A stretch of DNA of 64,000 bases from a virus (taxonomy: Duplodnaviria; Caudoviricetes). Under the pieces are notes generated by a model. It was not told the origin of the DNA. It saw nothing but the letters and a program-made list of their open reading frames with translations, and searched no databases. How positions within the stretch are numbered: position 1 is the first letter of the stretch; the number at the start of each line of letters is the position of its first letter. The stretch spans positions 160,001 through 224,000 of the IMG/VR virus record IMGVR_UViG_3300028048_000040. The stretch is one strand, 5' to 3'. Positions 1-64,000 of this stretch are shown here, piece after piece. Position numbers and translations under genes: made by a program.

Positions 1-2584
1 AAGAAATATAATTTCTCATGCTTTATCTTTAGGTATAAATAAAATCTTTGCAGTTCCTTCATATATTGATATTACTTTAAACTTACCAGAATCTAAATTA
101 GTAGAGAATCTTATTCAAGATCCTGATATAGTAAACTCTGCTAGTTATACTGGTGGTGCTCCTAAAGATACATTTATCTTAGATAAAGATTGTGTATTCC
201 ATATAGGAACAGATGAAGAGTATGAGTATCATCTAGATTATGATATCAAAATAAAAAGAAATATACTTGCTAATGGTACTTATGTATACAATGCTATGTA
301 TATGACTGATAGCTGGCATAATGAAATGGTTACTCTTAATAATCCATATCTACCAGCTATAGGTATAGTCAATGTAGAGGGAGATAACATGTTATCTATC
401 AAAACCTCTATAAGGCAATATACCCATACAGAAATCTATCATAAGATCATTGTAGAAAATCCATTAGAGAATAAGATACTCAATTTCACATGGAATGATC
501 AATTAGTATTCTTCTATGTAGAAGTAGATGAGACTAATGATTCTGGTGGTACTGATAAACATATATTAGTCCCAGTATATGATGGTCTTTATAATGATAC
601 CACTGTTACTCAAGAATATATAAACTTTATATTCTTAGATGATAAGAATATCAGGCTTAAATTCAATAGAGATGTATATCAACCTAGAAGAAATGCTAAT
701 ATAACTATTCATGTTATAACTTGCTTAGGTGATGAGACTAACTTTATGCTAGCTCCGTCATATTATAAAGTAGGACCACTAAACTCTTCTAGATTTAATT
801 ATGCATCTATGTATTATATGATTACTCCTGTAGGAGACTCTATAGATGGCCAGAACAAATTATCTGTAGAACAGCTTAAACATATAATTCCTCAAGAAGC
901 AATATCTAGAGGATCTATATCTACATATACTGATCTTAATAATGCATTCAACTCTGTTCAAACTCCAGATATTAAAATGACTTTCTTAAGAAAAGTTCAT
1001 AATCAGATAGAAAGATTGTATTATGCTTATCTCTTATTAAGAGATCAGAATAAGAATATAGTGCCAACAAATACAGTTACTTCTTATCTAGAAAGAGATG
1101 TATTTGACTCTATTACTAAATATAACTTTATTCTTAAACCTGGAGCGATATTCTATCAAGATCCAGAAGATGAAAAAGTTAAAGTAAAAGCTCAAGGAGA
1201 TTATACTCAAGATGATATAGATTATATGGATAATAAATCATTCTTATATACTTGCCCTTATCTTATCGTAATGAACAAATCTCCATTCTATGTATCATAT
1301 TACATGACTATGGTATATTATACGAGAGATATGTACTTCAAGTATATAAATGATAAGTCTCTCTTACAGTTTATTGCTCTTAGCTTTACATTCCATAGAG
1401 ATATGTATCCTACTGCGGATATAGATGACATTACAGATCCAGATTATCTTGAAAATGATAATTCTGTATATCATCTAGAAATGACCGTAGTGCAAAATAT
1501 AGCAACTGATTATGATATGGTTACATATGATGATACTGGTGCTATGGATGAATGTAGATTATCTATCTATTTAGTTCTTTATCAGAAAGATAGTGAAGGA
1601 CAAGAATACCCATTCAAATATGTAAAGGGTGTAATGACTCAGTTTGATGAATCTGATTCTTCATTCAATTTTGAATTTAGATTTAAATCTAGTGATAGAT
1701 TTGCTAAGCTAGGTTCTTATATCAATATAGTAAAAGGGTTAAAGAATATTGGTACTGGTGTAGATGTAGAAGCTTATCTACCTCCTAATATTGGTGCTAA
1801 GTTCTTTATCTTAGCTAAATTTGATAATGAATTTGGTAGAGATTATGAATTTGATCATGATGGTAATATTTTAAATTGTGATGATCTTATTCCTAACCTA
1901 ACTGGTTATACTCTTACTAATGTATATGATGCAGGAGACCAAGGATTAGATATATTCTATGACTATTCTGATCTTAATAATTCTTATTGTGAATTAGGTA
2001 AGAATACATTAACTGGAGATAATAATTTCACTATCTATAAAGTTCCTGTAATAAGATATACTTATATGAATACAGAAGCTAAGTGGAGATCTATCATGAG
2101 AATGATTGATAGAAGAAGAAGATATATTCAAAACGTATTACTCCTTCTAGAAGATTCATTTGGTATAGATTATAAATTCTATAATACTTATGGTAAATCT
2201 CTTACTTATAATATTGAGAAAGAAGAGCAGATTGATAGAATCAATCTTAATCTTAGATTTGAAATCAAGTTCATCTCTGAATCTGAAAATGTTATTCTTT
2301 CTAATATCACTACATCTATCAAAGAATATATAGAAGATCTGAATAATGTATCTGATCTACATATGCCTAACTTGATTACATATATAACCAATCTATATAG
2401 AGATCATATCATTTATATTAAGTTTATTGGACTTAATGATTATGAATCTCTCTATCAGTCTATCTATAAGAATCCAATCTTATCTGATAACTATTTCGTT
2501 GAAACTCAGACTGTACCAGAATTTATCAATGTAAATACTAATAGATTCGAATTACCAGATATTGAATATAAAGTAGTAAGCTAA
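1..2584 (+). CDS. Baseplate wedge-like virion protein, 5' end outside the window
   Basis: Frame is open from position 2 (RNIISHALSLG...) into the listed ORF. GQNKLSVEQLKHIIPQEAISRGSISTYTDL resembles the T4 gp6/baseplate-J GG.D.E...R..T..D motif. Confidence 0.6.
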   Translation, partial: RNIISHALSLGINKIFAVPSYIDITLNLPESKLVENLIQDPDIVNSASYTGGAPKDTFILDKDCVFHIGTDEEYEYHLDYDIKIKRNILANGTYVYNAMYMTDSWHNEMVTLNNPYLPAIGIVNVEGDNMLSIKTSIRQYTHTEIYHKIIVENPLENKILNFTWNDQLVFFYVEVDETNDSGGTDKHILVPVYDGLYNDTTVTQEYINFIFLDDKNIRLKFNRDVYQPRRNANITIHVITCLGDETNFMLAPSYYKVGPLNSSRFNYASMYYMITPVGDSIDGQNKLSVEQLKHIIPQEAISRGSISTYTDLNNAFNSVQTPDIKMTFLRKVHNQIERLYYAYLLLRDQNKNIVPTNTVTSYLERDVFDSITKYNFILKPGAIFYQDPEDEKVKVKAQGDYTQDDIDYMDNKSFLYTCPYLIVMNKSPFYVSYYMTMVYYTRDMYFKYINDKSLLQFIALSFTFHRDMYPTADIDDITDPDYLENDNSVYHLEMTVVQNIATDYDMVTYDDTGAMDECRLSIYLVLYQKDSEGQEYPFKYVKGVMTQFDESDSSFNFEFRFKSSDRFAKLGSYINIVKGLKNIGTGVDVEAYLPPNIGAKFFILAKFDNEFGRDYEFDHDGNILNCDDLIPNLTGYTLTNVYDAGDQGLDIFYDYSDLNNSYCELGKNTLTGDNNFTIYKVPVIRYTYMNTEAKWRSIMRMIDRRRRYIQNVLLLLEDSFGIDYKFYNTYGKSLTYNIEKEEQIDRINLNLRFEIKFISESENVILSNITTSIKEYIEDLNNVSDLHMPNLITYITNLYRDHIIYIKFIGLNDYESLYQSIYKNPILSDNYFVETQTVPEFINVNTNRFELPDIEYKVVS

Positions 2585-2589
2585 TAACA

Positions 2590-2617
2590 TACCAGAGTAC
2601 CAAATGGTACTCTGGTA
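2590..2617 (+). terminator. Terminator hairpin
   Basis: TACCAGAGTACC-AAAT-GGTACTCTGGTA immediately after the stop. Confidence 0.7.
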
Positions 2618-2711
2618 AACTTATAATTTATAATTGTATATTATAGTCGTGATAAAGTTAGAAGCTCATCATGGTGGTGAGCTCATGTTTAAAAAAGAAA
2701 GGAGCTTTATC

Positions 2712-3137
2712 ATGGAAAACAAAATTTACAGAGACCACCCTGCACATGTATCCGCAAAAACGGCAGATATGATTCATATTTTAAATCATATCTGGAGTGA
2801 GGGCTATATCGACGATCACGATAAGAAGTGGGTTCGTCCATCCGACATCTATCAAGTTGGATTTTGGACCAATTTCCGTGCCGAACAGATTGTTCCTGTA
2901 TTCAAAGGGTCTTTCTGCATCAATCCATTTTATGTGGATGAAGAGGATGGGAATATCCATCTGGATACCTGCTCTTGTGGCGGGACCGTAATAGGCGGTG
3001 ATATAGACCGCTTTAATCATGAAATGAGCCCAAATAATGGGGAGGGGTGGCATACATTTGAACATCTATTTCCCCTCACTGAAGAGGGTTGGAACCGGAT
3101 CAAGGATCGCAAGATGTTCCAAGTAGAAGAAGAATAA
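2712..3137 (+). CDS. Hypothetical protein, GC-richer than its flanks
   Basis: AGGAG RBS before ATG 2712 (MENKIY); own terminator at 3146-3194. Confidence 0.7.
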   Translation: MENKIYRDHPAHVSAKTADMIHILNHIWSEGYIDDHDKKWVRPSDIYQVGFWTNFRAEQIVPVFKGSFCINPFYVDEEDGNIHLDTCSCGGTVIGGDIDRFNHEMSPNNGEGWHTFEHLFPLTEEGWNRIKDRKMFQVEEE

Positions 3138-3213
3138 CAAAAACAAAAATAGAAGCACTAGAGCACGATTCTCTAACGTGCTTCTATTTTTTTTGAGTAA
3201 ACTTATTTTTAGA

Positions 3214-3223
3214 TATATACTAT
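3214..3223 (+). promoter_or_regulatory. Early-type phage promoter motif TATATA(C/T)TAT (representative copy)
   Basis: Intergenic copies on + at 3214, 4286, 7459, 10486, 12620, 14521, 24825, 24931, 29190, 31219, 38496, 44076, 45591, 46038, 46631, 51330, 57986, 59035, 60054, 60696, 62534, and on - at ~50198, 51143, 57562. Often preceded by (G)TAAA(C). Resembles the TATATTA-type early promoter of phiKZ. Confidence 0.8.
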
Positions 3224-3257
3224 TTATATGAGTTATGAGTTGAAGGAGGAATAGTTT

Positions 3258-3578
3258 ATGTTAACCAAAGAAGAACTCTCATTATGCAATTCCAAGGAAG
3301 ATTATTTAATTCGATATTTATTATGCTCTCTTGCTAAGAGCGATATCGAATTAGGAAAGAAATATCGAGAAGCTTTAAGATTTTTTGATATTCATTCTAA
3401 AGGTAAAAGAACAGATACAGAGAAAGAAAAGGTGAAAGAATATGCATCTCTATTTGTAGATATAAGAACTACTTTATATAGAGCTGTAAGAAGATTAACA
3501 AATCACGAGAAAGCGGACTTATTAGAGTATGATAATAAGATGGATGAGTTTTTGAGTAGTATTAAATTAGGAGAGTAA
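3258..3578 (+). CDS. Hypothetical protein
   Basis: GGGAGG RBS, downstream of an early promoter. Confidence 0.75.
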   Translation: MLTKEELSLCNSKEDYLIRYLLCSLAKSDIELGKKYREALRFFDIHSKGKRTDTEKEKVKEYASLFVDIRTTLYRAVRRLTNHEKADLLEYDNKMDEFLSSIKLGE

Positions 3579-3580
3579 AT

Positions 3581-4279
3581 ATGCAATTCAATTATCTAAA
3601 TGCTGTGAATGTATTCACAGATGCATCAAATCTACCTGCTATGAATGGTAGAAAAGAAAATATCATATGCCCTGCTTATATAGTATCAATCAATGGATCA
3701 ATATTAGAATATGGATCCAGATTGATTAAGAATGCTACAGCAGCATATGGAGAATTATATGCATTAGCTATGGGAGTTCAAGCAGCTACTAGGTATGCCT
3801 ATACTGGCATGCCTATTTATATCTATTCTGATTCTGAAATATCTGTATCTGCATGTACTAAATGGTTAGAAAAATGGTATATGAATGGACGGGATAATTT
3901 CTATCTTACGAAAGGGGATAAGAATCCTGCTGCTAATCAAGAATTAGTTCTAGATATAGTAAAGATGGTATGTCAAGCTAATATGAAAATAGGTTTAATA
4001 AATATATTAGGTCATACTAGAAATGAAGATGTATCTGCTATGGAAAAATTCAGATATTATTTCTATAGAGCTAATCATATTAATGGAAGAGTTCCTATAG
4101 AACACTTACAGAATATGGCTTTATTCAATGATAAAGTAGATACTATATCTAGAACTGCATTAAAGAATATATGTAATCCTAATCATCCTATAGTAAATGC
4201 AAAGGAACAAGTACCAGGAATCTATTGGTATCCTAAGGATGAAGATATTCAACTATATTTGTCATTAGTCAATAAGTAA
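3581..4279 (+). CDS. rnhA: Ribonuclease HI-like protein
   Basis: Motifs VFTDAS, YGELYA, IYSDS, ILGH, NDKVD give the D-E-D-H-D catalytic set. Confidence 0.8.
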   Translation: MQFNYLNAVNVFTDASNLPAMNGRKENIICPAYIVSINGSILEYGSRLIKNATAAYGELYALAMGVQAATRYAYTGMPIYIYSDSEISVSACTKWLEKWYMNGRDNFYLTKGDKNPAANQELVLDIVKMVCQANMKIGLINILGHTRNEDVSAMEKFRYYFYRANHINGRVPIEHLQNMALFNDKVDTISRTALKNICNPNHPIVNAKEQVPGIYWYPKDEDIQLYLSLVNK

Positions 4280-4362
4280 TTCAAGCATATACTATATCAA
4301 TGATAGTTTGGAGAGTAATCTCCAAACTGAAATTTAAATCTTACTGAAAGGGAGAATTTTTT

Positions 4363-7300
4363 ATGTATTACAATGGCCAAGTGGTACAACAACCTCCTGG
4401 ATTTGTCGATCCAAACCAACAGATCATGCTGACACCAGAACAGCAAGATCAAATGAGAATTAAGTGTACTCCTAGTACTTATGTTATCAACAATCCTAGA
4501 GTACAACTTCAAGAACCTGTGTTAGAATATAATTATGGTGATGGGAGAGACTATGTTAGTGCAGTTCCTGATATCTCTAATCCTGCATTTAACCAAGAGA
4601 TAGCAAATGCAGGAGGATTAGAAAATGTTCTTAAGAAATATCCGTATCAGCAACTTAAGATTGATGATAATGGAAAGCTTGCACCAGTTAATCAGAATTT
4701 GGGATATGATCCTACGATTACTAATGCTTATCATGTTATGTATCATTCTAATCTCAATAAGCAAAAGCAACAAGAAGAGAAAAAGAACGCTGTTATGGAA
4801 GATATAGCTCCTGGATCTACTACTCCCAATATCTTTGTTCCTCATTATAATAGACCTGGTGCTATTGCTAAGAAATTAGTTGATATTGATGATGTAGCTA
4901 ATCATAAGGAGGAAGAAATGTATGGTCCAAGTTTGTTTAGCTTAGTTGATATGGGAGATAAACCAGAAGAACTTTATGGATATGAAAAGATAGAACAAGC
5001 ATATCATATGGAACCTGAAAATGTTGTAGCAGATTATAGAGTGCTTCAAGAAAGTAATGTTGTATATAATCCAGCACAACAAGAAACCTATATGATTGAT
5101 AACAATCGTATCCCTGAGTTTATAGATGTATCTAATCCAACTAATGTGGTATTTAAACATCCTAATCCAGACTATAGCAAAGCTCCTCAACAAGTTAATC
5201 AACAACAATTCCAACAAGCAAATCCAGGATATAGTTATTATGGACAACAACCAATGATTCAATATCCTCAGGCTAATCAAGTAGGTACAGGATATAGTTA
5301 TGATAGTGGAATGAATCCTAATATCTTTGGTTGGAATAGAAATGATCAAGTAGCTCCATTTGGATCTACTCCAACAACAAATCCTAATTTAGCAAATCTC
5401 TTACTTAGTGTATTCAATCCTGCTACTGGCAAAGATGAATGGGTTCAATCTGGAGGACAACCATCACAATCTAATATGGTTAATTTCAGTGATATGAACT
5501 CTGCTAAGGGTAAGATTACAAACAACGCTATGTTCAATAACATGAAAAATCCCAATATTCAATATGGAGGTAACAATGTAAACTCATATAATCCATATCA
5601 AGCAAGAAACAATAGTCTATGGTTTAATACTCAAAGTGCATATAACAATAATGGATTCTATAGTCCTGGATATTATGGAGGAGGATCTGCAACTCCAGGA
5701 AAGAATCCAATTCAACAAACTTTTGCTCATTTAACAGATTTCGACTATAAGCATGGTTTAGGTATTAAAGTAGCAGTAAGAAATACTGGAAAGAAGGTAG
5801 AAACTAAGAAAGAAAGAGATCTTAAAGCATATGGTCATACTCCAGAACCAAAGAGAAAACTTACATATCTTGAAAAGCTGACACAAGTACCAACAGTTAG
5901 AGTTTACACTTATAAAAATGAAGAACCTGATGCTGAAAAGAAAGATGAGATATTCTGGGATAAAGATAGCATGCAGAAATATACTGAAGCTATGAAGAAA
6001 GCTATAGAGCTTAAAGCAACTGATGAAGAAAGTAAGATGATGCAAGATCATCCGATGAAATTGTCTGAAGCAGATAAGAAGATGGCTGAACAGATTGCTG
6101 ATCATATGGAGGAATGGGATGAAGTATATGCAACTCTGATAAGAATGTATGCTTCTGATGAAGCAACTGAACATCCTGCATTGAACTGGATGAGTCAAGA
6201 GCATTTCTATGTGTTTATGAGACTTGCTAGAGGTAGAATTAAGTGGCTGCAAAGAATGGATATAAATGACAAGTCTAGAAACTATCATAGAGATTATAGA
6301 TATCTCCAGATTCCATTGTATAAGGTTAATCCCAATGATCCAAATGACAGAAAATATTTGTATCGAGAAGAAGAAGAGGACTATTTTGAATTGAGAGAGG
6401 TTGATAAGAATGGTAATATCTATCATGTAGTAGACCATGGTGAAGATATACCAGATGATGTAAGAAGAGCATTTATGGATGATATGAATACACAGATCAA
6501 ATATCGTGTAGAAGCTATGCGTATCTATGAGAAGTCTATGTGGTTAATCAAAGAAAGAGAAGGGAAGAAATTAAATGATCAGATGGATAGTAACGAGAGT
6601 GCTAAACGTGGTAATTCAGTATGCGGTTACGAAATTGACGGATCTAATTACGGAAAAGATAAGACAGATGAGAACAGCTCGTTCAATGGCATGAATTATA
6701 ATTATATGAGCTATGGTGCTCGTATGTATTATGAGAAACAAGAGCAACAGCGTAGAGAGCATCAGAAGATGGTGGATAATCAAAAGATGGTCTTTAGAAA
6801 AGCTTTTGGGAGTTCTATGACAGAGAAGCAATTTAATGATTTCTGGTATGGTCCTCAGAATAATCCAGATAATCAATTAGATCCTGTATGGAAGAGACAA
6901 CAAGAGCTTGCTGCTGTGACTAGAGCTAATATAGATACTCTGTTTAAAGCTAAACCTTATCCTGAGAATTCTGAAGAGATACTTAATAATTTTGAGATTA
7001 AGAGACTTAGAGAAATGGATAAGGGATGTATGGAAGGAGTAACAGAACTCAAAGACTATTTTGATAACTTTGGTTATTTGGTAAACTTGTGTGAAATGGA
7101 TGATGCTAAACAAAAGCAAAAAGCTGGAGGAGGAATAATCTATAAGTTAAATAAGAAACTCAAAACAACAATGGGTTTTGTCAAAGAAAATATGGAAAAG
7201 ACAGTAGATATCATGAAAGATTCTTTGGGTATAGATAGTAGTATACTTAAGAAGGTTACAGAAGATTGTTTCAATTGTCTCAGTTCAGATGAAGATGGTA

Positions 7301-7428
7301 ACTCCTATATAGATCTGACTAAAGATGATAATTGGAATGCAAATCGTCAGACTTTCATAGAAAAATGCTGTCGTGGTGATCAAGATCCTATAAGAGTTAG
7401 ATATACTCCATTACCCTTTCCAATGTAA
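4363..7428 (+). CDS. Large hypothetical protein with Q/N/P/Y/G-rich low-complexity N-terminal half
   Basis: 1021-aa ORF with GGGAG RBS and early promoter. Confidence 0.8.
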   Translation: MYYNGQVVQQPPGFVDPNQQIMLTPEQQDQMRIKCTPSTYVINNPRVQLQEPVLEYNYGDGRDYVSAVPDISNPAFNQEIANAGGLENVLKKYPYQQLKIDDNGKLAPVNQNLGYDPTITNAYHVMYHSNLNKQKQQEEKKNAVMEDIAPGSTTPNIFVPHYNRPGAIAKKLVDIDDVANHKEEEMYGPSLFSLVDMGDKPEELYGYEKIEQAYHMEPENVVADYRVLQESNVVYNPAQQETYMIDNNRIPEFIDVSNPTNVVFKHPNPDYSKAPQQVNQQQFQQANPGYSYYGQQPMIQYPQANQVGTGYSYDSGMNPNIFGWNRNDQVAPFGSTPTTNPNLANLLLSVFNPATGKDEWVQSGGQPSQSNMVNFSDMNSAKGKITNNAMFNNMKNPNIQYGGNNVNSYNPYQARNNSLWFNTQSAYNNNGFYSPGYYGGGSATPGKNPIQQTFAHLTDFDYKHGLGIKVAVRNTGKKVETKKERDLKAYGHTPEPKRKLTYLEKLTQVPTVRVYTYKNEEPDAEKKDEIFWDKDSMQKYTEAMKKAIELKATDEESKMMQDHPMKLSEADKKMAEQIADHMEEWDEVYATLIRMYASDEATEHPALNWMSQEHFYVFMRLARGRIKWLQRMDINDKSRNYHRDYRYLQIPLYKVNPNDPNDRKYLYREEEEDYFELREVDKNGNIYHVVDHGEDIPDDVRRAFMDDMNTQIKYRVEAMRIYEKSMWLIKEREGKKLNDQMDSNESAKRGNSVCGYEIDGSNYGKDKTDENSSFNGMNYNYMSYGARMYYEKQEQQRREHQKMVDNQKMVFRKAFGSSMTEKQFNDFWYGPQNNPDNQLDPVWKRQQELAAVTRANIDTLFKAKPYPENSEEILNNFEIKRLREMDKGCMEGVTELKDYFDNFGYLVNLCEMDDAKQKQKAGGGIIYKLNKKLKTTMGFVKENMEKTVDIMKDSLGIDSSILKKVTEDCFNCLSSDEDGNSYIDLTKDDNWNANRQTFIEKCCRGDQDPIRVRYTPLPFPM

Positions 7429-7488
7429 TTCATAGAGAGGAGAAATCCTCTCTATGAATATATACTATATATACGAAGGGGTGAGTAA

Positions 7489-9642
7489 ATGAACAATCAT
7501 GATCAACAATTGGAAAATCTAGATTTTATAATGAGATTTCAATCTGATCAAACAATAGGAAAGTTCTTAAAACCATTCTCTATTCAAGATTGGAATGCGA
7601 TTCAAAGACCTCCTATAGAATGTTATATACCTCAGGTAGGTCTAGATAATCTTAGAGCTCTTGTTAATGATCCTGCTTGGATGAATAAGACTGCTAAGAA
7701 GAAAAAAGAAGCTAGAAAAATACTAAAACAGTTTGGTCTAACTCAAATAGCAGCTGGAACCAATAGAATGTGTTTTGGTTGTGAGTATGACCCTGGAATA
7801 GTATTTAAACTAGGACTTGATAGAGTAGGAAGGAGCGATAATCTTGCTGAATCATATAATCAATATTTCCTAAATGGGTTTGGGGCTAAGATTATACATG
7901 TACTCCCAGATGGAATACTAGGTATGTGTGAAAGAGTTCAGACTATGGATCAAAAGACATATGCTGAGCATTCTGATATCATATATCGCTTAATCACATA
8001 TTGGTCTGTCTGTAAAAATATTCTCATAGAAGATATAGGTTGTAACTTCTTTAAGAATTGGGGAGTTAGATTAGGATTTGGTCCAGTATTATTAGACTAT
8101 CCATATGTGTATAAAGTTAGTCCATTCAAATTAGTATGTCATAGAAAAGACCCTATAACACAACAAGAATGTATGGGGCATATTGATTATGACCCAGGAT
8201 TGAATCAAATTGTATGTGATAGATGTGGTGTTAGATATGGTATATCTGATATTGCAGATATGGGCATAGAGGAATTAGTGAAGAAAGCAATTAGCATGAA
8301 AGGAAAGGTGTTATCCATGGCTTTGGTAAATACGAATGTAAAGGTAAGCATTAAGAGAGGTAATAAGATTGTAAACAGACTTTACAATGAATCTGATAAT
8401 AAGTTAGATAAGAACAATATAGTTGGTGGTAAGATTGTTACTTCTAAGAAGATAGATAATCTTCCTAAAGATTTACAAGATGGAGCTAAGAAACTTTGTA
8501 GTGAATTGACCAGTAAAACAGTTACAGCTGTTCATCAAGCCAAAGAACCTAAACCAATTGATGTTGAAGAATTGAAGAAAAAACACTACCATTTCTATCC
8601 TAGAGCAGTCAAGAATGATATAATCTATTTCCTTAAAAGAATAGAACGAATCCATGGTGTAGATATGGCTCTTGAATTAGCTGATAGATTACAGATAAAG
8701 TATAATGTGATGAACTATGAACAAGACAAGCAGGAAGAAGTACCCAGCAAAGAAGAGAAAACGGAAGATATCAAAGCAGAAGAGCATAGTGAAACCAAGC
8801 AAGAAGAAAAAGTTGAAACCAAAGAAGAGACTGTAGAGGAAGAACCTGTAGTTATTGGAGGAAACAAAGAAGCTACAGTATCTGATGATGGCACTACAGA
8901 TACAGATAAACCTAAAGACGGTTTGTTTGTTGCTAGAGCTTTGACTGCTGCTGAGATTGAAGCTATGAGCATGGCTAATAGTAAAGAAAATGCTATAATG
9001 GGTTTCCCTGGTGAGCCTTTAGTAGATACTATGAAGTTTAAAGAACTCATGCCTCGTATTCAGGAACTTGTGGTAAAGAAGTTTGATAACTTTGCTATGG
9101 CTACTCAAGATATAGATGATATCTGCAACGATCTGTCTATGAAAATCAAAGACTATATCTATGAAGATGTGAAATCTATTATGCAAGGTGATGTAGAAGC
9201 TCTGAAGGTAGATGTAGTAAAAACAGTAGACACTAGAAACAAAGATTGCTATTCTGTTAAAGCAGATAATAGAGGTACTGAGTTGTTTGATATCCTTCTC
9301 TATCCAAAAGCTGATGAAGATGAAGCATCTGATGGTGAATATAAGTATGATGAACTTATTGCAGATGAAGATAAACTGAATGCATTCTTTGGTAAGACTT
9401 TAGAAGATATGGGCATTACTTCTTTAGGAAAGACTATAGATGGTTACGAAGATATCAATGAAGCAAAGAATGATATGATTGGTCTCTTGTTTGCTGCTCT
9501 TATGGATACTAGAGATAAGAATATCAACTATGGATTACAACATAATCCTGCGATGGAAGCAGCAAAGAAGTATGTTGAGGAGAACTACAACTTTACTACT
9601 AAAGAAGTAGAAACTGAATCTACAGTAGCAGATGAATTGTAA
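7489..9642 (+). CDS. Protein-kinase-like domain, Zn ribbon and acidic C-terminal region
   Basis: IAAGTNR (Gly loop), VFK, EDIG...KNWG, LLDYPY; Cys cluster ending CDRC. Confidence 0.6.
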   Translation: MNNHDQQLENLDFIMRFQSDQTIGKFLKPFSIQDWNAIQRPPIECYIPQVGLDNLRALVNDPAWMNKTAKKKKEARKILKQFGLTQIAAGTNRMCFGCEYDPGIVFKLGLDRVGRSDNLAESYNQYFLNGFGAKIIHVLPDGILGMCERVQTMDQKTYAEHSDIIYRLITYWSVCKNILIEDIGCNFFKNWGVRLGFGPVLLDYPYVYKVSPFKLVCHRKDPITQQECMGHIDYDPGLNQIVCDRCGVRYGISDIADMGIEELVKKAISMKGKVLSMALVNTNVKVSIKRGNKIVNRLYNESDNKLDKNNIVGGKIVTSKKIDNLPKDLQDGAKKLCSELTSKTVTAVHQAKEPKPIDVEELKKKHYHFYPRAVKNDIIYFLKRIERIHGVDMALELADRLQIKYNVMNYEQDKQEEVPSKEEKTEDIKAEEHSETKQEEKVETKEETVEEEPVVIGGNKEATVSDDGTTDTDKPKDGLFVARALTAAEIEAMSMANSKENAIMGFPGEPLVDTMKFKELMPRIQELVVKKFDNFAMATQDIDDICNDLSMKIKDYIYEDVKSIMQGDVEALKVDVVKTVDTRNKDCYSVKADNRGTELFDILLYPKADEDEASDGEYKYDELIADEDKLNAFFGKTLEDMGITSLGKTIDGYEDINEAKNDMIGLLFAALMDTRDKNINYGLQHNPAMEAAKKYVEENYNFTTKEVETESTVADEL

Positions 9643-9703
9643 GAACTGAAGGACTGCTCCACATTATAGTGGAGCAGTCTAATTAATTAAGAGGTGATAA
9701 CTT

Positions 9704-10480
9704 ATGAATGTACCAACTCAATATCCACCAGTAATGGATGGATTATTATATGCTACCATAGATATGGGAGCAGTAGAAGATGCATTACAAAGAGGATGGA
9801 TAGTTGCTATGGTATCTGAAACTATGCCAGTACAACATCCTAACTGTGGTTCTTTATCTATGCTTTTACCACCATTTCCTGTATTAGAAGCATATTCTAA
9901 TCAACAACCTCAAATGGCTAGAGCTATATATCTAGAATATCTGAATTCTATAGATTTGGATCAAACTATATCTAAAGTTTTAGGTTGTCTTAGAAACTTT
10001 AAGAGAGTTCTATTATATATAGAACCAGATCCTAATAAAGAATTCCATATTTTAGATACTATAGCAGAATTCATGATGAATGTATTTGGTCTTAGAATAG
10101 GTATGTATAATCATCCTGATATGCCTGCTGGTATCTTTGCTAGTCCTATGACTAACTTTAACATAGCAGATTGTCTGTTTAGAAATGGAGCAATATCTAA
10201 AGAAGAATATGCATTTATGATTCCTCCGGAATGTGTACCTTCTAATGCATCTTGTGCTCTTCTATTACAATCTATAAACTTTGGTATGGGTAGTGTAGAA
10301 GATGTGCTAAGAGTAACTTGTCAGTTATTACATGAGATAAGACAAACTGTTACTACAGGTAGACCATCTCCTGTAATGATAATAAATGACAAAGATATTG
10401 CTAAACAGAAAGCACAGATAAACCAGATAGTGCAAAATTCTAAGACTATTTATGGAGATCAAGACAAACCAAATATATAA
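9704..10480 (+). CDS. Hypothetical protein
   Basis: GAGGTG RBS; 258 aa. Confidence 0.8.
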   Translation: MNVPTQYPPVMDGLLYATIDMGAVEDALQRGWIVAMVSETMPVQHPNCGSLSMLLPPFPVLEAYSNQQPQMARAIYLEYLNSIDLDQTISKVLGCLRNFKRVLLYIEPDPNKEFHILDTIAEFMMNVFGLRIGMYNHPDMPAGIFASPMTNFNIADCLFRNGAISKEEYAFMIPPECVPSNASCALLLQSINFGMGSVEDVLRVTCQLLHEIRQTVTTGRPSPVMIINDKDIAKQKAQINQIVQNSKTIYGDQDKPNI

Positions 10481-10539
10481 ATAGGCATATATTATAGTAG
10501 TGGTTAGATTAATCTACACATATAAAGGAGAAATGAAAA

Positions 10540-11340
10540 ATGAAAAAATTCGAAGAGTTCAACAATGGCAATGTTACTGAGGTTAAAAGCGCTATTGCTA
10601 ATGGCAAAGCCACAGTGATCATGTATTGCTCATGCGGAATTAAAAACTGTATCAAGAATATCGTTGAGAAAGATGATATTTATTCTCTTTACGATCACCA
10701 GTCTTTGATCATTGTTCGTGAAGAAGATACCATTATAGTTTGTCAGCTTAAAGGATTCTATAAAAAGAATTCTGATAACTATATAGTTATCGTTGAGAAG
10801 GTTGATCCTAGTGATATTTTCGATAGATTAAAAAATGCTGGTATTGAAGATGGCCAAATATATGATTCTGTTAAAGATATCTTTGATAAAGCCCTTGAAC
10901 TGAAAAGAAAGCTTGAAGAATCCAAAGAAAAAGAAGAGGAGAATGAAGGTGCACCTGACGATATCTTTGATATCCTTAATGGTAAAGTAAATAATAAGAA
11001 TATAGGTAATGATGATGACGATATGCCAAATCCTCTGGATTTACTTGGTAAACTGTTGGCTGTTGGCGCTGCTAGTAGTGCGATCAGAAAATCAGTAGAC
11101 CCTGAAAATAGTAAATGGAAGATATTCAAAGAGTTGGAAGAAAAGCTTGGCAGAGTACCTACTTTTGAGGAATTTACCAATGCTGATCCGAACCTTTCCA
11201 GAGAAGAAAAAGAAAAGATGATAAAGACACACAAGGAGAGACAGGAGAGAATCAATCCTGGCGAAGATTCATTCCAGAGAATAATGTCCAAGTTGTTGGG
11301 TTCATTTGAAAAAGATTTGGAAAGAATGAGTAAGCACTAA
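10540..11340 (+). CDS. Hypothetical protein
   Basis: AAGGAG RBS, early promoter, terminator ~11367-11397. Confidence 0.8.
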   Translation: MKKFEEFNNGNVTEVKSAIANGKATVIMYCSCGIKNCIKNIVEKDDIYSLYDHQSLIIVREEDTIIVCQLKGFYKKNSDNYIVIVEKVDPSDIFDRLKNAGIEDGQIYDSVKDIFDKALELKRKLEESKEKEEENEGAPDDIFDILNGKVNNKNIGNDDDDMPNPLDLLGKLLAVGAASSAIRKSVDPENSKWKIFKELEEKLGRVPTFEEFTNADPNLSREEKEKMIKTHKERQERINPGEDSFQRIMSKLLGSFEKDLERMSKH

Positions 11341-11447
11341 GATAATCGTAAGATTATCATAAATATGGGGTGGTCTTTTGATCACCCCTAATTTTTTATT
11401 AGAAACAGACCTTTGTATTTAGAAAAAGACTTAAGGAGACGATTAAC

Positions 11448-12272
11448 ATGGCAACAGAAGTATTATTTTCCAAACCAGTATGTGAATACAATATACCTTT
11501 GTTTGAAAAGATTAAAACATATGAACTCAAAACAAACGTACATCAAATTACCATTCCTAAAGAGAATATATACGCATTTTACAATGATGAGAAAAATCCT
11601 ATATTGATCATAACCTTCCCTGAGTATAATAACTACAAGATTGGTTATGAAATAGAGATAAATGATGAAACAGAAACTATTATTTTACACTATATAGATA
11701 AAATATATAAGTATGTATTCTGTCCTACAGAAAGAGACTTTGCTAAACTTAAAATATTCTTTGATAAAGTAACTAGTGGTAATAAAGAGTTACATGATCT
11801 TAGAAATAAAAGAGTGTATGCTACTAGTGCTATAAGAGCTTTCTATGTAGATAAGTCTATGTGGATAAATAACAATGGTTTCTATGATATATATTGCGAT
11901 ATATTCATTTCTGGTTCTGATAAGACTTTTGGTCTTTATAAGAAATTCTTAGGAATGAATAATAGACAACTATTCTATCTCGTGGATGAGTTAGATACAG
12001 TTGATAAAATCATGATGAAAAATCAACTTATGAGAGTATATCCTAGCAATAAGCTTGGTATCAATGTTTATAACAAGGAAATTGTCTTGGATGCGTCGGC
12101 AGTATTCTTATATGAAGAAAATCAATTCAGAAAAGATAACACAGCATTTGATAAAATGAAAGAAGAATATTTAGATGAAGTGCACAATTCAGTAGAGGTT
12201 GATCAGATGATTATGGATTTTGATAATACTGAAAAGACCAATAAAGATGCTAAAGGTGATTGCCCATTCTAA
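11448..12272 (+). CDS. Hypothetical protein with acidic tail ending in PF
   Basis: AAGGAG RBS; late-type promoter 11404-11415. Confidence 0.75.
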   Translation: MATEVLFSKPVCEYNIPLFEKIKTYELKTNVHQITIPKENIYAFYNDEKNPILIITFPEYNNYKIGYEIEINDETETIILHYIDKIYKYVFCPTERDFAKLKIFFDKVTSGNKELHDLRNKRVYATSAIRAFYVDKSMWINNNGFYDIYCDIFISGSDKTFGLYKKFLGMNNRQLFYLVDELDTVDKIMMKNQLMRVYPSNKLGINVYNKEIVLDASAVFLYEENQFRKDNTAFDKMKEEYLDEVHNSVEVDQMIMDFDNTEKTNKDAKGDCPF

Positions 12273-12284
12273 GGAGGAATCTCT

Positions 12285-12602
12285 ATGACTATTGAAGAAG
12301 CTCTGAATATCTTGTGTAAAAAATCATATCTTATAGATAAATCAAATAATGATAATATAGTTCCATTAGATCAATTATATGGAGTAGATTGTACAGCTGA
12401 TAATACTTATATTATATTTGATTGTGATATAAAAGACGGTGTACCAGATATATATAGACTGCTTCCACCTATAGAAACAGAGACTATGGGTGTAAATGTA
12501 GAAAAAGTGAATGATACTTGTGAGTATGAATCAGTATATAATCATGTACAATCGCTATGTTATGTAGATGAAGATAGATTTGGGTATAAAAAAATATACT
12601 GA
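12285..12602 (+). CDS. Hypothetical protein
   Basis: AGGAGG RBS. Confidence 0.75.
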   Translation: MTIEEALNILCKKSYLIDKSNNDNIVPLDQLYGVDCTADNTYIIFDCDIKDGVPDIYRLLPPIETETMGVNVEKVNDTCEYESVYNHVQSLCYVDEDRFGYKKIY

Positions 12603-12635
12603 GTAAACTAAAAAATGGTTATATACTATATCAGT

Positions 12636-12825
12636 GTAGAAACAGGTATTGATTAGTTTATATCGAGTTGTTAAGATGCTTATGTTTATTCTAAACTATT
12701 TCGGTATTTGAGAATACGCCCTAATCAGTACCTGAATCTACTATTAACGACTGTTGTCGTTAGCTGAGGAATATTATTACAGAGAAATAACTATAGGACG
12801 AGTCCCTCTAGGCTCGTCCTATAAG
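12636..12825 (+). ncRNA. Candidate structured leader or ncRNA
   Basis: After early promoter 12620: 14-bp stem 12643-12656/12721-12734, hairpins 12746-12762 and 12792-12823. Confidence 0.45.
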
Positions 12826-12864
12826 TTATTCAAACATTCAGAATTTTTTAAAAAAGGTGATATA

Positions 12865-13395
12865 ATGAAATTAACTTTTATTGATGTAACTGGCAAACCT
12901 GAACTTGTAGAATGGGTTCAGAATAAGGAAACTGGTGGTAAAGCTGCTATATTCCGTATGTATGCTTTGGAGATGTTGGGTACTCCATTAAAAGCATTAA
13001 TGCCATTAGCAGATACAATGTTGTATCTGAACCCAACGATAGAAGGAGATGAAAACTCCAGGATATTTGATGAAAAGTATGCAAATCAATTATCCAATTT
13101 CCCAGCAACTAAGTTTGATCTGGCAATATTACTAGAACAACTTCAGTTGAAGGACGAGGTATATGTAGTATGCAATTATACTCATCCCACTGTAGGTCCT
13201 ATTGTAGACAGTCTCTCTAAATATATCCAGCAGAAGTATACTTTCCAAGGTATATATCTGGTAAATGATCTTGAGGATATTGATGAATTTGCTGCATCTG
13301 AATTTGATACAGATGAAGGATATGAAGCATTTGTCAAAGATATTGAATGGATGACTAGTCAGAGAGATACGGTGGAAGATGTTCTCAAGAAGTGA
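12865..13395 (+). CDS. Hypothetical protein
   Basis: AAGGTG RBS before ATG 12865 (MKLTFID). Confidence 0.75.
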   Translation: MKLTFIDVTGKPELVEWVQNKETGGKAAIFRMYALEMLGTPLKALMPLADTMLYLNPTIEGDENSRIFDEKYANQLSNFPATKFDLAILLEQLQLKDEVYVVCNYTHPTVGPIVDSLSKYIQQKYTFQGIYLVNDLEDIDEFAASEFDTDEGYEAFVKDIEWMTSQRDTVEDVLKK

Positions 13396-13400
13396 TATGA

Positions 13401-14177
13401 ATGCTTTATGAGAGAACATTATATGCAGCTCCATATCAATATCTAATCAATAGGAATATACAAGAGTATGATATATCCAAGGCAAATATATCTATTCTGT
13501 TGGATATAGGGTATATTACTCAAAAGGAGTATGATTATCTGCATCAGCTTCCTAAACAACAGCGAGAAGTCAAAGTTGGTTGGAAAATGAGAAGTGATCA
13601 GAATATGATCAAAGCATTAAATTATGGTTTCATTGAAGCAAGGAAAAAATTCTTTGAGCTAAATGAAATCAATGATATGAATGTTTTGTATATTGATAAA
13701 GACTCTATTACATTGATAGATACTAATATCAGGACTACAAAAGTATCTGATCATGTAGAGTTTATTCCTAAGAGTAGATATACTAGCCTATATCAATTAG
13801 GTCAAATACATTTCCTATATCTCAATGATAATGCATATAGATTTAAGTATGCGAATCAAGAGATGCTAGAATCTTACCATTCTGGATTCTTTATAGACTT
13901 TCTATTGTTCATAGCAGAAGAAGCTCAAACTAATTCTGCTAATGAATGTATTGGTTATATAAGAAACTTCTATAACCAATATGTATCTAGAACTTTAGAT
14001 ATAAGATACTATAGAGAATTCAATCAGATGTGTAAGTATAAGATTCTAAATAGTGGTTATTATTTAGCTATTGATGATCCTAGTGCTAGAGAGATAGTGG
14101 ATATATCCTATAACGCTAGAATCATTCAGGATATATACAAATCATTAGCTAATGAGTATTTCAAGAGTGTAAAGTAG
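13401..14177 (+). CDS. Small DNA-polymerase-B palm-like protein
   Basis: EYDISKANISIL (motif A-like) and YIDKDS (motif C-like). Confidence 0.45.
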   Translation: MLYERTLYAAPYQYLINRNIQEYDISKANISILLDIGYITQKEYDYLHQLPKQQREVKVGWKMRSDQNMIKALNYGFIEARKKFFELNEINDMNVLYIDKDSITLIDTNIRTTKVSDHVEFIPKSRYTSLYQLGQIHFLYLNDNAYRFKYANQEMLESYHSGFFIDFLLFIAEEAQTNSANECIGYIRNFYNQYVSRTLDIRYYREFNQMCKYKILNSGYYLAIDDPSAREIVDISYNARIIQDIYKSLANEYFKSVK

Positions 14178-14189
14178 GAGGAATTCAAT

Positions 14190-14279
14190 ATGTTTAGTTG
14201 GTTATTTAGTTGTGTTTGTGCAGCAATAGTTGTTACCACGTATTTCTATTTCCGTAAAGATTCTGTATTCAATTCTTAA
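14190..14279 (+). CDS. 29-aa membrane micro-peptide MFSWLFSCVCAAIVVTTYFYFRKDSVFNS
   Basis: AGGAGG RBS, one hydrophobic helix; below the ORF-track cutoff. Confidence 0.6.
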   Translation: MFSWLFSCVCAAIVVTTYFYFRKDSVFNS

Positions 14280-14291
14280 GGAGGAATTCAA

Positions 14292-14447
14292 ATGTTCAAA
14301 GCTATTTTAGGTTTCTTTGCAAAAACAGTCATTCAAGCAGTCGTTACTGCAGCAATTACTATTGCAAGTTTATTGGTAGTTGCTCAGCAGGTAGCAAACA
14401 GAATTCAAGAAAAATATTATTATACCGATTACGAACCAGTTTACTAA
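14292..14447 (+). CDS. 51-aa membrane peptide MFKAILGFFAKTVIQAVVTAAITIASLLVVAQQ...
   Basis: Same AGGAGGAATTCAA RBS, hydrophobic helix. Confidence 0.65.
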   Translation: MFKAILGFFAKTVIQAVVTAAITIASLLVVAQQVANRIQEKYYYTDYEPVY

Positions 14448-14558
14448 GCACTATATTTGTTTGAACTTATCTTAATATCAATCCATTTGGTATGTATGGG
14501 GAGATATAAAGATATTTTCATATATATTATACTGTATACAAAAAGGGGATGGTTGGAT

Positions 14559-14879
14559 TTGATATCCAAAACTAAAGCGCTTGCTCTATATGAGCAAGTT
14601 GCTAAAGATGAAGCAAATGTAAAGGAGGTGCTGACAATAATAAAATTCCATCCTAGATGTGTCTTATCTATGGAAACATTAGATATGATATGGGATGGAA
14701 TGCTAAAAGCCGCTAATGAATTCTACAGAGCGGTTTTAAATAACCCAAGGGGTGATGATATGGTACCAAAAGCATCACTCGTGCGTTATTATAAGAAGTT
14801 GTTCTTTAATAACGTCGTATACCGAGATATTTACTGTGGAAGCAGTTACATACCAGATCTCTCGGTATACACAATTTAA
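14559..14879 (+). CDS. Hypothetical protein, start uncertain
   Basis: Early promoter 14521, probable TTG start; UUCG hairpin terminator ~14882-14926. Confidence 0.55.
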   Translation: MISKTKALALYEQVAKDEANVKEVLTIIKFHPRCVLSMETLDMIWDGMLKAANEFYRAVLNNPRGDDMVPKASLVRYYKKLFFNNVVYRDIYCGSSYIPDLSVYTI

Positions 14880-14946
14880 AGAAAGTTCCCTTAGAAAAGT
14901 GCCCTTCGGGGCACTCAGGACTTTTTGTTTAAAAGAGGTTTTAAAT

Positions 14947-15750
14947 ATGAAAGCAGAACAAATGTACAATTTATTGCATGATCAAACCAAATCTCAAACT
15001 AGCTTTATAGCTTTAGTAGGATCTCATAATTATAACTTAGCAGATGAGAATTCAGATTATGACTTCAAATTATTTATCTATCCTACATTCTTAGATCTTT
15101 ATAACGGTGCTAAAAAGAATGGCCATGATATAAAGATAAAAGAAAACGACCTTAAAACCACAGATATAAGAAATTTAAAGACTTGTTTTGTAAAGTCTAG
15201 TTTTAATTTCTCTGAGACATTATTCTCTGATGATATTTATATTCCTACTAATGAGAATGAGGAATTAGACAGAGTCAATAGAGAGACTATACATTTTCTT
15301 ATTCATAATAGAGAATCATTGGCTGCATTGAATATAAGATATCTTATTAAAGCAGTACGTGGATGTTTGCATACTAGACTGAATGCTTTTAATAAGAATG
15401 GTAATTACAAAGCAGCGGCAGAAGCATTTAAAGAGAATATCATGTTAGGAAGATATCTTACTAATCTTATAAAGAAAGAAGAAGATCCTTTTCTAAATGC
15501 TATAAAATTTAGCAAATCTGATGCTATGAGAGAACCATATTTTCAAATAAGACAAAAAGCCATAACTGAAAGGAAGATACTCTCTTATATAGATCTTGCC
15601 TCTTCTGATCTTGAAAAGATTATAAAAGATAATGGATTTGAAGAAAGAGAAAAAGATCATGTTATGACTTATGCTTTAGAAACTATGCTAAATAAAGCAG
15701 TTGCTAAACGTATTCAAGTAGAGTTGAATATTAAATACAACAACAAATAA
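14947..15750 (+). CDS. Pol-beta superfamily nucleotidyltransferase (RlaP/YcgL-like)
   Basis: GSHNYNLADENSDYD = GS..Y......SD.D motif; GAGG RBS before ATG 14947. Confidence 0.75.
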   Translation: MKAEQMYNLLHDQTKSQTSFIALVGSHNYNLADENSDYDFKLFIYPTFLDLYNGAKKNGHDIKIKENDLKTTDIRNLKTCFVKSSFNFSETLFSDDIYIPTNENEELDRVNRETIHFLIHNRESLAALNIRYLIKAVRGCLHTRLNAFNKNGNYKAAAEAFKENIMLGRYLTNLIKKEEDPFLNAIKFSKSDAMREPYFQIRQKAITERKILSYIDLASSDLEKIIKDNGFEEREKDHVMTYALETMLNKAVAKRIQVELNIKYNNK

Positions 15751-15783
15751 ATATAGAGTAGTCCATTGCGGACTACTCTTTTT

Positions 15784-16392
15784 TTAGTTCATATTTGGTA
15801 CTTTAGAATTGTAAATAGGTTTATTATTATTGGCTACAAAGAGAGATACGAATTGATAGCACATTCTTCCTAAAATAATATCAGTTCGACCTTGACCATA
15901 ATACATGTCTAATTTAGTTCTAAGAGAAGGAGACATGTTACTAGCAACCGATTCTAGTAAAGCATTTAACATTTCTTGTTCATCTTTAGTATTAATATAT
16001 TCTTTATCTTGTAATCCTCTAAAGAATAATACATCTCTATCAAAACATTCTGATACAAAATTAGTTAAGATTGCTTTTATACCATCTTCACTATCAGTCA
16101 ATTTATCTAAATCTATAATAGCAAGTTTATCTTTTTCTCTTTGATATTCCATTTTACGATTAATAAGAATAAAGATATATAAAATAGATCCCCAAAAAGC
16201 ATAAGTCCATAGTTCTCCAAGTAATCCCATGATAACTACAAAGATAAATATAGCCTTACCTTTATTATCTATTATATCTTTAATTACATCTTTTATTCCA
16301 CTAGCTAAAAAGTTCTTAGCTGATATAAGATTCATTTTAGCACTATTCTTCCAATCAGTCATCTTGTTTGCTACTTTTACTAAAGCATTCAT
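15784..16392 (-). CDS. Hypothetical membrane protein
   Basis: Two hydrophobic segments; convergent terminator 15755-15779. Confidence 0.75.
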   Translation of the reverse strand: MNALVKVANKMTDWKNSAKMNLISAKNFLASGIKDVIKDIIDNKGKAIFIFVVIMGLLGELWTYAFWGSILYIFILINRKMEYQREKDKLAIIDLDKLTDSEDGIKAILTNFVSECFDRDVLFFRGLQDKEYINTKDEQEMLNALLESVASNMSPSLRTKLDMYYGQGRTDIILGRMCYQFVSLFVANNNKPIYNSKVPNMN

Positions 16393-17087
16393 TGTACTTT
16401 ACACCCTCTCAAACCAGACCAATCTAATAATTCCTCGTTAAGTTGCAAGAGTTTAGCATTCCTATCTTCATAGATTGGAAATTTGTCTTCTCTTGCTTTC
16501 TTAAGATACATCATTAGTTTAAACATTATATCTCTATTAAGTCCTAACCTGTATTTCTCGATTAATTCCCACCATTTACCAAAACACATATTAGGATGCA
16601 CGTATAGATAGTTATGGTGATATTGCTGATGACAAGTCTTGCACAACATCACTATTGGTATATTGTTCTGTGCATGTTCACATTTAAGTATCTCTGCTAA
16701 GTCATATTCTGTAATAGCCCCTACAGTATTAAGAACATGCTCAGTGATCATAATAGCAATATCATATATATTAAGCATACAATGGTGCATTTCTAATATA
16801 GTATCATTATATTCTTCAGTATCTTGAATATATGGATGTAGTTGACAACAATTCATCCCTATAGAATATAAGTATGCTTTATAATGTGAATAAGTTCTAC
16901 TATGCCTAAATAGACGTATAGCAGAGTCTAAGAATGCTTTATATTCCTCTAAATCATAAGTACCTTCTCTAGTTAATGCAAATTGAATAGCATAATCAGC
17001 ATTGGGAGATAGTATTTCTGGATTACCAGTATCATTCTTCAATATAATATCAGGATAGTTTACATTAGTAAGATTCATCTTTCTCAT
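16389..17087 (-). CDS. HNH-like Zn-binding protein
   Basis: CCQLH, LEMHH, VMLCKTCHQQYH. Confidence 0.55.
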   Translation of the reverse strand: MRKMNLTNVNYPDIILKNDTGNPEILSPNADYAIQFALTREGTYDLEEYKAFLDSAIRLFRHSRTYSHYKAYLYSIGMNCCQLHPYIQDTEEYNDTILEMHHCMLNIYDIAIMITEHVLNTVGAITEYDLAEILKCEHAQNNIPIVMLCKTCHQQYHHNYLYVHPNMCFGKWWELIEKYRLGLNRDIMFKLMMYLKKAREDKFPIYEDRNAKLLQLNEELLDWSGLRGCKVQ

Positions 17088-17158
17088 CTCCTTTATATAT
17101 GAAGTATTTTTATCTAATCTAATGTCTTCAGCCTGAATCTGGATATAATGATATGGAA

Positions 17159-17170
17159 AACATTTGGGTA
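17159..17170 (+). promoter_or_regulatory. Late-type promoter AC(A/T)-N6-T(A/G) (representative copy AACA-TTTGGG-TA)
   Basis: Matches the AR9 late consensus AACA-N6-TA/G. Copies before genes on + at 11404, 17159, 22714, 30446, 35703, 46709, 63206 and on - at 17115-17126, 52648-52659, 55370-55381, 56702-56713. The motif is short, so single calls are weak. Confidence 0.6.
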
Positions 17171-17198
17171 AGATATTAGGAAGGAAGGAGAGATATGT

Positions 17199-20100
17199 GT
17201 GAGTTTAAGGTTTACTGAGGATCTTTTAGACACAGAAAATCCTTTTATTGATCTTTTGGTTTATAACCTAAAGATACTAGCATTCAATTGTGTTATTAAG
17301 AATGAATATGATGCAAATGAAGCTGAAACAGAAGAGTCTTCAAAGAACTCTTCTATATACATTGCTTGCTTAGAAGATAAAGCTCATATTGAGCTTTTTG
17401 ATATAATTCCAGTAGGGTTCTTACAACAAGTTGGTGTGCCTCAAGCACAAATAGATTTGTATATAAATAATGGATATGATCAATTCTATATCCCTAAAGA
17501 TATTATATGGGACTTTAATAAGAATGAATATGTTCCTAGTGGTACTACATATGAAGCTGATTTAAAACCATTATTACAGAAATGGTATATAGAAAAGTAC
17601 GAGAATAACCATTATGAAGGAGAATTAAATAATTACTACAGAAAGATATTAGGTATACCTCCAGTTGGAGACTGGGGTATTCCTATGGTTGAATATGAAT
17701 ATCTTTTTCCTGATTATTTTACATATACAGGAGAGTTTGTACATGAAATAGGACCAGATGCTTGTAGAACTCTTGATAGATTGGGAATACTAGATATAAT
17801 GCGAGCAGACTATCCAGATGCTGATTATCTAGATTATGTAGTTTGTGGAATTACTCCATATGATGCTAGAAATAAGATGGATATGCAAATGTTATGGCAT
17901 CCTAGTGAAGAAGATCTATCTTATGATAATGAAGAACTAAATGTAACTACATTTAGATCTATGATAGAAGAATTTGAAAACAAGTATAATCAAAATAGAG
18001 AATTCGTTCAAACAGCTGTATATTCTCAAGCTATGGAAATAGCATCTACAGAGTATCATTCTTTTATGATTTTATATACTGTATTGATTACTATGATGGA
18101 TATTCTTACAGAGATACAATCTCATATAGTAAAAAAGGATATCTTGAATAGAAGATGTGTGGAATATATTTTATCTATGTATGGTATTCCATTTTATAGA
18201 AAGATACCAGAAAAATATCAAGAAAGAATAGCAAAGAACTGTCATAGATTGATAAAATATAAATCTAGTACTGAAGGAATGGAGAATATCAAAGATATCT
18301 TTGATAATAAATCTTTAGAGATATACAAATATTATATCCTTAAACATAGAAAGATGGATTCATATGGAAACTATGCTTTCTCTGAATCTAGTAAGCTTAT
18401 ATGTGAAGATAATGATATAATTATCCACGAAACTCTTAAAGAGACTGTAGGAGAACCTCCACCTCCACAACCAATGCCTACTAATGTAGACTATTATGAG
18501 AAATATAGATATTCTGGTAGTGTTATTGATGTATATGCAGATGGTTCTTACACTTCTAGTGGTGAAGATCAATCATTAACCAATAATGCTACTAATGATG
18601 CTATTAATAATGGAGATGCTCCTGGTCAAGCAGAAGCTAACTTTGAAGCTGTTACTAATGGTAATTATGTAGAAAGATATATAGTTTGGCCTTTTGAATA
18701 TTTCCTACAAAAAGGAAATGTTATGTTTGTCAAGATAGGAGATTATATTCTTAAAGAAGGGCAAGATTTTGTTATCTTCAATTATAATAAGATAAGAATC
18801 AATGCAGATTTAATGACTGATCCTAATGCAGTTATTACATATGAATTCTACTATGATAAGAATACGGTAAATGAAGACTTTGCTATTACTCTAGATTATG
18901 CTCTTAATATGAAAACTAAAATGGTCATGGGAACAAATGAAAGAACCTATAGTTTAGCTCCTTTACCATTCCCAAATTATCTAATAGAGAATAATGATAT
19001 AATAGTTTCAGTAGGTTCTGTATGGTTATCAAGTGATATGTATACTATAGATAAGTATGCAGAGACTATCACATTCACAGATGATGAGTTAGATGTAAAT
19101 GGTAGAGAGATATACTTTATCCTTATCTATTCTAAATTCTTAAGATCTAAGTTTGAAAAGCATTATGTAGAAGCTACAGAGAATGGTCAGACTAAGTTCT
19201 TTGTTCCTGATCCATTCCCATTCTATACACAGAATGAGAATACATTCTATCTCACTATAGGTAATACTTATATTGCTCCAGAAAGATATGAAATAGTAAG
19301 ATCTACGATAGAAGGACAATCATATGTAGAATTTACTGATGGTACTTACTTCTCTATAGGTAGAGGATTAATGTTTAATTTCCTCTATACTAAAAATGCT
19401 ATAGTGAATAAAATAGATCTTCTTAAGACTGTAATAGATCTTAAAGTAGAATCACATTATCAGTCAGAATTTGATGTAACCTGGCCTACTAAGAACTATG
19501 TATCTTCTGGATATCTTACATTTGTTAAAATCTTTGGTTGGTATTTACCTAAAGAATCTTTCTCATACACAAATAAGAAACTATTACTATTAGATGAATC
19601 TTTAGCATTACCAAAAGATACAGAACTACAATTGATTTGTGTTTATTGTGATAAAGATAGAACTGTAGATGAATATGATAATATAAGAATAGGAAAGTCT
19701 TATTATATAGCAGAAGAAGATAGACAAAAGACCTTTGCTTTCAAAACACCAGTAAGACATTTTGATACCAAATTTAATAGAGCTATAGTAGATATCAATG
19801 GCACTCTATTAGAAGATAATCAATATTCTATAAACTATGATCCTATGACTGATGATGCTACTCTCAGTATAACTTACTATTATACTAGACCTATGAAAGG
19901 TCAAAGAGTTAATTTCACCTTCTTCTATAACCAAGATGCTGAATATGTTACAGAGATGACAGAACAACATATTCCTATCACTTCTGATCAACAAGATACA
20001 TTTAGTTTAGATTATCCATTCTTCCCATATCTACAGACTGGACAAGATTTCTTAGTATCTATTGGTGCTACTTTAATACACAAATCTAGAATCCATATGC

Positions 20101-21716
20101 TAGACCAATTTACTATGAAGATAGATGATTTTAGTTCTCCTCCTGGTAGAACTTTAACTGTTCTTTATATCTATTCTAATTGGTATACATTGAATGCTAA
20201 TCAGAGATTAATAGTAGAATGGAAAGATGAACCAAAAGAAAAGGCAGTAAAGCAAGGTATAGTTATGCCTACTCCATTTGCTGGATATGTAGAACATGGA
20301 TGGGATTACTTTGTATCATATAATAATCGTCATGAATTAGATGAGACAAAATATGACGTGTTTAATGAGACTTTCTATACATATCCATCTTCAGATTTAG
20401 AAAAAGGTGTATATGGAGATACTATTACTTTCACATTTGTATATCTAATAAGAGAACCATGGGTTCATTCTGTAACAGAAGAAGACTTTTCTCAAGATGT
20501 AGATTTATTTTTCTGCAGAATGCCTGTATTAGATATATATTCATCTAAGTATCTAAAAGATGAATCTAATTGGTTAGCATATGATCCTGTAACATTAGCA
20601 GATGGTTGGTGGGATGGTTTCCAATATAGAGATGATTCTCATGAATATATAAAAGATAAAATATTCCATGAGAAATGGAACTATGCTAGAACTAAATACT
20701 ATTCTGTATATCAAGAATATAGTGCTAGTGCATATGCTGCATATATGGCTTTCTTCTATTCTATGCTATATGATCCAGTTCTATTAGAGAAAGAATTAAC
20801 TGTATCTGTTCCATCTCTTGGTTCTGATCATAAATTTAATCTAGCTCATTTATTTATCTTTATGACTTCTCTTACCAATGTTTACTACAATCTAGATGAT
20901 TTTACTATAGACTATGCTACAGATCAAAAGAAGATAGTAGGATTTAATTTCTCTACATCTTTGAATGATATAAAGGATTGGATGCTAGAACATCATCTAC
21001 AACCAGATCAATATGATATATGGGATTTCATCATTCCTACATCTCAAATTATGAGTATGCCAGAATTTAATACTATCTATACTACTAATATGAAAGTATA
21101 TGAAAAAGTTATAAAGAATATAGTAAATGCTGAATCTTTCAAAGAATATCAGATATGGACCTATATCAAAGAAACTTTATTTGAATGGGAATTTGATTTC
21201 TCTTATTTTAATAAGAATGATGGAACTCCAGCTAAAACATATGCAGAATATCTAGAAGATAAAGATTATGTACTATATCTTGCTCTAAATGACGTAAAGA
21301 AAATCAAGAATGAAGAAACTAGAATAGATGTAATCGTATCTTATATAGATGATATATGCTACATATTAGAAGCATATCTAGATAAAGATCTAGTAAATAA
21401 GATAGCAGATAGATTTCCTGGTAGATCTTCTCTTGAAGTGATGAAGTACATGAAATATATATTAGAATTCTTCAAATCTTATAAGATAATCTTTAGAACT
21501 TCTGGTCAGAATATGGTATTTGGTGGAGAAGATGGTTCTGAGTCTGAAGATAATGTAATTAGATTTAATGATATCATGTATTCAGTAGAAAGATTTCAAA
21601 GAGATGAATACTACACAATGATAGAGAAACCTGCTATTACGGAATCTAAAGAGATTTATGATTATGGACCATGGTTGGAAGAAGATGTGGATATAAAGGA
21701 GATTAAAACACCATGA
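17199..21716 (+). CDS. Large virion structural protein (baseplate/tail-associated) with internal beta-rich repeats
   Basis: 1505 aa, late promoter; repeated P.P/F..Y.....F.V.IG units. Confidence 0.6.
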   Translation: MSLRFTEDLLDTENPFIDLLVYNLKILAFNCVIKNEYDANEAETEESSKNSSIYIACLEDKAHIELFDIIPVGFLQQVGVPQAQIDLYINNGYDQFYIPKDIIWDFNKNEYVPSGTTYEADLKPLLQKWYIEKYENNHYEGELNNYYRKILGIPPVGDWGIPMVEYEYLFPDYFTYTGEFVHEIGPDACRTLDRLGILDIMRADYPDADYLDYVVCGITPYDARNKMDMQMLWHPSEEDLSYDNEELNVTTFRSMIEEFENKYNQNREFVQTAVYSQAMEIASTEYHSFMILYTVLITMMDILTEIQSHIVKKDILNRRCVEYILSMYGIPFYRKIPEKYQERIAKNCHRLIKYKSSTEGMENIKDIFDNKSLEIYKYYILKHRKMDSYGNYAFSESSKLICEDNDIIIHETLKETVGEPPPPQPMPTNVDYYEKYRYSGSVIDVYADGSYTSSGEDQSLTNNATNDAINNGDAPGQAEANFEAVTNGNYVERYIVWPFEYFLQKGNVMFVKIGDYILKEGQDFVIFNYNKIRINADLMTDPNAVITYEFYYDKNTVNEDFAITLDYALNMKTKMVMGTNERTYSLAPLPFPNYLIENNDIIVSVGSVWLSSDMYTIDKYAETITFTDDELDVNGREIYFILIYSKFLRSKFEKHYVEATENGQTKFFVPDPFPFYTQNENTFYLTIGNTYIAPERYEIVRSTIEGQSYVEFTDGTYFSIGRGLMFNFLYTKNAIVNKIDLLKTVIDLKVESHYQSEFDVTWPTKNYVSSGYLTFVKIFGWYLPKESFSYTNKKLLLLDESLALPKDTELQLICVYCDKDRTVDEYDNIRIGKSYYIAEEDRQKTFAFKTPVRHFDTKFNRAIVDINGTLLEDNQYSINYDPMTDDATLSITYYYTRPMKGQRVNFTFFYNQDAEYVTEMTEQHIPITSDQQDTFSLDYPFFPYLQTGQDFLVSIGATLIHKSRIHMLDQFTMKIDDFSSPPGRTLTVLYIYSNWYTLNANQRLIVEWKDEPKEKAVKQGIVMPTPFAGYVEHGWDYFVSYNNRHELDETKYDVFNETFYTYPSSDLEKGVYGDTITFTFVYLIREPWVHSVTEEDFSQDVDLFFCRMPVLDIYSSKYLKDESNWLAYDPVTLADGWWDGFQYRDDSHEYIKDKIFHEKWNYARTKYYSVYQEYSASAYAAYMAFFYSMLYDPVLLEKELTVSVPSLGSDHKFNLAHLFIFMTSLTNVYYNLDDFTIDYATDQKKIVGFNFSTSLNDIKDWMLEHHLQPDQYDIWDFIIPTSQIMSMPEFNTIYTTNMKVYEKVIKNIVNAESFKEYQIWTYIKETLFEWEFDFSYFNKNDGTPAKTYAEYLEDKDYVLYLALNDVKKIKNEETRIDVIVSYIDDICYILEAYLDKDLVNKIADRFPGRSSLEVMKYMKYILEFFKSYKIIFRTSGQNMVFGGEDGSESEDNVIRFNDIMYSVERFQRDEYYTMIEKPAITESKEIYDYGPWLEEDVDIKEIKTP

Positions 21717-22552
21717 TTAATGATAAAATAAGTTTAGGAGAAGATATATCTCTTGATAGTGCTACAGAGTATATGAGTATACAAGATGGACGTAAAGATG
21801 GATTAGATACTCTAGTTACTATTCAGGATAAAAGAACTGGAGAAGTAGTATTCAAAGGAAAGAATCGTACTATGATTTCTGGTTCTGAGTTCATGGCTTA
21901 CCATGTATTCAGACTAAATAACTTTAATTTTACTACTCCTACATATAATACTCAGATAGGATTAGATCATACAGTATCTGGTTCTCAGAATGATCTTGGT
22001 TCTAATTATGTTACTCAAGTATTCTGTGTTGGCACTTCTGGTTGTAATAGAGAATCTGCTATTTGGTATCCTGTATCTAATAAGAAATGGATTGCTCCAT
22101 CAGAATTAGTACCATTTCAATATGTTCCTAGTAATAAAGACTTAACAGCTTTACAAAGAGAAACATATTTTGGTAGAAAAGAAATGGGTAACCAATATAT
22201 TGCTTATTATTTTAAGAAATTTGATTCTAATCCTATTTATAAGAAACAATATGAAGATGGTACTCCATGGAATGCTAGTATTTTTGAAGATAATTCTGAA
22301 GCAAATGCTCAGATGAGTGTTACTACTACAATGACTATCACTAAAGATGATTGTAGAGATTACTTTATCAATACTACTGGCATTAATGATGGTAGATTTA
22401 ATTGTCTATCTCTATGCTTAGCATGGACTGATGTATTTGATGGGTTTACATATTATCAAGATATTAGACCACTCACTAGAATCAACTTCCCAAATAAATT
22501 CTTAAATGATCTTACTAGTGAATGGTTAGTAACTTATCATATCTACTTCTAA
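21713..22552 (+). CDS. Virion structural protein
   Basis: Coupled to the preceding late gene; beta-rich. Confidence 0.55.
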   Translation: MINDKISLGEDISLDSATEYMSIQDGRKDGLDTLVTIQDKRTGEVVFKGKNRTMISGSEFMAYHVFRLNNFNFTTPTYNTQIGLDHTVSGSQNDLGSNYVTQVFCVGTSGCNRESAIWYPVSNKKWIAPSELVPFQYVPSNKDLTALQRETYFGRKEMGNQYIAYYFKKFDSNPIYKKQYEDGTPWNASIFEDNSEANAQMSVTTTMTITKDDCRDYFINTTGINDGRFNCLSLCLAWTDVFDGFTYYQDIRPLTRINFPNKFLNDLTSEWLVTYHIYF

Positions 22553-22576
22553 TTTCTTACTTAACCAACATAAAGT

Positions 22577-22705
22577 AATGAAATAGAAGTGGTTACTCCA
22601 CTGCTATTTTTAGCATAATATTGATAATAATACAAATTGATAATTCATTTTCTCTCCTTCTAGAATAATTCTAACCCTGGAGTCTATTGACTCCAGGGTG
22701 GTTTT
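22577..22705 (+). ncRNA. Candidate sRNA with anti-RBS tract
   Basis: No ORF; 5' hairpin; TTCATTTTCTCTCCTTCT; terminator 22674-22699. Confidence 0.4.
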
Positions 22706-22762
22706 ATGTCAAAAACAATCATATAAGATAAGTTTCTATATTATATAGAAGGAGAATGAAAT

Positions 22763-24007
22763 ATGATAAAACAACCTAAGCGTCAAGCTAAGTTTATTAC
22801 GGATCAGAAAGATTTAAATTATCTATTTTCTCTTAATGAAGATTTAGCATGTAGAACATCTACCATGATGGAATGTTTCGGTAAATTTGGAGATAAGAGA
22901 AGATTTAATCCATATGATATTATATCTGTGCCTCCTAATACATTTGGTATAGAAGGTCATAAGAATAAGAAAGGATTCATGACTACTGTAGGACTATGGG
23001 TATTTAATAAAGCCTTTACAGAGTGTGGAGTATTTCCTATAACTGGATATGTGAATGATACTATAGGAAAGAAATTGTTTAAGAAACTCAATAAGCAGAT
23101 ATCTTATGCTGTAATGGAAGAAAGATTAGATATAGAAGAGCTTAAGAAGTATACTCTAAAATCACAAAAGTTCCAGCCATATTGTAATATCTTATCTCCT
23201 TCTCTTTCTGAAGGACTATTAGGCATGTCTGCAGAAATAAAGAAAGAGAAAGAAGCTCTTATCAAACAAAATCCAGATATATTAAAAGGAGAACCAGATC
23301 CTGTAGCAATACAAAGTATAGAAAACAAGTTGATCAAATCAATAGATGAAAAACTAAAAGATGATCCATCTGCGGATATACTAGAATCTTCTGTTGGTGC
23401 TGATAAGGGAAATAACCTAAAGAATATGTTTGTTATGAAAGGTGCATCTAAACTAGCAGATCAATCTAGAGGTAAGTATTCTATCATCACTAGTAACTAT
23501 ATGGATGGTTCTTCTAAAGAAGAATATGCTGATTTCTGTGAAACACTAACTTTAGGGCCATTCTCTCGTGCTAATAAAACAATGGTTGGTGGTTACTGGG
23601 AGAAGCTATTTGTTAAAGGATTAGAACATCTTTCTATTCAGTTTGATGAAGATTGCCATACCAAAAAATATAAGACAGTAGAACTTACTGGAGATAATAT
23701 AGATATATGGATGTATTCTAATATAATAGAAGGTGGAAGACTTGTAGAGCTTAATCCATCTAATATGAATAAGTATATAGGTAAAACTCTTAAATTTAGA
23801 TTTAGTGGATTTTGTGAATGTGACCATGGTATATGTGAAGCATGTGCAGGATCTCTATTTAGAAAGCTTAAGCTTAAGAATGTAGGTGTAGTATCATATA
23901 AGCTTTGTTCCGACCTCAAAAATTTAGCAATGAAGAATTTTCATGATTCCGTTGTGAGATCTTCTCATATGCAAGACTATGGGTTTAAAAAGATATTCGG
24001 ATTATAA
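22763..24007 (+). CDS. Phage RNA polymerase beta' C-terminal subunit, probably virion RNAP
   Basis: Bridge-helix-like RANKTMVGGYWEK, Zn site EDC...CECDHGICEAC, trigger-loop-like LAMKNFHD; late promoter 22714. Confidence 0.8.
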   Translation: MIKQPKRQAKFITDQKDLNYLFSLNEDLACRTSTMMECFGKFGDKRRFNPYDIISVPPNTFGIEGHKNKKGFMTTVGLWVFNKAFTECGVFPITGYVNDTIGKKLFKKLNKQISYAVMEERLDIEELKKYTLKSQKFQPYCNILSPSLSEGLLGMSAEIKKEKEALIKQNPDILKGEPDPVAIQSIENKLIKSIDEKLKDDPSADILESSVGADKGNNLKNMFVMKGASKLADQSRGKYSIITSNYMDGSSKEEYADFCETLTLGPFSRANKTMVGGYWEKLFVKGLEHLSIQFDEDCHTKKYKTVELTGDNIDIWMYSNIIEGGRLVELNPSNMNKYIGKTLKFRFSGFCECDHGICEACAGSLFRKLKLKNVGVVSYKLCSDLKNLAMKNFHDSVVRSSHMQDYGFKKIFGL

Positions 24008-24085
24008 TGATATTCCCTAGGGTTTTAAAACCCTAGGGAATTAATTTTTATTATGAATAATACTATTATATAATCAAATTATTTA

Positions 24086-24724
24086 ATGAATCATTATTTG
24101 GAGGGGATATTTATGTTTACTAGTTCTAATTATTCATTTGAAATGGCTGATAAAGTATGTATGTTGTTAGCAGTTAATAAAACACCTCAAGAAATTCAAT
24201 ATATATTATCAGGACAATTGCCTTATGATCCAAATTTTAATGCATTCTGTACTCGACTTCGTAATAGACTTGCTTTTAAACAGCTAGGTGATAAATATAG
24301 ATTAAAACCTTTGTATACTAATTTTGAAGAGGGATTTATAATTTCAGTATGTAAACTTCTTGTGCAAAATAAATCAACTCAAGAAATAGCCACTATATTA
24401 GGAGTTCCAATGGATACAAGAATAAGCAATCTTTGTAGTAATCTTAAGAGACGTAATATTATATATAAAAAGTATACTGATATGTTTCCAAATATACCAT
24501 ATGCAGAAACTAGAAATTGTACAGAGATAACAATGGAACAAATGGAAGAAATATTTAAATTAAAGAAAGAGGGTCATAATGTAACTGAAATTGCAGATAT
24601 TCTTGGACCCACTAATCCAAACATTAATAGAACTAAAATATATGGATTGATTTCTAGACTGAAAAAGAATCCAAATGCTAAAGGAAGAGATCTTGCTATC
24701 AAGTATGGTATAATTGAAGGATAA
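24086..24724 (+). CDS. Protein with three HTH-like repeats
   Basis: KTPQEIQYILS, KSTQEIATILG, HNVTEIADILG. Confidence 0.6.
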   Translation: MNHYLEGIFMFTSSNYSFEMADKVCMLLAVNKTPQEIQYILSGQLPYDPNFNAFCTRLRNRLAFKQLGDKYRLKPLYTNFEEGFIISVCKLLVQNKSTQEIATILGVPMDTRISNLCSNLKRRNIIYKKYTDMFPNIPYAETRNCTEITMEQMEEIFKLKKEGHNVTEIADILGPTNPNINRTKIYGLISRLKKNPNAKGRDLAIKYGIIEG

Positions 24725-24734
24725 TATATAAGAA

Positions 24735-24925
24735 ATGATAAGTCGACACTTGCGTCGACTTATCATGATTATTATTTCAAAGATTAATTTGCCATCTGTG
24801 GCAAATTATATTAAGTATTTCAAACATATATTATATAAATGAGGAATATAATAAGTGGACACCAATGTCCACTTATTTATCTGAAAGTGCAGTAAACACA
24901 AAATTGGACACGAGTGTCCAATTTT
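24735..24925. repeat. Cluster of four palindromes with CAC-NN-GTG-like cores
   Basis: 24735-24766, 24785-24808, 24850-24877, 24900-24925. Confidence 0.75.
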
Positions 24926-24963
24926 TCAGGCATATACTATATACATGAAGGGAGTGATTAGAA

Positions 24964-25215
24964 ATGGATTATAAAGTATCCATTAAAGGCAATTACGGAC
25001 CTGTAAGAGAAAAGAACTTCCTACAGGTATTTGTAGAGAACAAGAATAAGACTGTTAGAACTGAAAAGTTCGGACTGGAGCCTGGGACATCTGCTTTGGC
25101 AAAACAGATGAACCATAATATCTGGAAAAAGGCAGCCAACTCCATACAAACCTTCAAGAAAGAATTCGATGAAGGCGTATGGGATAATAAGGAATTTTAT
25201 AACCGTGTGGTGTAA
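24964..25215 (+). CDS. Hypothetical protein
   Basis: GGGAG RBS, early promoter 24931. Confidence 0.7.
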   Translation: MDYKVSIKGNYGPVREKNFLQVFVENKNKTVRTEKFGLEPGTSALAKQMNHNIWKKAANSIQTFKKEFDEGVWDNKEFYNRVV

Positions 25216-25376
25216 ACCACAACGGTTATACTAGAAAGACATCCTTTATGGATGTCTTTTTTTATTTTGATTAGTACTACTCTATTAAGGAGGTGAGGTA
25301 AATGTAAAATGAAAAATCTCTGTGTATCCATATATTGGATACACTAATTTCAGTCTAATTAATAGAAGGGAGAGAA

Positions 25377-26975
25377 ATGTTAATGAGTGATCAGCAACTT
25401 CCAAGCTTTAAGGTTCATCTCAATTATCCTAATAATGAAGAGTATGATTACTTTACTAAACTGGAAAGGATTAACTTGGACAAAGAGTGCGACAAAGATC
25501 TCAGTCTGAATCATGGATTTATTATTCTAGAGAATCAGAATTTGTCTAAGGCTCTAAAAAGTGACACGTCTATCTTCTCTACCAAGTTCGGTAGATCATT
25601 GCAGGACAAAGATCCATATATCAATAGATACTCTTGTAAGTGTGGATATACACAAGGATCTTTTAAATCTGTTCCTGATGATGCTAACTTCAATTGTCCT
25701 ATATGCCATACTCCAGTTAAGTTAGTAGGTGATGACTTTACTTACTTTGGTTGGATTAAATTGAAAGATGAGTATTGTGTTATTCATCCTTTAATGTACA
25801 AATCACTTGAATCTCTTATTGGTGCTGGTAATTTGGCTGCTATTATTGAACCAGAAGTGGAGCTGGATGGTAATGGTAAACCAATGTCTAATTATGATAA
25901 GAGAATCTTTAAGAAACAAAATGCAAGAGCATTTAAGAAGAAAGGAAAGATTGACCAAACATATGCTGGTATAGGAATGCTGGAATTTAGGGATAGATTC
26001 CAAGAAATCATAGACTATTTCTATAGTAAGAAACCTGCTAAGAAAGATGTGTATGATGATATCATGGAAAATAAAGATATTGTCTTTACTCATTCTATTC
26101 CAGTATATACTACTCAGTTACGAATAGCAAAAGTAGAGAATAAGAGATTTACATTTGAATCTACTAATGCGGATTTCAACTTATTAGCTAAACTTGCTGC
26201 TCAAGTTAATAAGGACAATCTTTATATCTATCGTAATAGAAAGTATCAGAATCAGTTACTCTGGGATATGCAGTCTAAGATATCTCATCTTACTACAGAG
26301 ATAATTAATATCTTAGCAGGTAAGAAAGGTATTATCAGATCTACAATATCTGGTAGAATTGCATTCACCTCTAGAACTGTTATTACTCCTGGTGCTAAAT
26401 TGCATATGGACGAAATAGAAATGCCATATTTTGCTCTTTGCATCTTGCTTGAACAGGTTATAATCAATGTTCTTCAAAAGAGTTACAATATAACCTATGC
26501 TAAAGCATACAAAATTTGGTATTATGCTCATATGCAGGAAGATCCTAGAGTAAGAGCTATAATAGAGAATCTTATAGCAGCAGGAAAAGTTTCTGGGTTG
26601 CTGAATAGAAATCCAACTATAGCATATGAGTCCATAATATATGTGAGAGTAGTAAAATGTATTGATGGATTTGCCTTAAAATTATCAGATTTTATAATTT
26701 CTGGCTGCGGTGGCGATTTCGATGGAGACACTCTTAACTTCCTTATGATATATAATGAAAATTTCCGTAAAGAATGTGAAAGAATATATTCTCCTAGAAA
26801 TGCTTTCTGTATATCTAGAGATGATGGTATGCTAAACCATAACGTCAATATATTTAAAGACACAATGATCAATATAAATACTATGGTAGATCTCTGTAGA
26901 GAAAACTATAGTGAAGATCAATTAGCTAAAATCAAAGCGTTAAAAGAAAAGTATAGAGGTAAAATGGTATGTTAA
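25377..26975 (+). CDS. Phage RNA polymerase beta' N-terminal catalytic subunit, probably non-virion RNAP
   Basis: Zn ribbon CKCG...CPIC, GKKGIIR, GRIAFTSR, LNRNPT, catalytic GDFDGD. Confidence 0.9.
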   Translation: MLMSDQQLPSFKVHLNYPNNEEYDYFTKLERINLDKECDKDLSLNHGFIILENQNLSKALKSDTSIFSTKFGRSLQDKDPYINRYSCKCGYTQGSFKSVPDDANFNCPICHTPVKLVGDDFTYFGWIKLKDEYCVIHPLMYKSLESLIGAGNLAAIIEPEVELDGNGKPMSNYDKRIFKKQNARAFKKKGKIDQTYAGIGMLEFRDRFQEIIDYFYSKKPAKKDVYDDIMENKDIVFTHSIPVYTTQLRIAKVENKRFTFESTNADFNLLAKLAAQVNKDNLYIYRNRKYQNQLLWDMQSKISHLTTEIINILAGKKGIIRSTISGRIAFTSRTVITPGAKLHMDEIEMPYFALCILLEQVIINVLQKSYNITYAKAYKIWYYAHMQEDPRVRAIIENLIAAGKVSGLLNRNPTIAYESIIYVRVVKCIDGFALKLSDFIISGCGGDFDGDTLNFLMIYNENFRKECERIYSPRNAFCISRDDGMLNHNVNIFKDTMININTMVDLCRENYSEDQLAKIKALKEKYRGKMVC

Positions 26976-27211
26976 ATGAATCAATAAAGAAACAGATACG
27001 GTGGAAAAACTTAATTCATGGCGGAAAAGTACCTGATGATATAGTATGGGTGTATCTTGACCATTTAGAGGACCGTCATTTGCAGTATCTGTTATATGAT
27101 AATTACATGTATCATCTAGATGATGGTCGTCGGTATATGTATTATTTCAGCGAATCAAAAGATATGGGTTTTGTAGTCAAAGTAAATAAAAAAGAGGGCA
27201 ACAATCAATGA
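26969..27211 (+). CDS. Hypothetical protein
   Basis: Overlaps the RNAP stop; RBS present. Confidence 0.6.
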   Translation: MLNESIKKQIRWKNLIHGGKVPDDIVWVYLDHLEDRHLQYLLYDNYMYHLDDGRRYMYYFSESKDMGFVVKVNKKEGNNQ

Positions 27212-27570
27212 GTGAAATGAATTTTGGGAATGCTAGTAAGTATATTATGGGTAATTGTATAGATACCTTTGAGGAAACTGTACTCTTTGAACTGGGTGTA
27301 GAATACACTAAGAAAGAGTATACTGAAGTTGATGAAAATGCTAAGATGGTCATAATAGACTTTAAGACTGATCATTCTACATTATACTTTAGTGGTAAAA
27401 TTAAAGAGGCTACTCTTGATCAAATGAAAGAATTTATTCAAGCTTACTTCAACGACTGTAGAAAAATACAGAATGTGCTAACTGAGGATAGTTCTGCGCA
27501 TTTTGAAGTACAAAGTAAAGATAAGAGTATGTATATCTCTTATTCTTCAAATAGTCTTGATTTAGATTAA
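27208..27570 (+). CDS. Hypothetical protein, paralog family B
   Basis: Weakly similar layout to 27620 and 28451. Confidence 0.65.
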   Translation: MSEMNFGNASKYIMGNCIDTFEETVLFELGVEYTKKEYTEVDENAKMVIIDFKTDHSTLYFSGKIKEATLDQMKEFIQAYFNDCRKIQNVLTEDSSAHFEVQSKDKSMYISYSSNSLDLD

Positions 27571-27619
27571 ATCACAGTTAATTCTATCTCCTAGGGATAT
27601 CCCTAGGAGATATTTTATA

Positions 27620-28021
27620 ATGGAGGAAAGTAAAATGATTACTAAAGTAAGAAACTCTCTTAAACTTAACATTGTTTTCATTGATGAAATCAATGATAAA
27701 AATCCTTGGTTAATCAAAGGTACAATTAAAAAAGCTATCGGCGATTTCTATATATTAGGATCTGAAAAGGTTAAAGAGGATAAACCATCTAGAAAAGTAG
27801 ATCCTTTTAAAATAGAATTTATCATGAAAAAAGCTATACTTACATTAAACTTATATGATACTCCAATGGAGTATGACAGTATAATGGAAATGGCTGATAA
27901 ATTCTTAGATGATATAGCTGAGCATTATAAAAGTAAAACAAAAGGTGGAATTATATGTAAAGATTATACTGGTAAACTTGTAGCAGAATATGTTACATTT
28001 AGTGTTTATCATGCCCATTAA
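27620..28021 (+). CDS. Hypothetical protein, paralog family B
   Basis: GGAGG RBS; true start probably a few codons in (MITKV). Confidence 0.65.
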   Translation: MEESKMITKVRNSLKLNIVFIDEINDKNPWLIKGTIKKAIGDFYILGSEKVKEDKPSRKVDPFKIEFIMKKAILTLNLYDTPMEYDSIMEMADKFLDDIAEHYKSKTKGGIICKDYTGKLVAEYVTFSVYHAH

Positions 28022-28043
28022 TCAATATTAGGAGGAATTTAAA

Positions 28044-28448
28044 ATGGAAATCAAAACTGCAAAGGAAATTAGAAAAGCTATGAAAGATAAATTTGAAAAT
28101 AATGATCAGCTTGCTTTTGAAACTATTTGTGATAGTATAATGAAAAAGATAGAGGTGTCGGCATTAACAAATGCTCGCTTCTTTACTGTATATGATTTTG
28201 AAAAACAATTAGACTATCTTGAACTCTCGTCATCAATTAAAGAAACAGATGAAAAAGTGATTGGATATTTAAAATTTATAATCAATTCCTATAAAAGTAA
28301 ATCAGATAAAGAGTTATATAATGCTTTTGAATCTCAAATAGTAAATCTTCTTATAGTAAAAGGATATACTGTTGAGAAAGAAGAAGGACTTTTAAATAGA
28401 TTCAAAATTACTATTAGATGGGATAAAGAAGTAGATGAGGGAAATTAA
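28044..28448 (+). CDS. Hypothetical protein, paralog family A
   Basis: TAKEIRK...KGYTV...ITIRWD. Confidence 0.7.
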   Translation: MEIKTAKEIRKAMKDKFENNDQLAFETICDSIMKKIEVSALTNARFFTVYDFEKQLDYLELSSSIKETDEKVIGYLKFIINSYKSKSDKELYNAFESQIVNLLIVKGYTVEKEEGLLNRFKITIRWDKEVDEGN

Positions 28449-28450
28449 TA

Positions 28451-28786
28451 ATGGCTGCTTATCAAATACTTTTAAGAAACGTAGATTTTATCATTAATGA
28501 GAATGGTATTGTTGATAAGAGATTGCTTAAGAAAGCATTTGATAATAGAATAGTGTTTGATAATAAACGTCAATCATCAACCAATACTATTCAAATTCAA
28601 GCAAAGCAATCTGAGATAATGATTACTTATAACAAAGATATCTTATACAATGATCTCATCTCATTCTATAATGGGTTTATATCTAACTGTGTTAGATTAG
28701 CTCATGAACTTGATACTCCATTTATAACTGTAGATGTATTCTCAGTTGATGGTAAGTTATCTGCCTTTTATAGATCACATAGATGA
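28451..28786 (+). CDS. Hypothetical protein, paralog family B
   Basis: GAGGG RBS. Confidence 0.65.
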   Translation: MAAYQILLRNVDFIINENGIVDKRLLKKAFDNRIVFDNKRQSSTNTIQIQAKQSEIMITYNKDILYNDLISFYNGFISNCVRLAHELDTPFITVDVFSVDGKLSAFYRSHR

Positions 28787-28801
28787 TATGGAGGAATAAA
28801 A

Positions 28802-29176
28802 ATGATTGACAAGAAAACTGCTAAAACATGGTCTGATATGGCTAAAGAACAATTGGAAAAGAATTGGAAGATTAATGTTATTACCAAAGCAAAAGTAAAA
28901 ACTCCAATAGATTTATTGGATGCTGTTACTAAATATATTGATAAGAAGATTGTTGGTTATGCCAAAGTTACTGGTAATACATCCGTTTCTATTAATCTAG
29001 ATAAGATTAGAAAGAGTATTACTGCTAATGAAAATGCACTTACAGTATTAGGAAAGAATAATCTTACTATAGATTCTTATGTAAATAAAACTATAGTAGA
29101 AATGCTTAGAGATAATGATTTTAACGTCACTGAGCTCATGTCTGAAGATAAGCTTATTGTTGATTGGACTAAGTAA
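28802..29176 (+). CDS. Hypothetical protein, paralog family A
   Basis: TAKTWSD...NDFNV...LIVDWT. Confidence 0.7.
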   Translation: MIDKKTAKTWSDMAKEQLEKNWKINVITKAKVKTPIDLLDAVTKYIDKKIVGYAKVTGNTSVSINLDKIRKSITANENALTVLGKNNLTIDSYVNKTIVEMLRDNDFNVTELMSEDKLIVDWTK

Positions 29177-29264
29177 ACTTTGATATAAGTATATACTATT
29201 TAAGTGTAGGTGTCTTATGACACCTACACTAATTTGTTTTATGAGATAGAAAGGAAGAGATAAA

Positions 29265-29681
29265 ATGCAAAATTCACCAGTAGATGATTACAGTGCACAA
29301 GATTTCAAAGATTTATCAGAAAGATGTATAAGCGAAGAAAAGAAGGATAAGATAACTAACCAATGTATATTGTCTAAGCTCATAAGTGATATACGATTTG
29401 AAGTCGCTATCAATAGTTTTGATGGTTTTACTAGCTGTAATGTATGTGTTAGTCACAATATACTACCAGCACCAAAAGAAGTATTGGAAGAAGTGATGGG
29501 TTATATTAAGAATTACTTCGAGGTTCTGGACTTTGATGTTACTATTAAAGATAATATAATATCTCTTGATTGGTCCAATGCAAATGAAGAAGATATGGAT
29601 AATGTAAGATATCAGAATATGCATAAACAAGGTAAAAAACAGCATGCTCCGAGAAAACATAATTTGAAGGTGATAAAATGA
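29265..29681 (+). CDS. Hypothetical protein, paralog family A
   Basis: SAQDFKD...LDFDV...ISLDWS; early promoter 29190. Confidence 0.7.
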   Translation: MQNSPVDDYSAQDFKDLSERCISEEKKDKITNQCILSKLISDIRFEVAINSFDGFTSCNVCVSHNILPAPKEVLEEVMGYIKNYFEVLDFDVTIKDNIISLDWSNANEEDMDNVRYQNMHKQGKKQHAPRKHNLKVIK

Positions 29682-29875
29682 GAAGAAAAAAGAAAAATAC
29701 CAATATAGATTATTCTTCTATAGCTAGAAAATCAAATCCTGCATTCTGGAATTACTCAATTGGTGATTCTAAATCACAATATACTGAAAAGTGCTATAAC
29801 GGTAGTCCATTGATTGAAAACAAATGCCATATCAATTTTAAAGATATCAAAAGAAAGAATATGATGGTAGTATGA
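29678..29875 (+). CDS. Hypothetical protein
   Basis: ATGA overlaps on both sides. Confidence 0.55.
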   Translation: MRRKKKNTNIDYSSIARKSNPAFWNYSIGDSKSQYTEKCYNGSPLIENKCHINFKDIKRKNMMVV

Positions 29876-30429
29876 AAAGTTCAGAATATATGAGAAAATT
29901 GGCTGACAATAGTGGTATTAAAGTAGATATAAATCTACTAACAAAAATACTATTTAGGGAAGCTGAAAAGAAAATAAAAGAAGCTGCAAAAAGAGGTGAT
30001 TATGAAATTTTATTGAACTTTAGAGGAATATTCTTAAAAGCAGAAGTTCCTAAGTATGCAACTAAAAAGAAATCTTATGTTCCTCTAATAGATCAATATG
30101 ATAAGTTGATAAAAAATCGTGTTAAACTTGGTAGATGGGTAAATGCATTAATAAGAGAATTCAACAGAGGTGGATATATAGTTGAGACTCTTTTATATGG
30201 TGAAGGCCCAGTTCCTTTTAGTAGAGATGATGAAAGTCCTGTTGACTTTGTTATTCCTGCTAGAACAAGCTTTTCTGGTCTTAGAATTAGATGGGACTTA
30301 CTTCTCAATCCTTCTTCAGACTTGAGTCGTAAATCAGATCAAGAGTTAGAAGAGATGATGAAAAATCCTATGCTAACCTCAAACCCATTTATTAAATCTT
30401 CACGTCCATTTGATGGGCCATCCTTTTAG
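29872..30429 (+). CDS. Hypothetical protein, paralog family A
   Basis: SSEYMRK...RGGYIV...LRIRWD. Confidence 0.7.
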   Translation: MKSSEYMRKLADNSGIKVDINLLTKILFREAEKKIKEAAKRGDYEILLNFRGIFLKAEVPKYATKKKSYVPLIDQYDKLIKNRVKLGRWVNALIREFNRGGYIVETLLYGEGPVPFSRDDESPVDFVIPARTSFSGLRIRWDLLLNPSSDLSRKSDQELEEMMKNPMLTSNPFIKSSRPFDGPSF

Positions 30430-30498
30430 ATTCTAAATCATAAACTACTATATTATAAGGTTTATAAACGCTATATATATTCTAAGGAGGATTTAACA

Positions 30499-30798
30499 AT
30501 GAACAAGAAAGAATTATCTAAGAAGGTTGCTGAGAAAGCCAATGTTACTGCTGCAGTTGCAGGGGAATGCGTTACTGCTACTTTTGATGTTATCAAAGAA
30601 ACAGTAGTAACTGGTGAGAAGGTAGATATTGCTGGTTTTGGTTCTTATGAAGCTAAAACTCGTGAAGCTCGTGTTGGTCGTAATCCATTGACTGGTGAAC
30701 AAATTCAGATTCCGGCATCTGTAGTTCCTTCCTTTAAAGCTTCTAAAACTTTCAAAGATTATTTGAAAGAAAATGGTAAAAATCTGTTAAAGAAATAA
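30499..30798 (+). CDS. hup: HU family DNA-binding protein
   Basis: MNKKEL...GFGSYE...ARVGRNPLTGEQIQIPA.VPSFKA. Confidence 0.95.
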   Translation: MNKKELSKKVAEKANVTAAVAGECVTATFDVIKETVVTGEKVDIAGFGSYEAKTREARVGRNPLTGEQIQIPASVVPSFKASKTFKDYLKENGKNLLKK

Positions 30799-30858
30799 AT
30801 ATTGCAGATCTAGAGAGGATTACTCCTCTCTAGATTTTTAAGTTAAAATAAGTTGGTG

Positions 30859-30963
30859 ATGATGAAAGACAAAAATTGTAGCAGTGGAGATAATAAGCTC
30901 TTCAAAATGATGATGATGATAAATCTTATGAATCAGAATAAGACAGAGACTAAAGATGAATAA
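30859..30963 (+). CDS. 34-aa Met-rich peptide MMKDKNCSSGDNKLFKMMMMINLMNQNKTETKDE
   Basis: Hand-translated; resembles the C-terminus of the next ORF. Confidence 0.4.
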   Translation: MMKDKNCSSGDNKLFKMMMMINLMNQNKTETKDE

Positions 30964-31174
30964 TGTTGATTATAATTCGAGTATTGATTCAACAAGATAT
31001 AGTCTTATGAGATCAGCTATTGGTTTTGATCAACTTGAAGGAAAACTTACATATCCAAATCTCCCTGAAGATGATGTATATAATCCAAGAATATATCCAA
31101 ATAAGAAAAAATCAAACAATAAGAAACTAAAGTTACTAATGCTTGCAATGATGATGAACAATCAAAACAAATAA
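30956..31174 (+). CDS. Hypothetical protein with Met-rich C-terminus
   Basis: Ends KLKLLMLAMMMNNQNK; terminator ~31180-31211. Confidence 0.55.
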   Translation: MNNVDYNSSIDSTRYSLMRSAIGFDQLEGKLTYPNLPEDDVYNPRIYPNKKKSNNKKLKLLMLAMMMNNQNK

Positions 31175-31250
31175 TCAATAGTCTAGGGATATTTCCCTAG
31201 ACTATTTTTTTATTTAAAGATATACTATATATTAGAAGGAGGAATGTAGA

Positions 31251-31538
31251 ATGTATGTAAGACCTTATGAAGCTCTAGAGAAACTTGGAAATGAATTGAT
31301 TTACATTGATGAATTGTCTGGAGAAAAAAGAACAGGAATTGTTGTGGGAAAGGAGAGAATAGGTGAGAGAGCTGTAATGGTATTAGTGGCTTCGCCATAT
31401 GATGATGAGAATAATAAAACGGAAGGGATGATTAGATATCGAGATATCATCATGTTTGATGATGTTCCTAATGATATTAATGGCTGGGGTAGAGATCCAG
31501 TATTAAAAGAGTATGGGAAATATATAGGAGTCGAATAA
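31251..31538 (+). CDS. Hypothetical early protein
   Basis: AGGAGG RBS, promoter 31219. Confidence 0.75.
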   Translation: MYVRPYEALEKLGNELIYIDELSGEKRTGIVVGKERIGERAVMVLVASPYDDENNKTEGMIRYRDIIMFDDVPNDINGWGRDPVLKEYGKYIGVE

Positions 31539-31539
31539 A

Positions 31540-32100
31540 ATGAATACTAAAAAAGAAGAGAAACAACGTTGGTATATGGTAAAAGAATCAATCTATTTAA
31601 AGAATGCTGAATACTACACTAATTGGAGATTATCATCCCTTATTAGATACCCACCAACTATTAATCTGGATGGAGCTATTGATACTTTTAAAGAGCTCTT
31701 AATGAAATATCTTATTACTTATATTCCTGATGGAAATATAAACCATAAAGAGATATCTGAACTGAGGATTATTTTAATCTACAATGAAACAGATTATTAT
31801 GGTACGCCAATTGCAAAATTCATTATCAAAGATTATAGGAACAATGGCGTTTTTAAAGTCAACTTAGATATTTTGCAATCTAAAACTAATAATCCTAATA
31901 GATTAAAAACTGGTGCTGTTGGATCTACTTTGCTCAGATCAAAATATGACTACTTTTCTGATCAGATAGAGGAGTTCTTAAATACTAAAATGGTATCTGA
32001 ATTCCTTGCTCCTAGAAGAAAGTTTATAAAAGAGGAAGATGGTAAAGGAGGGAAATCCTTTGTTCTATGTTCTACAAACAAAAACCTTTCAACTCATTAA
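31540..32100 (+). CDS. Hypothetical protein
   Basis: Operonic, AGGAG RBS. Confidence 0.7.
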   Translation: MNTKKEEKQRWYMVKESIYLKNAEYYTNWRLSSLIRYPPTINLDGAIDTFKELLMKYLITYIPDGNINHKEISELRIILIYNETDYYGTPIAKFIIKDYRNNGVFKVNLDILQSKTNNPNRLKTGAVGSTLLRSKYDYFSDQIEEFLNTKMVSEFLAPRRKFIKEEDGKGGKSFVLCSTNKNLSTH

Positions 32101-32488
32101 ACAAGAAGATGGTTCTTTTAAAGAAAATTTCTTGTGTGAAAATATTGATAGAAAGGTAAAATCCAAATCCCAGGTAGTTGAAGAGCTTAAAGAGGTTATC
32201 TCTAATGACTTATTTCTTAGTGAAAATGGTGGAGCATTCAATAAACTAAGTTTATTCTCTAATGCTAAAGATGGTTGTGTTACAGAAACTAAGTATTTTG
32301 TAGCAAGCATGGTATCTAGAAGAATAGATAGAGTTTATGTTAAGACAACATGGACTAAAGATCCTATTACTAGAAATAACTCTGATAACTGTCTTAGTAT
32401 AACTAGTAAAGATTACAAGAGCATCTATAAAGAACTCAAAAATTTTGTAAAAAATATTAAGGTAGGTGAACACTTTTGTATTATGTAG
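32039..32488 (+). CDS. Hypothetical protein, start uncertain
   Basis: Operonic ORF. Confidence 0.65.
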   Translation: MVKEGNPLFYVLQTKTFQLIKQEDGSFKENFLCENIDRKVKSKSQVVEELKEVISNDLFLSENGGAFNKLSLFSNAKDGCVTETKYFVASMVSRRIDRVYVKTTWTKDPITRNNSDNCLSITSKDYKSIYKELKNFVKNIKVGEHFCIM

Positions 32489-32760
32489 TGAATAGTAAGT
32501 ATATTGATGGAAAGTCTGTCTATGATATCCTCTATGAAGCTGCTACTATAAGAGACGCTTACGATTTTCTATATAATAATGGATATAAGCCTAACATTCA
32601 AAGTGAATATAAAACACCCCATTATCATAATGGGGTGTTTAATAATGTTTCAATATGGAAAGAATCAGATTTAGAACAGATTCTAATAGACTATGTAAAT
32701 TTTATTATCAATCAAAAGGAGGAATATCTTGGATATGAAATTAACAGATTTGAAGAATGA
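32476..32760 (+). CDS. Hypothetical protein
   Basis: Operonic, TTG start. Confidence 0.6.
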   Translation: MYYVVNSKYIDGKSVYDILYEAATIRDAYDFLYNNGYKPNIQSEYKTPHYHNGVFNNVSIWKESDLEQILIDYVNFIINQKEEYLGYEINRFEE

Positions 32761-33199
32761 AGAGATTCCTATGGCCGATGGAGAATGGGTTCAAGTTAAA
32801 TATGATGAAGTCCAGATAGTGCTTAACCAATACATCTACATGACTTTACCAAAAGACTTAATAGAATTATATATGGATTATAAATCTCTAAGATGGTTAA
32901 TAAAGATGCCTGAAGAGAAGTGGTCTAGAATGTGTATAGAAAAACATATTGGAGGCTCTAATCCAAATATGTTAAGATGGCAATATGAATGTTATGTTAA
33001 AGACGAAGTTCGTTATAATAAGAACTGGTGTTTTGGTATTTTGCTTAAAGATGATTCAATCGAAGGAGGACATCTTCTTTGTGCTCTTAAAGCAATCAAT
33101 AAAGTTGATTTTATTGGATTTGCTACATTCTTAATTGATCAAGCAAAATCACTCAGTTCTAAAAAGGAGGAGAAAATATTTGAATTACTTAAAATTTGA
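32729..33199 (+). CDS. Hypothetical protein
   Basis: AGGAGG RBS nearby. Confidence 0.7.
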   Translation: MDMKLTDLKNEEIPMADGEWVQVKYDEVQIVLNQYIYMTLPKDLIELYMDYKSLRWLIKMPEEKWSRMCIEKHIGGSNPNMLRWQYECYVKDEVRYNKNWCFGILLKDDSIEGGHLLCALKAINKVDFIGFATFLIDQAKSLSSKKEEKIFELLKI

Positions 33200-33638
33200 A
33201 GATGAAGAAGAAAAATCCCAAGATATCCATACATATAAAGAGTGGATTCTTCTATCTCAAACTGGAGTTACTTGGTATGGGTTTAATTCTAATAGAGAAA
33301 TTCATATACCTGAATGCGAGTTATACTGCAACGTAAATGGTCAAAATATAACTATTGTAGCTCCTATTAATGATAAGAAAGACCCATTTGATTGTTGGTT
33401 TAGAGGAACTATAAGAGAAAGATTTGTAGAACCTGGAGCAGATAATCTTTCTGAAATGAAAGAATGGTTTGAAGAATACTCTGCTCCACATACTATTGCT
33501 ATTGGATTTGAGCAATGGTTGCCAGATCAAAAAGTATTAACCCCTACATATTACGCTATTAAAATGGATACAGCAGATATGTATGATAAGTGGTTGGAAT
33601 ACATGATACTTCAAAGTTTAAATCAAAAAGATTTATAA
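33135..33638 (+). CDS. Hypothetical protein, start probably ~33180
   Basis: AGGAGG at ~33165. Confidence 0.65.
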   Translation: MIKQNHSVLKRRRKYLNYLKFEDEEEKSQDIHTYKEWILLSQTGVTWYGFNSNREIHIPECELYCNVNGQNITIVAPINDKKDPFDCWFRGTIRERFVEPGADNLSEMKEWFEEYSAPHTIAIGFEQWLPDQKVLTPTYYAIKMDTADMYDKWLEYMILQSLNQKDL

Positions 33639-33651
33639 GGAGAAATGCAAA

Positions 33652-34389
33652 ATGAAAAAAAGAGTAATCCTTTCTGGAGTGAATGAAGTAAAGATATTAT
33701 CTGATGACGTAACAAATGAAATAATTGAAGATTATCAGCAGTCTATGAATTTTATACATAATTCATATTTTGATGTTAGAGAAGTAGAAGTACTTGACTC
33801 GAAGGCTATTTTAGAATTTAATGCCAGTCCTATAAGCAAAGAAGCTTATGCTCCATTTATACGACATGGGTGCATTCCAGTAGTAGAAGTAAAAATACCA
33901 GAACTGGATAAGCTTGAATGGGGTAAGGATGATATTAAAATAAAAAATCCAAAAACTCATCTTACTTTCTATAAGAAAGATGAGTTTAACAATAATAATC
34001 AGTTGTCAACTAATATTGCTTATCTTCCAGATTTCGATAAACGAATAATTGATAGTGCTGGTGTTGTAAACTTCTTCCATGTTTATGAAAATCACTATAT
34101 TAGAGTAATATCAGATGCTTATAGAGGAGATTTTGGAACAAGGTTTGATCATCAAGTTACTATTCTAGATACATATGAATCTCTTGATTATATGGATCAA
34201 AGATTTGGATATGTATATAATTGCATGAATTATTATAAAGCCAATGTTAAACATCTTAGAGAGCATCTTAACGATTCATTGTATAAAAAAGTTGTAGATG
34301 AAAAGATTCCTTTAATAGAAGATAGTTTAAACAAAGATGAGAACTTTGACTTTAAGACTTTGAACGAATCTGATAAATTTTGGAATTAA
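33652..34389 (+). CDS. Hypothetical protein
   Basis: AAGGAG RBS. Confidence 0.75.
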   Translation: MKKRVILSGVNEVKILSDDVTNEIIEDYQQSMNFIHNSYFDVREVEVLDSKAILEFNASPISKEAYAPFIRHGCIPVVEVKIPELDKLEWGKDDIKIKNPKTHLTFYKKDEFNNNNQLSTNIAYLPDFDKRIIDSAGVVNFFHVYENHYIRVISDAYRGDFGTRFDHQVTILDTYESLDYMDQRFGYVYNCMNYYKANVKHLREHLNDSLYKKVVDEKIPLIEDSLNKDENFDFKTLNESDKFWN

Positions 34390-34403
34390 GGAGAGAATGT
34401 AAA

Positions 34404-35132
34404 ATGGAAAACAAAACTAAGTTCATTGTGGCAGATGAGTATTATTATGATGAAGGAGGCTCTGACCAATTCCCAATCTTTGATTGTGAAGAAGATGCTA
34501 GAAAATTTGAAGAGCTTCAAATAATCTATGAAGATGATGTATGTTATAATCCAGCTACAAATTTCAGATTTACAAAAGAACAAAGATCAGTTGTTGCTGA
34601 AATAGATACTATACCTGCAGGTCATCAACCTCCTATATTCGAACAAGAATTTCATATAGCTGAAAGATTTGATAATGTAGGATATTTTAAAACGTTCCAA
34701 ATAACTGATAATAATGGGGATATAAAATTCTTCACTAATGTAAATTGTTATATCTCTAGTATTAACAATATGAAAGATTTAAAAATTGGTTCTGTTAATA
34801 AATCAGAATATTCTATTGATGGTATTAATTTCAATAAAACTATTAAACTGGATAATGATGATGTTCTTTCCTATAGTGATTATGCAACTTTAAATGTATC
34901 TTCTAATCCAGTACTTGGAAAAGTTATTAACATAGCTATATTTAGACTATATGATAGATATCATTTTGAAACTAGTCATAGTGGATGGACTAAAGTACAA
35001 GTAGCTGATGAGTGTAAGAAAGTTACTGATGCTTTTGAATCTAAATATAAAAAGAATATATCTACTTATGCAGGAAAGTTTAGCAAAGATCTTGATATGA
35101 TACAAGATGCAATTAACAGTATTTTGAAGTGA
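34404..35132 (+). CDS. Hypothetical protein
   Basis: AAGGAG RBS before ATG 34404 (MENKTK). Confidence 0.75.
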   Translation: MENKTKFIVADEYYYDEGGSDQFPIFDCEEDARKFEELQIIYEDDVCYNPATNFRFTKEQRSVVAEIDTIPAGHQPPIFEQEFHIAERFDNVGYFKTFQITDNNGDIKFFTNVNCYISSINNMKDLKIGSVNKSEYSIDGINFNKTIKLDNDDVLSYSDYATLNVSSNPVLGKVINIAIFRLYDRYHFETSHSGWTKVQVADECKKVTDAFESKYKKNISTYAGKFSKDLDMIQDAINSILK

Positions 35133-35193
35133 GTATATTTGGAAAGGTGAGTATTCTCTCTCACCTTTCTTTTTTATAAGGAGGATAAAGATT

Positions 35194-35664
35194 ATGATAT
35201 TAGTATATTCTATTCCTATAGTGATAACTCCAGTAAACTATTCTTTTAGTAAAGAAGGGTTTAAACACAATGAAGTATATTGTTCTATGTTAACCAAAGA
35301 ATATGAACAAGTAGTTCCAAATCTTAAAAATATTGGTGTTGATGAAACTAATTATCTAACAGATCCTGATAGATTAGTGGGTACTAGAATATTTTCAGAT
35401 CTTGATATTCATGGAGATATATTTGATTATAGTATGAAAGATAGTATTACTATCTATAAATTCCCTGAAAATACTTCTATATCTTCTACATGGTTATATT
35501 TAGTTCCACAGAAAGATGAAGTAACTGATGAAGAGATAGAAACAGAAATAGATAAAGTATATAACGACATTCTTAATGATGGTCCTATTGATAATGCTAT
35601 AATTGAAAATCATCTTAAATACTTAGAATCTCTAGTTATATCAGCTAATAACAAGTTTAACTAA
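35194..35664 (+). CDS. Hypothetical protein
   Basis: AGGAGG RBS. Confidence 0.7.
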   Translation: MILVYSIPIVITPVNYSFSKEGFKHNEVYCSMLTKEYEQVVPNLKNIGVDETNYLTDPDRLVGTRIFSDLDIHGDIFDYSMKDSITIYKFPENTSISSTWLYLVPQKDEVTDEEIETEIDKVYNDILNDGPIDNAIIENHLKYLESLVISANNKFN

Positions 35665-35748
35665 TATAATTCCCTAGAACATATGTTCTAGGAAATTTAC
35701 TTGACTTTTTAGTAAGAATAATATTTATTTAAAGGAGGTTAATATAAA

Positions 35749-36369
35749 ATGCCTGATACTAGAAAAGGATACAAAGTTCCTGCTACTGTTATTGCAGGTC
35801 ATGAATCTTTCCCTGTAGCTGATTCTAATGATGTTGCAGGAAATATTATGTTTTTTGATTCTCCAGATAAGCTTACTACTATTCCTGTAGCTAAACGTAA
35901 ATTAGGTATGTTTGCTTATATTTATAATGAGGGAAGACATTACAAGCTTGTTAATAATAAAGCTGTGTTAGATGCTTCTTGTTGGGAACCATATGAATTA
36001 GTTAGTAAAGAATATGTCGATAATGCTGTTGCTAATGCTGGTGGTAGTGGTGGAACATCTACCCCAGTTGATGCATATACTAAAGCAGAATCTGATAATA
36101 AATATGCCCTTAAAACAGATATTCCTACCGTTCCTGATATTTCTGATTTGGAAACTACTCAGCATGCTGAAGATACTTATGCTAAGAAAACAGATTTAGA
36201 AGCATTAGAAGGTGTTGTTCCAAAAATTATCAATAATGTATTTGATATCCCTGAGGGTTCTTCTAATGATCCTCTTGTTCTTGAATTTGAAATCCCTAAT
36301 GGAACAGTTGGAATTAATGTATTTGCTATTGCCGAAGTTGAAAAAGAATCTTCTGGTGGTGGAGAATAA
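35749..36369 (+). CDS. Putative virion fibre or decoration protein
   Basis: Late promoter 35703; YVDNAV, Gly linker, AYTKAESDNKYALKTD and DTYAKKTD fibre-type repeats. Confidence 0.55.
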   Translation: MPDTRKGYKVPATVIAGHESFPVADSNDVAGNIMFFDSPDKLTTIPVAKRKLGMFAYIYNEGRHYKLVNNKAVLDASCWEPYELVSKEYVDNAVANAGGSGGTSTPVDAYTKAESDNKYALKTDIPTVPDISDLETTQHAEDTYAKKTDLEALEGVVPKIINNVFDIPEGSSNDPLVLEFEIPNGTVGINVFAIAEVEKESSGGGE

Positions 36370-36454
36370 CCAAATGAGCATATATCCAGAAAATATTGAA
36401 GAGCTTTCTATTGGCACTATTCAATATATTTCTTTATATTAAGGAGATGATATT

Positions 36455-36910
36455 GTGTCTGAATATAAAAATATAGATCAAAAATATATTTCTTCTGAAA
36501 TTGTTTTTGATGGATCAAAAACAACTATAAAAATTACTATTGATAAAGAAGCAATTTCAGAAAATGCTAAAAGGGTGCATATATCATATATGTATGTTAA
36601 CGAAAAATCTGCAGATCAACCAAAACCTGGAACTGTACAATCAGTAGGAACTGATATTGTTATTGATGAAAATACCCAATTTCCTATAACTGGAGAATTT
36701 GAAATAGATGGTGCTCCTCAGTCAGTAGAAGGCACCATAAAGAAAATGGTAACCTATAGAATTGCCCAGGCATCTATATATGACATTGGATTTGATGGTA
36801 CTTCTATTAGTAGTGATGCAGTAACAAATGATGCTCAAGCAGAATTCCTTGCTTTTAATGATTGGAATTCTCCTGGTGGTATAGCTATTAAAGGATCTCA
36901 TTATGAATGA
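36455..36910 (+). CDS. Hypothetical protein in a late operon
   Basis: AAGGAG RBS, GTG start. Confidence 0.65.
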   Translation: MSEYKNIDQKYISSEIVFDGSKTTIKITIDKEAISENAKRVHISYMYVNEKSADQPKPGTVQSVGTDIVIDENTQFPITGEFEIDGAPQSVEGTIKKMVTYRIAQASIYDIGFDGTSISSDAVTNDAQAEFLAFNDWNSPGGIAIKGSHYE

Positions 36911-36927
36911 AATGAAAGGAGTACAAA

Positions 36928-37935
36928 ATGAAACATTTTAGTTTTCAACTTGTTGATCTTGGACGTATTCTTACTAACATAGATAAAGCAAGATATCTAG
37001 ATACACATTCTGACAGAACACCAGCTGGTGAAGTAGATAATGATGATCCAGAATTTTTGTTAAATAGAATTTCTTCTAATTTTGATATTGGTGCCATACT
37101 TAATGATGGTTGTATGATAGGTTTTTTTTATGGGGTATCTGAAACAATAAAAGATAGATTATTAGGTTATAAAGAAGCTAGAGAGCAAGAAAAAATAAAT
37201 GGAACTAATATATTAGAAGAATTTGACAATTTTGAATTTGGACATGTTTTGGCTGATCAAGGTATACATTTAATAGGAGTAGGAGGACCAAATAGAACTC
37301 CTACTTTATTTACAATACCTTATGAAAATAATTATTTTATATATAAAGGCTTTTCTACGCAATTAGATGATATAAATTCAGAAGATGGCATTTTTGGTGA
37401 AATAAAAACAGCTAAATATGTTGATGAAACTTTAGGTGTTATACAAAAAAGCAATATGTCAGAAGATGACAAAGCGCATGTATTAACGCTAATTAGTTAT
37501 CTATTTTCGTCTTTACAATTAGATACAAGCAAACTTGATTATGCATATACTAGTTGGATAGGAATTGCCGATGTTTTTCTCGATAAAATTGGATATGCAT
37601 ATCCCAATGAACTACAAAATGAAGATCTGATTAAATGCTTAAAACAAGCAAGAGCACTCGAAGGGTACAACACTCCAGCAGGAGAATTCAATTATCCTAA
37701 TTTTACTATTTGGGCACTCCTTGTTTCAGTTGGTGAAGAAGGAGTAGATGATGATTGTTGCTTAGAAAGTATAACTATTGGAGATCATGTAACTTATGAA
37801 ACCGAGGTAAGTTATCCAATAGAAAATGTGCAAGTTGAAATAACTCCTCTTCCTAGAAATAGATGTAAAGTAAATTATACTATTACAGCAAATCCAGGAA
37901 ATAATGGAAAATTAGAATTTAAAGTAACTTATTAA
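36928..37935 (+). CDS. Hypothetical protein in a late operon
   Basis: AAGGAG RBS; terminator 37945-37972. Confidence 0.7.
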   Translation: MKHFSFQLVDLGRILTNIDKARYLDTHSDRTPAGEVDNDDPEFLLNRISSNFDIGAILNDGCMIGFFYGVSETIKDRLLGYKEAREQEKINGTNILEEFDNFEFGHVLADQGIHLIGVGGPNRTPTLFTIPYENNYFIYKGFSTQLDDINSEDGIFGEIKTAKYVDETLGVIQKSNMSEDDKAHVLTLISYLFSSLQLDTSKLDYAYTSWIGIADVFLDKIGYAYPNELQNEDLIKCLKQARALEGYNTPAGEFNYPNFTIWALLVSVGEEGVDDDCCLESITIGDHVTYETEVSYPIENVQVEITPLPRNRCKVNYTITANPGNNGKLEFKVTY

Positions 37936-37939
37936 ACAA

Positions 37940-38211
37940 CAAACTCACCCTAGGGATTTTTCCCTAGGGTGATTGTTATGAAGAAATTCAGGAATCGGGT
38001 TGGACGATAATCAACCCAAAGAAATACTTGTTAAGGGACTCGAACCCCTAATCAAGCAAAGCATCCTTATTTAAAAGTACTATAAGGATTAGATTCTTAT
38101 AAAGAATGTGTTACGGGTCATTCTTATAAGAAGATTTTTGTTTTGTTTTTTCTGAAGCGTTCTGACCACACCGTACCATCTGGTGCCAACAAAGATGGTA
38201 TGGTCTTGGTT
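37940..38211 (-). ncRNA. Candidate ~270-nt multi-hairpin ncRNA with a tRNA T-loop hairpin
   Basis: Promoter CACA-TAGATA-TA (38222-38211), five hairpins, terminal CCCTAGGG hairpin. Confidence 0.55.
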
Positions 38212-38226
38212 ATATCTATGTGCAAG

Positions 38227-38311
38227 AAATAATATATCACTAGGGACCTCCATCCCTAGTGATATATTTATTGTTTTGCCCAAAAACAATACGAGCAGTC
38301 AACTGACTCTT
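38227..38311 (-). ncRNA. Candidate ~85-nt sRNA
   Basis: Promoter AACT-ATATAA-TA (38322-38311), two small hairpins, terminator 38231-38268. Confidence 0.45.
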
Positions 38312-38329
38312 ATTATATAGTTATGACAA

Positions 38330-38436
38330 AAATTACCCACTACAGGTGGCAGCCTGTAGTGGATTGTTCAAGGGGAATACTTAAACAATAAATTTTAAGA
38401 GGAATGTAAAATGAAAAACAAAAAAGCACTCGACCT
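38330..38436 (-). ncRNA. Candidate ~105-nt anti-RBS sRNA
   Basis: Promoter GACA-ATATAG-TA (38447-38436), UUUUUCAUUUUACAUUCCUC tract, terminator 38337-38362. Confidence 0.55.
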
Positions 38437-38540
38437 ACTATATTGTCTATAGCTATTTAAAAATAAACAAACCCTTTAGTAACTTATAATACATTTATAT
38501 ACTATCTATATGGAGTCTATTAAGAAAGAAGAGTGATAGT

Positions 38541-39011
38541 ATGAACATTGACAGACCATCCATTGTATTCAATGGATACTTCAAAGGAACTATTTCAAAA
38601 GAAGCAGAACTACGAACTTATACTTCTCTTACTGATAATGCTGCTTTATCAGTATTGGAAAATGAAGATTCTATTTATTATCATAATAAGAACTTATCTA
38701 AAAAAGAGATAAGATATATGGATAATGTGATTATGTCTAGGTATGTTATAAGAAATTTGAATCCAGATGATAGTATTACTTTTGTTACTGTGAATTGCAG
38801 TAGAACTGGTAAAGAAGAAATAGAGCATCATTATACCTATTCAGTATCTATAATAGTGGTTAAATTTGATAATCCTTCAAAATATAGATATAAACCAGCT
38901 AAGATTAAGAAGATATGTTTAGATTGTATTATGGAAGAATACAAAAAGTATAAGTCGCAAATCAATACTTTAAGAGATAATGGTTTTGATATGTTGAAAA
39001 AGGAGAAATGA
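38541..39011 (+). CDS. Hypothetical early protein
   Basis: Promoter 38496. Confidence 0.7.
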   Translation: MNIDRPSIVFNGYFKGTISKEAELRTYTSLTDNAALSVLENEDSIYYHNKNLSKKEIRYMDNVIMSRYVIRNLNPDDSITFVTVNCSRTGKEEIEHHYTYSVSIIVVKFDNPSKYRYKPAKIKKICLDCIMEEYKKYKSQINTLRDNGFDMLKKEK

Positions 39012-40159
39012 AAATGCAAGAATTTCAAAGTAAAGCTTTAAAAATCAAAGATGATATTTTAGGTACTAATCCTGCTCTTTATGAAGTTATAGAAGAAACT
39101 TATAAAGATATGTTTCATAATACAATGGCTGACTTATGTTGCTGTGTTTGGCATATTAAAGGCTGTGGTATTTGGAGATTTGGTATATATTGTGACGGTA
39201 CTTTCATAGCAGAAATTGAAACTCTTGCCAAGTATTCAGAAGACTTCTCACCAGTGACAAGTTCTTTCTCTGTTCCTATTTCTATTCCTAATATTGAAGA
39301 TGGGTTTGAATACAATAAAGAAGAATATGTCTCTAGTTGCCGTAAGATAATCAATTGGATTAGAGATAATAAAGAAGAGGCTCTTACTTTTGCATATTGG
39401 CCAGAAGCATTCATTCAAAAGAATACTTGGGATATTCCAAGATTTAAGTTTGATTGTAAAATGGATTTAGTAGTTCCTCCAGAAAATTATAAGATTTGGA
39501 ATAGAATAGTATGTTGTATGCCATGGTGGGTATTTGGTAATACTATAGATAAAAAGGCTATCTTCGATAACTTCTATAAGTATTTCTATAAAAATAAAAG
39601 AACTAATCAGCAACTATTAAATAGATTCTATAATATATATAGAAAAGAATTAATATCTACTATTGTAAAATGCAATGTTGATATAGATGCTATGATGACA
39701 AAAGGATATGGATACAAATTCTGCATATATATAGATCCTAATAAAATGACAGGCGGTTTTCCTATTGATTTTAAAGAAATGAGTGTAGAAGAGTTTATCA
39801 ATAGTTTAGATTTTTATAACGACTACTCTATAGAAGAGGATCTTTCATATTTCTGGAATTTATTTCAAAATCATGCTAATGATATAGAAAAACAAATAAC
39901 CGCTGAATCTATATTTGATGGAATAGAACCAGATTTAGATTATAAATATAGAACTTGGGAAAGTATTATAGTCAGACCTACAAATTGGCTATCTAAAGAT
40001 ATCGAATTTAATATAGAAAAGTCTATTCCCTTCTGGTTAGCAGTAGAGATGGAAGAATTTGATTTCCAGTATTATACTTCTGGAGATGGTGAAAAACTAG
40101 GTAAATTGTGCAATTGCATAGATTATAGATTTAATAACAAGAAAAAGGAGAAGATGTAA
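39008..40159 (+). CDS. Hypothetical protein
   Basis: AAGGAG RBS; 383 aa. Confidence 0.75.
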   Translation: MKMQEFQSKALKIKDDILGTNPALYEVIEETYKDMFHNTMADLCCCVWHIKGCGIWRFGIYCDGTFIAEIETLAKYSEDFSPVTSSFSVPISIPNIEDGFEYNKEEYVSSCRKIINWIRDNKEEALTFAYWPEAFIQKNTWDIPRFKFDCKMDLVVPPENYKIWNRIVCCMPWWVFGNTIDKKAIFDNFYKYFYKNKRTNQQLLNRFYNIYRKELISTIVKCNVDIDAMMTKGYGYKFCIYIDPNKMTGGFPIDFKEMSVEEFINSLDFYNDYSIEEDLSYFWNLFQNHANDIEKQITAESIFDGIEPDLDYKYRTWESIIVRPTNWLSKDIEFNIEKSIPFWLAVEMEEFDFQYYTSGDGEKLGKLCNCIDYRFNNKKKEKM

Positions 40160-40160
40160 A

Positions 40161-40817
40161 ATGAAACTGATTGTAGTAGTAGACCTGCAGAATGAATTCC
40201 TTGGGTGGCAACCAAAAACTATCCAGAAAGAACTTCCTGAAAAGGTAGTGAACTATGTTGAGAAACAAATGGAGAATCGTTCTACAAGATTATTATGTAC
40301 TCGTGATACTCATCTTGAAAAGGATTATGATGAACATTTTGAATCTTGGACTTATCCTCTTCATTGTGTTCGTGGTACTTGGGAATGGGAAATTGCTCAA
40401 GAACTTGAATGTTATATGAACAGAATAGGTTATAAGAATTGCTGGGTTATCAATAAGCCTACTTATGGTGATTATAGAGAAATACTGCGTTTAAAAGAAC
40501 TATTTAACTGGGAATTCGATGAAATTGAAGTAGTTGGCCTTACAACAGATATTTGTGTACTGGCTACTATGGTTATGCTCAACTGTCTATTCCCTAAAGC
40601 AGAACTGTCTGTTATTGATGAGCTTACTTATGGTACTTCTGAAGAGAAGAAACAGCATGCTTATCAAATAATTAATTCTATGGGATTCCATATCAAGACA
40701 CTTCAAGGATTTGATTATAATTGTCCTGAAGCATGGGAAGATGAAGCTATTGAGAATGATGTAATCAATAAGTGCTTTGAAATAGCTGATAATCTTAAAG
40801 AGAAGGATGATGAATAA
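40161..40817 (+). CDS. pncA: Nicotinamidase / isochorismatase-family cysteine hydrolase
   Basis: VVDLQNEF, TRDTH, PLHCVRGT, INK, GLTTDICV. Confidence 0.8.
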   Translation: MKLIVVVDLQNEFLGWQPKTIQKELPEKVVNYVEKQMENRSTRLLCTRDTHLEKDYDEHFESWTYPLHCVRGTWEWEIAQELECYMNRIGYKNCWVINKPTYGDYREILRLKELFNWEFDEIEVVGLTTDICVLATMVMLNCLFPKAELSVIDELTYGTSEEKKQHAYQIINSMGFHIKTLQGFDYNCPEAWEDEAIENDVINKCFEIADNLKEKDDE

Positions 40818-43420
40818 TGAGAAAAATAATCATCATGAGGGGCTTGCCTGGTTCTGGTAAGTCCACATGGATTAGACAGCATGACCTAGAGGACTATACT
40901 TTATCTCCTGATAATATTAGAAAGATTGTTGCTAATCCTGTCATGAGAATAGATATCCCATACTTCGCTGTAGATCAGACTAGAGATTTCATTGCATGGG
41001 ATATTCTGTTTGATGTTCTGGAACAGAGAATGCAGAGAGGAAACTTCACTGTTATTGATGCTACAACTCTTACTGCAGACCAATTCAATAGGTATAAAAA
41101 GCTTATTGAAAGATATAAGTATAGAGCATTGGTAGTAGACTTTACCGATATGCCTGTTGAAGAGATCAAGAAACAGAACGCAGAAAGAGCTAATACAGTA
41201 GGTTATGTTCCTGAATGGGCTATTGATAGGCTCTATACCAGATGGGAGAATACTGAAGAGTTTATTAAGTCTAACAGATTTAAGATTATTAAACCTACCG
41301 ACTTCTATGAATTTGATAAATTCATGTCTATGAAACCTCTTCAGTTAGATGAAATGAGCTTCAAGAAAGTAGTATTCATTGGAGATATCCATGGTTGTTG
41401 GTCTGCATTGAATAACTACTTTAAGGATACTACTCCTAAGGATCATCCTGATACATTCTATATATTCTTGGGTGATTATCTGGATAGAGGTCCTGAGAAT
41501 GTAGAGACTTTCAAACACTTATACGAATGGAGGGAATACAATAACGTCTTATTATTGCAAGGTAATCATGAAGATCATTGGAAGAACTTTGTTCATGATA
41601 ATATTCCAACTGATGCTTATGAGAAGATTGATTTCTATAAAGAAACACTTCCTCAGTTAGTAGAAGCTGGTATCACTAAAAAGGATATTGCTAGATTAGC
41701 TGATAGACTTGGTCAGTGTGCATACTTGCAGAATAAGTTTACTCAAATTTTAGCAACCCATGCTGGTATCAATGGTATGGTTAAATCTTATGAAGATGGT
41801 AAGAAAATAGCTACTAGCTTCTATGATTCTTATTTCCTTACTAAAATGAATACTTATCAGATGGTGCATGGTGTTGGTGGATATGGTGATGTAAATAAGA
41901 TTGCTGAACAATGGGAAGAATTCATTAATGTTTCTAAGGGTCAAATCAAAGGTGGAGAATTTAAGTTCTACCAGATCTTTGGTCATAGAAATGATGATGG
42001 TCTTCCTGTTCAGGTTTCTGACCATGTCTTCAATCTAGAGGGTGGAGTATCTATCCTTCTCAATGAAGATGCTAGACTGAGGATAGTAGAGTATGATGTT
42101 GAGAATGATACTATGACTCCTGTGGAGGTCATAAATCCTAAGTGGAATATAGGTTATGAGAATACTCCTAATCCTCATACTGCTCTTATCAAAGATAGAA
42201 TGATTAGAGCTAAGGAACTTATCAATGTGAAGAGATTGCATGATAATGTATGTGCATTCAACTTCTCTAATGATGCTTGGTATTCTAAAGGATGGAATAG
42301 TCTTACTTGTACTGCAAGAGGATTGTTCATAGATGTAGAAAAGAATGAAGTAGTTGCTAGATCTTATGATAAGTTCTTCAATTATAAAGAAAGAAGAGAG
42401 ACAAAGGATCTTAATCAAATGCTTAAACATATCAAGTATCCTGTAAGTGTATATGAAAAGTATAATGGCTTCCTTGGTATTCTTTCTATATATAATGGAG
42501 AATTACTGTTTTGCAGTAAGTCTGAGGATCATTTATCCACTTACAAGAGTAATAGTGATTATGAACCTCCTATTGGCAAGAAGATTGAATATGCTATTAA
42601 GAATAGTCTACGGGCTATTATTCCCAAGAAGAAGCAAGAGGAGTTAAAGCATTGGTTTGATGAACATGAATACTATTCCATGTCTAGAATAGTAAATAAG
42701 CATCTTATTGACCATAGACAACCATCTAACTGCATGGCTCTTCTCTTTAAAGAGAATTTTGAGAAACTTGTTCCTGTAGAAACTCAGGAAAAGATTAAGA
42801 AATTCTTACTAGAGAAGAACTGTTCTATGTTGTTTGAGGTTATTGATCCAGAAAGAGATCCTCATATCGTTATATATGATAAACCTAGAGTAGTATTGCT
42901 TGATATTGTATATAATGATATTGAGAAGCCAGCAGCACTCTTCAGTTATAAGAATCTGCAAAATCTGAATAATGGCGTCTTCCATCTTGATCTCAAAGAA
43001 CAAGTAGAGGTCATTAAAGATGAAGAACATTTTAGAGCATTTGTAGAAGGATTCTATAGTTCTACTCATCTTAACAAAGAAGGATTTGTATGTAAAGATG
43101 CTGAAGGATTCATGCTCAAATTCAAGACAGCAGATTATAAGTTCTGGAAGAGTGTAAGAACTATGCTTGATTCAGTTAATAATAGTGACTATGGAGCTGT
43201 ACCAACATTCAATCATACTTGTCCTTACTTATCTGCTGAATTTGATCCTACTGTGGTTCAATACTATAGCAAAGTATTTGATAATTTACTAGGATTCTTA
43301 TTGGAAAAGTTTGGTCAAGAGAGAAGAGATGAACGTATAATCTTACCTCCTAACTTCTTAATCAAACCAGATGGTAGTAGATACAATGTGATTGATATTC
43401 GCAAAATGGTAGATATGTAA
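40817..43420 (+). CDS. RNA repair enzyme: polynucleotide kinase, metallophosphoesterase and Rnl1-type RNA ligase
   Basis: GLPGSGKST and IDAT; GDIHG, GDYLDRG, GNHE; ARGLF, KFFN, EKYNG, EGFV, KFK. Confidence 0.9.
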   Translation: MRKIIIMRGLPGSGKSTWIRQHDLEDYTLSPDNIRKIVANPVMRIDIPYFAVDQTRDFIAWDILFDVLEQRMQRGNFTVIDATTLTADQFNRYKKLIERYKYRALVVDFTDMPVEEIKKQNAERANTVGYVPEWAIDRLYTRWENTEEFIKSNRFKIIKPTDFYEFDKFMSMKPLQLDEMSFKKVVFIGDIHGCWSALNNYFKDTTPKDHPDTFYIFLGDYLDRGPENVETFKHLYEWREYNNVLLLQGNHEDHWKNFVHDNIPTDAYEKIDFYKETLPQLVEAGITKKDIARLADRLGQCAYLQNKFTQILATHAGINGMVKSYEDGKKIATSFYDSYFLTKMNTYQMVHGVGGYGDVNKIAEQWEEFINVSKGQIKGGEFKFYQIFGHRNDDGLPVQVSDHVFNLEGGVSILLNEDARLRIVEYDVENDTMTPVEVINPKWNIGYENTPNPHTALIKDRMIRAKELINVKRLHDNVCAFNFSNDAWYSKGWNSLTCTARGLFIDVEKNEVVARSYDKFFNYKERRETKDLNQMLKHIKYPVSVYEKYNGFLGILSIYNGELLFCSKSEDHLSTYKSNSDYEPPIGKKIEYAIKNSLRAIIPKKKQEELKHWFDEHEYYSMSRIVNKHLIDHRQPSNCMALLFKENFEKLVPVETQEKIKKFLLEKNCSMLFEVIDPERDPHIVIYDKPRVVLLDIVYNDIEKPAALFSYKNLQNLNNGVFHLDLKEQVEVIKDEEHFRAFVEGFYSSTHLNKEGFVCKDAEGFMLKFKTADYKFWKSVRTMLDSVNNSDYGAVPTFNHTCPYLSAEFDPTVVQYYSKVFDNLLGFLLEKFGQERRDERIILPPNFLIKPDGSRYNVIDIRKMVDM

Positions 43421-43478
43421 AACTGTAGAGTAGGGATCATTAGATCCCTACTCATTTTTATTATTAGGAGATGGTATT

Positions 43479-44039
43479 ATGATAATGGAAATCTTGGAAC
43501 TAAAACTAATGATCTTATTGTCTAATTTTAATGCACCAATTTTGTTTGTAACTGCTATTGGTATATTATGGTTAATTTCAAAATGTATTAGAGAAGTAGG
43601 CTATGGTGATTTAGGATGGGACTATAGAGATATTTCAGAGAATGAAAATAAAATAGTGTCATGTATACTGATTATCTGTGTATTACTTACTTTAGTTTTA
43701 GTAAATCCATATCATTATATGAATCATTGGAGTTTTATGTCTTGGGTATTTAAAGATTTATATGAAGCCAATGAAATTGGTTATTTGATAATGTTTACTA
43801 TAAATGATGTAACTTGTAGATTATTTTCTGTAATTTATCTAACAATATTAGCTTTTATACTTCACAAGCTTATCTCTTATGATAATAGAAATCTAGATTA
43901 TTTTGAAAATGTTTCTAGATATAAATTTGTCAATGCTCTTTCTATAGTTATTTTATGCTTAGCTTTGCAAATCTGTTCTTATGCATTGATTCCATCCAAT
44001 GATTTCATATTCACTCAGATGCTTGGATGGGAATTATAA
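43479..44039 (+). CDS. Multi-pass membrane protein
   Basis: Four hydrophobic segments. Confidence 0.7.
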   Translation: MIMEILELKLMILLSNFNAPILFVTAIGILWLISKCIREVGYGDLGWDYRDISENENKIVSCILIICVLLTLVLVNPYHYMNHWSFMSWVFKDLYEANEIGYLIMFTINDVTCRLFSVIYLTILAFILHKLISYDNRNLDYFENVSRYKFVNALSIVILCLALQICSYALIPSNDFIFTQMLGWEL

Positions 44040-44150
44040 AAAGTTAAATTTTATATGACTAAAATTTAATTCGGTTATATACTATATTAGTGTATAACAT
44101 ATGCGAATCTTAAACTTTTATACCATTTACATTTATGAGGAGGATAAACA

Positions 44151-44849
44151 ATGACAAAAGAAACTTTGACTATTGCTCAGATTATTGCTGAGTGTAAGTC
44201 TACCCAGAATAAAATCTTTACTACCATTGGTGATAAAGATTTCCGTCTTGTAGAGTATTATATTAAGGCTAAGCCTTATGTTGGTGCCCGTAACATCACA
44301 GAAGAAGAAGAAAGAATCACTTCTGATGCTGATAAGATCTCTGATCTTATGCTTCGTTTTGATGCTCTTACAAAAGCTCGCATTAAGGCTAATGCTGAAA
44401 CTATGGTCAAAGTTCCTGAGCAACTTTCTCTCAAAGATCTCTTTGCAGGTAAAGAAGCTAAGGAAGAAGAGATTAGCATTGCTGAAGCTATTAATCGTAA
44501 GAAGTATTATATAAACTTCATGAAGTCTATTATAGCTAACTTCGAACGTCAGCTTTCTAATGCATCTTCTCGTAAAGGTCAGCTTGAATACGAGGCTGCT
44601 AATCTTGTCAATCATGATCTTGACCAGCAGTTCCCTCGTGATGTCCAAAAGAACTGGTCTACAGATGCACAGAAGAAGGCTCGTGAAGAACTTGAAAAGA
44701 AGTATGAGGTAGTTCGTCTTGATCCTAAAAACATCATTGCGAACGATTCTATTAACAAACTCAAAACTTCTGTCATGGACTATATTGATAAGATAGATAC
44801 TACTCTGTCTATCATTAATGCTAAGACTGAAGTTACCATTGAGTATTAA
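44151..44849 (+). CDS. Coiled-coil protein, resembles the DIP1984/DUF6847-like family
   Basis: TIAQIIAECK, IKANAET.V, SIAEAINRKK, IDTTLSIINAKTEVTIEY; CGT/CTT/GCT-biased codons; own early promoter 44076. Confidence 0.7.
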   Translation: MTKETLTIAQIIAECKSTQNKIFTTIGDKDFRLVEYYIKAKPYVGARNITEEEERITSDADKISDLMLRFDALTKARIKANAETMVKVPEQLSLKDLFAGKEAKEEEISIAEAINRKKYYINFMKSIIANFERQLSNASSRKGQLEYEAANLVNHDLDQQFPRDVQKNWSTDAQKKAREELEKKYEVVRLDPKNIIANDSINKLKTSVMDYIDKIDTTLSIINAKTEVTIEY

Positions 44850-44857
44850 TATCTGAT

Positions 44858-45382
44858 AAGTTTATTGCTTGGGAGACCAAAATATAAAATCAATCAACCC
44901 TTTCTTTACTTGGGAAGTTGGTTCTTTTGGGGTTATAAAAGAACTTAAATTCTCGCTAATAAAATAAAATTCTTTAGGAAAAAGAATCAGCGACTCATAA
45001 TCGCTACTTAAGTTAAAGCAACGATCATTTAAATCGTGTAGCTTATAATTGGCATGATAATTAAAGATATGCCACCAAACTTTAAACCTTTAAACGGATA
45101 AACTTATAAAGTATAAACCTTTAAACTTTTAAAACGCCCTTCCAGAATTGACAGGCTCATTTGATACCTAATAGCAAAAGGGCACTTTAACTTTATAAAC
45201 TTTTATAAACGATTGGTATATTAATAATTTAAAACTTCCAATCATTATAAACCTTTAAAGATTTAAACTTATAACCCAAATCCTATATTTAACTGTGTTA
45301 TGCTGTTACTCGAAGAGGGTCACTGAGGTGTTTGATTGACCTCAAATATCAGTTATAGGTGATTAACCTGAGCAATTAAATT
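44858..45382 (+). ncRNA. Candidate large structured ncRNA with periodic UAAA repeats
   Basis: Closing helix 44864-44873/45367-45376, many internal hairpins, no ORF of 60 aa or more. Confidence 0.7.
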
Positions 45383-45526
45383 TATATATAAAATAATCTG
45401 CAATTGATTATCACTCAAACAAATTCAGATTGTTTTACTTGCCGTATTTGTAACATTGTGTAGAACGGCAAAACGTGTATCTAAAAAATCATACAACAAA
45501 TCTTTTGAAGTACCAAATCCTTGTGT

Positions 45527-45566
45527 AAATACAGGTAGACTCCTTGTGAGTCTACCTGTATTTTTT
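45527..45566 (+). terminator. Strong intrinsic terminator
   Basis: AAATACAGGTAGACTC-CTTGT-GAGTCTACCTGTATTT followed by a T run. Confidence 0.85.
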
Positions 45567-45627
45567 GTCTTTTTAAAACTCATTTTTAATTATATATTAT
45601 TTAAGTGAAAGATAGGAGGAATATGAA

Positions 45628-45990
45628 ATGGAAAACGATATAAAAAAACTCGGGTTATTATCAGTCTTTATCCACATATGCTAAATATATTAGACACAGA
45701 AGGGGAGATCCGTAACTTTCCGAAATGTGAGACTCCAGCAAGAGTCTCACATTCTAAAAAATTAGAAGGGTGTATCTTGGGAATACCTGTTACTCGTCAG
45801 ATATTTGGGAAGGTCGAAAATCTTCCTGAATTTAAATCTGGGACATTCTATATAGTGTCCCGTTTGGTTGAAGTTACAGCCAAGAAAGAAGGTCGCAAGA
45901 CAAGCGATCTCCTTATCCCTGGTCCTGCTATTAGAGATAAAGAGGGGTGGGTAATAGCAACTAAAGGCTGGCTTCTCCGTCATATAATTT
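45628..45990 (+). pseudogene. Frameshifted phage gene of the IINLTPH...YIVS...DL..P...RD..G type
   Basis: RBS-backed ATG 45628 is out of frame with VIISLYPH across the A7 run 45642-45648; the listed ORF reads through the terminator at ~45995-46015. Confidence 0.5.
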
Positions 45991-46078
45991 ATCTTGGGGC
46001 TTCGGCCTCTTTTTTCTTTTTTAAACTCATTTTTAGTTATATACTATATAAGTGTAAAAGAGAGGAGGTGAAAGCTTT

Positions 46079-46570
46079 ATGATTGATAAAGAGTCACTGT
46101 TCGATCTATTCGAACAAATCAATGGTACTAAACCACCAAAGAAGGTTGTCAAAGCTGTTAATAAGTCTTATAAAGACAAAAGAAAACAGCTGTATGAGGA
46201 AAAGAATTTGGAAGCTGCTAATATAGTGCACAAGACCAAATTAAATTCCTATTACATAAACAAAGACAACCAAAAGGTTTCCGTAAGAGTAAACATAGAA
46301 TATACAAATCATGCGTATAACCGCATAGCTCTACGGGAACTCAACCACCTAGAACTAGAGTCTGCCATTAAGAGGGGAATAGGCAAACTTTTTAGACTAG
46401 GTGAAGGGCTAGAACGCGATTTTCAAATCTATTCCCAAAGATACTTTACCGTAATACCAGGTGCAGTATACTTTGATAGGGATAGACGGTTGATGAGAAT
46501 TATGATTAAGACTGCATTTGCAAGTCCTACTCCTAATTTCAAAAACCATGAAAAGCTGATCTATGTCTAA
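46079..46570 (+). CDS. Hypothetical protein, possible RelE/BECR-like fold
   Basis: YTNHAYNRIALR and C-terminal IMIKTAF; promoter 46038. Confidence 0.55.
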   Translation: MIDKESLFDLFEQINGTKPPKKVVKAVNKSYKDKRKQLYEEKNLEAANIVHKTKLNSYYINKDNQKVSVRVNIEYTNHAYNRIALRELNHLELESAIKRGIGKLFRLGEGLERDFQIYSQRYFTVIPGAVYFDRDRRLMRIMIKTAFASPTPNFKNHEKLIYV

Positions 46571-46739
46571 AAAGTATGCCGCTTTCCTCAGCTAGCGACA
46601 TCTTTTTTTGTATTATTCATATTCTTTAGATATATATTATAAGAGTGATATTTACCATTAGTGGTAGGCCCATGAGCCTACTCTTGCAACTTTTTGTTTT
46701 TTTGGAGTCACATTAGATTAATGAGAAAGGAGGACTAAT

Positions 46740-48164
46740 ATGGATCCTAATACTATTAAAGTTCTATCTACTGAGGATCTTATCAATAGATTTGGAAGAA
46801 CTGATCTATTACCTATACAGATAAATAGAGATTTTTATAAGAAGATGAGAACCAACTTAGTTATTCCTTCTACCAACCAATCTTTCTCTATGGTAGTAGA
46901 ATATATGACTAAATGGTTTTATGATAAATTCCCAGAGAAGTTCTTTAGAACTAAATATCTAGAAGCTTCTCATATTATGGATGTATTAAGATCATCTACA
47001 CAGAAACAATTGATAGGAAATATGAAACCTGCTTCTACTATAGTAGCTGATCTAGATATGTCTTATACTAGAGAGAATCTAGACCTATATAATATGGGTA
47101 TACTTTTATACCAAAACAAATGCCATTATAAAGATGCTTTTTTTATAGATAGAGATAAACACCTCTTTGTTTCTCTTGCTACTGAGCTTATTCTAATGAA
47201 CTTCACTTTCAAAATAAGAGTAGATACTAGATCTATGCAGATAGATGTAGCTAAAATGTGTCAAATAGCATTTAGATCTGGTGGATCAGAGAAACATTAT
47301 AATAATATAGACTTTCCTGTTCCTAATGAGTTAATTATGCAGATAGCAGATGATGCTGGTTTCTGTCCTTGTACTTGTATGATGGATAACATTGAGTTGA
47401 TGAAATATCTAAACTCTCATTCCAAATTACCATTTTTCTACAAACTTAATACTGCTACACAGAATATGGAGTGGTTCATTAAGATTCCCCAATCTATAAT
47501 ACATATCAAAGTAGGCGATATACAGATTGGTCCTGGTAATGTGAAAGGAATGATTAATGTTGACCATGATATTACATTTGATGCACAAGTTAGGTTCCCG
47601 TCACCTAAATTCTATGCGTATTACTCTATTATTGCTAGAGAAAACATTAAGTCTATACATCAAATCAGCTCAGGTATGTATATACAAACTGTTACTAATC
47701 TATCTAGAGTTCCAGAAAAAGATGAGCATGGATGGCAATGGACAGTCCATACAGAATATGCTTTTAATGAAGAAAAAGAAATTGATGATATCAAACACGG
47801 AAGATATGAAGGACTGAAGATTTGTTTTGATGAGTTAGTAGGAGACTTGAGAACAGTAATAGATTATACTAAGTCTATTGCTATATCTCCAGAGGTATTT
47901 TTAAATATAAGATTATATAGCTTTGATAAGTTGGTTAAGACTCATATAGATTGGCAGACTTATACTATTCATATAGATGAGCCTATAGAATCTGCTAATT
48001 GTTATCTAATCATCTATATGGATAATAACTATATGAATGAACAGATATCCAATATTAAAGAATATAGTAAGAATAGAATACAACCATCTGATAATCAGAT
48101 TGGACCTAATATAACTCCTAGAACAAGAACTCCTCAGTCTTCTAGCAGTTTAAGTAATCTATAG
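46740..48164 (+). CDS. Probable virion structural protein
   Basis: Late promoter 46709, AGGAGG RBS; 474 aa. Confidence 0.55.
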   Translation: MDPNTIKVLSTEDLINRFGRTDLLPIQINRDFYKKMRTNLVIPSTNQSFSMVVEYMTKWFYDKFPEKFFRTKYLEASHIMDVLRSSTQKQLIGNMKPASTIVADLDMSYTRENLDLYNMGILLYQNKCHYKDAFFIDRDKHLFVSLATELILMNFTFKIRVDTRSMQIDVAKMCQIAFRSGGSEKHYNNIDFPVPNELIMQIADDAGFCPCTCMMDNIELMKYLNSHSKLPFFYKLNTATQNMEWFIKIPQSIIHIKVGDIQIGPGNVKGMINVDHDITFDAQVRFPSPKFYAYYSIIARENIKSIHQISSGMYIQTVTNLSRVPEKDEHGWQWTVHTEYAFNEEKEIDDIKHGRYEGLKICFDELVGDLRTVIDYTKSIAISPEVFLNIRLYSFDKLVKTHIDWQTYTIHIDEPIESANCYLIIYMDNNYMNEQISNIKEYSKNRIQPSDNQIGPNITPRTRTPQSSSSLSNL

Positions 48165-48177
48165 GAGGTGAAATTAA

Positions 48178-48711
48178 TTGTCATATCTTAAATTTAATGA
48201 ATCATTTAAGACAATGGTTCAGCAAGTAAAAGATTTTTCTTTTGATAAAGAAAAAAGACATATAAATAAACATGATTACTTTAATCAGCTTTTTGATAGA
48301 ACTAAAGTACACAATATCTGCGAAAAAATGATACATCAATATGCTCATAAAGTAGATGGTGGATTAGGAGGAATATCTTTTAATACTCATGAAATGAGAA
48401 AAAAGAATTTTGACCCGGTAAAGCTCAATATAAAACATAAAGAAATTGAAAAAGGTAGAAAAGAAGCTAGTTCTTTAAAAGATCATTTTGATAAAATGAC
48501 TATATCATTTCCAGTATATTTGGCTTATATGTATAAAAAAGGAACAAATGATAAAAATGATATGCACCAATCTACTACATGTTATATTACTTTTGATAGT
48601 AATGGTTGTCATTCAGCTAAAGCAAATATTTATAGTAAAGAAACTGGAAAACCAACTATGACAGAAATACCTGGGCTTAAAGAAGCCATAAATAGATGTA
48701 AGAGAAGGTGA
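48178..48711 (+). CDS. Putative head-packaged protein with MSYLKFNE leader
   Basis: First 8 aa identical to the next ORF. Confidence 0.6.
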   Translation: MSYLKFNESFKTMVQQVKDFSFDKEKRHINKHDYFNQLFDRTKVHNICEKMIHQYAHKVDGGLGGISFNTHEMRKKNFDPVKLNIKHKEIEKGRKEASSLKDHFDKMTISFPVYLAYMYKKGTNDKNDMHQSTTCYITFDSNGCHSAKANIYSKETGKPTMTEIPGLKEAINRCKRR

Positions 48712-48715
48712 GGAC

Positions 48716-49810
48716 TTGTCTTATCTTAAATTCAATGAATATAATTCTCCTTGGTCTACAAGAATGAATACTTTTATATCAGAAGATGATATTGGTGTAA
48801 ATTTATCTAGTTGGAATTCTGGAGAAATTAATACATTATTTATCACTGGCATTTCTGGATCTGGTAAAACTACTCTAGCTAAAAAGTATGCTAAAGATTT
48901 TAAATGTACTAAAGTACATCTAGATACATTTTGGCATATGGGATCTTTATCTTTAGATAAGATTAAAGCTTGGTGTCCATTAATATACCAATACATAGAT
49001 GAAGGTAGGGTAGATAAAAATTGGCTAAAACCATATTTAGCTAAGAAAAAGAAATCTTGTATTTCTATTTCTGATTATAAAGAAATAAGAAACACTCTTT
49101 ATAAATTTTTGGATTGGTGTCTTAAAAAGAAAGAAAGAAAAGTAATAGAGGGTGTAGATATTGCTGAATATGTTATAATTAGGCAATTATTAGAATATCC
49201 TATTATACTTAAAGGGACTTCAAAATATCATTCATTAGCTAGACGTTGGTCTAGAGATTGGGATCGTTTTAAGAAATCTGATAGAACTTTCTTATCGCAA
49301 TTAATAGATGATAAGGTTGTCTATGATATGTGGGAAACTGAACAAAACCATCTAAGACAAATCATACTTCATAGGAATGCAGAAATGACAACCTTAAAGG
49401 AATCTGTAGGAACATATCAAGATTCTCTTTCTATATATAATTCTCTTACTCCACAAGAAAAGAAATGGTGTTCTCCTTCAGGTAGATTTATAGATTCTCC
49501 TATATTGATTAGCAGACAAATAATCTATGATAGAAATAGACCTGCAGCATTTGGTGAAGTATATAAATGGAATGGTAAATCTAAAAATGTTGGTTTTATT
49601 GTATTAGCCGTACATAAAAATCATAGAGGAAAAGGATATGCTAGACAAGTCATAGATAGATGTATAGCCGAGATAAAACAATTAGGATATAATAGACTTA
49701 TCTATAGAGTAGATATAGAAAATACAGCATCTATTAGACTTGCTGAAAGATATGGATTTGAACTTACTAAAGAAAGTAAAGGTTATAAATCATTTAAATT
49801 AGATATTTAA
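48716..49810 (+). CDS. P-loop kinase-GNAT acetyltransferase fusion with MSYLKFNE leader
   Basis: GISGSGKTT, HLD, IEG; LAVHKNHRGKGYA and NTASIRLAERYGF. Confidence 0.8.
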   Translation: MSYLKFNEYNSPWSTRMNTFISEDDIGVNLSSWNSGEINTLFITGISGSGKTTLAKKYAKDFKCTKVHLDTFWHMGSLSLDKIKAWCPLIYQYIDEGRVDKNWLKPYLAKKKKSCISISDYKEIRNTLYKFLDWCLKKKERKVIEGVDIAEYVIIRQLLEYPIILKGTSKYHSLARRWSRDWDRFKKSDRTFLSQLIDDKVVYDMWETEQNHLRQIILHRNAEMTTLKESVGTYQDSLSIYNSLTPQEKKWCSPSGRFIDSPILISRQIIYDRNRPAAFGEVYKWNGKSKNVGFIVLAVHKNHRGKGYARQVIDRCIAEIKQLGYNRLIYRVDIENTASIRLAERYGFELTKESKGYKSFKLDI

Positions 49811-49959
49811 GATAAATTATACCTATATATAAAAAAGAATAGGTTGCGTGCCGGACAACCTATTCTATGAAGAGTAAATCTGAATAACATAAAACCGAGT
49901 ATTTAGATTTGCTGTTAAATATACCTCCTTAAAGGTAAACAAGTATATAAATTAGCCGT

Positions 49960-50145
49960 CTATTTATGAGTCTTCATGAAATCATGAATATCATTAAGAA
50001 CAGCTAATTTGATAAACTCTTCAGCAATGCCTGATGATTCAGCTTTAGCGGTGGGGCCAAAACTGAATACTTCGGGCATTTCATACTCTTTATCTAATAC
50101 AGACAAAGGGTTCTTACGTCCACTTAGGACAAACCGATTGTACAC
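49960..50145 (-). CDS. Small hypothetical early protein
   Basis: AAGGAGGTG RBS, GTG start, early promoter ~50198-50207 on -. Confidence 0.65.
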   Translation of the reverse strand: MYNRFVLSGRKNPLSVLDKEYEMPEVFSFGPTAKAESSGIAEEFIKLAVLNDIHDFMKTHK

Positions 50146-50372
50146 GGTTATCACCTCCTTTAGTTTCAGAGGTTATTCTTATCTATTCTTCATGACTATA
50201 GTATATATCTGAAACTAAAGACTCCCTAGGGTATACACCCTAGGGAGTTTAATTTTATGACTTAGAGATATTATAACATTATATTAGACTAAGAATATTA
50301 CAAATCATATCAATATTCCCTAGGGTATTATACCCTAGGGGAAATTATTATTATTATTAGGGGGAAGAAAAT

Positions 50373-50873
50373 ATGACAGCACAAGTAATAACTGCTCCAG
50401 AAGATGAGTTGAATAGGTATATACCTGTATTTCTTGCTGGAGGAATAACCAATTGTAAAGATTGGCAATCAGAAGTGATAGAAGAGCTAATAGATGAAAA
50501 AATAACAATCTATAATCCTAGACGAAAGTATTTTGATATAACAGATAAAAATATATCTTATGAACAAATTGAATGGGAATTTAGACAACTAGAATATATG
50601 GATATCTTTAGTATATATTTTTGTGGTGGTGATTCAATTCAGCCAATCTGTATGTATGAATTAGGAAGAAACATTATCCGTATGCAGAATAGATTTCCTA
50701 GTGATTGGGAAAAAAGAATAGTTATCAGTTGTGAGGTTGATTATATAAGAAAAGAAGATGTAATCATTCAGACAGAACTAGCTACACATAATAAAGTGTT
50801 TGTAGAACATAATGCTACTCCTAAACTACATGCTCAGTATATTAAGAGAGCTATTAGAAATATAAAAAGATAA
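50373..50873 (+). CDS. Nucleoside 2-deoxyribosyltransferase-like protein / dNMP N-glycosidase
   Basis: VFLAGGI...WQ, IYNPRR, QIEWE, PICMYELG. Confidence 0.8.
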   Translation: MTAQVITAPEDELNRYIPVFLAGGITNCKDWQSEVIEELIDEKITIYNPRRKYFDITDKNISYEQIEWEFRQLEYMDIFSIYFCGGDSIQPICMYELGRNIIRMQNRFPSDWEKRIVISCEVDYIRKEDVIIQTELATHNKVFVEHNATPKLHAQYIKRAIRNIKR

Positions 50874-50882
50874 ACAAAGGGA

Positions 50883-50972
50883 TTCCCCTAGAGCTTAATA
50901 GCTCTAGGGGCATGCAAAATGAAGTATTTAGTTATTGATCGTGTATACCATAGGCAGAGCGCATAAACGATC
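50883..50972 (-). ncRNA. Candidate ~90-nt sRNA
   Basis: Promoter TACA-ATATAG-TG (50983-50972), 5' hairpin GATCGT...ACGATC, UUCAUUUUGCAU, terminator 50885-50910. Confidence 0.5.
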
Positions 50973-50994
50973 ACTATATTGTACATAGAACTAT

Positions 50995-51136
50995 AAAAAA
51001 TAACACCCAGAGTTTGTAAGAACTGAATCATCCAACTATTCAATTTCTCTGAGTGTTATTGTAGGGGTATTGACTTAGGTTGAATCACTTTCACTTATCT
51101 AGTGATAATTTACTTATGATTCTATACCCCTATATC
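50995..51136 (-). ncRNA. Candidate ~140-nt two-hairpin early ncRNA
   Basis: Early promoter 51152-51143; stems 51124-51132/51062-51070 and 51047-51060/50999-51012; U tail. Confidence 0.55.
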
Positions 51137-51169
51137 ATATATATAATATATAAATGAAAAACTAGACTA

Positions 51170-51279
51170 AAACTACCCCTAGATCCATATAGATCTAGGG
51201 GATAGTAAAAAGAAAGGAAGAAATAAAATGAATGTAATAATGTGGAGAAATTATGAGAAATTTTAGAAAGGAATTGATT
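51170..51279 (-). ncRNA. Candidate ~110-nt sRNA with three anti-RBS tracts
   Basis: Promoter TACT-TATATT-TA (51290-51279); terminator 51176-51201. Confidence 0.55.
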
Positions 51280-51353
51280 AAATATAAGTAGACTCTATTA
51301 TAACTTTTGATTGACTTTATGTAAATAGTTATATATTATAATGATGAAAGGAG

Positions 51354-51608
51354 TTGAAAGTTATGGATATTGATAAAATAATGAACGATTCTAATCCAGA
51401 ACTTGAGAAAGAACTAAGAAAAGAATTTGAAGACCATTTTAAAAATATTGATTATAGTGAGCACGTATGTGGAGATATGGAAATCTATTCAGATTTTGAA
51501 ATTTTTAAAAAATATAGAAAGATACAAAAAGATGCTGAGAAAAATGGTCTAACGATAGAGCATATAAATGCTATGAATACTTTGAGTTGTCAAGCTATGT
51601 CTATATGA
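51354..51608 (+). CDS. Hypothetical protein
   Basis: Promoter 51330, AAGGAG RBS. Confidence 0.65.
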   Translation: MKVMDIDKIMNDSNPELEKELRKEFEDHFKNIDYSEHVCGDMEIYSDFEIFKKYRKIQKDAEKNGLTIEHINAMNTLSCQAMSI

Positions 51609-51634
51609 AGAGGAGGGATAACCCTCCTTTATTT

Positions 51635-52621
51635 TTATTTGATAGGTTGTTTATTTTTAGCTTTTCTTATAGTATCTTCATCTAATTTAGGAATTGGTTT
51701 ATTTTTAACGCCTTTATCTAATATTCTATGTCTCATGTCTTTAAAACGATCTGGAGCTGAACTATCATTCTTGTCTTTTGTATTAGCAGCTACTACATGG
51801 GCATTATATTCTGTTGGGTTAGTATAATATTCATTTTTGGCTTTATTTAAAGCAACCTTTGCCTTTGCTGCTTCAGGATTGTAGAGATGAGGATTTTTTA
51901 TCTTATCTTTAGCTTCATCATATTCTTTTTGTGCTTTTTGAGCATTGTATGATGCCATTCTATTTTTTAATTCTAATTCTCTAGCAGCTTTTTTACCATG
52001 AGTTTTCTCTACATAAACACTATCTTTAATATGAGTAGTTTCATGATTCTTAGATTTCATTTTACCTAGCAAAATATGATCTTTTACTTTTTCTTTTAGT
52101 TCTTCATCATCAACACCAATATTATCTGTTCTATGTGCGTTCTTATTAATATACATAGTTTTTCTAACAGTATTAGAAGCAGCTTTGGAACTTTGTTCTA
52201 TAGGAGTCTTCTGATTTGGATCTCTTTCCTGCACTGCTTTGACATATGCTGGTTTGGTACTATTGTCATTTTCGATTGATGAATATACTCCTAAATGTAT
52301 ACCAGGATTTTTAGGATTCTTTACACCAATAGGAAGTTTTCTCTTAAGAGCCAATCTATTAAGTTTCTCATTATTTAAGTTTTGTCTTAAAGTAGCATTA
52401 GATTCTGACGCTTTGCTAGCATCCTCTTTATTCTCGAATTCTCCTAAGTTATTTGGTTTGACTTTTCTATTTCTGTTCCCTTGTACTTTCTTTCCATCTT
52501 TTACAGGTTCTAAATCATTTCTAGTAGGAGAAGAAGTCAATTTCAGTTTCTGGTATTTTCTATTATGAGAATCCTCTAATAAATAATTTGATAAACTTTT
52601 ATCAATATATAAATATGACAA
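51635..52621 (-). CDS. Basic protein with HExxH motif and MSYL leader
   Basis: AAGGTG RBS, TTG start 52621; HETTH...PTEYNAH. Confidence 0.6.
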   Translation of the reverse strand: MSYLYIDKSLSNYLLEDSHNRKYQKLKLTSSPTRNDLEPVKDGKKVQGNRNRKVKPNNLGEFENKEDASKASESNATLRQNLNNEKLNRLALKRKLPIGVKNPKNPGIHLGVYSSIENDNSTKPAYVKAVQERDPNQKTPIEQSSKAASNTVRKTMYINKNAHRTDNIGVDDEELKEKVKDHILLGKMKSKNHETTHIKDSVYVEKTHGKKAARELELKNRMASYNAQKAQKEYDEAKDKIKNPHLYNPEAAKAKVALNKAKNEYYTNPTEYNAHVVAANTKDKNDSSAPDRFKDMRHRILDKGVKNKPIPKLDEDTIRKAKNKQPIK

Positions 52622-52684
52622 TTTAATAACCACCTTTCTATGTATTATATATTTTAGTATATAATACATAAACAACATTTTATT

Positions 52685-52847
52685 ACATCTAAATAAGACA
52701 CAGTGTGGATGCGAATCGAGAACAATATAGGGTTGCTGTTAAGAAGAATCATAATAACAAGTTCTTAGTTTGCTATTCATTTGTGTCACCTACTTACATT
52801 ACAAATTTAAATATAATTCCCTTAGGTGAAATATCCTAAGGGAGTTT
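52685..52847 (+). ncRNA. Candidate long-hairpin sRNA
   Basis: Promoter AACA-TTTTAT-TA 52674; irregular stem GACACA...TGTGTC; terminator 52817-52842. Confidence 0.55.
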
Positions 52848-52907
52848 ATATTGTCTTACAAAAATGTACATTTCCCCTAGGCTATGATTAGCCTAGGGGA
52901 TATTCTT

Positions 52908-53648
52908 TTATTCTCTATGCAATCCTTTCTGTTCTGCATTTTGTTTCTTCAATGTTCTTGGTAAGAAGTAATCTGTATTTACCAAATTAGATTGAATATG
53001 TGCAGATAATAAATATGCTGATATTAGATTTCTTGCTATGGAATCAGAGTTGGTCACTTCTACTTCACTCATACTAACCTGACCCTTAGCATTTATCTCA
53101 TTATAGAATTCATTCTTTGCATTCATTGCATCACCACGGACTGTTATCAATTCATCCATAGTGTTTTCTAGATTCATGACTGCTAATGATTCTACTTCTC
53201 TGTCTGATAGCTGTGAGTTCTTATCTGTATCAATAAGATTACCAGTCTTATAATCTCTCTTAGATATATCAGTAGAGAATGCTGATTTCTTTACTACCAT
53301 CTGTTTCATTCTCTTTAATGGTAGATATACTACGCAGACTTTCTGACTCTTTACTGGTACACCATCAGAGTTGGTATATAAGAATGGCATATTTACTTCT
53401 TCATTTATTGGTACATTTATAGATTGTAGAGCTTTCATAATAGTATCCATAGTAGGATCTATCTCAAATGGTTTATACTGGAACTTAAGAGGGAAGTCTT
53501 GTTTGAAAAAATCATAGAATTGTTTATCATTCATTTTAGCAAACTTCTTCTTATAGTATTCAGTGTTTTGACCAGTTGGATCCATGATATTCATCACATC
53601 ATAGATTTTCTTCTCTACTTTCAATCTCTTATCTTTTGTTATAGCCAA
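52908..53648 (-). CDS. Virion RNAP beta extreme C-terminal fragment (phiKZ gp176-like)
   Basis: VYLPLKRMKQMVVKK...KTG...LSDREVESL...ELITVRGD parallels the RpoB C-terminus GEMEVWAL...EMLTVKSD. Confidence 0.6.
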   Translation of the reverse strand: MAITKDKRLKVEKKIYDVMNIMDPTGQNTEYYKKKFAKMNDKQFYDFFKQDFPLKFQYKPFEIDPTMDTIMKALQSINVPINEEVNMPFLYTNSDGVPVKSQKVCVVYLPLKRMKQMVVKKSAFSTDISKRDYKTGNLIDTDKNSQLSDREVESLAVMNLENTMDELITVRGDAMNAKNEFYNEINAKGQVSMSEVEVTNSDSIARNLISAYLLSAHIQSNLVNTDYFLPRTLKKQNAEQKGLHRE

Positions 53649-53663
53649 TTATAATCTCTCCTA

Positions 53664-54284
53664 TTAATTTTTATGCTTTTCTCTAGCAGCAGCTCTTCTC
53701 TGTTCATTTTCTGCACGACGAGCAGCATAAGTTTCATCAGTATGACCCTTTTTATCTAAAATACCTATTAACCTAGAAGCTGCTAATGTCCTTCTATTAT
53801 TTTTTGCATTATGATACATTGCATATGCAGGATTGTTTCCATATTTATCTGATGTTATAGAGTTAGTTTTAATTGCTCCACCATCCATATTTGTAGAAAA
53901 AGCTTTATCTCGTTTTGCCAATTTTTTATCTACATCATCTTTTCCACTCAAAATAACCTTTGATTTTTCTTCTGCTTTGTCTTTAGCTAATTTAAATAAA
54001 TGATGTTCTGCACCAAAACGTTCTTTTACTTTTGCTAAAAAACCTTTTGAATCATCTGTAGTATCTCTAGCTCTTTTTTTAGCTTTAGCTCCAAATAGTC
54101 TTACTGCTAAATTATGTTGTTTTGGAACAAAACCTTTAGCTCGTTCATATGCAGATTCATCTCCTCTATTTCTATGATGCATTAGATCTTGTCCTATCTT
54201 TTCTATACTTTTTTGTGTTACTTCTTCATCAAATGATTCAAAATTATTGGGAATATGATACAAATTGTTAAAATTAATACTCAT
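53664..54284 (-). CDS. Basic hypothetical protein, putative internal head protein
   Basis: Late operon; acidic leader followed by a K/R/A-rich body. Confidence 0.6.
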   Translation of the reverse strand: MSINFNNLYHIPNNFESFDEEVTQKSIEKIGQDLMHHRNRGDESAYERAKGFVPKQHNLAVRLFGAKAKKRARDTTDDSKGFLAKVKERFGAEHHLFKLAKDKAEEKSKVILSGKDDVDKKLAKRDKAFSTNMDGGAIKTNSITSDKYGNNPAYAMYHNAKNNRRTLAASRLIGILDKKGHTDETYAARRAENEQRRAAAREKHKN

Positions 54285-54307
54285 AATTATCTACCTCTTT
54301 ATATTTT

Positions 54308-55345
54308 TCAATACTTTATAAAATATCCATTAGTCTTTCTTATATCTGCTATCTTCTTATTCATTGCTGTAGGATCAGCCAACTTAGCAGAACTATTATT
54401 ACTAAAATAATTAGACGGAAGATAACCTTCAATCTTATTATAGTAAAACTTAATGATACTATCTCTAACACTATCATCTTTTGTATTAAATACTTGATCT
54501 ACATATTTCTTACATGCAATAATATTATCTTCTAATTCTTTCTTACTTTTAGATGATAAAGAAGGATCATTTTTAAGATCAGACTCCATTTGTCTTATTT
54601 GTACTAATAATCTCTCTTTAGTATTAGGATGACAATCTGAATCAGAAATAGATTTAGCAGCTGCCCAAATTACTTGCTTTACTGCTCCTAATATATTTAG
54701 TACAGGTACATCTTTAAAAGTTCTATCAAAAGCAGTAGATTTCATTCTCTTAAGAAGATCACCATTCATAGTTACTACTTGCATAATCTCTTTACTATAT
54801 CCATACATTCCTGCAAATTGATCTGCAAATTTCTCATCTACTCTATCAGTTAATTTATCTTTAGAGAATACAAATATAGAAAATGAATGTCCTATTTCAT
54901 GTAATAAAACCGCTACTATTTGAGATGGGGTAAATGATAACTTACCATCATCTCTAGGAAACAATAATCCTAATGTAAATAGAATAACTATATTAAGATC
55001 TCTTGTATTCTTATCAAATGAAAATCCATGTTTAGTAATGACAACTTTAGTTGGAGTTTTATCTTTATTATTCTTAGGGTATATTATAGTAGCAGCATTA
55101 ACTCCTAGACCTCTATTAATTCCTACAGCTACATCATTAAATCCAAATGTTTTTGCTAAACAATTTGGTATTTTTTTTAGTATTATATCATCTCTAAGGA
55201 GTTCTTTATATTCTTCATTGTGAGTTGCTAGATAATTAGATGAATAAGGATATCTAGCTCTTAATTCTGTTATATAATCTTCTAGATCTAGTAATGCTTG
55301 CGTTTTACCAAAATATGCTTCATTAAGTGATTTTAATTCTTCCAA
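54308..55345 (-). CDS. Zincin (M48-like) metallopeptidase, probable virion protein
   Basis: NA, LLHEIGH, EKFADQFA, HPNTKER; LNE near the N-terminus. Confidence 0.75.
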   Translation of the reverse strand: MEELKSLNEAYFGKTQALLDLEDYITELRARYPYSSNYLATHNEEYKELLRDDIILKKIPNCLAKTFGFNDVAVGINRGLGVNAATIIYPKNNKDKTPTKVVITKHGFSFDKNTRDLNIVILFTLGLLFPRDDGKLSFTPSQIVAVLLHEIGHSFSIFVFSKDKLTDRVDEKFADQFAGMYGYSKEIMQVVTMNGDLLKRMKSTAFDRTFKDVPVLNILGAVKQVIWAAAKSISDSDCHPNTKERLLVQIRQMESDLKNDPSLSSKSKKELEDNIIACKKYVDQVFNTKDDSVRDSIIKFYYNKIEGYLPSNYFSNNSSAKLADPTAMNKKIADIRKTNGYFIKY

Positions 55346-55458
55346 ATTTCATCACCTTCTTATTTTTACTATATATGTGTTCCAGAAGTTCCCACTATCG
55401 GGAACTTCTGATCGTCTCTTTTCTCAAAAACGAAATTAAACGACTATGCGTGTATACT

Positions 55459-56664
55459 TCACTTATTAGCGAATATTATCGTTAAAGTGAAATATGTAAG
55501 AAGAGATTTAATATAACTCTGCTTAGTAGCTTCTCTAGACTTTCTCTTTCTAAATCTAACAGAATTATCCTCTAATAGATCCATAGTAATATCTTTTATT
55601 CTATTAATAGTTTCATCTTTAGAATTTGGTTTAGGTCTAGTAGCATATGATAAGAATGCATTAGATACTACATCTTTATTTGTAGATTGGTTCATATAAG
55701 ATCCAATCATACTAGTTACTAACTCTCTTACTAATTTCACATTATCTCTATTATTCAATATAGACTCTACAATCTGCTTAACTTCTTCTGTCTTTACATT
55801 AGCATCTGCAGAAGCTTTACACAATTTATAATCTACTTGAGAAGTATTTATTCTCTCCATTGTTTTCTGAGTATACTTCTGTAATTTAAACATGTCATTA
55901 TCTGTTAAATGATATGATCCTCCACCTTCTCCTTCAGGTATAGCATCATTATCATAAGTAATATACTCCTTATTATCATATGCTTCATAATAAAGAGTAG
56001 CTATATTTTTCATAAAGGATTTAATACGATTATGAATCTGCTGAACTACATAGACTACATCTTCATCATCAAAATCCATAAATTCTTTCTTATATGAATC
56101 TACCCATAATAATGATATAGTCTTTATAGCACCCATTACAGTTCCTGATCTTTTTAACTCATACTTATTCGTTAATCTAGTATTTACCACATACTCCATA
56201 ATGTGTCTATACTTAGTAGGAGCAAAAGTAAATGATCCAGAATGAATAGATGGATATAATTTACCAGAAAAAGAAAGATAGATTACTGCTAGATCTAGAT
56301 TCTTCTGATCTTTCTTAATAAGAAAATATCTTACTACACAAAGAGCTACTATTGTAGTAGAATCTTTAGCAGCTTGTGGATTAAACTTCTTTATATCTGC
56401 ATAATATGTATGCTTCATGCAGGTATTTATATCTTTCATATCTAATCCCAACGCATCAAAGAGTATTTCCCTATCTGAATCATGATAATATATTCTGTCT
56501 ACTGGCATAGAATCAAATAATGCTTGGGATCTATCATGAATGAATCTAGATATACACTGTTTCCATTGAGCTAGTCTTCTACTTAATCCTTGCTCTACTT
56601 TAGGATATATCTCTTTAAGTACAGCTTCGGTATTATAGTTAGACTTCTTATGTCCTACCGCCAT
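55459..56664 (-). CDS. Conserved jumbo-phage late/virion protein
   Basis: Late promoter 56702-56713, GGGAGG RBS; alpha-helical, 401 aa. Confidence 0.6.
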   Translation of the reverse strand: MAVGHKKSNYNTEAVLKEIYPKVEQGLSRRLAQWKQCISRFIHDRSQALFDSMPVDRIYYHDSDREILFDALGLDMKDINTCMKHTYYADIKKFNPQAAKDSTTIVALCVVRYFLIKKDQKNLDLAVIYLSFSGKLYPSIHSGSFTFAPTKYRHIMEYVVNTRLTNKYELKRSGTVMGAIKTISLLWVDSYKKEFMDFDDEDVVYVVQQIHNRIKSFMKNIATLYYEAYDNKEYITYDNDAIPEGEGGGSYHLTDNDMFKLQKYTQKTMERINTSQVDYKLCKASADANVKTEEVKQIVESILNNRDNVKLVRELVTSMIGSYMNQSTNKDVVSNAFLSYATRPKPNSKDETINRIKDITMDLLEDNSVRFRKRKSREATKQSYIKSLLTYFTLTIIFANK

Positions 56665-56818
56665 ATTTCACATTCCTCCCTATAAAATCCTTGATTTTAC
56701 TTACCTTATTGTTTTCCTAAGCACTATTCAGAAAAAAAAATAACTAGAAAGGGATATCAAGTCAATCTAGTTATTTTCTTATCGTTGTAGGATGCCTAGA
56801 TACCATGAATTAGTTTAC

Positions 56819-57442
56819 TTATTGATTTTTCATATGCTCTTCTAATCTACTAATTCTACCAACTATACGAGTTCTTCTAATTAATTCTTCATTAGCATTT
56901 TCTATAAAGAATGGTATAACATTTTGAATCAGATTATATCTGAATTCTTTTGCAATAGAGTTTTGTAATCCTCCAGCTATTATATATAATACTTGCGTAT
57001 CAATATAGTCTGGAATCAGCATTTCTATAGAAGATGGTCTAGATCTAGATGATGGGCAATTATCATCAAAGAAACCTATACCCCTTCCTTCCCATTGAAC
57101 AAATTCATTTTGTACATTCTTTAGATGTTTATATAATCTATCCCATTTGACTATGTAATGAGCATCGCTCATATTTACATATGGATGATTATAATCTTTT
57201 TTTCTCAAACCTAGAAAGTTCGCTGCATCATATCTATGAATATAAATAAGTCTAGTATCAATAGTTTTCCTAGTAGATTTATCTATTACTGGTACCAAAC
57301 AGGATGCTCCGCGTATACCTTCTGGTGATACACTATATATAGGATAATCTCCCTTATAAGTTTTATCTATAAGAGCAAATTTAAAATTAGGGTCTATTTC
57401 AGAGTTGTGCTTATAATTGCTACTAAAATAATTATCTTTCAT
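56819..57442 (-). CDS. Bro-N / antirepressor-like DNA-binding protein
   Basis: AANFLGL...VKWDRL...IPDYI...YIIA...AKEF...VIPFF pattern. Confidence 0.6.
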   Translation of the reverse strand: MKDNYFSSNYKHNSEIDPNFKFALIDKTYKGDYPIYSVSPEGIRGASCLVPVIDKSTRKTIDTRLIYIHRYDAANFLGLRKKDYNHPYVNMSDAHYIVKWDRLYKHLKNVQNEFVQWEGRGIGFFDDNCPSSRSRPSSIEMLIPDYIDTQVLYIIAGGLQNSIAKEFRYNLIQNVIPFFIENANEELIRRTRIVGRISRLEEHMKNQ

Positions 57443-57620
57443 AATGATTCTCCTTTAGTAAATTTAAATTAATACCCACATGTGGGTATTAATTTTTATC
57501 TCGTATTCTATTCATAAACTTTACCCTCCTTTCAAAAATCTACATTTATATTACCAATATTATAGTATATAAATAAAATTTTATATTAATAATAATTTAT
57601 AAATGAACGTACACTATAGT

Positions 57621-57909
57621 ACAAAATAAAGTCGCGAGGGTTAAGATGTACATAGTATAACTATGGATATCGAAGACTATAAAAACCCTTGATTCATACG
57701 AATCAATTTTCTTATGTTGTTAAGTCAAACATAGGCGGCATCAGAGATTTAATTGCTTTGGTGATTCACACATGAAGATTGAATCAAAATAAATTTTTAT
57801 GTGTGACCGGGGGGAAGCAGGGTAGAGGGGGTCACCCTTTGTTTTTTTCAGGCTTTTGAAGATTTCATCAAATATCTCTAGGAGATTATCTCTCCTAGAG
57901 AATATTTTT
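57621..57909 (+). ncRNA. Candidate ~290-nt multi-hairpin ncRNA with a G-rich tract
   Basis: Promoter TACA-CTATAG-TA 57610, serial hairpins, terminator 57875-57901. Confidence 0.5.
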
Positions 57910-58030
57910 GTTCTATAAACTTTAATCCTGTTAATATATTCTATTAAATAAAAAATCTAAATCTAAAAGTAAACAAAAAAATAGAAATATACTATTCTAT
58001 TGAGGTGAGTTAGAGAGAGGAGTAATCAAA

Positions 58031-58333
58031 ATGATAATTGGAAAAGATTCAGAAGAAATGAAATTACTAGGAGAAAGATTAGATAATATCCTAGATAGAG
58101 CTAATACTATCTATTGGATAAACTCTAAGAAGTATAAACATGAAAAGGATATACTCAATACTATAAGATATAATCTAGTAGTATCAAATATGGATTATAG
58201 AGTAGACTCTATTTTTGATATGACTAAACCTAAAGAGCTATATGATAATTGTATTAAATCTCTAAATTGTATTATAGAAGATGCTATGCAAGATAGAAGA
58301 AGAGAAATAATACTAAAAAGAAATACTATCTAA
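58031..58333 (+). CDS. Hypothetical early protein
   Basis: Promoter 57986, GAGGAG RBS. Confidence 0.7.
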   Translation: MIIGKDSEEMKLLGERLDNILDRANTIYWINSKKYKHEKDILNTIRYNLVVSNMDYRVDSIFDMTKPKELYDNCIKSLNCIIEDAMQDRRREIILKRNTI

Positions 58334-58349
58334 TAGGAGGATAATGTAA

Positions 58350-58619
58350 ATGGATAATACTAGAAAAGAAAAATTATTAAATCTAAAAAAGATGAATAAG
58401 GAGATATTTAGAGATATAATAAAAGCTTGTTTAAAAATAAACAATGAAATATCTACTCTCAAAAAAGATGCTAAAGAAAACAACTCTAACCCAGATAATC
58501 CTATATTCAAAATAGAAGAAGATAAATTAATGGAAAGATATTATAGTCTGATAGGATTATTATTTATGATGGATAATTGTATAGATTATCAGTTAAAGGA
58601 AGGAGATAAAGATGAGTGA
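58350..58619 (+). CDS. Hypothetical protein
   Basis: AGGAGG RBS. Confidence 0.7.
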   Translation: MDNTRKEKLLNLKKMNKEIFRDIIKACLKINNEISTLKKDAKENNSNPDNPIFKIEEDKLMERYYSLIGLLFMMDNCIDYQLKEGDKDE

Positions 58620-58893
58620 TAAGATTATCAACTTCAATAAGAGATTAGAAAAGAAACAAAAAGGAATGACTAGAGAAGAAGCTATAGAGTTATTAGATTC
58701 TCTATATGAAGCATCTGATACTATATTCAATGGATTAGATAAACTAACAGAATATATTAGAGAAGATATAGGAAATGAAGAATTTAAGAACTCTAGTAGA
58801 TTGGTAGGTGTAAAACAGTTTATTCTTCTCAATGGTCTTCAAACTAATAATGTATTGAATACTATATCTGAGTATATTAAAGGATATAATTAA
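58612..58893 (+). CDS. Hypothetical protein
   Basis: AAGGAG RBS; terminator ~58899-58934. Confidence 0.7.
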   Translation: MSDKIINFNKRLEKKQKGMTREEAIELLDSLYEASDTIFNGLDKLTEYIREDIGNEEFKNSSRLVGVKQFILLNGLQTNNVLNTISEYIKGYN

Positions 58894-59077
58894 TAGAATT
58901 AGAGTAGAGGAATATCCTCTACTCTCTATTTTTTGCAAAGTAAAAATTTTTTCAATTATATACCATTCCTATGAGTATGAGTCTGAGGAAGGAATAGACA
59001 AATTAAATTTTTGAAGAGCATTCAAAATTTTAGTTATATACTATTCTATTGAGTGGTAGGAAGGAGGAATAGTTAAA

Positions 59078-59257
59078 ATGAACAAAGAAACTATTTTGTA
59101 TACCTTAGAAAGGGATCTAAATATCATGATGACAGATATCTGTTCTGGTAAGAAAGAGATAGCTAATAAAGATGCTATATTCAATATAGAATTATTAGAG
59201 CAGAATATAGAAAATTCTTTATCAGTTATCAAAGCTATACTTGATAAAGAGTTATAA
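59078..59257 (+). CDS. 59-aa hypothetical protein MNKETILYTL...
   Basis: AGGAGG RBS, promoter 59035; missed by the ORF track. Confidence 0.65.
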   Translation: MNKETILYTLERDLNIMMTDICSGKKEIANKDAIFNIELLEQNIENSLSVIKAILDKEL

Positions 59258-59287
59258 TGATGAGATAATTATCTAGGAGGTTTTATT

Positions 59288-59800
59288 ATGCTGAATATTT
59301 TTACTGATGCAAACACTGAGAAGATTGGTTTTATTGTTTATGAAGGAAAGGAAGAGTTATACAGAAACAAAGATTACGCTTCAAATAAAGTTGCGGCAAT
59401 CAATGAATTAGAGGCTATAAAGTTTGCTCTTAAATATACTTCTAAGAATCATTTATATGAAGATATCTATCTATTTACAGATAATACTAATGCTAAGAAG
59501 ATGGTAGATACCATTGTCTATGATCATTGCACTGTACCAGATTCTGATAGATTAGATAGGAATGACGTATTAGGTCTTTTAAAAAAGATAAAGAAGTATA
59601 TTGAAAAGTTAGGAGATATAGACATTATCTATTCTCCTGCTCATTGTGAAACAAATAAGGAGGTAAAGAAGAAGTTTAAGAAATTCAATTCTGAATTTAC
59701 GATTAATAACTACGAAGATCTTAAGAAACGTAAAAGAAAGAAGTTTATTAAGAGAATGAGAATACGCAATGCTGAAGTAGATGAATATATTAAGGAGTAA
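59288..59800 (+). CDS. Second RNase H-like protein
   Basis: IFTDA, NELEAI, LFTDN, PAH, NAEVD. Confidence 0.7.
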   Translation: MLNIFTDANTEKIGFIVYEGKEELYRNKDYASNKVAAINELEAIKFALKYTSKNHLYEDIYLFTDNTNAKKMVDTIVYDHCTVPDSDRLDRNDVLGLLKKIKKYIEKLGDIDIIYSPAHCETNKEVKKKFKKFNSEFTINNYEDLKKRKRKKFIKRMRIRNAEVDEYIKE

Positions 59801-59806
59801 TAAACA

Positions 59807-59989
59807 ATGGTTGATTTCAAGATCTACTCTAAAGAAGAATTAGAAAAGATGAGCAAAGAAGAAATGACTCAGATGATACTAGAGTTTCAAACTAAAGTAT
59901 TATCTGAATCCATTTATGATGGTAAGAAAGCCAGATTGAATACAAGTCTAAATATTCAAATGGAAGATTATAAAATCTTATCTTTCTAA
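59807..59989 (+). CDS. Hypothetical protein
   Basis: AAGGAG RBS. Confidence 0.65.
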   Translation: MVDFKIYSKEELEKMSKEEMTQMILEFQTKVLSESIYDGKKARLNTSLNIQMEDYKILSF

Positions 59990-60151
59990 TATAAGAAAAA
60001 TAGAATAGAGATCAATCTCTATTTTATTTTTACAAAGTAAAAAATTTTTTAGTTATATACTATTCTATTGAGTGTGAGTGTGAGAGAGGTATACTCTCTA
60101 CACTTCATATTCATATATCTAATTTATTTTCTACTAAAGGAGTTTTGTTAC

Positions 60152-60682
60152 ATGACAAAAGAACAAAAACTGTTGAATCAGATGGTTAAGGTCACTAACA
60201 AGTATTGTGACCTTTTAGAGGAATTCCATAAGACTATGGATGAGAGAAACTACGAGTATACTGAAGAACAGTTAGAGAAGTTAGAGTCTCTTAGAGATCA
60301 TACTGATACCATCTATGATAATATGAGTGTTATCAAAGACCATCAGGATGTTATAGTCAAGACTCTTGAAGATATCAAGACTGCTATTGGCTATGAAGAA
60401 GAGAAATCCTATCTGTACATTGTTGATAGATACGATGGAGATAGTGAAATGTCTAATATGGTTAAAGACCGTAAACTTTGTAGAGCTTTGGAAATGAAGT
60501 TTGAGAAAGACGGAATCAATGTTGTTGTATCTACTGCTCATATGCTTGAAGAGGCAGAAAAGATTATTTTGGAAAAAAGTGATAAAAAAGATGAAGGTTA
60601 TTCCTTGTATAAATCTTTGATTAATGATAGAGAACAAAAACACATTACCCATGACCAGTTGGTAGAGATGGTTAAAGAGTAA
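60152..60682 (+). CDS. Hypothetical early protein
   Basis: AAGGAG RBS before ATG 60152. Confidence 0.7.
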   Translation: MTKEQKLLNQMVKVTNKYCDLLEEFHKTMDERNYEYTEEQLEKLESLRDHTDTIYDNMSVIKDHQDVIVKTLEDIKTAIGYEEEKSYLYIVDRYDGDSEMSNMVKDRKLCRALEMKFEKDGINVVVSTAHMLEEAEKIILEKSDKKDEGYSLYKSLINDREQKHITHDQLVEMVKE

Positions 60683-60926
60683 ACTAAAAAATAAAGATAT
60701 ACTATTTATATGAGGTAGAATGAGAGAGGTATAGCTGTAAAGCTATACCTTTATCTTTTCTCTATCATAATATATTTGTTTTTTATTAGGAGATGAGAAT
60801 ATGAATAGAACTAGAGATGAACCAAAATTTGGCGCGTAACTTTGCGCGCCAACTGTTCCTGTGCAATGATACACATGGATTTAAGATTTATAGGTTAATT
60901 AGATAGACAATTTGGAGGAATTAACT

Positions 60927-61049
60927 ATGATAGACTTAAATAAAGTTAAATTTATTACTACTAAAGATGGTATAAGAGGAGCTATAAATATTGAGAAAGA
61001 TAATTTCACGGCCCACTCGTGGGCCGTGGTTTATATTCATAAAATATGA
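60927..61049 (+). pseudogene. Truncated 40-aa Bro-N paralog containing a palindrome
   Basis: MIDLNKVKFITT matches MIDLSKVRFTT (61113); GIRGA...YIH matches the 56819 ORF. Confidence 0.6.
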
Positions 61050-61112
61050 ATGTGCTATGATGTTTAGTTTAAATAAGAATTATATATTTATATAATATTG
61101 GAGGAATTAACA

Positions 61113-62459
61113 ATGATAGACTTAAGTAAAGTCAGATTTACAACAATAAATGATCAGAATGATATAATGTGCGCAGGAATAATTAATGGGAACAATATCC
61201 CATTAATTTATATACACAGATATAGTGCAGCACATATACTTGGATTATATGGTGATAATGGTTCAAATTGTATTAAAGTTTATTGGGATCATATGGTAGA
61301 TGGATATAATAAGGTATGTAATCTTGTGGAAGATCCAGGATTTTCTACTCAAGAAAATAAACCATCTTCTAAATCTCGCCCATCTCAATATGAACTTCAA
61401 CTTCCTGAATACATTAGAAAGGAGGTTATATATAAGATGGCATTTAATTTAGATAATGAAGTAGCTAAAAAGTATATTGATGATATTGTAGACAAAGTAA
61501 TTCCATTCTTTACTCAGAATGCTTCTCCAGAAGAAATAGCTAATGTAGCTATAGTAGGAGATATTAATAAGGTAGATAAACATTTTCAATATACTTATCC
61601 TACAGAATTTACAATTTCTTCAACAAGAAAAGAAGTTTTAGATTTGTTGAGTAATAAAGTAGCTAATCTTTGTAATTTGCTTATTAAGTTAAGTAAATCA
61701 GATCAATTTGAACCAAATATTACAAGTGCTAATGTTAAAGCATGGATTAAGTTACAATTGGATAATTATCTGTATAATACATATGGTATGAATTTACCAT
61801 ATTTCTGTGCTTTATCTATAGCCCCAAATCAACCGACACATATATCAGAAGGTATGATTGATGACGTTATATACCATAATGATTTACTGTATAAATTATC
61901 TAGTGATTTTCTGAATGAATATATAATTAATTTAGATAGACAAAGATTAGTCTATCTAAATACTTCTGGTACTTATGGATATAAAGGATTTATAACAATT
62001 AAACATGCATGGAATTATAATTATAAACCACAAAGTGCTTCTTATAGAATTGATTTATCTGGTGATCTTAATACTATGCATAGAATAGGAAGTAATTATA
62101 AATCTATTACAGTTAAAGAGAAAGATCTTTTGGTAAATTATATAAATAATATAAAACTTTACTCAGAATATTCTCTTCCAAATTATGATGCGATAATGGA
62201 AAGCTTAGGTGTAGAAAAAATAAGCAAACCAATGATAGGCTGTAATTCTTGTATAGAAGAATATGATGTACCAATTATCTCAACACCAGAATTTAAAATT
62301 CAATTTGATATCAATAATTCTAATGTAGTATTTGGAGATAGTCCAGTAGAATTTATCACTAATTCTTATCCAACTCCTAAATGTGTTTTGGATAGAATTG
62401 ATTCATCTGAAGAATCTAAAATAAATCATAATATTCAAATAACTGATGTTATTAAATAA
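61113..62459 (+). CDS. Bro-N-like protein, paralog of 56819-57442, with a long C-terminal extension
   Basis: IYIHRYSAAHILGL, PSSKSRPS, LPEYI, VIPFFTQNA. Confidence 0.7.
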   Translation: MIDLSKVRFTTINDQNDIMCAGIINGNNIPLIYIHRYSAAHILGLYGDNGSNCIKVYWDHMVDGYNKVCNLVEDPGFSTQENKPSSKSRPSQYELQLPEYIRKEVIYKMAFNLDNEVAKKYIDDIVDKVIPFFTQNASPEEIANVAIVGDINKVDKHFQYTYPTEFTISSTRKEVLDLLSNKVANLCNLLIKLSKSDQFEPNITSANVKAWIKLQLDNYLYNTYGMNLPYFCALSIAPNQPTHISEGMIDDVIYHNDLLYKLSSDFLNEYIINLDRQRLVYLNTSGTYGYKGFITIKHAWNYNYKPQSASYRIDLSGDLNTMHRIGSNYKSITVKEKDLLVNYINNIKLYSEYSLPNYDAIMESLGVEKISKPMIGCNSCIEEYDVPIISTPEFKIQFDINNSNVVFGDSPVEFITNSYPTPKCVLDRIDSSEESKINHNIQITDVIK

Positions 62460-62577
62460 GACCTAATTAGATATCTAATATCAGTAGAGATTATTTCTCT
62501 ACTGATATTTTTTTGAGTAAAAGAAAAAATAGAGATATACTATCTATATGAGGTAGAGTGAGAGAGGAGTATTTAAA

Positions 62578-63141
62578 ATGAACAAAATTTTATGTAAGTA
62601 TATTAAAGATTATATCAAGAGATTAGAACATCAAGTTCTAACCTCTAATGAAAATAATCTTAGACTACACTTTGTATTTTTTCCTAAAGAGATAGAAAGA
62701 TTAAAAATAAAATGGGAATATGCTAAAACTATAGGAAACTATACTACTGATAGAGGATTGATATATTGTAATATGTATTTCAATATTCCTAAGATATCTA
62801 AGTTCTTATCTAGTGCTTATAGAGATAATATAATATTAGAAAAAGAAGTAGTAGATACATTTGTAGAGAGAATATTCTATCATGAATATAGACACTATCA
62901 ACAACTGAAGTATATTAAGACTCTTCATAAACTGATAATGATTCCAGATAAGATGAATGAAGTATTAGAAACAGATGCTGATAATTACGCTATGATGAAG
63001 ATTAAGAATAATCAAGATATATCAATAGAAGTACCAGATAAGATGATAAAGGAGATGAAAGATTGTATAAGAATCTTATATCATAAAAACCTCAATATAA
63101 CGAGTTTAAACGTGTATAAGGGTACAACCATACTGACATAG
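62578..63141 (+). CDS. Zincin-like metallopeptidase
   Basis: FYHEYRHYQQ...ETDADNYA. Confidence 0.65.
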   Translation: MNKILCKYIKDYIKRLEHQVLTSNENNLRLHFVFFPKEIERLKIKWEYAKTIGNYTTDRGLIYCNMYFNIPKISKFLSSAYRDNIILEKEVVDTFVERIFYHEYRHYQQLKYIKTLHKLIMIPDKMNEVLETDADNYAMMKIKNNQDISIEVPDKMIKEMKDCIRILYHKNLNITSLNVYKGTTILT

Positions 63142-63240
63142 TCGTATGAGAACGTTTTTAGCATATAGGGGTATCCAGAAGTTACCGATAGTGGGAAGAT
63201 CTGGAAACATATATATGAAAATTTAATAGGAGGAGAAAAA

Positions 63241-64000
63241 ATGAAAGAGAATATTGAGAATGTCAATATTGAAGTTCAATCTAGAGAGGATATGAAAGCA
63301 TATGCAATCTATGTAGCAAGATGTAGAGCAATACCAGATGCTATAGATGGATTGAAACCAGTAATTAGAAGAATACTATGGTGTGTTGCTCATGACTTTA
63401 GAGGACAAGGTAGTGTTAAGACTGCAGCAGTATTAGGTGAAGTTATTAAGTCATATAATCCACATGGTGATACTTCAGTACATACAGCTATCAGAAATAT
63501 GATTAATGATTTCAGTACTAAGTATCCTACAATGGTTGGTGTAGGTGGTTGGGGAAGTAAAGTTAATCCTAATATAGCAGCAGCACGATATTCTCATTGT
63601 GGTATATCTAAGTTTTCATTAGATGTATTTATGAGAGATATCATGGATGATAGAAGAGCAACAGACTGGATGAATAACTATTCTAATACTAAACAAGAAC
63701 CAGTATATCTTCCAGCTAAGATTCCTACATTACTCATATTAGGTCAGATGGGTATAGGTGTAGGAATGAAATCTTCTATTCCATCTCATAATCTAGGAGA
63801 AGTAATAGATACTACTATAAAATTGATACAAAATCCTAGAGCTAAGTTCTGTTTGATTCCAGATGAGTGTATGCCATGTGAAATCATAGATACAGATTGG
63901 CAAGCTATAAATGATAAAGGAAAAGGGAACTATATTGCTCAAGGAATAGTTGATATAGGGGAATATAACAACCATCCAGCATTATATGTAAGATCTCTTC
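63241..64000 (+). CDS. gyrA: DNA gyrase / type IIA topoisomerase subunit A, runs off the window end
   Basis: Hand translation: RAIPDAIDGLKPVIRRIL, VKTAAVLGEV, YNPHGD, AAARY, EPVYLP, IPSHNLGEV. Confidence 0.95.
   Translation, partial: MKENIENVNIEVQSREDMKAYAIYVARCRAIPDAIDGLKPVIRRILWCVAHDFRGQGSVKTAAVLGEVIKSYNPHGDTSVHTAIRNMINDFSTKYPTMVGVGGWGSKVNPNIAAARYSHCGISKFSLDVFMRDIMDDRRATDWMNNYSNTKQEPVYLPAKIPTLLILGQMGIGVGMKSSIPSHNLGEVIDTTIKLIQNPRAKFCLIPDECMPCEIIDTDWQAINDKGKGNYIAQGIVDIGEYNNHPALYVRSL

Follow-up and report, generated by a model that had tools for sequence, protein, structure and literature searches.

The DNA analyzed here (hereafter, the window) is a 64,000-nucleotide stretch, bases 160001-224000 of a single IMG/VR virus record of 342,328 bp with overlapping ends. 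The genome has a G+C content of ~30% and a sole tRNA, Arg-TCT, and contains homologues of the split RNA polymerase (RNAP) subunits beta and beta' at four loci, because of which we assign this uncultured virus to the phiKZ/AR9-like jumbo phages. Within the window, an ORF-free gap of 605 nt (37936-38540) separates two plus-strand genes, 36928-37935 and 38541-39011; once one spurious ORF is discounted, this gap is among the four largest in the genome. When the DNA of this region was compared to GenBank phages, AR9 included, no match was found.

As a first-pass annotation of the letters alone had claimed, the minus strand of the gap carries three late-type promoter motifs, namely ACA-N6-TAG at 38446-38436 (P1), ACT-N6-TAA at 38321-38311 (P2) and ACA-N6-TAA at 38221-38211 (P3), with predicted starts at 38436, 38311 and 38211, respectively. 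Each motif heads a short structured sequence that ends in a strong hairpin of 12-17 pairs: T1 at 38364-38335, T2 (17 pairs, with GGAGG in the minus-strand loop) at 38268-38231, and T3 (12 pairs) at 37972-37945. The second and third motifs stand 13 and 9 nt past the preceding hairpin, in agreement with the 9-15 nt given originally. The three resulting units, which would yield RNA1 (~110 nt, 38436-38326), RNA2 (~90 nt, 38311-38222) and RNA3 (~270 nt, 38211-37938), are oriented antisense to both neighbouring genes, without overlapping them. An early-type promoter of the downstream gene 38541-39011 (AGTAAC, spacer, TATACTAT; 38478-38505, plus strand) is divergent from P1 and lies outside the array.

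Early-type promoters of this kind, i.e., an AGTAAA-like element, a spacer, and TATACTAT or TATATTAT-N6-G, number ~45 in the genome and are located in the sense orientation ahead of genes. They match the early consensus reported for AR9, AAATATATATTAT-N6-G, given also as TATATTAT-N6-G (Lavysh et al. 2017, PMC5312081). In the same source, the late promoter of the AR9 non-virion RNAP is AACA-N6-T-A/G, and the ACA-N6-TAA motif that we found by a de novo look at upstream regions is its counterpart in the present phage, with the difference from the published AR9 consensus that TAA is preferred past the spacer. P1 and P3 have the form ACA-N6-TA-R with a base other than A before ACA, and P2 has AACT where AR9 has AACA.

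Relatives were reached via the downstream RNA-repair gene described below and via an RNAP subunit, whereas the proteins of the two genes closest to the gap, each used as a query against IMG/VR, produced none. The comparison includes a sister phage (L005; 332,775 bp) and a third variant (L032) that covers 38250-38991. The metagenome contig L034 is identical to L005; a metagenome pattern scan, which led to L032, returned 14 stretches, two of them homologous, one of which is identical to L005. There are only two independent relatives, both close, with few substitutions and no statistical power for covariation.

The immediate surroundings are variable. A 383-aa gene without family match (39008-40159) is missing from both relatives, in which the sequence skips from ~38920-38990 to ~40140, so that an indel hot spot adjoins the array. 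It is followed by an isochorismatase-family gene (40161-40817), which is ahead of an 867-aa fusion of polynucleotide kinase, metallophosphatase and T4 Rnl1-type RNA ligase (40817-43420), i.e., an RNA-repair enzyme with 94% identity in the sister phage.

Identity of the gap in the relatives is 76-92%, compared to 62-71% for the flanking genes. Broken down against L005, it is about 90-92% in the promoter-plus-terminator segments, 83-84% in the bodies of RNA1 and RNA2, 76% in the RNA3 core and 60% in the 5' part of RNA3, versus 62% and 71% in the two flanking coding sequences. All P1-P3 motifs and all T1-T3 stems are invariant in L005, and likewise in L032 where covered (L032 stops in the T2 loop and includes only the first T2 arm). 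At P3, conservation with L005 runs through the motif, and the sequence diverges immediately past it. In a search that included three more distant relatives, a covariance model of the RNA3 core matched the window and the sister phage only; a further match in the phage's own genome (63930-64054, 21.7 bits) and those in the distant relatives were weak and unconvincing. Because the genes on either side of the gap are missing from these distant relatives, synteny was of no help there. The array, which lies in a variable region of the genome, is therefore confined to a narrow lineage.

The early claim that the array contains no protein-coding sequence agrees with these comparisons, because candidate ORFs of both strands are disrupted by indels in the relatives. 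On the minus strand, a 66-codon ORF (38089-38289) lacks a ribosome site and is broken in L005 by 2-nt and 20-nt indels; a short plus-strand ORF is considered below, together with RNA1.

The same annotation had cautioned that the promoter motif is short and frequent by chance in AT-rich DNA. This caveat is well founded for the loose form that we scored, ACW-N6-TAR, of which ~1.2 occurrences per strand are expected in 605 nt and which appears ~2 times per kb per strand in shuffled intergenic DNA. The stricter form, ACA-N6-TAA, occurs genome-wide 32 times in the sense and 8 times in the antisense orientation, a four-fold difference, with 12.4 +/- 3.3 occurrences in shuffles, whereas ACT-N6-TAA is not enriched genome-wide (21 sense, 16 antisense, 16.2 in shuffles). 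Therefore, P1 and P3 belong to the supported class, and P2 is a candidate promoter by virtue of its position and conservation. The ACA-N6-TAA motif sits 20-70 nt before start codons, often ~10 nt past the hairpin of the prior gene; among other places, it is found ahead of a virion structural gene at 17160 and ahead of the sole tRNA. According to the AR9 transcription study, the tRNA of that phage is a late gene (PMC5312081).

The original argument leaned on positional regularity, and here the genome-wide counts are favorable: a motif within 22 nt past a strong intergenic hairpin was found in 35 of 130 cases (27%) on the sense strand versus 7 of 130 (5%) on the antisense strand, so that a layout characteristic of the sense strand occurs twice on the minus strand of the gap. 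Two of the seven antisense cases fall in this gap, and the only antisense case in the genome with ACA is P3; thus, the gap behaves like a small minus-strand transcription island. A PWM ranked P1 162nd and P2 147th among 684,600 positions; this matrix is weak, as a site at 38078 inside RNA3, probably a chance match, outscores P1-P3.

P1 and the motif 16 nt upstream of the sole tRNA have a common extended form, ACAATATA-N-T-R. Its genome count is at the chance level, with 9 sites versus 9.05 in simulations, and only the intergenic placement is notable: six or seven sites are in intergenic DNA, which makes up 8.5% of the genome. Besides the one at the tRNA locus (genome 65360-65460), most sites precede short RNAs closing with a hairpin; such short hairpin-ended units follow the extended form at genome positions 23239 and 323959, and at 313446 it heads a structured leader. 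By itself, the frequency of the 8-mer ACAATATA, variants included, showed no clear signal. A separate observation is that the upstream element of early promoters (AAAC-W, six bases, TAG; e.g., window 3201, 60683 and 57973) fits the loose late motif ACW-N6-TAR. It follows that loose-motif counts are inflated and that some promoters may be dual early/late, for which the continuously expressed genes described in AR9 offer a parallel.

All three hairpins were called on the minus strand as intrinsic terminators, of which a G+C-rich hairpin with a U-rich tail behind it is the hallmark, and the region 37000-39500 contains seven terminator-like sites versus 0.9 +/- 0.9 in shuffles. T3 may also be the end of the upstream plus-strand gene 36928-37935. 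There are ~150 strong intergenic hairpins genome-wide (e.g., window 37945-37972, 24012-24041, 50219-50250 and 50316-50342), many of which have arms based on CCCTAGGG, a self-complementary core, or on other palindromes with CTAG; in intergenic DNA, 7-mers of the CCCTAGGG core are ~10-fold enriched, and the core may represent either a terminator type used at many sites or a binding site for a protein.

Other repeated intergenic elements were noticed elsewhere in the genome. At 119530-121843, ~38-40 kb before the start of the window, a perfect palindrome of 36-42 nt occurs in three copies, one upstream of each of three successive minus-strand genes, each paired with a second repeated hairpin of 22-24 nt that occurs again at genome position 133376. 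Runs of 9-13 G followed by TAATA are present at three intergenic sites (genome 231087, 276867 and the record start), and (TA)n runs of ~20-26 bases stand just before genes at four (genome 231767, 250289, 275321 and 277201). Both kinds of runs are possible phase-variable or slippage-prone elements.

Taken together, the motif statistics, the layout, conservation above that of the coding flanks, the strand-specific structure described next and the absence of conserved ORFs lead us to interpret the gap, with moderate confidence, as three independent, putative late small-RNA genes on the minus strand. The main rival, which we regard as considerably less probable, is that the gap is an insulator or 3'-UTR, i.e., a stack of bidirectional terminators with regulatory DNA between the upstream operon and the early-promoter gene at 38541; any functional RNA would then be a plus-strand read-through product, and the minus-strand motifs would be chance occurrences. 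The three hairpins are indeed near-perfect palindromes that also score as plus-strand terminators, some 150 hairpins of this kind lie behind genes throughout the genome, and the brevity of the motif in AT-rich DNA fits as well. However, the tail of T1 is U-rich on the minus side only, and this is so in each of the three variants. The same asymmetry is seen for T3 in L005, where one loop base has changed. Nor does such a stack account for inter-hairpin segments that are better conserved than the coding flanks, or for motifs that are invariant and placed at the spacing typical of real sense-strand promoters.

Structure bears on the same choice. The third unit, taken as 283 nt, folds with z-scores of -6.7 on the minus and -7.3 on the plus strand, and the whole unit is slightly more stable on the plus strand (-95.5 versus -88.3 kcal/mol), as the plus-strand explanation would have it; this edge is due to the non-conserved 5' hairpin. 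Given the similar z-scores on both strands, the raw fold cannot decide the strand, and the substitutions do. For the conserved RNA3 core, RNAalifold gave -27.75 kcal/mol on the minus versus -23.4 kcal/mol on the plus strand, with three compensatory pairs in the minus-strand fold and four in the plus-strand fold. Hand inspection of the outer stem of hairpin H4 against L005 revealed two further double changes, with the T-arm of this hairpin unchanged. When 17 hairpin-by-ortholog folds of the seven non-terminator hairpins were summed, the minus strand reached -132.2 kcal/mol versus -107.6 kcal/mol for the plus strand. The preference for the minus strand holds in most of the 17 folds; a clear preference for the plus strand is seen only for the second hairpin of RNA2. 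The minus-strand advantage arises because several substitutions within helices result in G-U pairs on the minus strand and in A-C mismatches on the plus strand, which argues against read-through from the plus strand. The covariation in relatives suggested as a check by the first-pass annotation was thus seen in part: compensatory and G-U changes kept helices, whereas some substitutions break pairs, e.g., in distal H2. As these structural comparisons cover two or three sequences only, none of them carries formal statistical weight.

The most unusual element of the array is the RNA with a tRNA T-arm. RNA3 is predicted to begin with a variable 5' hairpin and an A-rich linker, which are followed by four conserved hairpins (H2, 38132-38094; H3, 38089-38063; H4, 38056-38027; H5, 38019-37995) and T3. 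H4 is a canonical tRNA T-arm, in which three invariant G-C pairs close a 7-nt T-loop, stacked on an acceptor-like stem for a total of 10-13 bp; the 5' strand of the helix adjoins the T-stem without a gap, and there is no conserved CCA or discriminator. Apart from H4 and the real tRNA, intergenic DNA of the genome contains no T-arm match. In known systems, a T-arm on an acceptor-like stem is the feature recognised by RNase P and by CCA-adding and T-loop-modifying enzymes. In this respect, H4 resembles the T4 stable RNAs C and D, the Y RNAs of the bacterial YrlA type and the tRNA-like domain of tmRNA, which have a T-arm with a coaxial acceptor-like stem; RNA3 differs from these tRNA-like modules in lacking a cloverleaf and the long Ro-binding stem.

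Several identities for RNA3 were considered and rejected. It is not a tRNA, as there is no cloverleaf, ARAGORN found no tRNA in the window, and Rfam gave no tRNA match even at E <= 10; nor is it a tmRNA or a Y RNA/YrlA, whose Rfam models gave nothing at the gathering threshold or even at E <= 10, and ARAGORN found no tmRNA. Over the entire array, no Rfam family reached the gathering threshold, and the matches at E <= 10 were terminator look-alikes only. A lysine anticodon-loop mimic in the H3 loop was discarded because the loop of the relative differs. The combined T-loop and H5-loop pattern retrieved only true tRNAs from IMG/VR, and sequences complementary to the RNA3 loops had no matches other than to themselves or at the level of chance.

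A canonical T-arm without a cloverleaf could also be what is left of a decayed tRNA. Under this explanation, which we rate as rather improbable and below the terminator stack, the gap would hold remnants of lost genes, and its apparent conservation would reflect recent divergence. The location in a variable region, where the neighbouring 383-aa gene and the segment 50247-51155 are missing from a relative, is compatible with such decay, as is the absence of the flanking genes from the more distant relatives. However, over the same divergence the flanks fell to 62-71% identity while the gap kept 76-92%, and compensatory changes that keep helices are not a property of neutral decay.

Returning to the small-RNA genes, the predicted fold of RNA1 includes a variable 5' end, a 30-nt single-stranded pyrimidine stretch, an internal hairpin of 9-10 bp with a C-rich loop (38389-38363) and T1. 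The single-stranded stretch is invariant in the three sequences. The internal hairpin has a U-G pair that is valid on the minus strand only, as well as one compensatory change. Pyrimidine motifs of the CCUC and UCCC types, invariant among the relatives, are present both in the single strand and in the loop, and a part of the stretch (38413-38397) mirrors a ribosome site, spacer and AUG; the stretch is therefore a conserved, unpaired seed complementary to mRNA start regions. Comparable RNAs are the anti-Shine-Dalgarno sRNAs of Firmicutes with C-rich loops (RsaE/RoxS type) and the c4 antisense RNA of phages P1/P7. The likeness consists in the exposed pyrimidine motifs in single strand and loop, and comes without homology and without an Rfam match.

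The best predicted duplex of RNA1 is with gene 28044, where it spans the start codon and the ribosome site (-34.5 kcal/mol, compared to a shuffled best of -29.0 +/- 1.7). The complement of RNA1 is a generic ribosome site, and many start regions match it within 4-5 mismatches. Among the first genes behind promoters, the median duplex energy was -14.3 kcal/mol for early versus -12.5 kcal/mol for late genes, a marginal difference (p = 0.03). Given the many near-equal matches and this marginal p value, blocking of translation by RNA1 through anti-ribosome-site pairing is plausible, if weakly supported. The seed is invariant, so covariation of seed and target cannot be read, and for the complement of the variable 5' end there were no matches apart from self matches and those expected by chance.

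The mirrored feature works equally well as a ribosome site on the plus strand, and the least credible explanation is that the conservation of the first unit reflects this site with a tiny coding or regulatory ORF (38411-38452): the ribosome site is good and properly spaced from the ATG, and codons one to five do not differ among the three sequences, but the ORF has 13 codons here, 22 in L005 and 16 in L032, where a 1-nt insertion shifts the frame past codon 7 and leaves the DNA beyond (P1 on the other strand) identical, no plus-strand promoter motif of either class is found from T3 to the ORF, which lies behind three hairpins, and analogous micro-ORFs at 51200-51280 are frameshifted in the relative, so that, with frame and length unstable across three sequences, we rejected this ORF as a gene.

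RNA2 is predicted to fold into three hairpins, two small ones and the long T2, with hardly any single strand. Its 5' hairpin is kept in the three variants by G-U/U-G pairs that are valid on the minus strand only; in L005, this hairpin has -5.9 kcal/mol on the minus versus -2.4 kcal/mol on the plus strand.

The first-pass annotation had extended the same architecture to other sites. The second triple cassette that it placed at 50883-51290 corresponds to another ORF-free array on the minus strand (window 50874-51353), and here the extension is justified for one unit. The unit 51289-51170 has a late motif, and the block that it has in common with L005 starts at this motif and ends past the terminator tail, with unrelated flanks on both sides; these boundaries are what a self-contained promoter-RNA-terminator gene would show. 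The middle unit differs from the proposal in that its apparent promoter motif is of the early type (TATATTAT-N6-G, near 51150-51135); its end is marked by a long-range hairpin and a U-run near 51000. The third unit starts at ACA-N6-TG (50982) and ends at a hairpin at 50913-50882. The segment 50247-51155, including the gene 50373-50873, is missing from the sister phage. The single cassettes listed elsewhere fit less well: at 52685 the motif is on the plus strand, and at 22577 and 57621 the stricter motif is not matched. Near 22577, between minus-strand hairpins at 22699-22674 and 22609-22581, there is a good ribosome site with a 12-codon hydrophobic ORF and no strict late motif. The notion of a modular sRNA repertoire driven by the phage RNAP agrees with the AR9-like motif, the split RNAP subunits and the three conserved, structured, ORF-less units of the gap; as one repertoire across all the listed sites it is doubtful, given the early-type motif in one unit of the second array and the two single sites that depart from the stricter motif.

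Transcripts of comparable kinds have been described in cultured giant phages. AR9 and the present phage are alike in the type of their RNAP genes and in their two promoter classes, TATATTAT-N6-G (early) and ACA-N6-T-R (late), and late promoters of AR9 also drive non-mRNA and antisense transcripts, e.g., from an abundant start at 75478 (PMC5312081). The late non-mRNA transcripts described in that account are antisense only and overlap genes, whereas the units reported here are stand-alone, terminator-bounded, ORF-less and arranged in tandem in an intergenic gap. In 201phi2-1, intergenic sRNAs were mapped by ONT-cappable-seq, one of them is conserved across related phages, and related sRNAs are found in phiKZ (Microb Biotechnol 2024, PMC11512511). 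These sRNAs, too, are short units, each with a start and a terminator of its own, in a giant phage that uses its own RNAPs; they differ in being experimentally shown and mostly 5' UTR-derived, whereas the units considered here are predicted from sequence. Furthermore, 201phi2-1 and phiKZ have Pseudomonas hosts and other promoter motifs, and the available text on them (PMC11512511) describes no tandem array or tRNA-like element.

We infer the transcription, its timing and all functions of RNA1-RNA3 from the features described above. The phage's own putative non-virion multisubunit RNAP would start late in infection at ACA/ACT-N6-TA-R, i.e., at ~38436, 38311 and 38211, and would stop at the next hairpin, releasing RNAs of ~110, 90 and 270 nt. 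Because its pyrimidine stretch and C-rich loop mirror ribosome sites, RNA1 probably pairs with translation start regions of phage mRNAs. The T-arm minihelix displayed by the multi-hairpin RNA3 suggests recognition by tRNA-handling enzymes. A more speculative possibility, to which we give little credence, is that the three RNAs form one late module. RNA1 would block early phage or host ribosome sites; RNA2, with GGAGG in its terminator loop, would buffer RNA1 or the ribosome; and RNA3 would engage tRNA-handling or RNA-repair enzymes, with the kinase-phosphatase-ligase fusion 2.3 kb away as a candidate partner, or, alternatively, would act as a decoy against host tRNA-cleaving defences. If this were true, the phage would produce a tRNA mimic that is no tRNA.

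To our knowledge, only a few small RNAs are known in giant phages with their own RNAPs, and almost none of these has an assigned function. The value of the present case is limited by its narrow distribution, which comprises two close relatives. If the interpretation of the gap as three late small-RNA genes is correct, the array provides concrete candidates for the shut-off of early genes or for the handling of tRNA-directed host defences. Moreover, given the simple grammar of a promoter and a terminator, such genes could be systematically annotated in uncultured jumbo phages.

Follow-up and report, generated by a model that had tools for sequence, protein, structure and literature searches.

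A conserved intergenic unit of an AR9-like jumbo phage as a candidate late small RNA mirroring early translation start regions

Several small RNAs of phages, namely, c4 of P1 and P7, sar of P22, and OOP of lambda, cover an RBS and thereby block the translation of phage genes, the pairing sites of c4 being copies of the c4 sequence itself. These RNAs, which function in the immunity or lysogeny of temperate phages, are products of the host RNA polymerase (RNAP) and act on one adjacent operon. In T4, early mRNAs are shut off at their SD/AUG regions by proteins, the translational repressor RegA and the endoribonuclease RegB. An exposed CCUC or UCCC that pairs with the SD, together with an intrinsic terminator, is found in RNAIII and RsaE, which are Firmicutes sRNAs with C-rich loops, and in prophage DicF. 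In the type I toxin–antitoxin pair Ibs/Sib, a tiny ORF is overlapped by an antisense RNA.

The c4 antisense RNA of P1/P7 is treated in a review (PMC12197685). The transcriptomes of phiKZ, phiR1-37, and AR9 contain antisense and small RNAs to which no roles have been assigned (PMC5312081, PMC12197685). The late promoters of AR9, used by the nvRNAP, have the consensus AACA-N6-T(A/G)+1; seven late promoters drive antisense RNAs, mostly seen at the end of infection, and the AR9 tRNA gene is late (PMC5312081).

The locus described here lies in an AR9-like jumbo phage of 342 kb and is predicted to give a minus-strand RNA. As with c4, sar, and OOP, its complementarity covers an RBS; unlike them, it is proposed to be a late product of a phage multisubunit RNAP in a lytic jumbo phage, with distant early genes as its targets, and it shares no sequence similarity with those RNAs. 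The function proposed for it is that of T4 RegA/RegB with an RNA instead of a protein as effector, and the likeness is functional only. It has an exposed UCCC and an intrinsic terminator like RNAIII, RsaE, and DicF but no Rfam match, and its promoter is of the phage type. A tiny ORF also lies under the antisense RNA, as in Ibs/Sib, but that ORF is unconserved and promoterless. The AR9 late antisense transcripts are, together with RBS-blocking antisense RNAs of temperate phages such as P1 c4, the nearest known counterparts: the candidate promoter has the same grammar as the AR9 late promoters, ACA-N6-T followed by A/G at +1, and the sole tRNA gene of the present genome is likewise preceded by a late motif, the AR9 tRNA being late (PMC5312081). 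The antisense RNAs of AR9 are reported to lie opposite annotated genes and are given no function (PMC5312081), whereas the candidate is predicted to be a discrete, terminated RNA of about 108 nt from an intergenic island. Unlike the AR9 antisense RNAs, it could act in trans because the start region that it mirrors lies elsewhere.

The locus, its neighbors, and its relatives

The DNA analyzed (hereafter the window) is a 64-kb stretch, bases 160001 to 224000 of a virus record of 342,328 bp (genome G000); it has a G+C content of about 30% and contains a split RNAP beta-prime-like gene. The candidate locus lies within a 605-nt intergenic region (IGR; 37936–38540) flanked by the + strand genes 36928–37935 and 38541–39011, neither of which matched a known family. 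No match to the IGR was found when it was used as a query against phage databases, near or distant, and the proteins of genes 36928, 38541, and 39008 had no relatives in viral contigs or in a set of 5.8 billion proteins. A look-up by exact protein matches gave an identical contig, which adds no information. Relatives were reached solely via the gene for an 867-aa kinase-phosphatase-ligase and via a hairpin pattern scan of metagenomes. Three relative contigs with the locus were obtained in this way, and they represent two lineages: L005 (IMGVR_UViG_3300021431_000076, 332,775 bp, also used as genome G001) and L013, whose differences from the window follow the L005 pattern, and L010, the second lineage.

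ARAGORN detected no tRNA in the window. Rfam searches at gathering thresholds found no family in the window or on the candidate sRNA, and with an E-value threshold, every match in the IGR was far below its cut-off, the best one for the sRNA unit reaching 15.8 bits against 63. Downstream of the IGR, the segment 40161–43420 carries a gene of the isochorismatase/PncA family (at 40161; PF00857), followed by the gene for the 867-aa fusion protein. This protein combines polynucleotide kinase, metallophosphatase, and T4-type RNA ligase domains, as in a Pnkp-like RNA repair enzyme, and is 94% identical in G001.

Promoter motifs and the minus-strand unit

The early motif TATAYYAT-N5-TG, which is embedded in a long AT-rich extended consensus, had 99 matches in the genome, 83 of them intergenic, and its stricter form ATATAYYAT-N5-TG had 77 matches (72 intergenic). 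For the late motif NACA-N6-TAR, 273 genome matches were found, and 99 were intergenic, compared with 38 to 47 intergenic matches at other spacings; overall, ACA-N6-TA is rarer than the neighboring spacings (783 matches against about 1075). As many as 56 copies of NACA-N6-TAR lie 12 to 70 nt upstream of an SD and ATG, with distances of 15 to 60 nt prevailing. The motif agrees with the AR9 late consensus. Judging from its intergenic enrichment, its co-orientation with and closeness to gene starts, and its position before the tRNA gene, the late motif appears to act as a promoter in G000. It carries only about 9 bits, and about 0.2 to 0.4 matches are expected by chance on one strand of a 600-nt IGR. 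We also noted that about eight late-motif matches of the form TACA-N5-ATAGTATATA are reverse complements of early promoters; such matches need to be masked in any late-promoter scan.

On the minus strand of the IGR, GACA-ATATAG-TAG (GACAATATAGTAG; 38435–38447) is an AR9-type late (nvRNAP) promoter motif with A 38436 as the predicted start. Read from 38447 to 38435, it has ACA at −10 to −8, a 6-nt spacer, T at −1, and A/G at +1, as in AR9, and it is identical in L005, L013, and L010. The extended form ACAATATA.TAG occurs in six copies genome-wide, where about 1.2 are expected by composition, and four of the six are AACAATATATTAG. One AACAATATATTAG copy is located 13 nt before the sole tRNA gene (Arg-tct) in G000, an arrangement also present in G001, and the three remaining copies precede short ORF-less units, two of which end in a terminator-type hairpin. 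The ACAATATA.TAG of the candidate resembles the AACAATATATTAG before the tRNA gene. A sigma-70-type scan found no promoter near the ORF or the sRNA. A further string, AACA-ATAAAT-TT at 38385–38396, was considered as a plus-strand late promoter and rejected, as it misfits TAR and a 6-nt deletion destroys it in the relatives.

From the promoter motif to a terminator and U-run, a non-coding transcript of about 108 nt is predicted (38328–38436, minus strand). Inspection for a minus-strand ORF in the transcript found no ATG and no SD. The transcript folds with an MFE of −30 kcal/mol (z −4.9), and the consensus fold of three homologues has two hairpins and a largely open 5′ half. Within this half lies a 30-nt single-stranded block (UUUUUGUUUUUCAUUUUACAUUCCUCUUAA; 38395–38424, minus strand), the complement of a start region made up of the SD AAGAGGA, the spacer ATGTAAA, AUG, and 3.7 codons. 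Both the L005 fold and the consensus fold leave the block unpaired; in the MFE structure of the window itself, 10 of its 30 nt pair weakly with the non-conserved 5′ end.

The block is followed by an internal hairpin of 8 to 9 bp (38365–38387, minus strand) with the C-rich loop UAUUCCC, a second anti-SD-like motif. One compensatory change, U:A to C:G, supports this hairpin, and its loop is invariant; it also contains one U:G pair in all sequences, which corresponds to an A.C mismatch on the plus strand. The terminator hairpin (12 bp with six G-C pairs; 38335–38364, minus strand) begins about 72 nt downstream of the start at 38436, is followed by AATTTTTG, and is recognized as a terminator solely on the minus strand. 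Its stem is invariant in the relatives, and its basal pair, U:G in the window and U:A in the relatives, forms on the minus strand only. The U-run after it consists of five T (38328–38332, minus strand; tail AATTTTTGTC), of which four or five are kept in the relatives. An antisense-only run of at least five T was found at only 4 of 138 hairpins between co-directional genes; a T tail is entirely missing from 39 of the 138 intergenic hairpins, and T-runs are therefore a weak guide to strand in this phage. The support for the structure thus consists of one compensatory pair and two minus-strand-specific G:U pairs, drawn from only two independent lineages. The unit has its own promoter motif and terminator, with no conserved ORF on either strand.

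The IGR core (38200–38500) is 77 to 100% identical to L005, compared with mostly 40 to 70% for the flanking genes. Because the whole core is conserved, conservation of the promoter motif is not an independent proof. The 30-nt block is 100% identical in the three relative contigs, and its flanks show substitutions and indels: the first ~12 transcribed bases differ and include a 1-nt indel, and a 6-nt indel falls in the linker. The promoter island CCTACTATATTGTCTATA shows no change across the relatives. The motifs, the predicted structure, the strand-diagnostic pairs, and the conservation of the unit are what the sequence analysis itself shows.

Other stretches of the genome have layouts like those of small RNAs. 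A second minus-strand late unit occupies 37940–38222, after the hairpin 38268–38231, and its promoter CACATAGATATAA (38222–38210) is identical in L005. The predicted RNA of ~270 nt (MFE −88 kcal/mol, z −6.6) ends at a bidirectional hairpin (37972–37945) and contains a tRNA-like T-arm minihelix at about 38025–38058. Between G000 and L005, the 5′ hairpin of this RNA has retained the loop GUUGGCACC but not the sequence of the stem. A conserved 66-nt stretch between two hairpins (38269–38334; 84 to 90% identical to L005) includes the palindrome AGTCAACTGACT as well as an AT-rich hairpin, TATTGTTTTG-CCC-AAAAACAATA. Neither strand of this stretch shows a promoter motif; should termination at 38335 be leaky, the sRNA could extend into it at the 3′ end.

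The promoter subclass AACA(A/T)TATATTAG precedes the sole tRNA (Arg-tct) and four ORF-less short units, three of which have a terminator-type hairpin; its sites lie at −136761(+), −94540(−), 153446(+), 163959(+), and 50276(+) in window coordinates of G000. The motif is kept in G001 at the tRNA and at the 163959 unit, and the members of the subclass are probably a set of late small RNAs. At 50883–50992 (minus strand) of the window lies the one further copy of ACAATATAGT(A/G) in the genome. Behind it, an RNA of ~100 nt is predicted, with a 5′ hairpin, then a linker UUCAUUUUGCAU that mirrors ATGCAAAATGAA, found where gene 33652 starts, and then a terminator; this unit was not found at the corresponding place in G001. 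An orphan strong + strand TIR (score 15.9; 12-codon ORF at 51228) lies in 51156–51312, a segment that is 90% conserved in G001 and that, while lacking a canonical late motif, has a minus-strand terminator behind the TIR. The layout of the candidate is comparable with that of the unit at 50982 and, possibly, of a third one near 51228.

Likeness to start regions and predicted targets

A first-pass annotation of this DNA had matched the locus to three other sites, and recomputation returned the same values. The segment 38402–38423 (GAATGTAAAATGAAAAACAAAA) agrees with 34395–34416 at 21/22 positions, and the sole mismatch, A against G, becomes a G:U pair for a minus-strand RNA; 38403–38418 agrees with 25301–25316 at 16/16, and 38404–38416 agrees at 13/13 with 40154–40166, where the isochorismatase/pncA-like gene starts. 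All three are sense-oriented translation start regions (TIRs) that resemble each other and are not antisense matches. The query 38402–38423 is itself 18/22 identical to the genome TIR consensus GGAATTAAAATGAAAAATAAAA, derived from 356 called TIRs.

The sequence ATGTAAAATG is present in 9 copies in the genome, each consisting of a GGAG-type SD, the spacer ATGTAAA, and ATG. Counted as the start-region type GGAG(R)(R)-ATGTAAA-ATG, these 9 copies compare with about 0.5 expected from the TIR column frequencies; those in the window are at 25302, 34397, 38404, and 40154, and all copies precede ATG starts of unrelated genes. The recurrence may reflect a site for a shared regulator or the spreading of a cassette. 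We also observed a 12-codon mini-ORF (MKNLCVSIYWIH; 25309–25347) behind a strong SD, overlapping a perfect 9-bp hairpin and located 30 nt before the RNAP beta-prime-like gene 25377–26975; it may be a leader or an attenuator.

The significance of the matches was examined with several null models. Among the 356 TIRs, the best partner of a TIR typically agrees at 15 to 16 of 22 positions, and a value of at least 21 is reached in one pair only, in which the TIRs are identical (22/22). A hand calculation from the TIR column frequencies, with the columns taken as independent, put the chance of agreeing at 21/22 with any of the 356 TIRs at about 2e-4, but this figure overstates the significance, as the spacer ATGTAAA is present 9 times where about 0.5 copies are expected. 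In the energy null, 5 of 80 reverse-complemented real TIRs reached a partner as good as −31.7 kcal/mol. In the shuffled-core null, with G:U allowed, a run of at least 22 appeared in 5 of 200 shuffles (2.5%), and sites with a run of at least 14 numbered 62 against 64.6 expected. A local-alignment null over 72-nt upstream regions was discarded as unhelpful because shared early promoters inflate the scores. The p value of the 34404 match depends on the null and is roughly 0.01 (identity), 0.06 (energy), or 0.025 (shuffles). On the basis of the TIR-pair, energy, and shuffle nulls, this match is modestly beyond chance and is the only one of the three that is; those at 25301 (16/16) and at pncA (13 nt) are at the chance level and ordinary for A-rich TIRs. 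The first-pass annotation had cautioned that A-rich start regions inflate chance matches.

The best predicted trans target is the TIR (34388–34417, plus strand; 21/22 identity) of the early gene 34404–35132, which encodes a 242-aa protein of no known family. The candidate block would form 22 contiguous pairs with it, one of them G:U, and the predicted duplex has an energy of −31.7 kcal/mol with the 30-nt core and −35.7 kcal/mol with the 72-nt 5′ part. The next best duplexes of the 30-nt core are with 28044 (−26.9 kcal/mol) and 119224 (−25.2 kcal/mol), and the second-best target is ordinary. Early promoters heading the + strand operons from 24964 to 44039 are at 24827, 24933, 29192, and 38498, and gene 34404 belongs to the operon behind 29192. 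Genes 34404, 28044, and 40161 are therefore taken as early from their operons behind early promoter motifs, and the earlier statement that the targets are early genes holds in the sense that the predicted targets lie in operons headed by such motifs. For the 30-nt core, 13 of the top 20 targets are early, and early sites pair better than late ones (Mann–Whitney p = 0.005); pseudo-sRNAs had on average 9.3 (made from early genes) or 8.3 (made from late genes) early targets in the top 20. The bias of the candidate toward early targets is small.

The TIRs of the candidate, 34404, and 28044 agree with each other at 19 to 21 of 22 positions, and their upstream likeness spans about 40 nt. Only three pairs of gene TIRs in the genome reach 20/22, 28044/34404 among them. 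Paralogy of proteins 28044 and 34404 was considered as the cause of the shared start region and rejected, as the proteins are unrelated. The likeness of the three would fit either a shared regulatory site or the copying of a start-region cassette. In G001, the orthologue of 34404 has 37% protein identity, and its TIR keeps 19/22 positions; against the seed, it scores 20/22, with one internal A to G change (G:U-compatible) and one terminal mismatch. The changes in the target (G to A, A to G) keep pairing, and the seed is invariant. Because TIRs are equally well conserved in 4 of 14 orthologues with below 50% protein identity, the conservation of the 34404 TIR is no evidence by itself, and because the seed is invariant, seed–target co-variation across the relatives is uninformative.

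In the mechanism that we propose, the minus strand of 38328–38447 would be a self-contained late transcription unit, in which an nvRNAP-type late promoter (ACA-N6-TA, start 38436) would produce a non-coding RNA ending at a hairpin and U-run. The predicted RNA would consist of a single-stranded 5′ half, a small hairpin with a UCCC loop, and the terminator, and the 5′ half would exactly complement a phage start region close to the consensus, with its SD, 7-nt spacer, AUG, and first codons. Because this open half mirrors a phage RBS and start codon, the RNA could block the translation of early messages. Late in infection, it would pair with early plus-strand mRNAs bearing GGAG-ATGTAAA-AUG sites, best with that of 34404 (22 contiguous pairs) and then with that of 28044, and by covering the SD and AUG would block 30S binding and possibly lead to cleavage of the duplex.

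We infer the transcription of the candidate RNA, its timing, and its repressive action from sequence features. The probability that a late minus-strand sRNA is made from the locus is, in our estimate, roughly 0.6. A role as a translational repressor is the most natural reading of the predicted anatomy of the RNA, and we offer the repression of early TIRs by base-pairing, with gene 34404 as the best target, as a tentative proposal that falls somewhat short of even odds. The late trans-acting antisense RNA put forward in the first-pass annotation thus fares differently in its two parts: a minus-strand late-promoter unit extending from 38436 to about 38328 is supported by the promoter motif, the orientation of the terminator, the minus-strand-specific G:U pairs, the one compensatory change, the pattern of conservation, and a plus-strand ORF that is unconserved and has no promoter motif, but the complementarity to targets exceeds only marginally that of any TIR-like sequence.

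Competing explanations and implications

The plus strand suggests a different explanation, in which no minus-strand RNA is made, the promoter motif is there by chance, and the plus strand carries a relic or spare start-region cassette that gives at most a read-through micropeptide. The plus-strand TIR PWM score at 38411 is 15.4, above the 75th percentile of real TIR scores (14.5), and 61 of the 78 positions scoring at least 15.4 are called gene starts. The phage also has orphan mini-ORFs behind similar sites (25309) and other short ORFs behind strong TIRs, the ~40-nt likeness to the regions upstream of 34404 and 28044 suggests copying, and the late motif is low in information. The mirror-image ORF of 13 codons (MKNKKALDLLYCL; 38411–38452, plus strand), however, behaves poorly as a coding sequence: it encodes 13 aa in the window, 22 aa in L005 and L013, where the stop is lost, and 16 aa in L010, where there is a +1 frameshift. 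Since length and frame change, the peptide is not conserved, though the DNA is, and the ORF is probably not a gene.

The first-pass annotation had described this ORF as having no evident promoter, and a PWM scan likewise found none upstream: no early promoter for it was detected on either strand, the sole match in the IGR being 38498, downstream of the ORF, and no NACA-N6-TAR lies upstream of it on the plus strand. Three terminator-type hairpins lie between it and the upstream operon, as does an AT-rich hairpin with a long T-run that was recognized by eye. Moreover, a relic would not exceed the flanking genes in conservation, and the A.C mismatch breaks the plus-strand version of the internal hairpin. 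Among 13 orphan strong TIRs in intergenic DNA, only that at 38411 has a promoter motif and a terminator on the opposite strand. Because the ORF is unconserved, promoterless, and separated by terminators, and because the pairing is patterned on the minus strand, we favor a minus-strand RNA gene with a start-site-like mirror image and consider a relic cassette unlikely.

A minus-strand late sRNA could also be real and have another job, such as acting on host mRNA, binding a protein, or stopping or interfering with transcription between early operons, the TIR-like image then being an accidental trace of a duplicated start region from which the RNA arose. Such a role would suit the evidence, which is much stronger for the transcript than for the targets, and the neighboring minus-strand unit 38211–37940 is highly structured (z −6.6) without anti-TIR character, so that the IGR island may encode structural RNAs. 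On the other hand, the most conserved single-stranded stretch of the candidate is an exact image of the region from the SD to codon 5, and a second anti-SD-like UCCC is placed in a hairpin loop, which is the usual design of a base-pairing regulator; we accordingly regard another job as rather unlikely and prefer pairing with start regions.

A translated plus-strand leader or regulatory mini-ORF, for which initiation alone would matter, is very improbable; the SD, spacer, AUG, and first five codons are strong and conserved, and a similar mini-ORF precedes the RNAP beta-prime-like gene 25377, but the conserved block CCTACTATATTGTCTATA would be left unexplained, and the early promoter 38498 comes after the ORF, which is therefore outside the mRNA of the downstream gene. 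Equally improbable is a type I toxin–antitoxin-like pair of the Ibs/Sib kind, in which a fully complementary cis-antisense RNA would cover the start region of a small hydrophobic peptide encoded on the plus strand: in the alignment, the 22-aa product of the L005/L013 ORF has a basic N-terminus and a hydrophobic tail, and the minus-strand RNA overlaps the SD, the AUG, and the first 26 nt of the ORF, but the peptide has 13 aa in G000 and is frameshifted in L010, and no promoter was found for the supposed toxin mRNA.

Should no RNA be made from it, the locus would be no more than a conserved curiosity. The silencing of early genes after the late switch is poorly understood in jumbo phages with two RNAPs, and a conserved promoter-to-terminator sRNA with a 22-bp predicted target would be a concrete case of RNA-based temporal control of translation. 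It is conceivable, though doubtful, that small RNAs made late by the phage RNAP mirror early RBSs more generally and switch off early translation as an RNA counterpart of T4 RegA/RegB. The promoter grammar may be used to find such RNAs in the genomes of uncultured phages.

Follow-up and report, generated by a model that had tools for sequence, protein, structure and literature searches.

An AT-rich jumbo phage carries, downstream of the gene for a 232-aa protein, an uncatalogued folded RNA of roughly 510 nt, and in it lies an array of short UAAA(C) units that follow each other mostly at 8-nt intervals. We read this array as a multivalent platform that would be coated cooperatively by the 232-aa protein, with feedback through copies of the same units in the leader of its gene, and we give this reading a probability of about 0.45. 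Gene and RNA together suggest a self-regulating RNA-protein particle of a new kind. The window analysed here is a stretch of 64,000 nt (bases 160001-224000 of a complete virus record of 342,328 bp), and positions are those of the window unless an accession is given.

The UAAA(C) array

The original prediction described periodic UAAA(C) units at 45077-45283, divided into three blocks by the hairpins GCCCTT/AAGGGC and GATTGG/CCAATC, and the sequence matches this description: there are 15-16 units, mostly 8 nt apart, both hairpins are present, and every unit lies on the + strand.

45077-45135, + strand: array block 1, eight UAAA(C/G) units at a spacing of 7-8 nt
45136-45183, + strand: hairpin HP1, GCCCTT/AAGGGC (strands 45136-45141/45178-45183), dividing blocks 1 and 2
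45184-45210, + strand: array block 2, three units
45211-45243, + strand: hairpin HP2, GATTGG/CCAATC (strands 45211-45216/45238-45243), between blocks 2 and 3
45244-45281, + strand: array block 3, 4-5 units, with a conserved AAAUC at its end that runs into helix P3

The AAAC or AAAG cores of block 1 start at 45077, 45084, 45092, 45100, 45108, 45115, 45123 and 45131, and block 3 terminates in CCAAATCC, the final bases of which are the start of helix P3 (described below). Tandem Repeats Finder reports a period of 8 with 6.9 copies at 45080-45133. Starts of AAA runs coincide at a lag of 8 in seven cases; 2000 shuffles that preserve dinucleotides average 0.47 +/- 0.66, with a maximum of 3, and none of them reaches seven. 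The 7-unit chain is the sole chain of more than four units on either strand of the whole 342,328-bp genome. The motif WTAAAC occurs nine times on the + strand and not once on the - strand in 45082-45268, compared with about one per kb per strand elsewhere. Block 2 also contains UUAACUUUA, which we take to be the 'epsilon' enhancer of T7 gene 10.

The folded RNA around the array

The array makes up the 3' half of a + strand RNA that is closed by a long-range stem and holds two pseudoknots.

44864-45376, + strand: whole folded RNA, ~513 nt, closed by P1 and P2
44864-44873 with 45367-45376, + strand: P1, long-range closing stem
44875-44878 with 45361-45364, + strand: P2, closing helix inside P1
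44891-44897, + strand: 5' strand of pseudoknot PK1, pairing with the P6 loop at 45332-45338
44921-44928 with 44937-44944, + strand: hairpin of the 5' domain (44896-44944), whose loop pairs with 44896-44900 as the second pseudoknot
45282-45359, + strand: 3' domain, with P3, P4, P5 and P6
45282-45287/45354-45359, + strand: P3, helix of the 3' domain
45302-45305/45350-45353, + strand: P4, helix of the 3' domain
45308-45320, + strand: P5 hairpin, with a conserved GAAGA loop
45324-45344, + strand: P6 hairpin, whose loop pairs in PK1

There are 26 distinct homologous RNAs in five clades, with 44-70% RNA identity between clades. The closing stem encloses ~480-530 nt at each locus, and its strands (ATTGCTTGGG/CCTGAGCAAT here) have very different sequences in the other clades. 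With P1-P6 placed by positional rules in 11 representatives, 336 of 340 cells pair and 21 of 31 positions have compensatory double changes, figures for which helix placement relied partly on complementarity searches and in which a one-base register shift may underlie some of the signal for P3 between clades A and B. For the 3' domain, with P6 excluded from the formal count, 97.4% of the cells pair in a covariance-model alignment as against 70.7% in shuffles, and the covariation score is 0.703 versus 0.247 in shuffles (0/500); slid partners pair in at most 49%. Moreover, the covariance model R2 of this domain finds clade D, which is absent from its seed, at the right place with an E value of 0.0024. 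The PK1 duplex, of 6-12 bp, lies 10-14 nt past P2 in all clades with different sequences, and double compensatory changes separate clades B and C. The second pseudoknot likewise changes from AACCC/GGGTT here to ACTCC/GGAGT at locus L002 and GGAGAGC/GCTCTCC in clade B. The G-U pairs in P1, P2 and P5 are compatible with the + strand only. These comparisons support the view that the array sits inside an RNA on the + strand, not in a DNA element.

Rfam 15 gave no hit in the window at the gathering score, and on 44700-45750, with E values allowed up to 10, it returned only unrelated families at chance level, all of them far below the gathering score. There was no covariance-model match to the Rfam families, including ROOL, GOLLD, OLE, raiA, Y RNA, 6S, tmRNA and RNase P, and on five related loci the only Rfam matches were tRNAs elsewhere or hits at chance level. 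ARAGORN detected neither a tRNA nor a tmRNA. The literature searched held no earlier account of such an RNA, and 200 of the 408 supplementary files of one published catalogue contained no match. By exact-pattern scans of IMG/VR, the jumbo-type 3' domain occurs in two contigs only, and among cultured phages neither blastn nor tblastn found a match with the window's own sequences.

The array in the homologous RNAs

Absence of the repeats from homologous loci had been named beforehand as the observation that would count against the array, and the repeats are kept at every homologous locus, so the array stands on this point. The UAAA units between the central hairpins and P3 are found in all clades with a period of 7-8 nt. 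In 12 RNAs, 129 distances from one unit to the next were measured; 49 are of 8 nt and 14 of 7 nt. The A columns at 45085, 45093, 45101 and 45109, ~8 nt apart, are invariant in all 26 homologues, even though the clades overall share no more than 44-50% identity. The number of strict UAAA units ranges from 9 to 15 per RNA among the jumbo-phage homologues, and the three-block layout is restricted to clade A. The stems of the two intervening hairpins change between homologues: HP1 covaries to GCCCCT/AGGGGC at L001 and is represented by unrelated stems in the same place at L002, L004 and in clades B/C, and HP2 is swapped for TTTCGGG/CCCGAAA at L002, for ATGGA/TCCAT at L004 and for a short AU hairpin in clades B/C. 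Read from their C, the units give C-U-N-N-U-A-A heptamers that resemble anticodon loops, namely CUUUUAA here (Lys-like), CUGUUAA at L029 (Asn-like) and CUGUAAA in clade B (Tyr-like).

The three blocks had been assumed to be single-stranded. This accords with prediction for nine of 11 representatives, in which RNAfold predicts the UAAA cores to be more unpaired than the remaining RNA (probability of being unpaired 0.47-0.63 versus 0.40-0.47), but not for this phage or for L001, whose cores have mean values of 0.32 (with the core helices fixed) and 0.37, respectively. In this phage, 11 of 14 units are held in self-complementary UUUAAA/UUAUAA hexamers, a duplex of block 1 with block 3 reaches -10.1 kcal/mol as against -4.3 +/- 1.7 for shuffled sequence, and in the RNAfold prediction that keeps the core helices block 1 is paired to blocks 2/3; the hexamers and the block 1/block 3 duplex explain why the cores are not predicted to be more unpaired here. 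The array sites of this phage, in view of these predictions, may not be free. Since the self-complementarity is absent at L029 (0/10 units) and nearly so at L004 (1/9), the conserved feature is the A-rich unit and its register rather than a pairing; in the alignments it is the unit sequence that is conserved, rather than any pairing partner.

The 232-aa protein and its leader

The original prediction proposed the product of the gene at 44151 as the candidate ligand, and this choice has gained ground: no other gene is linked with the RNA throughout the clades, and units of the same kind recur in the 5' leader of this one.

44111-44149, + strand: leader 5' of gene 44151, holding two units of the array type (UAAAC at 44111 and 44145)
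44151-44849, + strand: gene for the 232-aa protein, the candidate RNA partner, the sole gene beside the RNA that is common to all clades

Relatives of the protein, with 27-97% identity, come from rumen and gut metagenomes. At every locus with enough DNA the gene is followed by a gene-free stretch of 760-1300 nt, and P1 always starts at most ~30 nt from the stop codon. The protein belongs to no Pfam family, and no function is named for it by Pfam, PHROGs, a PDB sequence profile, Foldseek against PDB and BFVD, VIA-align or the ESM Atlas (fold and features). Among the families and structures searched it has neither a recognised RNA-binding fold nor a characterised relative, and its pI is about 6. 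A 'tail fiber' label in PHROGs is unsupported. The best structural match, 3kdq (Z 11.4, rmsd 6.1), is itself without an assigned function. AlphaFold2 models the protein as helical (pLDDT 86), and as a homodimer it attains an ipSAE of 0.66, compared with 0.33 for the best control, with runs agreeing in at least 92% of contacts and a partner pLDDT of at least 87; among proteins of solved structure, 20 of 30 pairs of one chain come up to this ipSAE mark, as against 1 of 23 single chains. According to these models, the protein is probably a symmetric dimer.

The leader copies are exact. The 12-mer at 44111 is identical to the block 2 sequence at 45196, and the 8-mer GGATAAAC at 44142, between the Shine-Dalgarno (SD) sequence and the ATG, is identical to block 1 at 45096. 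In every clade the leader of the 232-aa gene holds 2-3 units near the ribosome-binding site; they are spaced 7-8 nt apart at L001, L002, L004, L029 and L032, an arrangement found in 2 of the 228 SD-led genes of this genome. The type of unit is also the same in array and leader in several lineages: UAAACUG at L029, UAAAG at L004 (which has no UAAAC) and UAAACCUA at L002. Over ten lineages this lineage-specific match is suggestive, but with a permutation P of 0.08 we do not take it as proof. By the number of 7-mers shared with the array the leader of 44151 ranks fifth of 228 genes, four other leaders sharing as many or more, and the genes whose leaders share the most have no tandem units.

Putative transcription unit and genomic neighborhood

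The 775-nt gap that holds the array is bounded by the 232-aa gene and the next gene at 45678, and it has no + strand open reading frame of 40 codons before 45456. The signals at either end are the following.

44075-44085, + strand: promoter-like motif TTATATACTAT, at the head of the putative transcription unit
45527-45563, + strand: intrinsic terminator, a 16-bp perfect stem followed by a T run, closing the unit

The motif TTATATACTAT has 19 copies in the 342-kb genome (12 on the + and 7 on the - strand) and precedes the homologous gene at L001, L002 and L004; it probably represents a phage promoter class. An equivalent terminator lies 3' of the RNA at L001, L002, L004 and L005. With the promoter-like motif, gene, gap and terminator in this order, gene 44151 and the RNA look like a single transcription unit, co-transcribed from 44075 to 45527-45563. 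Between the folded RNA and the terminator there is a box, AAAAAATCATACA (45484-45496), that is conserved at L001 and L002 and nearly so at L004, and that may serve in processing or as part of a promoter.

Two genes upstream of the module, 40817-43420 encodes an 867-aa fusion of polynucleotide kinase, metallophosphatase and T4-type RNA ligase, which is conserved at clade A loci. On the other side, 48716-49810 encodes a 364-aa protein with an N-terminal P-loop NTPase signature and a C-terminal GNAT acetyltransferase domain. Since genes for RNA repair neighbor the module here, and tRNA genes do so in the relatives described below, its surroundings point to RNA metabolism.

Probable relatives in T5-like and rV5-like phages

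The protein from L029, a more distant homologue, matches proteins of T5-like and rV5-like phages, with 27 phage records found by tblastn, and hhalign links the family to T5.085 (97.7%, E 1.7e-12) and to 4MG_080 (97.4%). The T5.085 locus is conserved in 455 phage records.

Phage T5, AY543070 43067-44143 (L037): gene T5.085 and an unannotated gap of 443 nt
Phage 4MG (L038): gene 4MG_080 and an unannotated gap

The ~370-440-nt gap after both genes has a long closing stem of its own and a short (U/C)AAA(C/G) track. RNAs of the T5/rV5 type start ~10-50 nt past the stop codon (~12 nt in the T5-like SP15, ~47 nt in 4MG) and measure ~330-360 nt, with ~4-10 units 7-9 nt apart that are followed by AAAYC and a P3-type helix. 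The leader of T5.085 holds UAAACUUC, identical to one unit of the array that follows this gene. The module lies among tRNA genes in T5-like and rV5-like phages (4MG, pVp-1), and the gene next to the RNA on its 3' side bears, in some T5-like records, the annotation of a cyclic-phosphate processing receiver domain protein.

The 3'-domain models R1 and R2 have no match in the gaps of T5, SP15, pVp-1 and 4MG, where the shared feature is the layout only. Rfam searches of the T5 and 4MG loci, with E up to 1, returned tRNAs elsewhere or chance-level matches, and literature searches on a T5 RNA or T5.085 produced nothing relevant. On the strength of the protein homology and the shared layout, we consider the T5/rV5-type RNAs to be probable shorter relatives of the jumbo-phage RNA. 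The T5 record also lists 'rnaX, stable RNA with unknown functions' at AY543070 40848-41566 (L037 4078 onward, 719 nt); lying ~1.5 kb downstream, this RNA is distinct from the one in the T5.085 module.

A model for the module and its alternatives

We infer protein binding to the units, the 232-aa protein as the ligand, cooperativity and translational repression alike, and in the resulting model gene 44151 and the ~513-nt pseudoknotted RNA would be made as a single transcript. The folded core, with P1-P6 and two pseudoknots, would present ~15 UAAA(C) units 8 nt apart, in three blocks with two hairpins between them. The 232-aa protein, probably as a symmetric dimer, would bind the units side by side and cooperatively, so that one RNA carried many copies. 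Once the array was full, free protein would bind the 2-3 leader units beside the Shine-Dalgarno sequence and shut off its own translation. T4 gene 32 and the ribosomal-protein operons would be precedents for such autogenous control, which relies on target mimicry.

Could the units instead be structural RNA, forming weak A-U helices between the blocks, A-minor-type contacts with the core or RNA-RNA contacts as in ROOL and GOLLD, with no dedicated protein reader? The self-complementarity of 11 of the 14 units in this phage, the stability of the block 1 x block 3 duplex (-10.1 kcal/mol) and the pairing of the blocks by RNAfold are all in favor of it, and self-assembly of large ornate phage RNAs, as reported (10.1101/2024.12.08.627333), can be counted on the same side. 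However, the self-complementarity is not kept at L029 (0/10) or L004 (1/9), in nine of 11 representatives the predictions leave the cores more unpaired than the remaining RNA, and the A-rich side is conserved as sequence, without a covarying partner. A structural role, which would also leave the same units in the leader of the gene unexplained, seems to us unlikely. Host proteins offer another set of potential readers. A/U-rich runs before a Shine-Dalgarno sequence are classic S1-dependent enhancers, and because A/U-rich leaders are common translational enhancers, the leader units could mean something ordinary. The array might be a sponge or landing pad for a host A/U-rich single-strand binder (S1/30S subunit, an RNA chaperone or a ribonuclease), and co-transcription would be the only tie to the 232-aa gene. 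The multi-site sponge RNAs CsrB and CrcZ are a precedent for such an arrangement, and the 232-aa protein is without a recognisable RNA-binding domain. Nevertheless, the gene-RNA pair is constant across clades while all the other neighbors change, the units recur in the leader of that same gene with a type that tracks the array in several lineages, and both observations are more in keeping with a phage factor that co-evolves than with a conserved one of the host. Tandem units are, besides, rare in the other leaders of this genome (2/228), and we judge it quite unlikely that the array serves a host factor.

The anticodon-loop-like heptamers, or A-rich cores resembling the sites of abortive-infection ribonucleases, might also make the units decoy substrates of host defences that cut RNA. 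The heptamers are evident in the array sequences themselves, the module follows the kinase/phosphatase/RNA-ligase repair enzyme (40817-43420) by two genes and the related module lies among tRNA genes in T5-like and rV5-like phages. On the other hand, the units are not displayed in stem-closed 7-nt loops, and any A/U-rich 8-mer can look like an anticodon loop; with resemblance as the sole basis, decoys strike us as a long shot. Lastly, the repeats could function at the level of DNA: as origin iterons (an alternative offered by the original prediction), as a packaging site or as a promoter array, and direct repeats in an AT-rich, gene-free gap do have the classic look of iterons. Iteron origins, though, have direct repeats of ~17-22 bp that function as duplex DNA beside an initiator gene and an AT-rich unwinding element; the units here are much shorter, a period of 8 bp does not keep in phase with the DNA helix, the adjacent genes include no replication initiator and the cumulative GC skew is still rising across 44-46 kb, with no skew change. 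In addition, all the units lie on the transcribed strand, interleaved with RNA-covarying helices that include G-U pairs, and a function in DNA is thus very improbable.

Coating of the array by the 232-aa protein, our preferred reading, can be extended to a broader proposal that we regard as speculative and, on balance, doubtful. From T5 to the 340-kb phages of gut and rumen, one protein family and one family of pseudoknotted RNAs would constitute a new viral ribonucleoprotein particle, in which the protein polymerises on the 8-nt-periodic UAAA(C) track, gauges its own abundance through the leader copies and acts in the RNA-repair/tRNA side of the phage-host conflict. To our knowledge, few large structured RNAs have dedicated protein partners, and nearly all of those found so far (the ribosome, RNase P, SRP, tmRNA, OLE) brought new biology. 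The periodic conserved track predicts a binding register that can be tested, and the motif in the mRNA leader of the partner predicts a feedback loop. With probable relatives after T5.085 in T5 and hundreds of sequenced coliphages, standard E. coli genetics becomes applicable; the module could also account for the conserved 'empty' gap in these genomes.

Comparison with known systems

TRAP reads 11 (G/U)AG triplets, with 2-3-nt spacers, on an 11-subunit ring, and by analogy the original prediction had supposed one site per subunit of a ring or filament. The Bacillus trp leader and the present array are indeed alike in their many short, regularly spaced RNA repeats, which in the case of TRAP are read by one oligomeric protein. 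The unit here, however, is UAAA(C) and unlike the triplets, 5 nt with a 3-nt spacer gives a period of 8 nt, the copy number is variable and hairpins interrupt the series. Since the unit number varies from 9 to 15, the protein is modelled as a dimer and the 342-kb phage genome has no match to PF02081 (TrpBP/MtrB), for which the B. subtilis control was positive, a fixed TRAP-like ring is disfavored; a cooperative coat or several dimers fits better. Type III antitoxins of the ToxI kind are tandem repeats of ~34-36 nt beside a ToxN-family gene; we rejected this comparison, the repeat unit here being 8 nt and the neighbors matching no nuclease family in Pfam or PHROGs.

In size (~500 nt), pseudoknotting, presence in phages and discovery by covariation, the RNA resembles ROOL, GOLLD and OLE, the last of which has a dedicated protein partner. 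It differs in that their Rfam models do not match it even at E = 10, and we know of no description of a periodic short-repeat array in any of the three. The sponge RNAs CsrB/RsmZ (GGA, CsrA) and CrcZ (A-rich, Hfq/Crc) carry copies of a motif that also occurs in mRNA leaders and competes for one protein, much as proposed here. Their sites, though, are in hairpin loops or scattered, whereas the present array keeps a strict 8-nt register; unlike this RNA, they have no large pseudoknotted core and are not fused to the transcript of a candidate partner gene. GGA periodicity of the CsrB/RsmZ type is absent from the array, the units of which are A/U-rich.

Of the known systems, the T4 gene 32 operator comes closest; in it, a pseudoknot is followed by UUAAA/UAAA repeats, about five units in a 5' leader of ~70 nt, that are bound cooperatively (PMC535899). 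In the phage genome there was no match to the SSB family PF00436, with a working control, or to the gp32 family PF08804, the control for which was also without a match. The T4 operator contrasts with the present module, which has ~15 units in a 513-nt RNA that lies 3' of the gene, with no more than 2-3 in the leader, and whose candidate ligand is a helical protein unrelated to gp32. What the two systems share is a run of UAAA units beside a folded, pseudoknotted element, with units near the ribosome-binding site of the gene that is regulated in T4 and may be so here.

Follow-up and report, generated by a model that had tools for sequence, protein, structure and literature searches.

A conserved non-coding block of about 84 nt, located on the minus strand just 5' of an intrinsic terminator hairpin (T1) in a phage genome, is read here with about even confidence as a clade-specific 3'UTR element whose two invariant UUCCUUUCU tracts may mask Shine-Dalgarno (SD) sites, either in cis or in trans. 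The anatomy of the block and of T1 is well supported by the comparison of related loci. The source record is a 342,328-bp phage with 31.6% G+C, and the window, meaning the whole stretch of 64,000 nt that was analyzed, comprises bases 160001-224000 of that record. The 246-aa product of a minus-strand gene near the block matches the phrog_3233 'RNA polymerase beta subunit' family (E 8e-39), which makes this a jumbo phage with its own multisubunit RNA polymerase (RNAP) genes. No Rfam family was matched anywhere in the 64-kb window at the gathering threshold, and permissive thresholds applied to positions 49700-51450 returned noise only (E up to 5). A tRNA/tmRNA scan of the window likewise found none, and a blastn search of GenBank phages with the region gave no match.

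The comparison draws on 11 related loci. The closest complete relative, a 332-kb phage (locus L008, genome G001), was reached through the RNAP-beta fragment, a 1.3-kb metagenome contig (L010) was reached by DNA pattern, and nine further loci (L023-L031) were taken from the 90%-identity protein cluster of RNAP-beta. When used as search queries, the 166-aa gene returned non-syntenic phages only, and the 84-aa and 347-aa genes returned no relatives. The block is single-copy in the genome according to both BLAST and an nhmmer profile, and the same searches for paralogues in the two complete genomes yielded nothing beyond RBS-like or hairpin fragments. The features discussed below are collected in Table 1.

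Table 1. Positions of the block, its parts and the surrounding signals (window numbering unless marked as genome numbering)
Feature	Position	Strand	Remarks
Conserved non-coding block, ~84 nt	51207..51290	-	Present in 11/11 related loci; predicted unstructured
aSD-like tract A, RNA UUCCUUUCU, + strand AGAAAGGAA	51265..51273	-	Identical in 11/12 sequences; within the 27-nt segment
Middle tract, anti-GGAGAAATTATGAGA	51244..51258	-	Overlaps a variable patch
aSD-like tract B, RNA CUUCCUUUCU, + strand AGAAAGGAAG	51211..51220	-	Invariant wherever the sequence reaches the 41-nt segment
Linker between block and hairpin, 5 nt, hypervariable	51202..51206	-	Seven versions among the 11 sequences reaching the linker
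Terminator hairpin T1, 11-12 bp	51176..51201	-	Covariation; terminator call restricted to the minus strand
U-rich tail of T1, UAGUUUUAGUCUAGUUUUU	51157..51175	-	Merges into the next promoter
Phage-type promoter, core ATATATTAT-N4-ATGAT	51126..51156	-	Matrix score 20.5 in the window (core 51151), 31.3 in L010
Sigma70-like TTTACA-17-TATAAT	51297..51325	-	Upstream of the block; in sequence of the window-type arrangement only
RNAP beta-fragment gene	52908..53648	-	phrog_3233 and synteny; block directly 3' of its stop in L024, L026-L030
Phage promoters in the window	e.g. 3212, 12618, 29188, 44074, 46036, 51331	+	Position matrix
Phage promoters in the window	50206, 51151	-	Position matrix
Phage promoters in the window, further examples	59033, 60052		Position matrix
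ACAATATA(T/G)TAG sites, window	38446, 50982, 52854	-
ACAATATA(T/G)TAG sites, genome numbering	23239, 240641, 313446, 323959	+
ACAATATA(T/G)TAG site, genome numbering	65460	-

The consensus fold of nine sequences consists of hairpin T1 alone, and the block remains unpaired in it. Among ten sequences, 13 of the 85 block columns vary; 11 of these are grouped in two patches, leaving 2 variable columns among the other 74. In RNAP-beta, also compared in ten sequences, variation affects 3.6%, 2.0% and 30% of first, second and third codon positions, and by this measure the constraint on the block equals that on the amino-acid-changing positions of the neighboring essential gene. Such a substitution pattern demonstrates purifying selection on the block. 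Its invariance is not simply the result of recent descent or a sweep, because the adjoining 5-nt linker occurs in seven versions.

UUCCUUUCU is contained in each of two conserved segments, a 5' segment of 27 nt (RNA sense UACUUAUAUUUAAUCAAUUCCUUUCUA, + coordinates 51264-51290) and a 3' segment of 41 nt (RNA sense CUCCACAUUAUUACAUUCAUUUUAUUUCUUCCUUUCUUUUU, 51207-51247) that is altered by one substitution in L031 and one 1-nt deletion in L030 and nothing else. A Firmicute-type 16S rRNA has this same 9-mer at its very 3' end; the host's own 16S may differ. Both copies thus match the anti-SD (aSD) of 16S rRNA of this type and are free of predicted structure, and the likeness fits the SD consensus of the phage, AAAGGAGG, which is of the extended type. 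The initial annotation had described a multivalent element with three pyrimidine tracts, complementary to the + strand sequences AGAAAGGAATTG at 51265-51276, GGAGAAATTATGAGA at 51244-51258 and AGAAAGGAAGAAATAAAATG at 51211-51230. All three lie at these positions, and the two outer pyrimidine tracts, which are complementary to extended SD sequences, are invariant in 11-12 relatives. A threefold valency is not upheld, since the middle tract is not conserved: it reads UUUCUCC in the window, L010 and L008, AGGCUCC or AGACUCC in 8 of the 11 other sequences, and UUUCUCU in L031.

The block region also stands out by composition. No other C-free run on the + strand of the 342-kb genome is as long (97 nt here, 80 nt for the next), and nowhere else in the genome does a stretch of 100 nt contain two TCCTTTCT/AGAAAGGA copies. 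Within genes, TCCTTTCT is found 8 times on the sense strand and 20 times on the antisense strand, yet it occurs twice in the block. The other long C-free runs inspected were mostly ordinary promoter, leader or RBS regions on the sense strand. A Rho-loading site on the G-free minus strand was considered and rejected, as the G-free character is not retained in most relatives and the RNA is U-rich, not C-rich.

The + strand contains the two 12-codon ORFs of the initial annotation (MNVIMWRNYEKF and MRNFRKELIKYK), whose lengths are not conserved in the relatives. ORF1 reads MNVIMWRNYEKF or MNVIMWSLYEKS and is broken in three relatives: L008, L030 and L031 retain only 9, 2 and 5 codons, respectively. 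ORF2 varies from 12 to 57 codons, with a variable stop and unrelated tails that run antisense into neighboring genes. Neither the maintained frame and length nor the coding-type substitutions of a leader peptide are found, and conservation of the block lacks codon periodicity and covers all codon positions of every frame. The minus-strand frame has no start codon in the window and meets a stop after 10 codons in L008; a type I toxin-antitoxin system or other minus-strand small ORF was rejected because the candidate of 29 codons is intact in L010 only. The comparison of frames confirms that the element is non-coding.

The same observations bear on the possibility that the + strand is the functional one, either as a leader with a 5' hairpin and two strong RBSs for micro-ORFs or as a vestigial gene start. 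SD-spacer-ATG geometry is good at two sites, the C-free composition is typical of sense promoter, leader and RBS regions in this phage, true leaders with tandem SD-like sites occur in a relative (L021), and gene 29265 itself shows the order promoter-hairpin-SD. This reading is nevertheless extremely unlikely given the truncation of ORF1, the variable length of ORF2 and the absence of substitutions of synonymous type. In addition, no + promoter lies upstream (the best score is 7.7, and this site is missing in L010 and L008), the downstream + strand is the antisense of the RNAP gene in most relatives, and a variant of T1 gives a C.A mismatch on the + strand.

Double compensatory changes are seen in 3 of the 12 pairs of T1, such as GATCC/GGATC to GAGTC/GACTC in L025 and an outer C-G to G-C in L010. 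The variant just mentioned, a one-sided change of C-G to U-G that is present in the window only, leaves a wobble pair on the minus strand. The T content of the tails (5.6 versus 4.9 per 10 nt) is a weak strand indicator in this genome and was for that reason not relied on. Covariation, the U.G pair and the U-rich tail show that the RNA strand ends in an intrinsic terminator, T1, a feature that a free-standing sRNA would also have; the first two confirm the minus strand as the predicted RNA strand of the element. The antisense function favored by the initial annotation is supported in its strand by the T1 covariation and by the U.G pair, which is unique to the minus strand. The terminator that it had placed in front of the + ORFs is a real hairpin, but it is a terminator of the minus strand and not of the + strand.

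In most relatives the block is, by its position, plain 3'UTR on the strand corresponding to the window's minus strand. It starts about 18 nt past the RNAP-beta TAA in six contigs (L024, L026, L027, L028, L029 and L030), and in L008 and L010 a minus-strand cargo gene (a GNAT gene and a 190-aa gene, respectively) is placed between RNAP-beta and the block and ends 12-20 nt before the latter. T1 is the first hairpin after the stop codon in both the RNAP-beta-stop and the cargo-stop arrangements, and in all of these loci a stop codon precedes the block and the first same-strand terminator follows it. L023 and L025 are arranged as in the window, with a 325/347-aa gene followed by an opposite-strand 81/84-aa gene, and L031 carries a 74-aa gene. 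In the window, L023 and L025, the opposite-strand gene of 81-84 aa, which has its own terminator, separates the upstream minus-strand gene from the block, so minus-strand transcription of the block would there require read-through or an unrecognized promoter.

Since the gene contents upstream vary among relatives, the block is the fixed border of a cargo hotspot. The hotspot spans window positions 51294-52907 and the equivalent sites of L008, L010 and L023-L031, with at least five contents: none; GNAT; 190 aa; 55 plus 325/347 aa with an opposite-strand gene of 81/84 aa; and 74 aa. The inserted ORFs of L008 and L010 begin with MSYL, their ATG overlapping the RNAP-beta stop (ATGA), and window genes 48178 and 48716 have the same MSYL start and ATGA overlap. 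Relatives at 60-71% protein identity have the order stop-hairpin-promoter and lack the block, so it is a lineage-specific addition that is dispensable for the phage family; for the same reason these relatives contributed no extra covariation. The last codons of RNAP-beta (window 52908-52935) read CAGAAAGGAUUG in the block-bearing clade only, with other codons in distant relatives. Both UCCUUUCU tracts are complementary to the AGAAAGGA within these 3' codons, and in the centroid fold of L024 this AGAAAGGA is paired with tract B. The co-occurrence of this AGAAAGGA and the block carries no statistical weight, because it represents one phylogenetic event.

The location of the block at the right-hand border of a hotspot with at least five contents agrees with the main rival of SD masking, namely a protein-binding or recombination-flank role. 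Here the block would be a recognition platform with only incidental aSD likeness: a site for an RNA-binding or 3'-processing protein, an aid to termination by the phage polymerase, or a site at the DNA level such as a fixed flank for the recombinational exchange of cargo genes. Its conservation over 41 + 27 nt reaches far past the SD-complementary cores, the phage genome offers no evident specific partner for pairing, and modules of a hairpin plus a promoter flank variable genes genome-wide. However, a recombination flank need not be invariant to the single base while the adjoining 5-nt linker and T1 vary. Some 140 other terminators do without such a block, with a distance from stop to hairpin that is mostly below about 30 nt, and two exact aSD-like 9-mers on the transcribed strand are very unlikely by chance. 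The platform is accordingly weighed as possible, though rather unlikely. The PeSL (promoter-early stem-loop) cassettes of T4-type phages, which flank shuffled genes, offer a partial parallel, in that T1 is followed directly by a phage promoter and borders a cargo hotspot; the 84-nt block, in contrast, is without a PeSL counterpart and is single-copy in the genome.

Transcription signals were evaluated with a position matrix for the phage promoter class GTAAAC-N12-ATATA[CT]TAT-N4-[AG]TGAG, which has about 79 sites scoring >15 genome-wide. Nearly all of these are intergenic and lie 30-100 nt 5' of same-strand genes, in many cases immediately past a terminator hairpin. The approximately 140 perfect hairpins in intergenic regions are typically located less than about 30 nt from a stop codon, and such a promoter often comes directly after them. 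Relatives of only 60-70% protein identity share the core motif. The promoter that follows the T1 tail begins the next minus-strand unit, a two-hairpin RNA running from 51130 to 50990, and its sequence is also found behind T1 in L023, L024, L025, L029 and L030. The 84-aa gene has a + strand promoter, at 51331.

These signals bear on the sRNA candidate of the initial annotation when it is read as a free-standing gene: a late RNA of the minus strand, about 125 nt long, made from a promoter of its own and acting in trans, with three tracts that mask the RBS and AUG of specific phage mRNAs, chiefly that of early gene 29265. The sigma70-like promoter, which matches at 11 of 12 positions, would start an RNA at the conserved 5' edge of the block, and AACA-N6-TA, which resembles the late-promoter pattern of phage AR9, is found just 5' of the block in L008, L024 and L026. 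However, matches of 11/12 to the sigma70-like motif number 24 in the genome against 24-42 in shuffled sequences and fall mostly inside genes. Because it is not enriched over shuffles, TTTACA-17-TATAAT is weak evidence, and it is probably not a functional part of the element. The phage promoter matrix found no match on the minus strand at 51260-51400, and no conserved promoter was found 5' of the block, where the upstream sequence differs among the four arrangements and no promoter element is common to them. Together with the 3'UTR context in most relatives, these results speak against a free-standing sRNA gene.

Two further promoter candidates were tried and rejected. A degenerate early promoter, GTAAAC-N12-ATATTTAAT, at the 5' edge of the block departs from the invariant core at three positions, and the matrix reports no match for it above the cut-off. 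For a second (late) promoter class before the block, the window has ATAATAGAGT, without the C, and the relatives differ. A possible second class of this kind, ACAATATA(T/G)TAG, resembles the AACA-N6-TA late promoters of phage AR9; ACAATATA is intergenic in 10 of its 49 occurrences. Near-identical tandem pairs of promoter modules were also observed at three distant places of the genome (303997/304076, 125647/125568 on the minus strand, and 218955/219033, the last corresponding to window 58955/59033), with GTCTGAGG(A/G)AGGAATAG and tiny ORFs coming after each pair.

The target named in the initial annotation was gene 29265, which has a phage 'early-type' promoter at 29188. Positions 51211-51230 do equal 29248-29267, the RBS and ATG of this gene, at 19 of 20 nucleotides, and the sole A/G difference becomes a G.U pair with the minus-strand RNA. 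To place this match, all 20-mers ending at the start codon were compared among 359 crudely called gene starts. A 19/20 partner among the other starts was found for 6 of the 359 by RBS likeness alone, and an 18/20 partner for 14, so such a match is an event of about 2% per tract and about 5% for three tracts. An SD of the AAAGGAGG type, a spacer rich in A and the ATG are common to such sites and account for the match, which is unusual but not compelling; the remaining near matches of the 20-mer genome-wide are ordinary RBS-like sites.

Duplex prediction leads to the same assessment. With RNAduplex, the block pairs with the 359 TIRs at a mean of -16.3 kcal/mol (sd 4.6), and gene 29265 ranks fourth at -27.5. 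In a subsample of 180 TIRs, the shuffled block pairs slightly worse than the block itself, whereas the antisense of 25 ordinary TIR regions reaches minima of -24.6 to -39.8 against -32.8 for the block. Anything with an RBS-like complement is thus automatically 'anti-RBS', because ordinary antisense TIRs pair as well or better. In G001 the block is unchanged and the homologue of 29265 reads AGAAAGGAAGAACAAGATG / UAGAAAGGAAGAACAAGAUG with a different spacer, leaving 12 contiguous matching bases (the 12-nt SD core) and no compensating change. The complementarity is therefore not kept across relatives beyond this core, and specific pairing with 29265 is not supported in view of the antisense-TIR controls and the divergence in G001. 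Neither a profile search nor RNAduplex against the 359 TIRs made any specific pairing partner stand out in the phage genome. The rank of its target, its pairing within the antisense-TIR range and the unconserved middle tract, added to the lack of a promoter, make the free-standing sRNA very unlikely despite the 19/20 complementarity. General SD pairing by the block is possible.

For the preferred reading, the following sequence of events is proposed. The block would be transcribed on the minus strand as the 3' end of an operon that ends with RNAP-beta or with inserted cargo, and T1 would close the transcript as a covarying intrinsic terminator. The unpaired UUCCUUUCU tracts, as copies of the aSD end of 16S rRNA, would then base-pair with Shine-Dalgarno regions. 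In the cis version, the tracts would pair with RBSs of their own long mRNA and lower its translation and stability; in the trans version, the 3' end would be released as a stable fragment protected by T1 and would pair with mRNAs having strong SDs. An SD-masking role is favored because TCCTTTCT is depleted on the sense strand while two exact copies are kept in the block, and because there is a precedent in Bacillus. Three observations speak against it. Predicted pairing of the block with the operon's own RBSs (-11 to -25 kcal/mol) is no better than the genome average, the opposite-strand gene intervenes in the window, and the conserved segments are overlong; the 41-nt segment in particular exceeds the length that aSD pairing calls for, a hint of some other partner or of a protein.

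The precedent comes from Bacillus subtilis, in which an RBS is bound by aSD-like pyrimidine 8-mers even if these are located several hundred nt 3' of it. The pairing accelerates decay and prevents initiation, and native genes are depleted of such sequences (Gill et al., 2025; PMC12697547). The phage element is similar in presenting unpaired pyrimidines like the 16S 3' end, hundreds of nt past the RBSs of the same transcript, and the genome shows a corresponding sense-strand depletion. It differs in that the Bacillus cases are synthetic 8-mers or avoided sequences, whereas the phage has two conserved copies in a natural 3'UTR within a longer invariant block, and in that its predicted duplexes with own-operon RBSs are not above average.

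A second parallel is the icaR mRNA of Staphylococcus aureus, where a UCCCC motif in the 3'UTR pairs with the SD of the mRNA's own 5'UTR. Both systems have a C/U-rich anti-SD motif in the 3'UTR, 5' of the terminator, and a strong-SD translation system of Firmicute type. The icaR mRNA, in contrast, is monocistronic and forms one specific 5'-3' duplex, while the cargo of the phage operon varies and no specific duplex is evident. The icaR 3'UTR is itself targeted by the sRNA RsaI, which like RsaE/RoxS and RNAIII belongs to the Firmicute sRNAs with C/U-rich seeds that mask SD sequences (review PMC9266662), and sRNAs derived from 3'UTRs, such as CisR, use the terminator of the mRNA itself (PMC13250501). 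The phage element shares with these sRNAs several SD-complementary pyrimidine motifs, a 3' terminator hairpin and possible release from an mRNA end. The sRNA motifs, however, are usually located in hairpin loops, while the phage body is predicted to be fully unstructured, and the sRNAs, unlike this candidate, have mapped 5' ends, promoters of their own or processing sites.

An extension of the trans version, which is quite improbable, is that the released T1-protected fragment acts as a mimic of the 16S 3' end and forms a two-site 'Shine-Dalgarno sponge' late in infection. The block, arising from the late mRNA of the RNAP operon, would in this case compete with ribosomes for AGAAAGGA-type SDs of host or early phage mRNAs. 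We know of no phage RNA of this kind, and a sponge, if real, would reprogram translation late in infection.

Several observations were made on the neighboring units. The two-hairpin non-coding RNA behind T1 (window 50990-51156, minus strand) has its promoter core at 51151 and stems at about 51124-51062 and 51059-51000, followed by U6; among six relatives, most of its one-sided changes turn C-G or G-C into a G.U wobble on the minus strand, the same bias as in T1, and 6 pairs show compensatory changes. A further minus-strand unit at 49836-50210 comprises a promoter core at 50206, an SD (AAGGAGG), a GTG at 50145, an ORF of 61 codons that ends at 49960 and, at 49866-49836, a terminator with a T6 tail. 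The promoter sequence of this unit is kept in L008, and the crude gene calling had chosen a + strand ORF that overlaps it. L008 lacks the part at window 50247-51155, which consists of a 166-aa gene (PF15891, nucleoside 2-deoxyribosyltransferase-like) followed by a structured region. The 166-aa gene is a mobile cassette bounded by CCCTAGGG-type hairpins, because its homologues occur in unrelated, non-syntenic phages.

The regulatory RNAs of jumbo phages are barely charted, and transcriptomes of phiKZ-like phages list sRNA candidates without functions (PMC11512511). The block is a computationally well-delimited candidate of this sort, being single-copy, non-coding and constrained, with two exact copies of the aSD end of Firmicute-type 16S rRNA. 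It also marks the fixed border of a cargo hotspot behind an RNAP gene, which is useful for understanding and engineering gene exchange in these phages. If it acts on SD sites, it would be a case in which long-range aSD-RBS repression, as recently described in Bacillus, is used in nature under positive selection, and it would help to explain how a phage adjusts or switches off translation.
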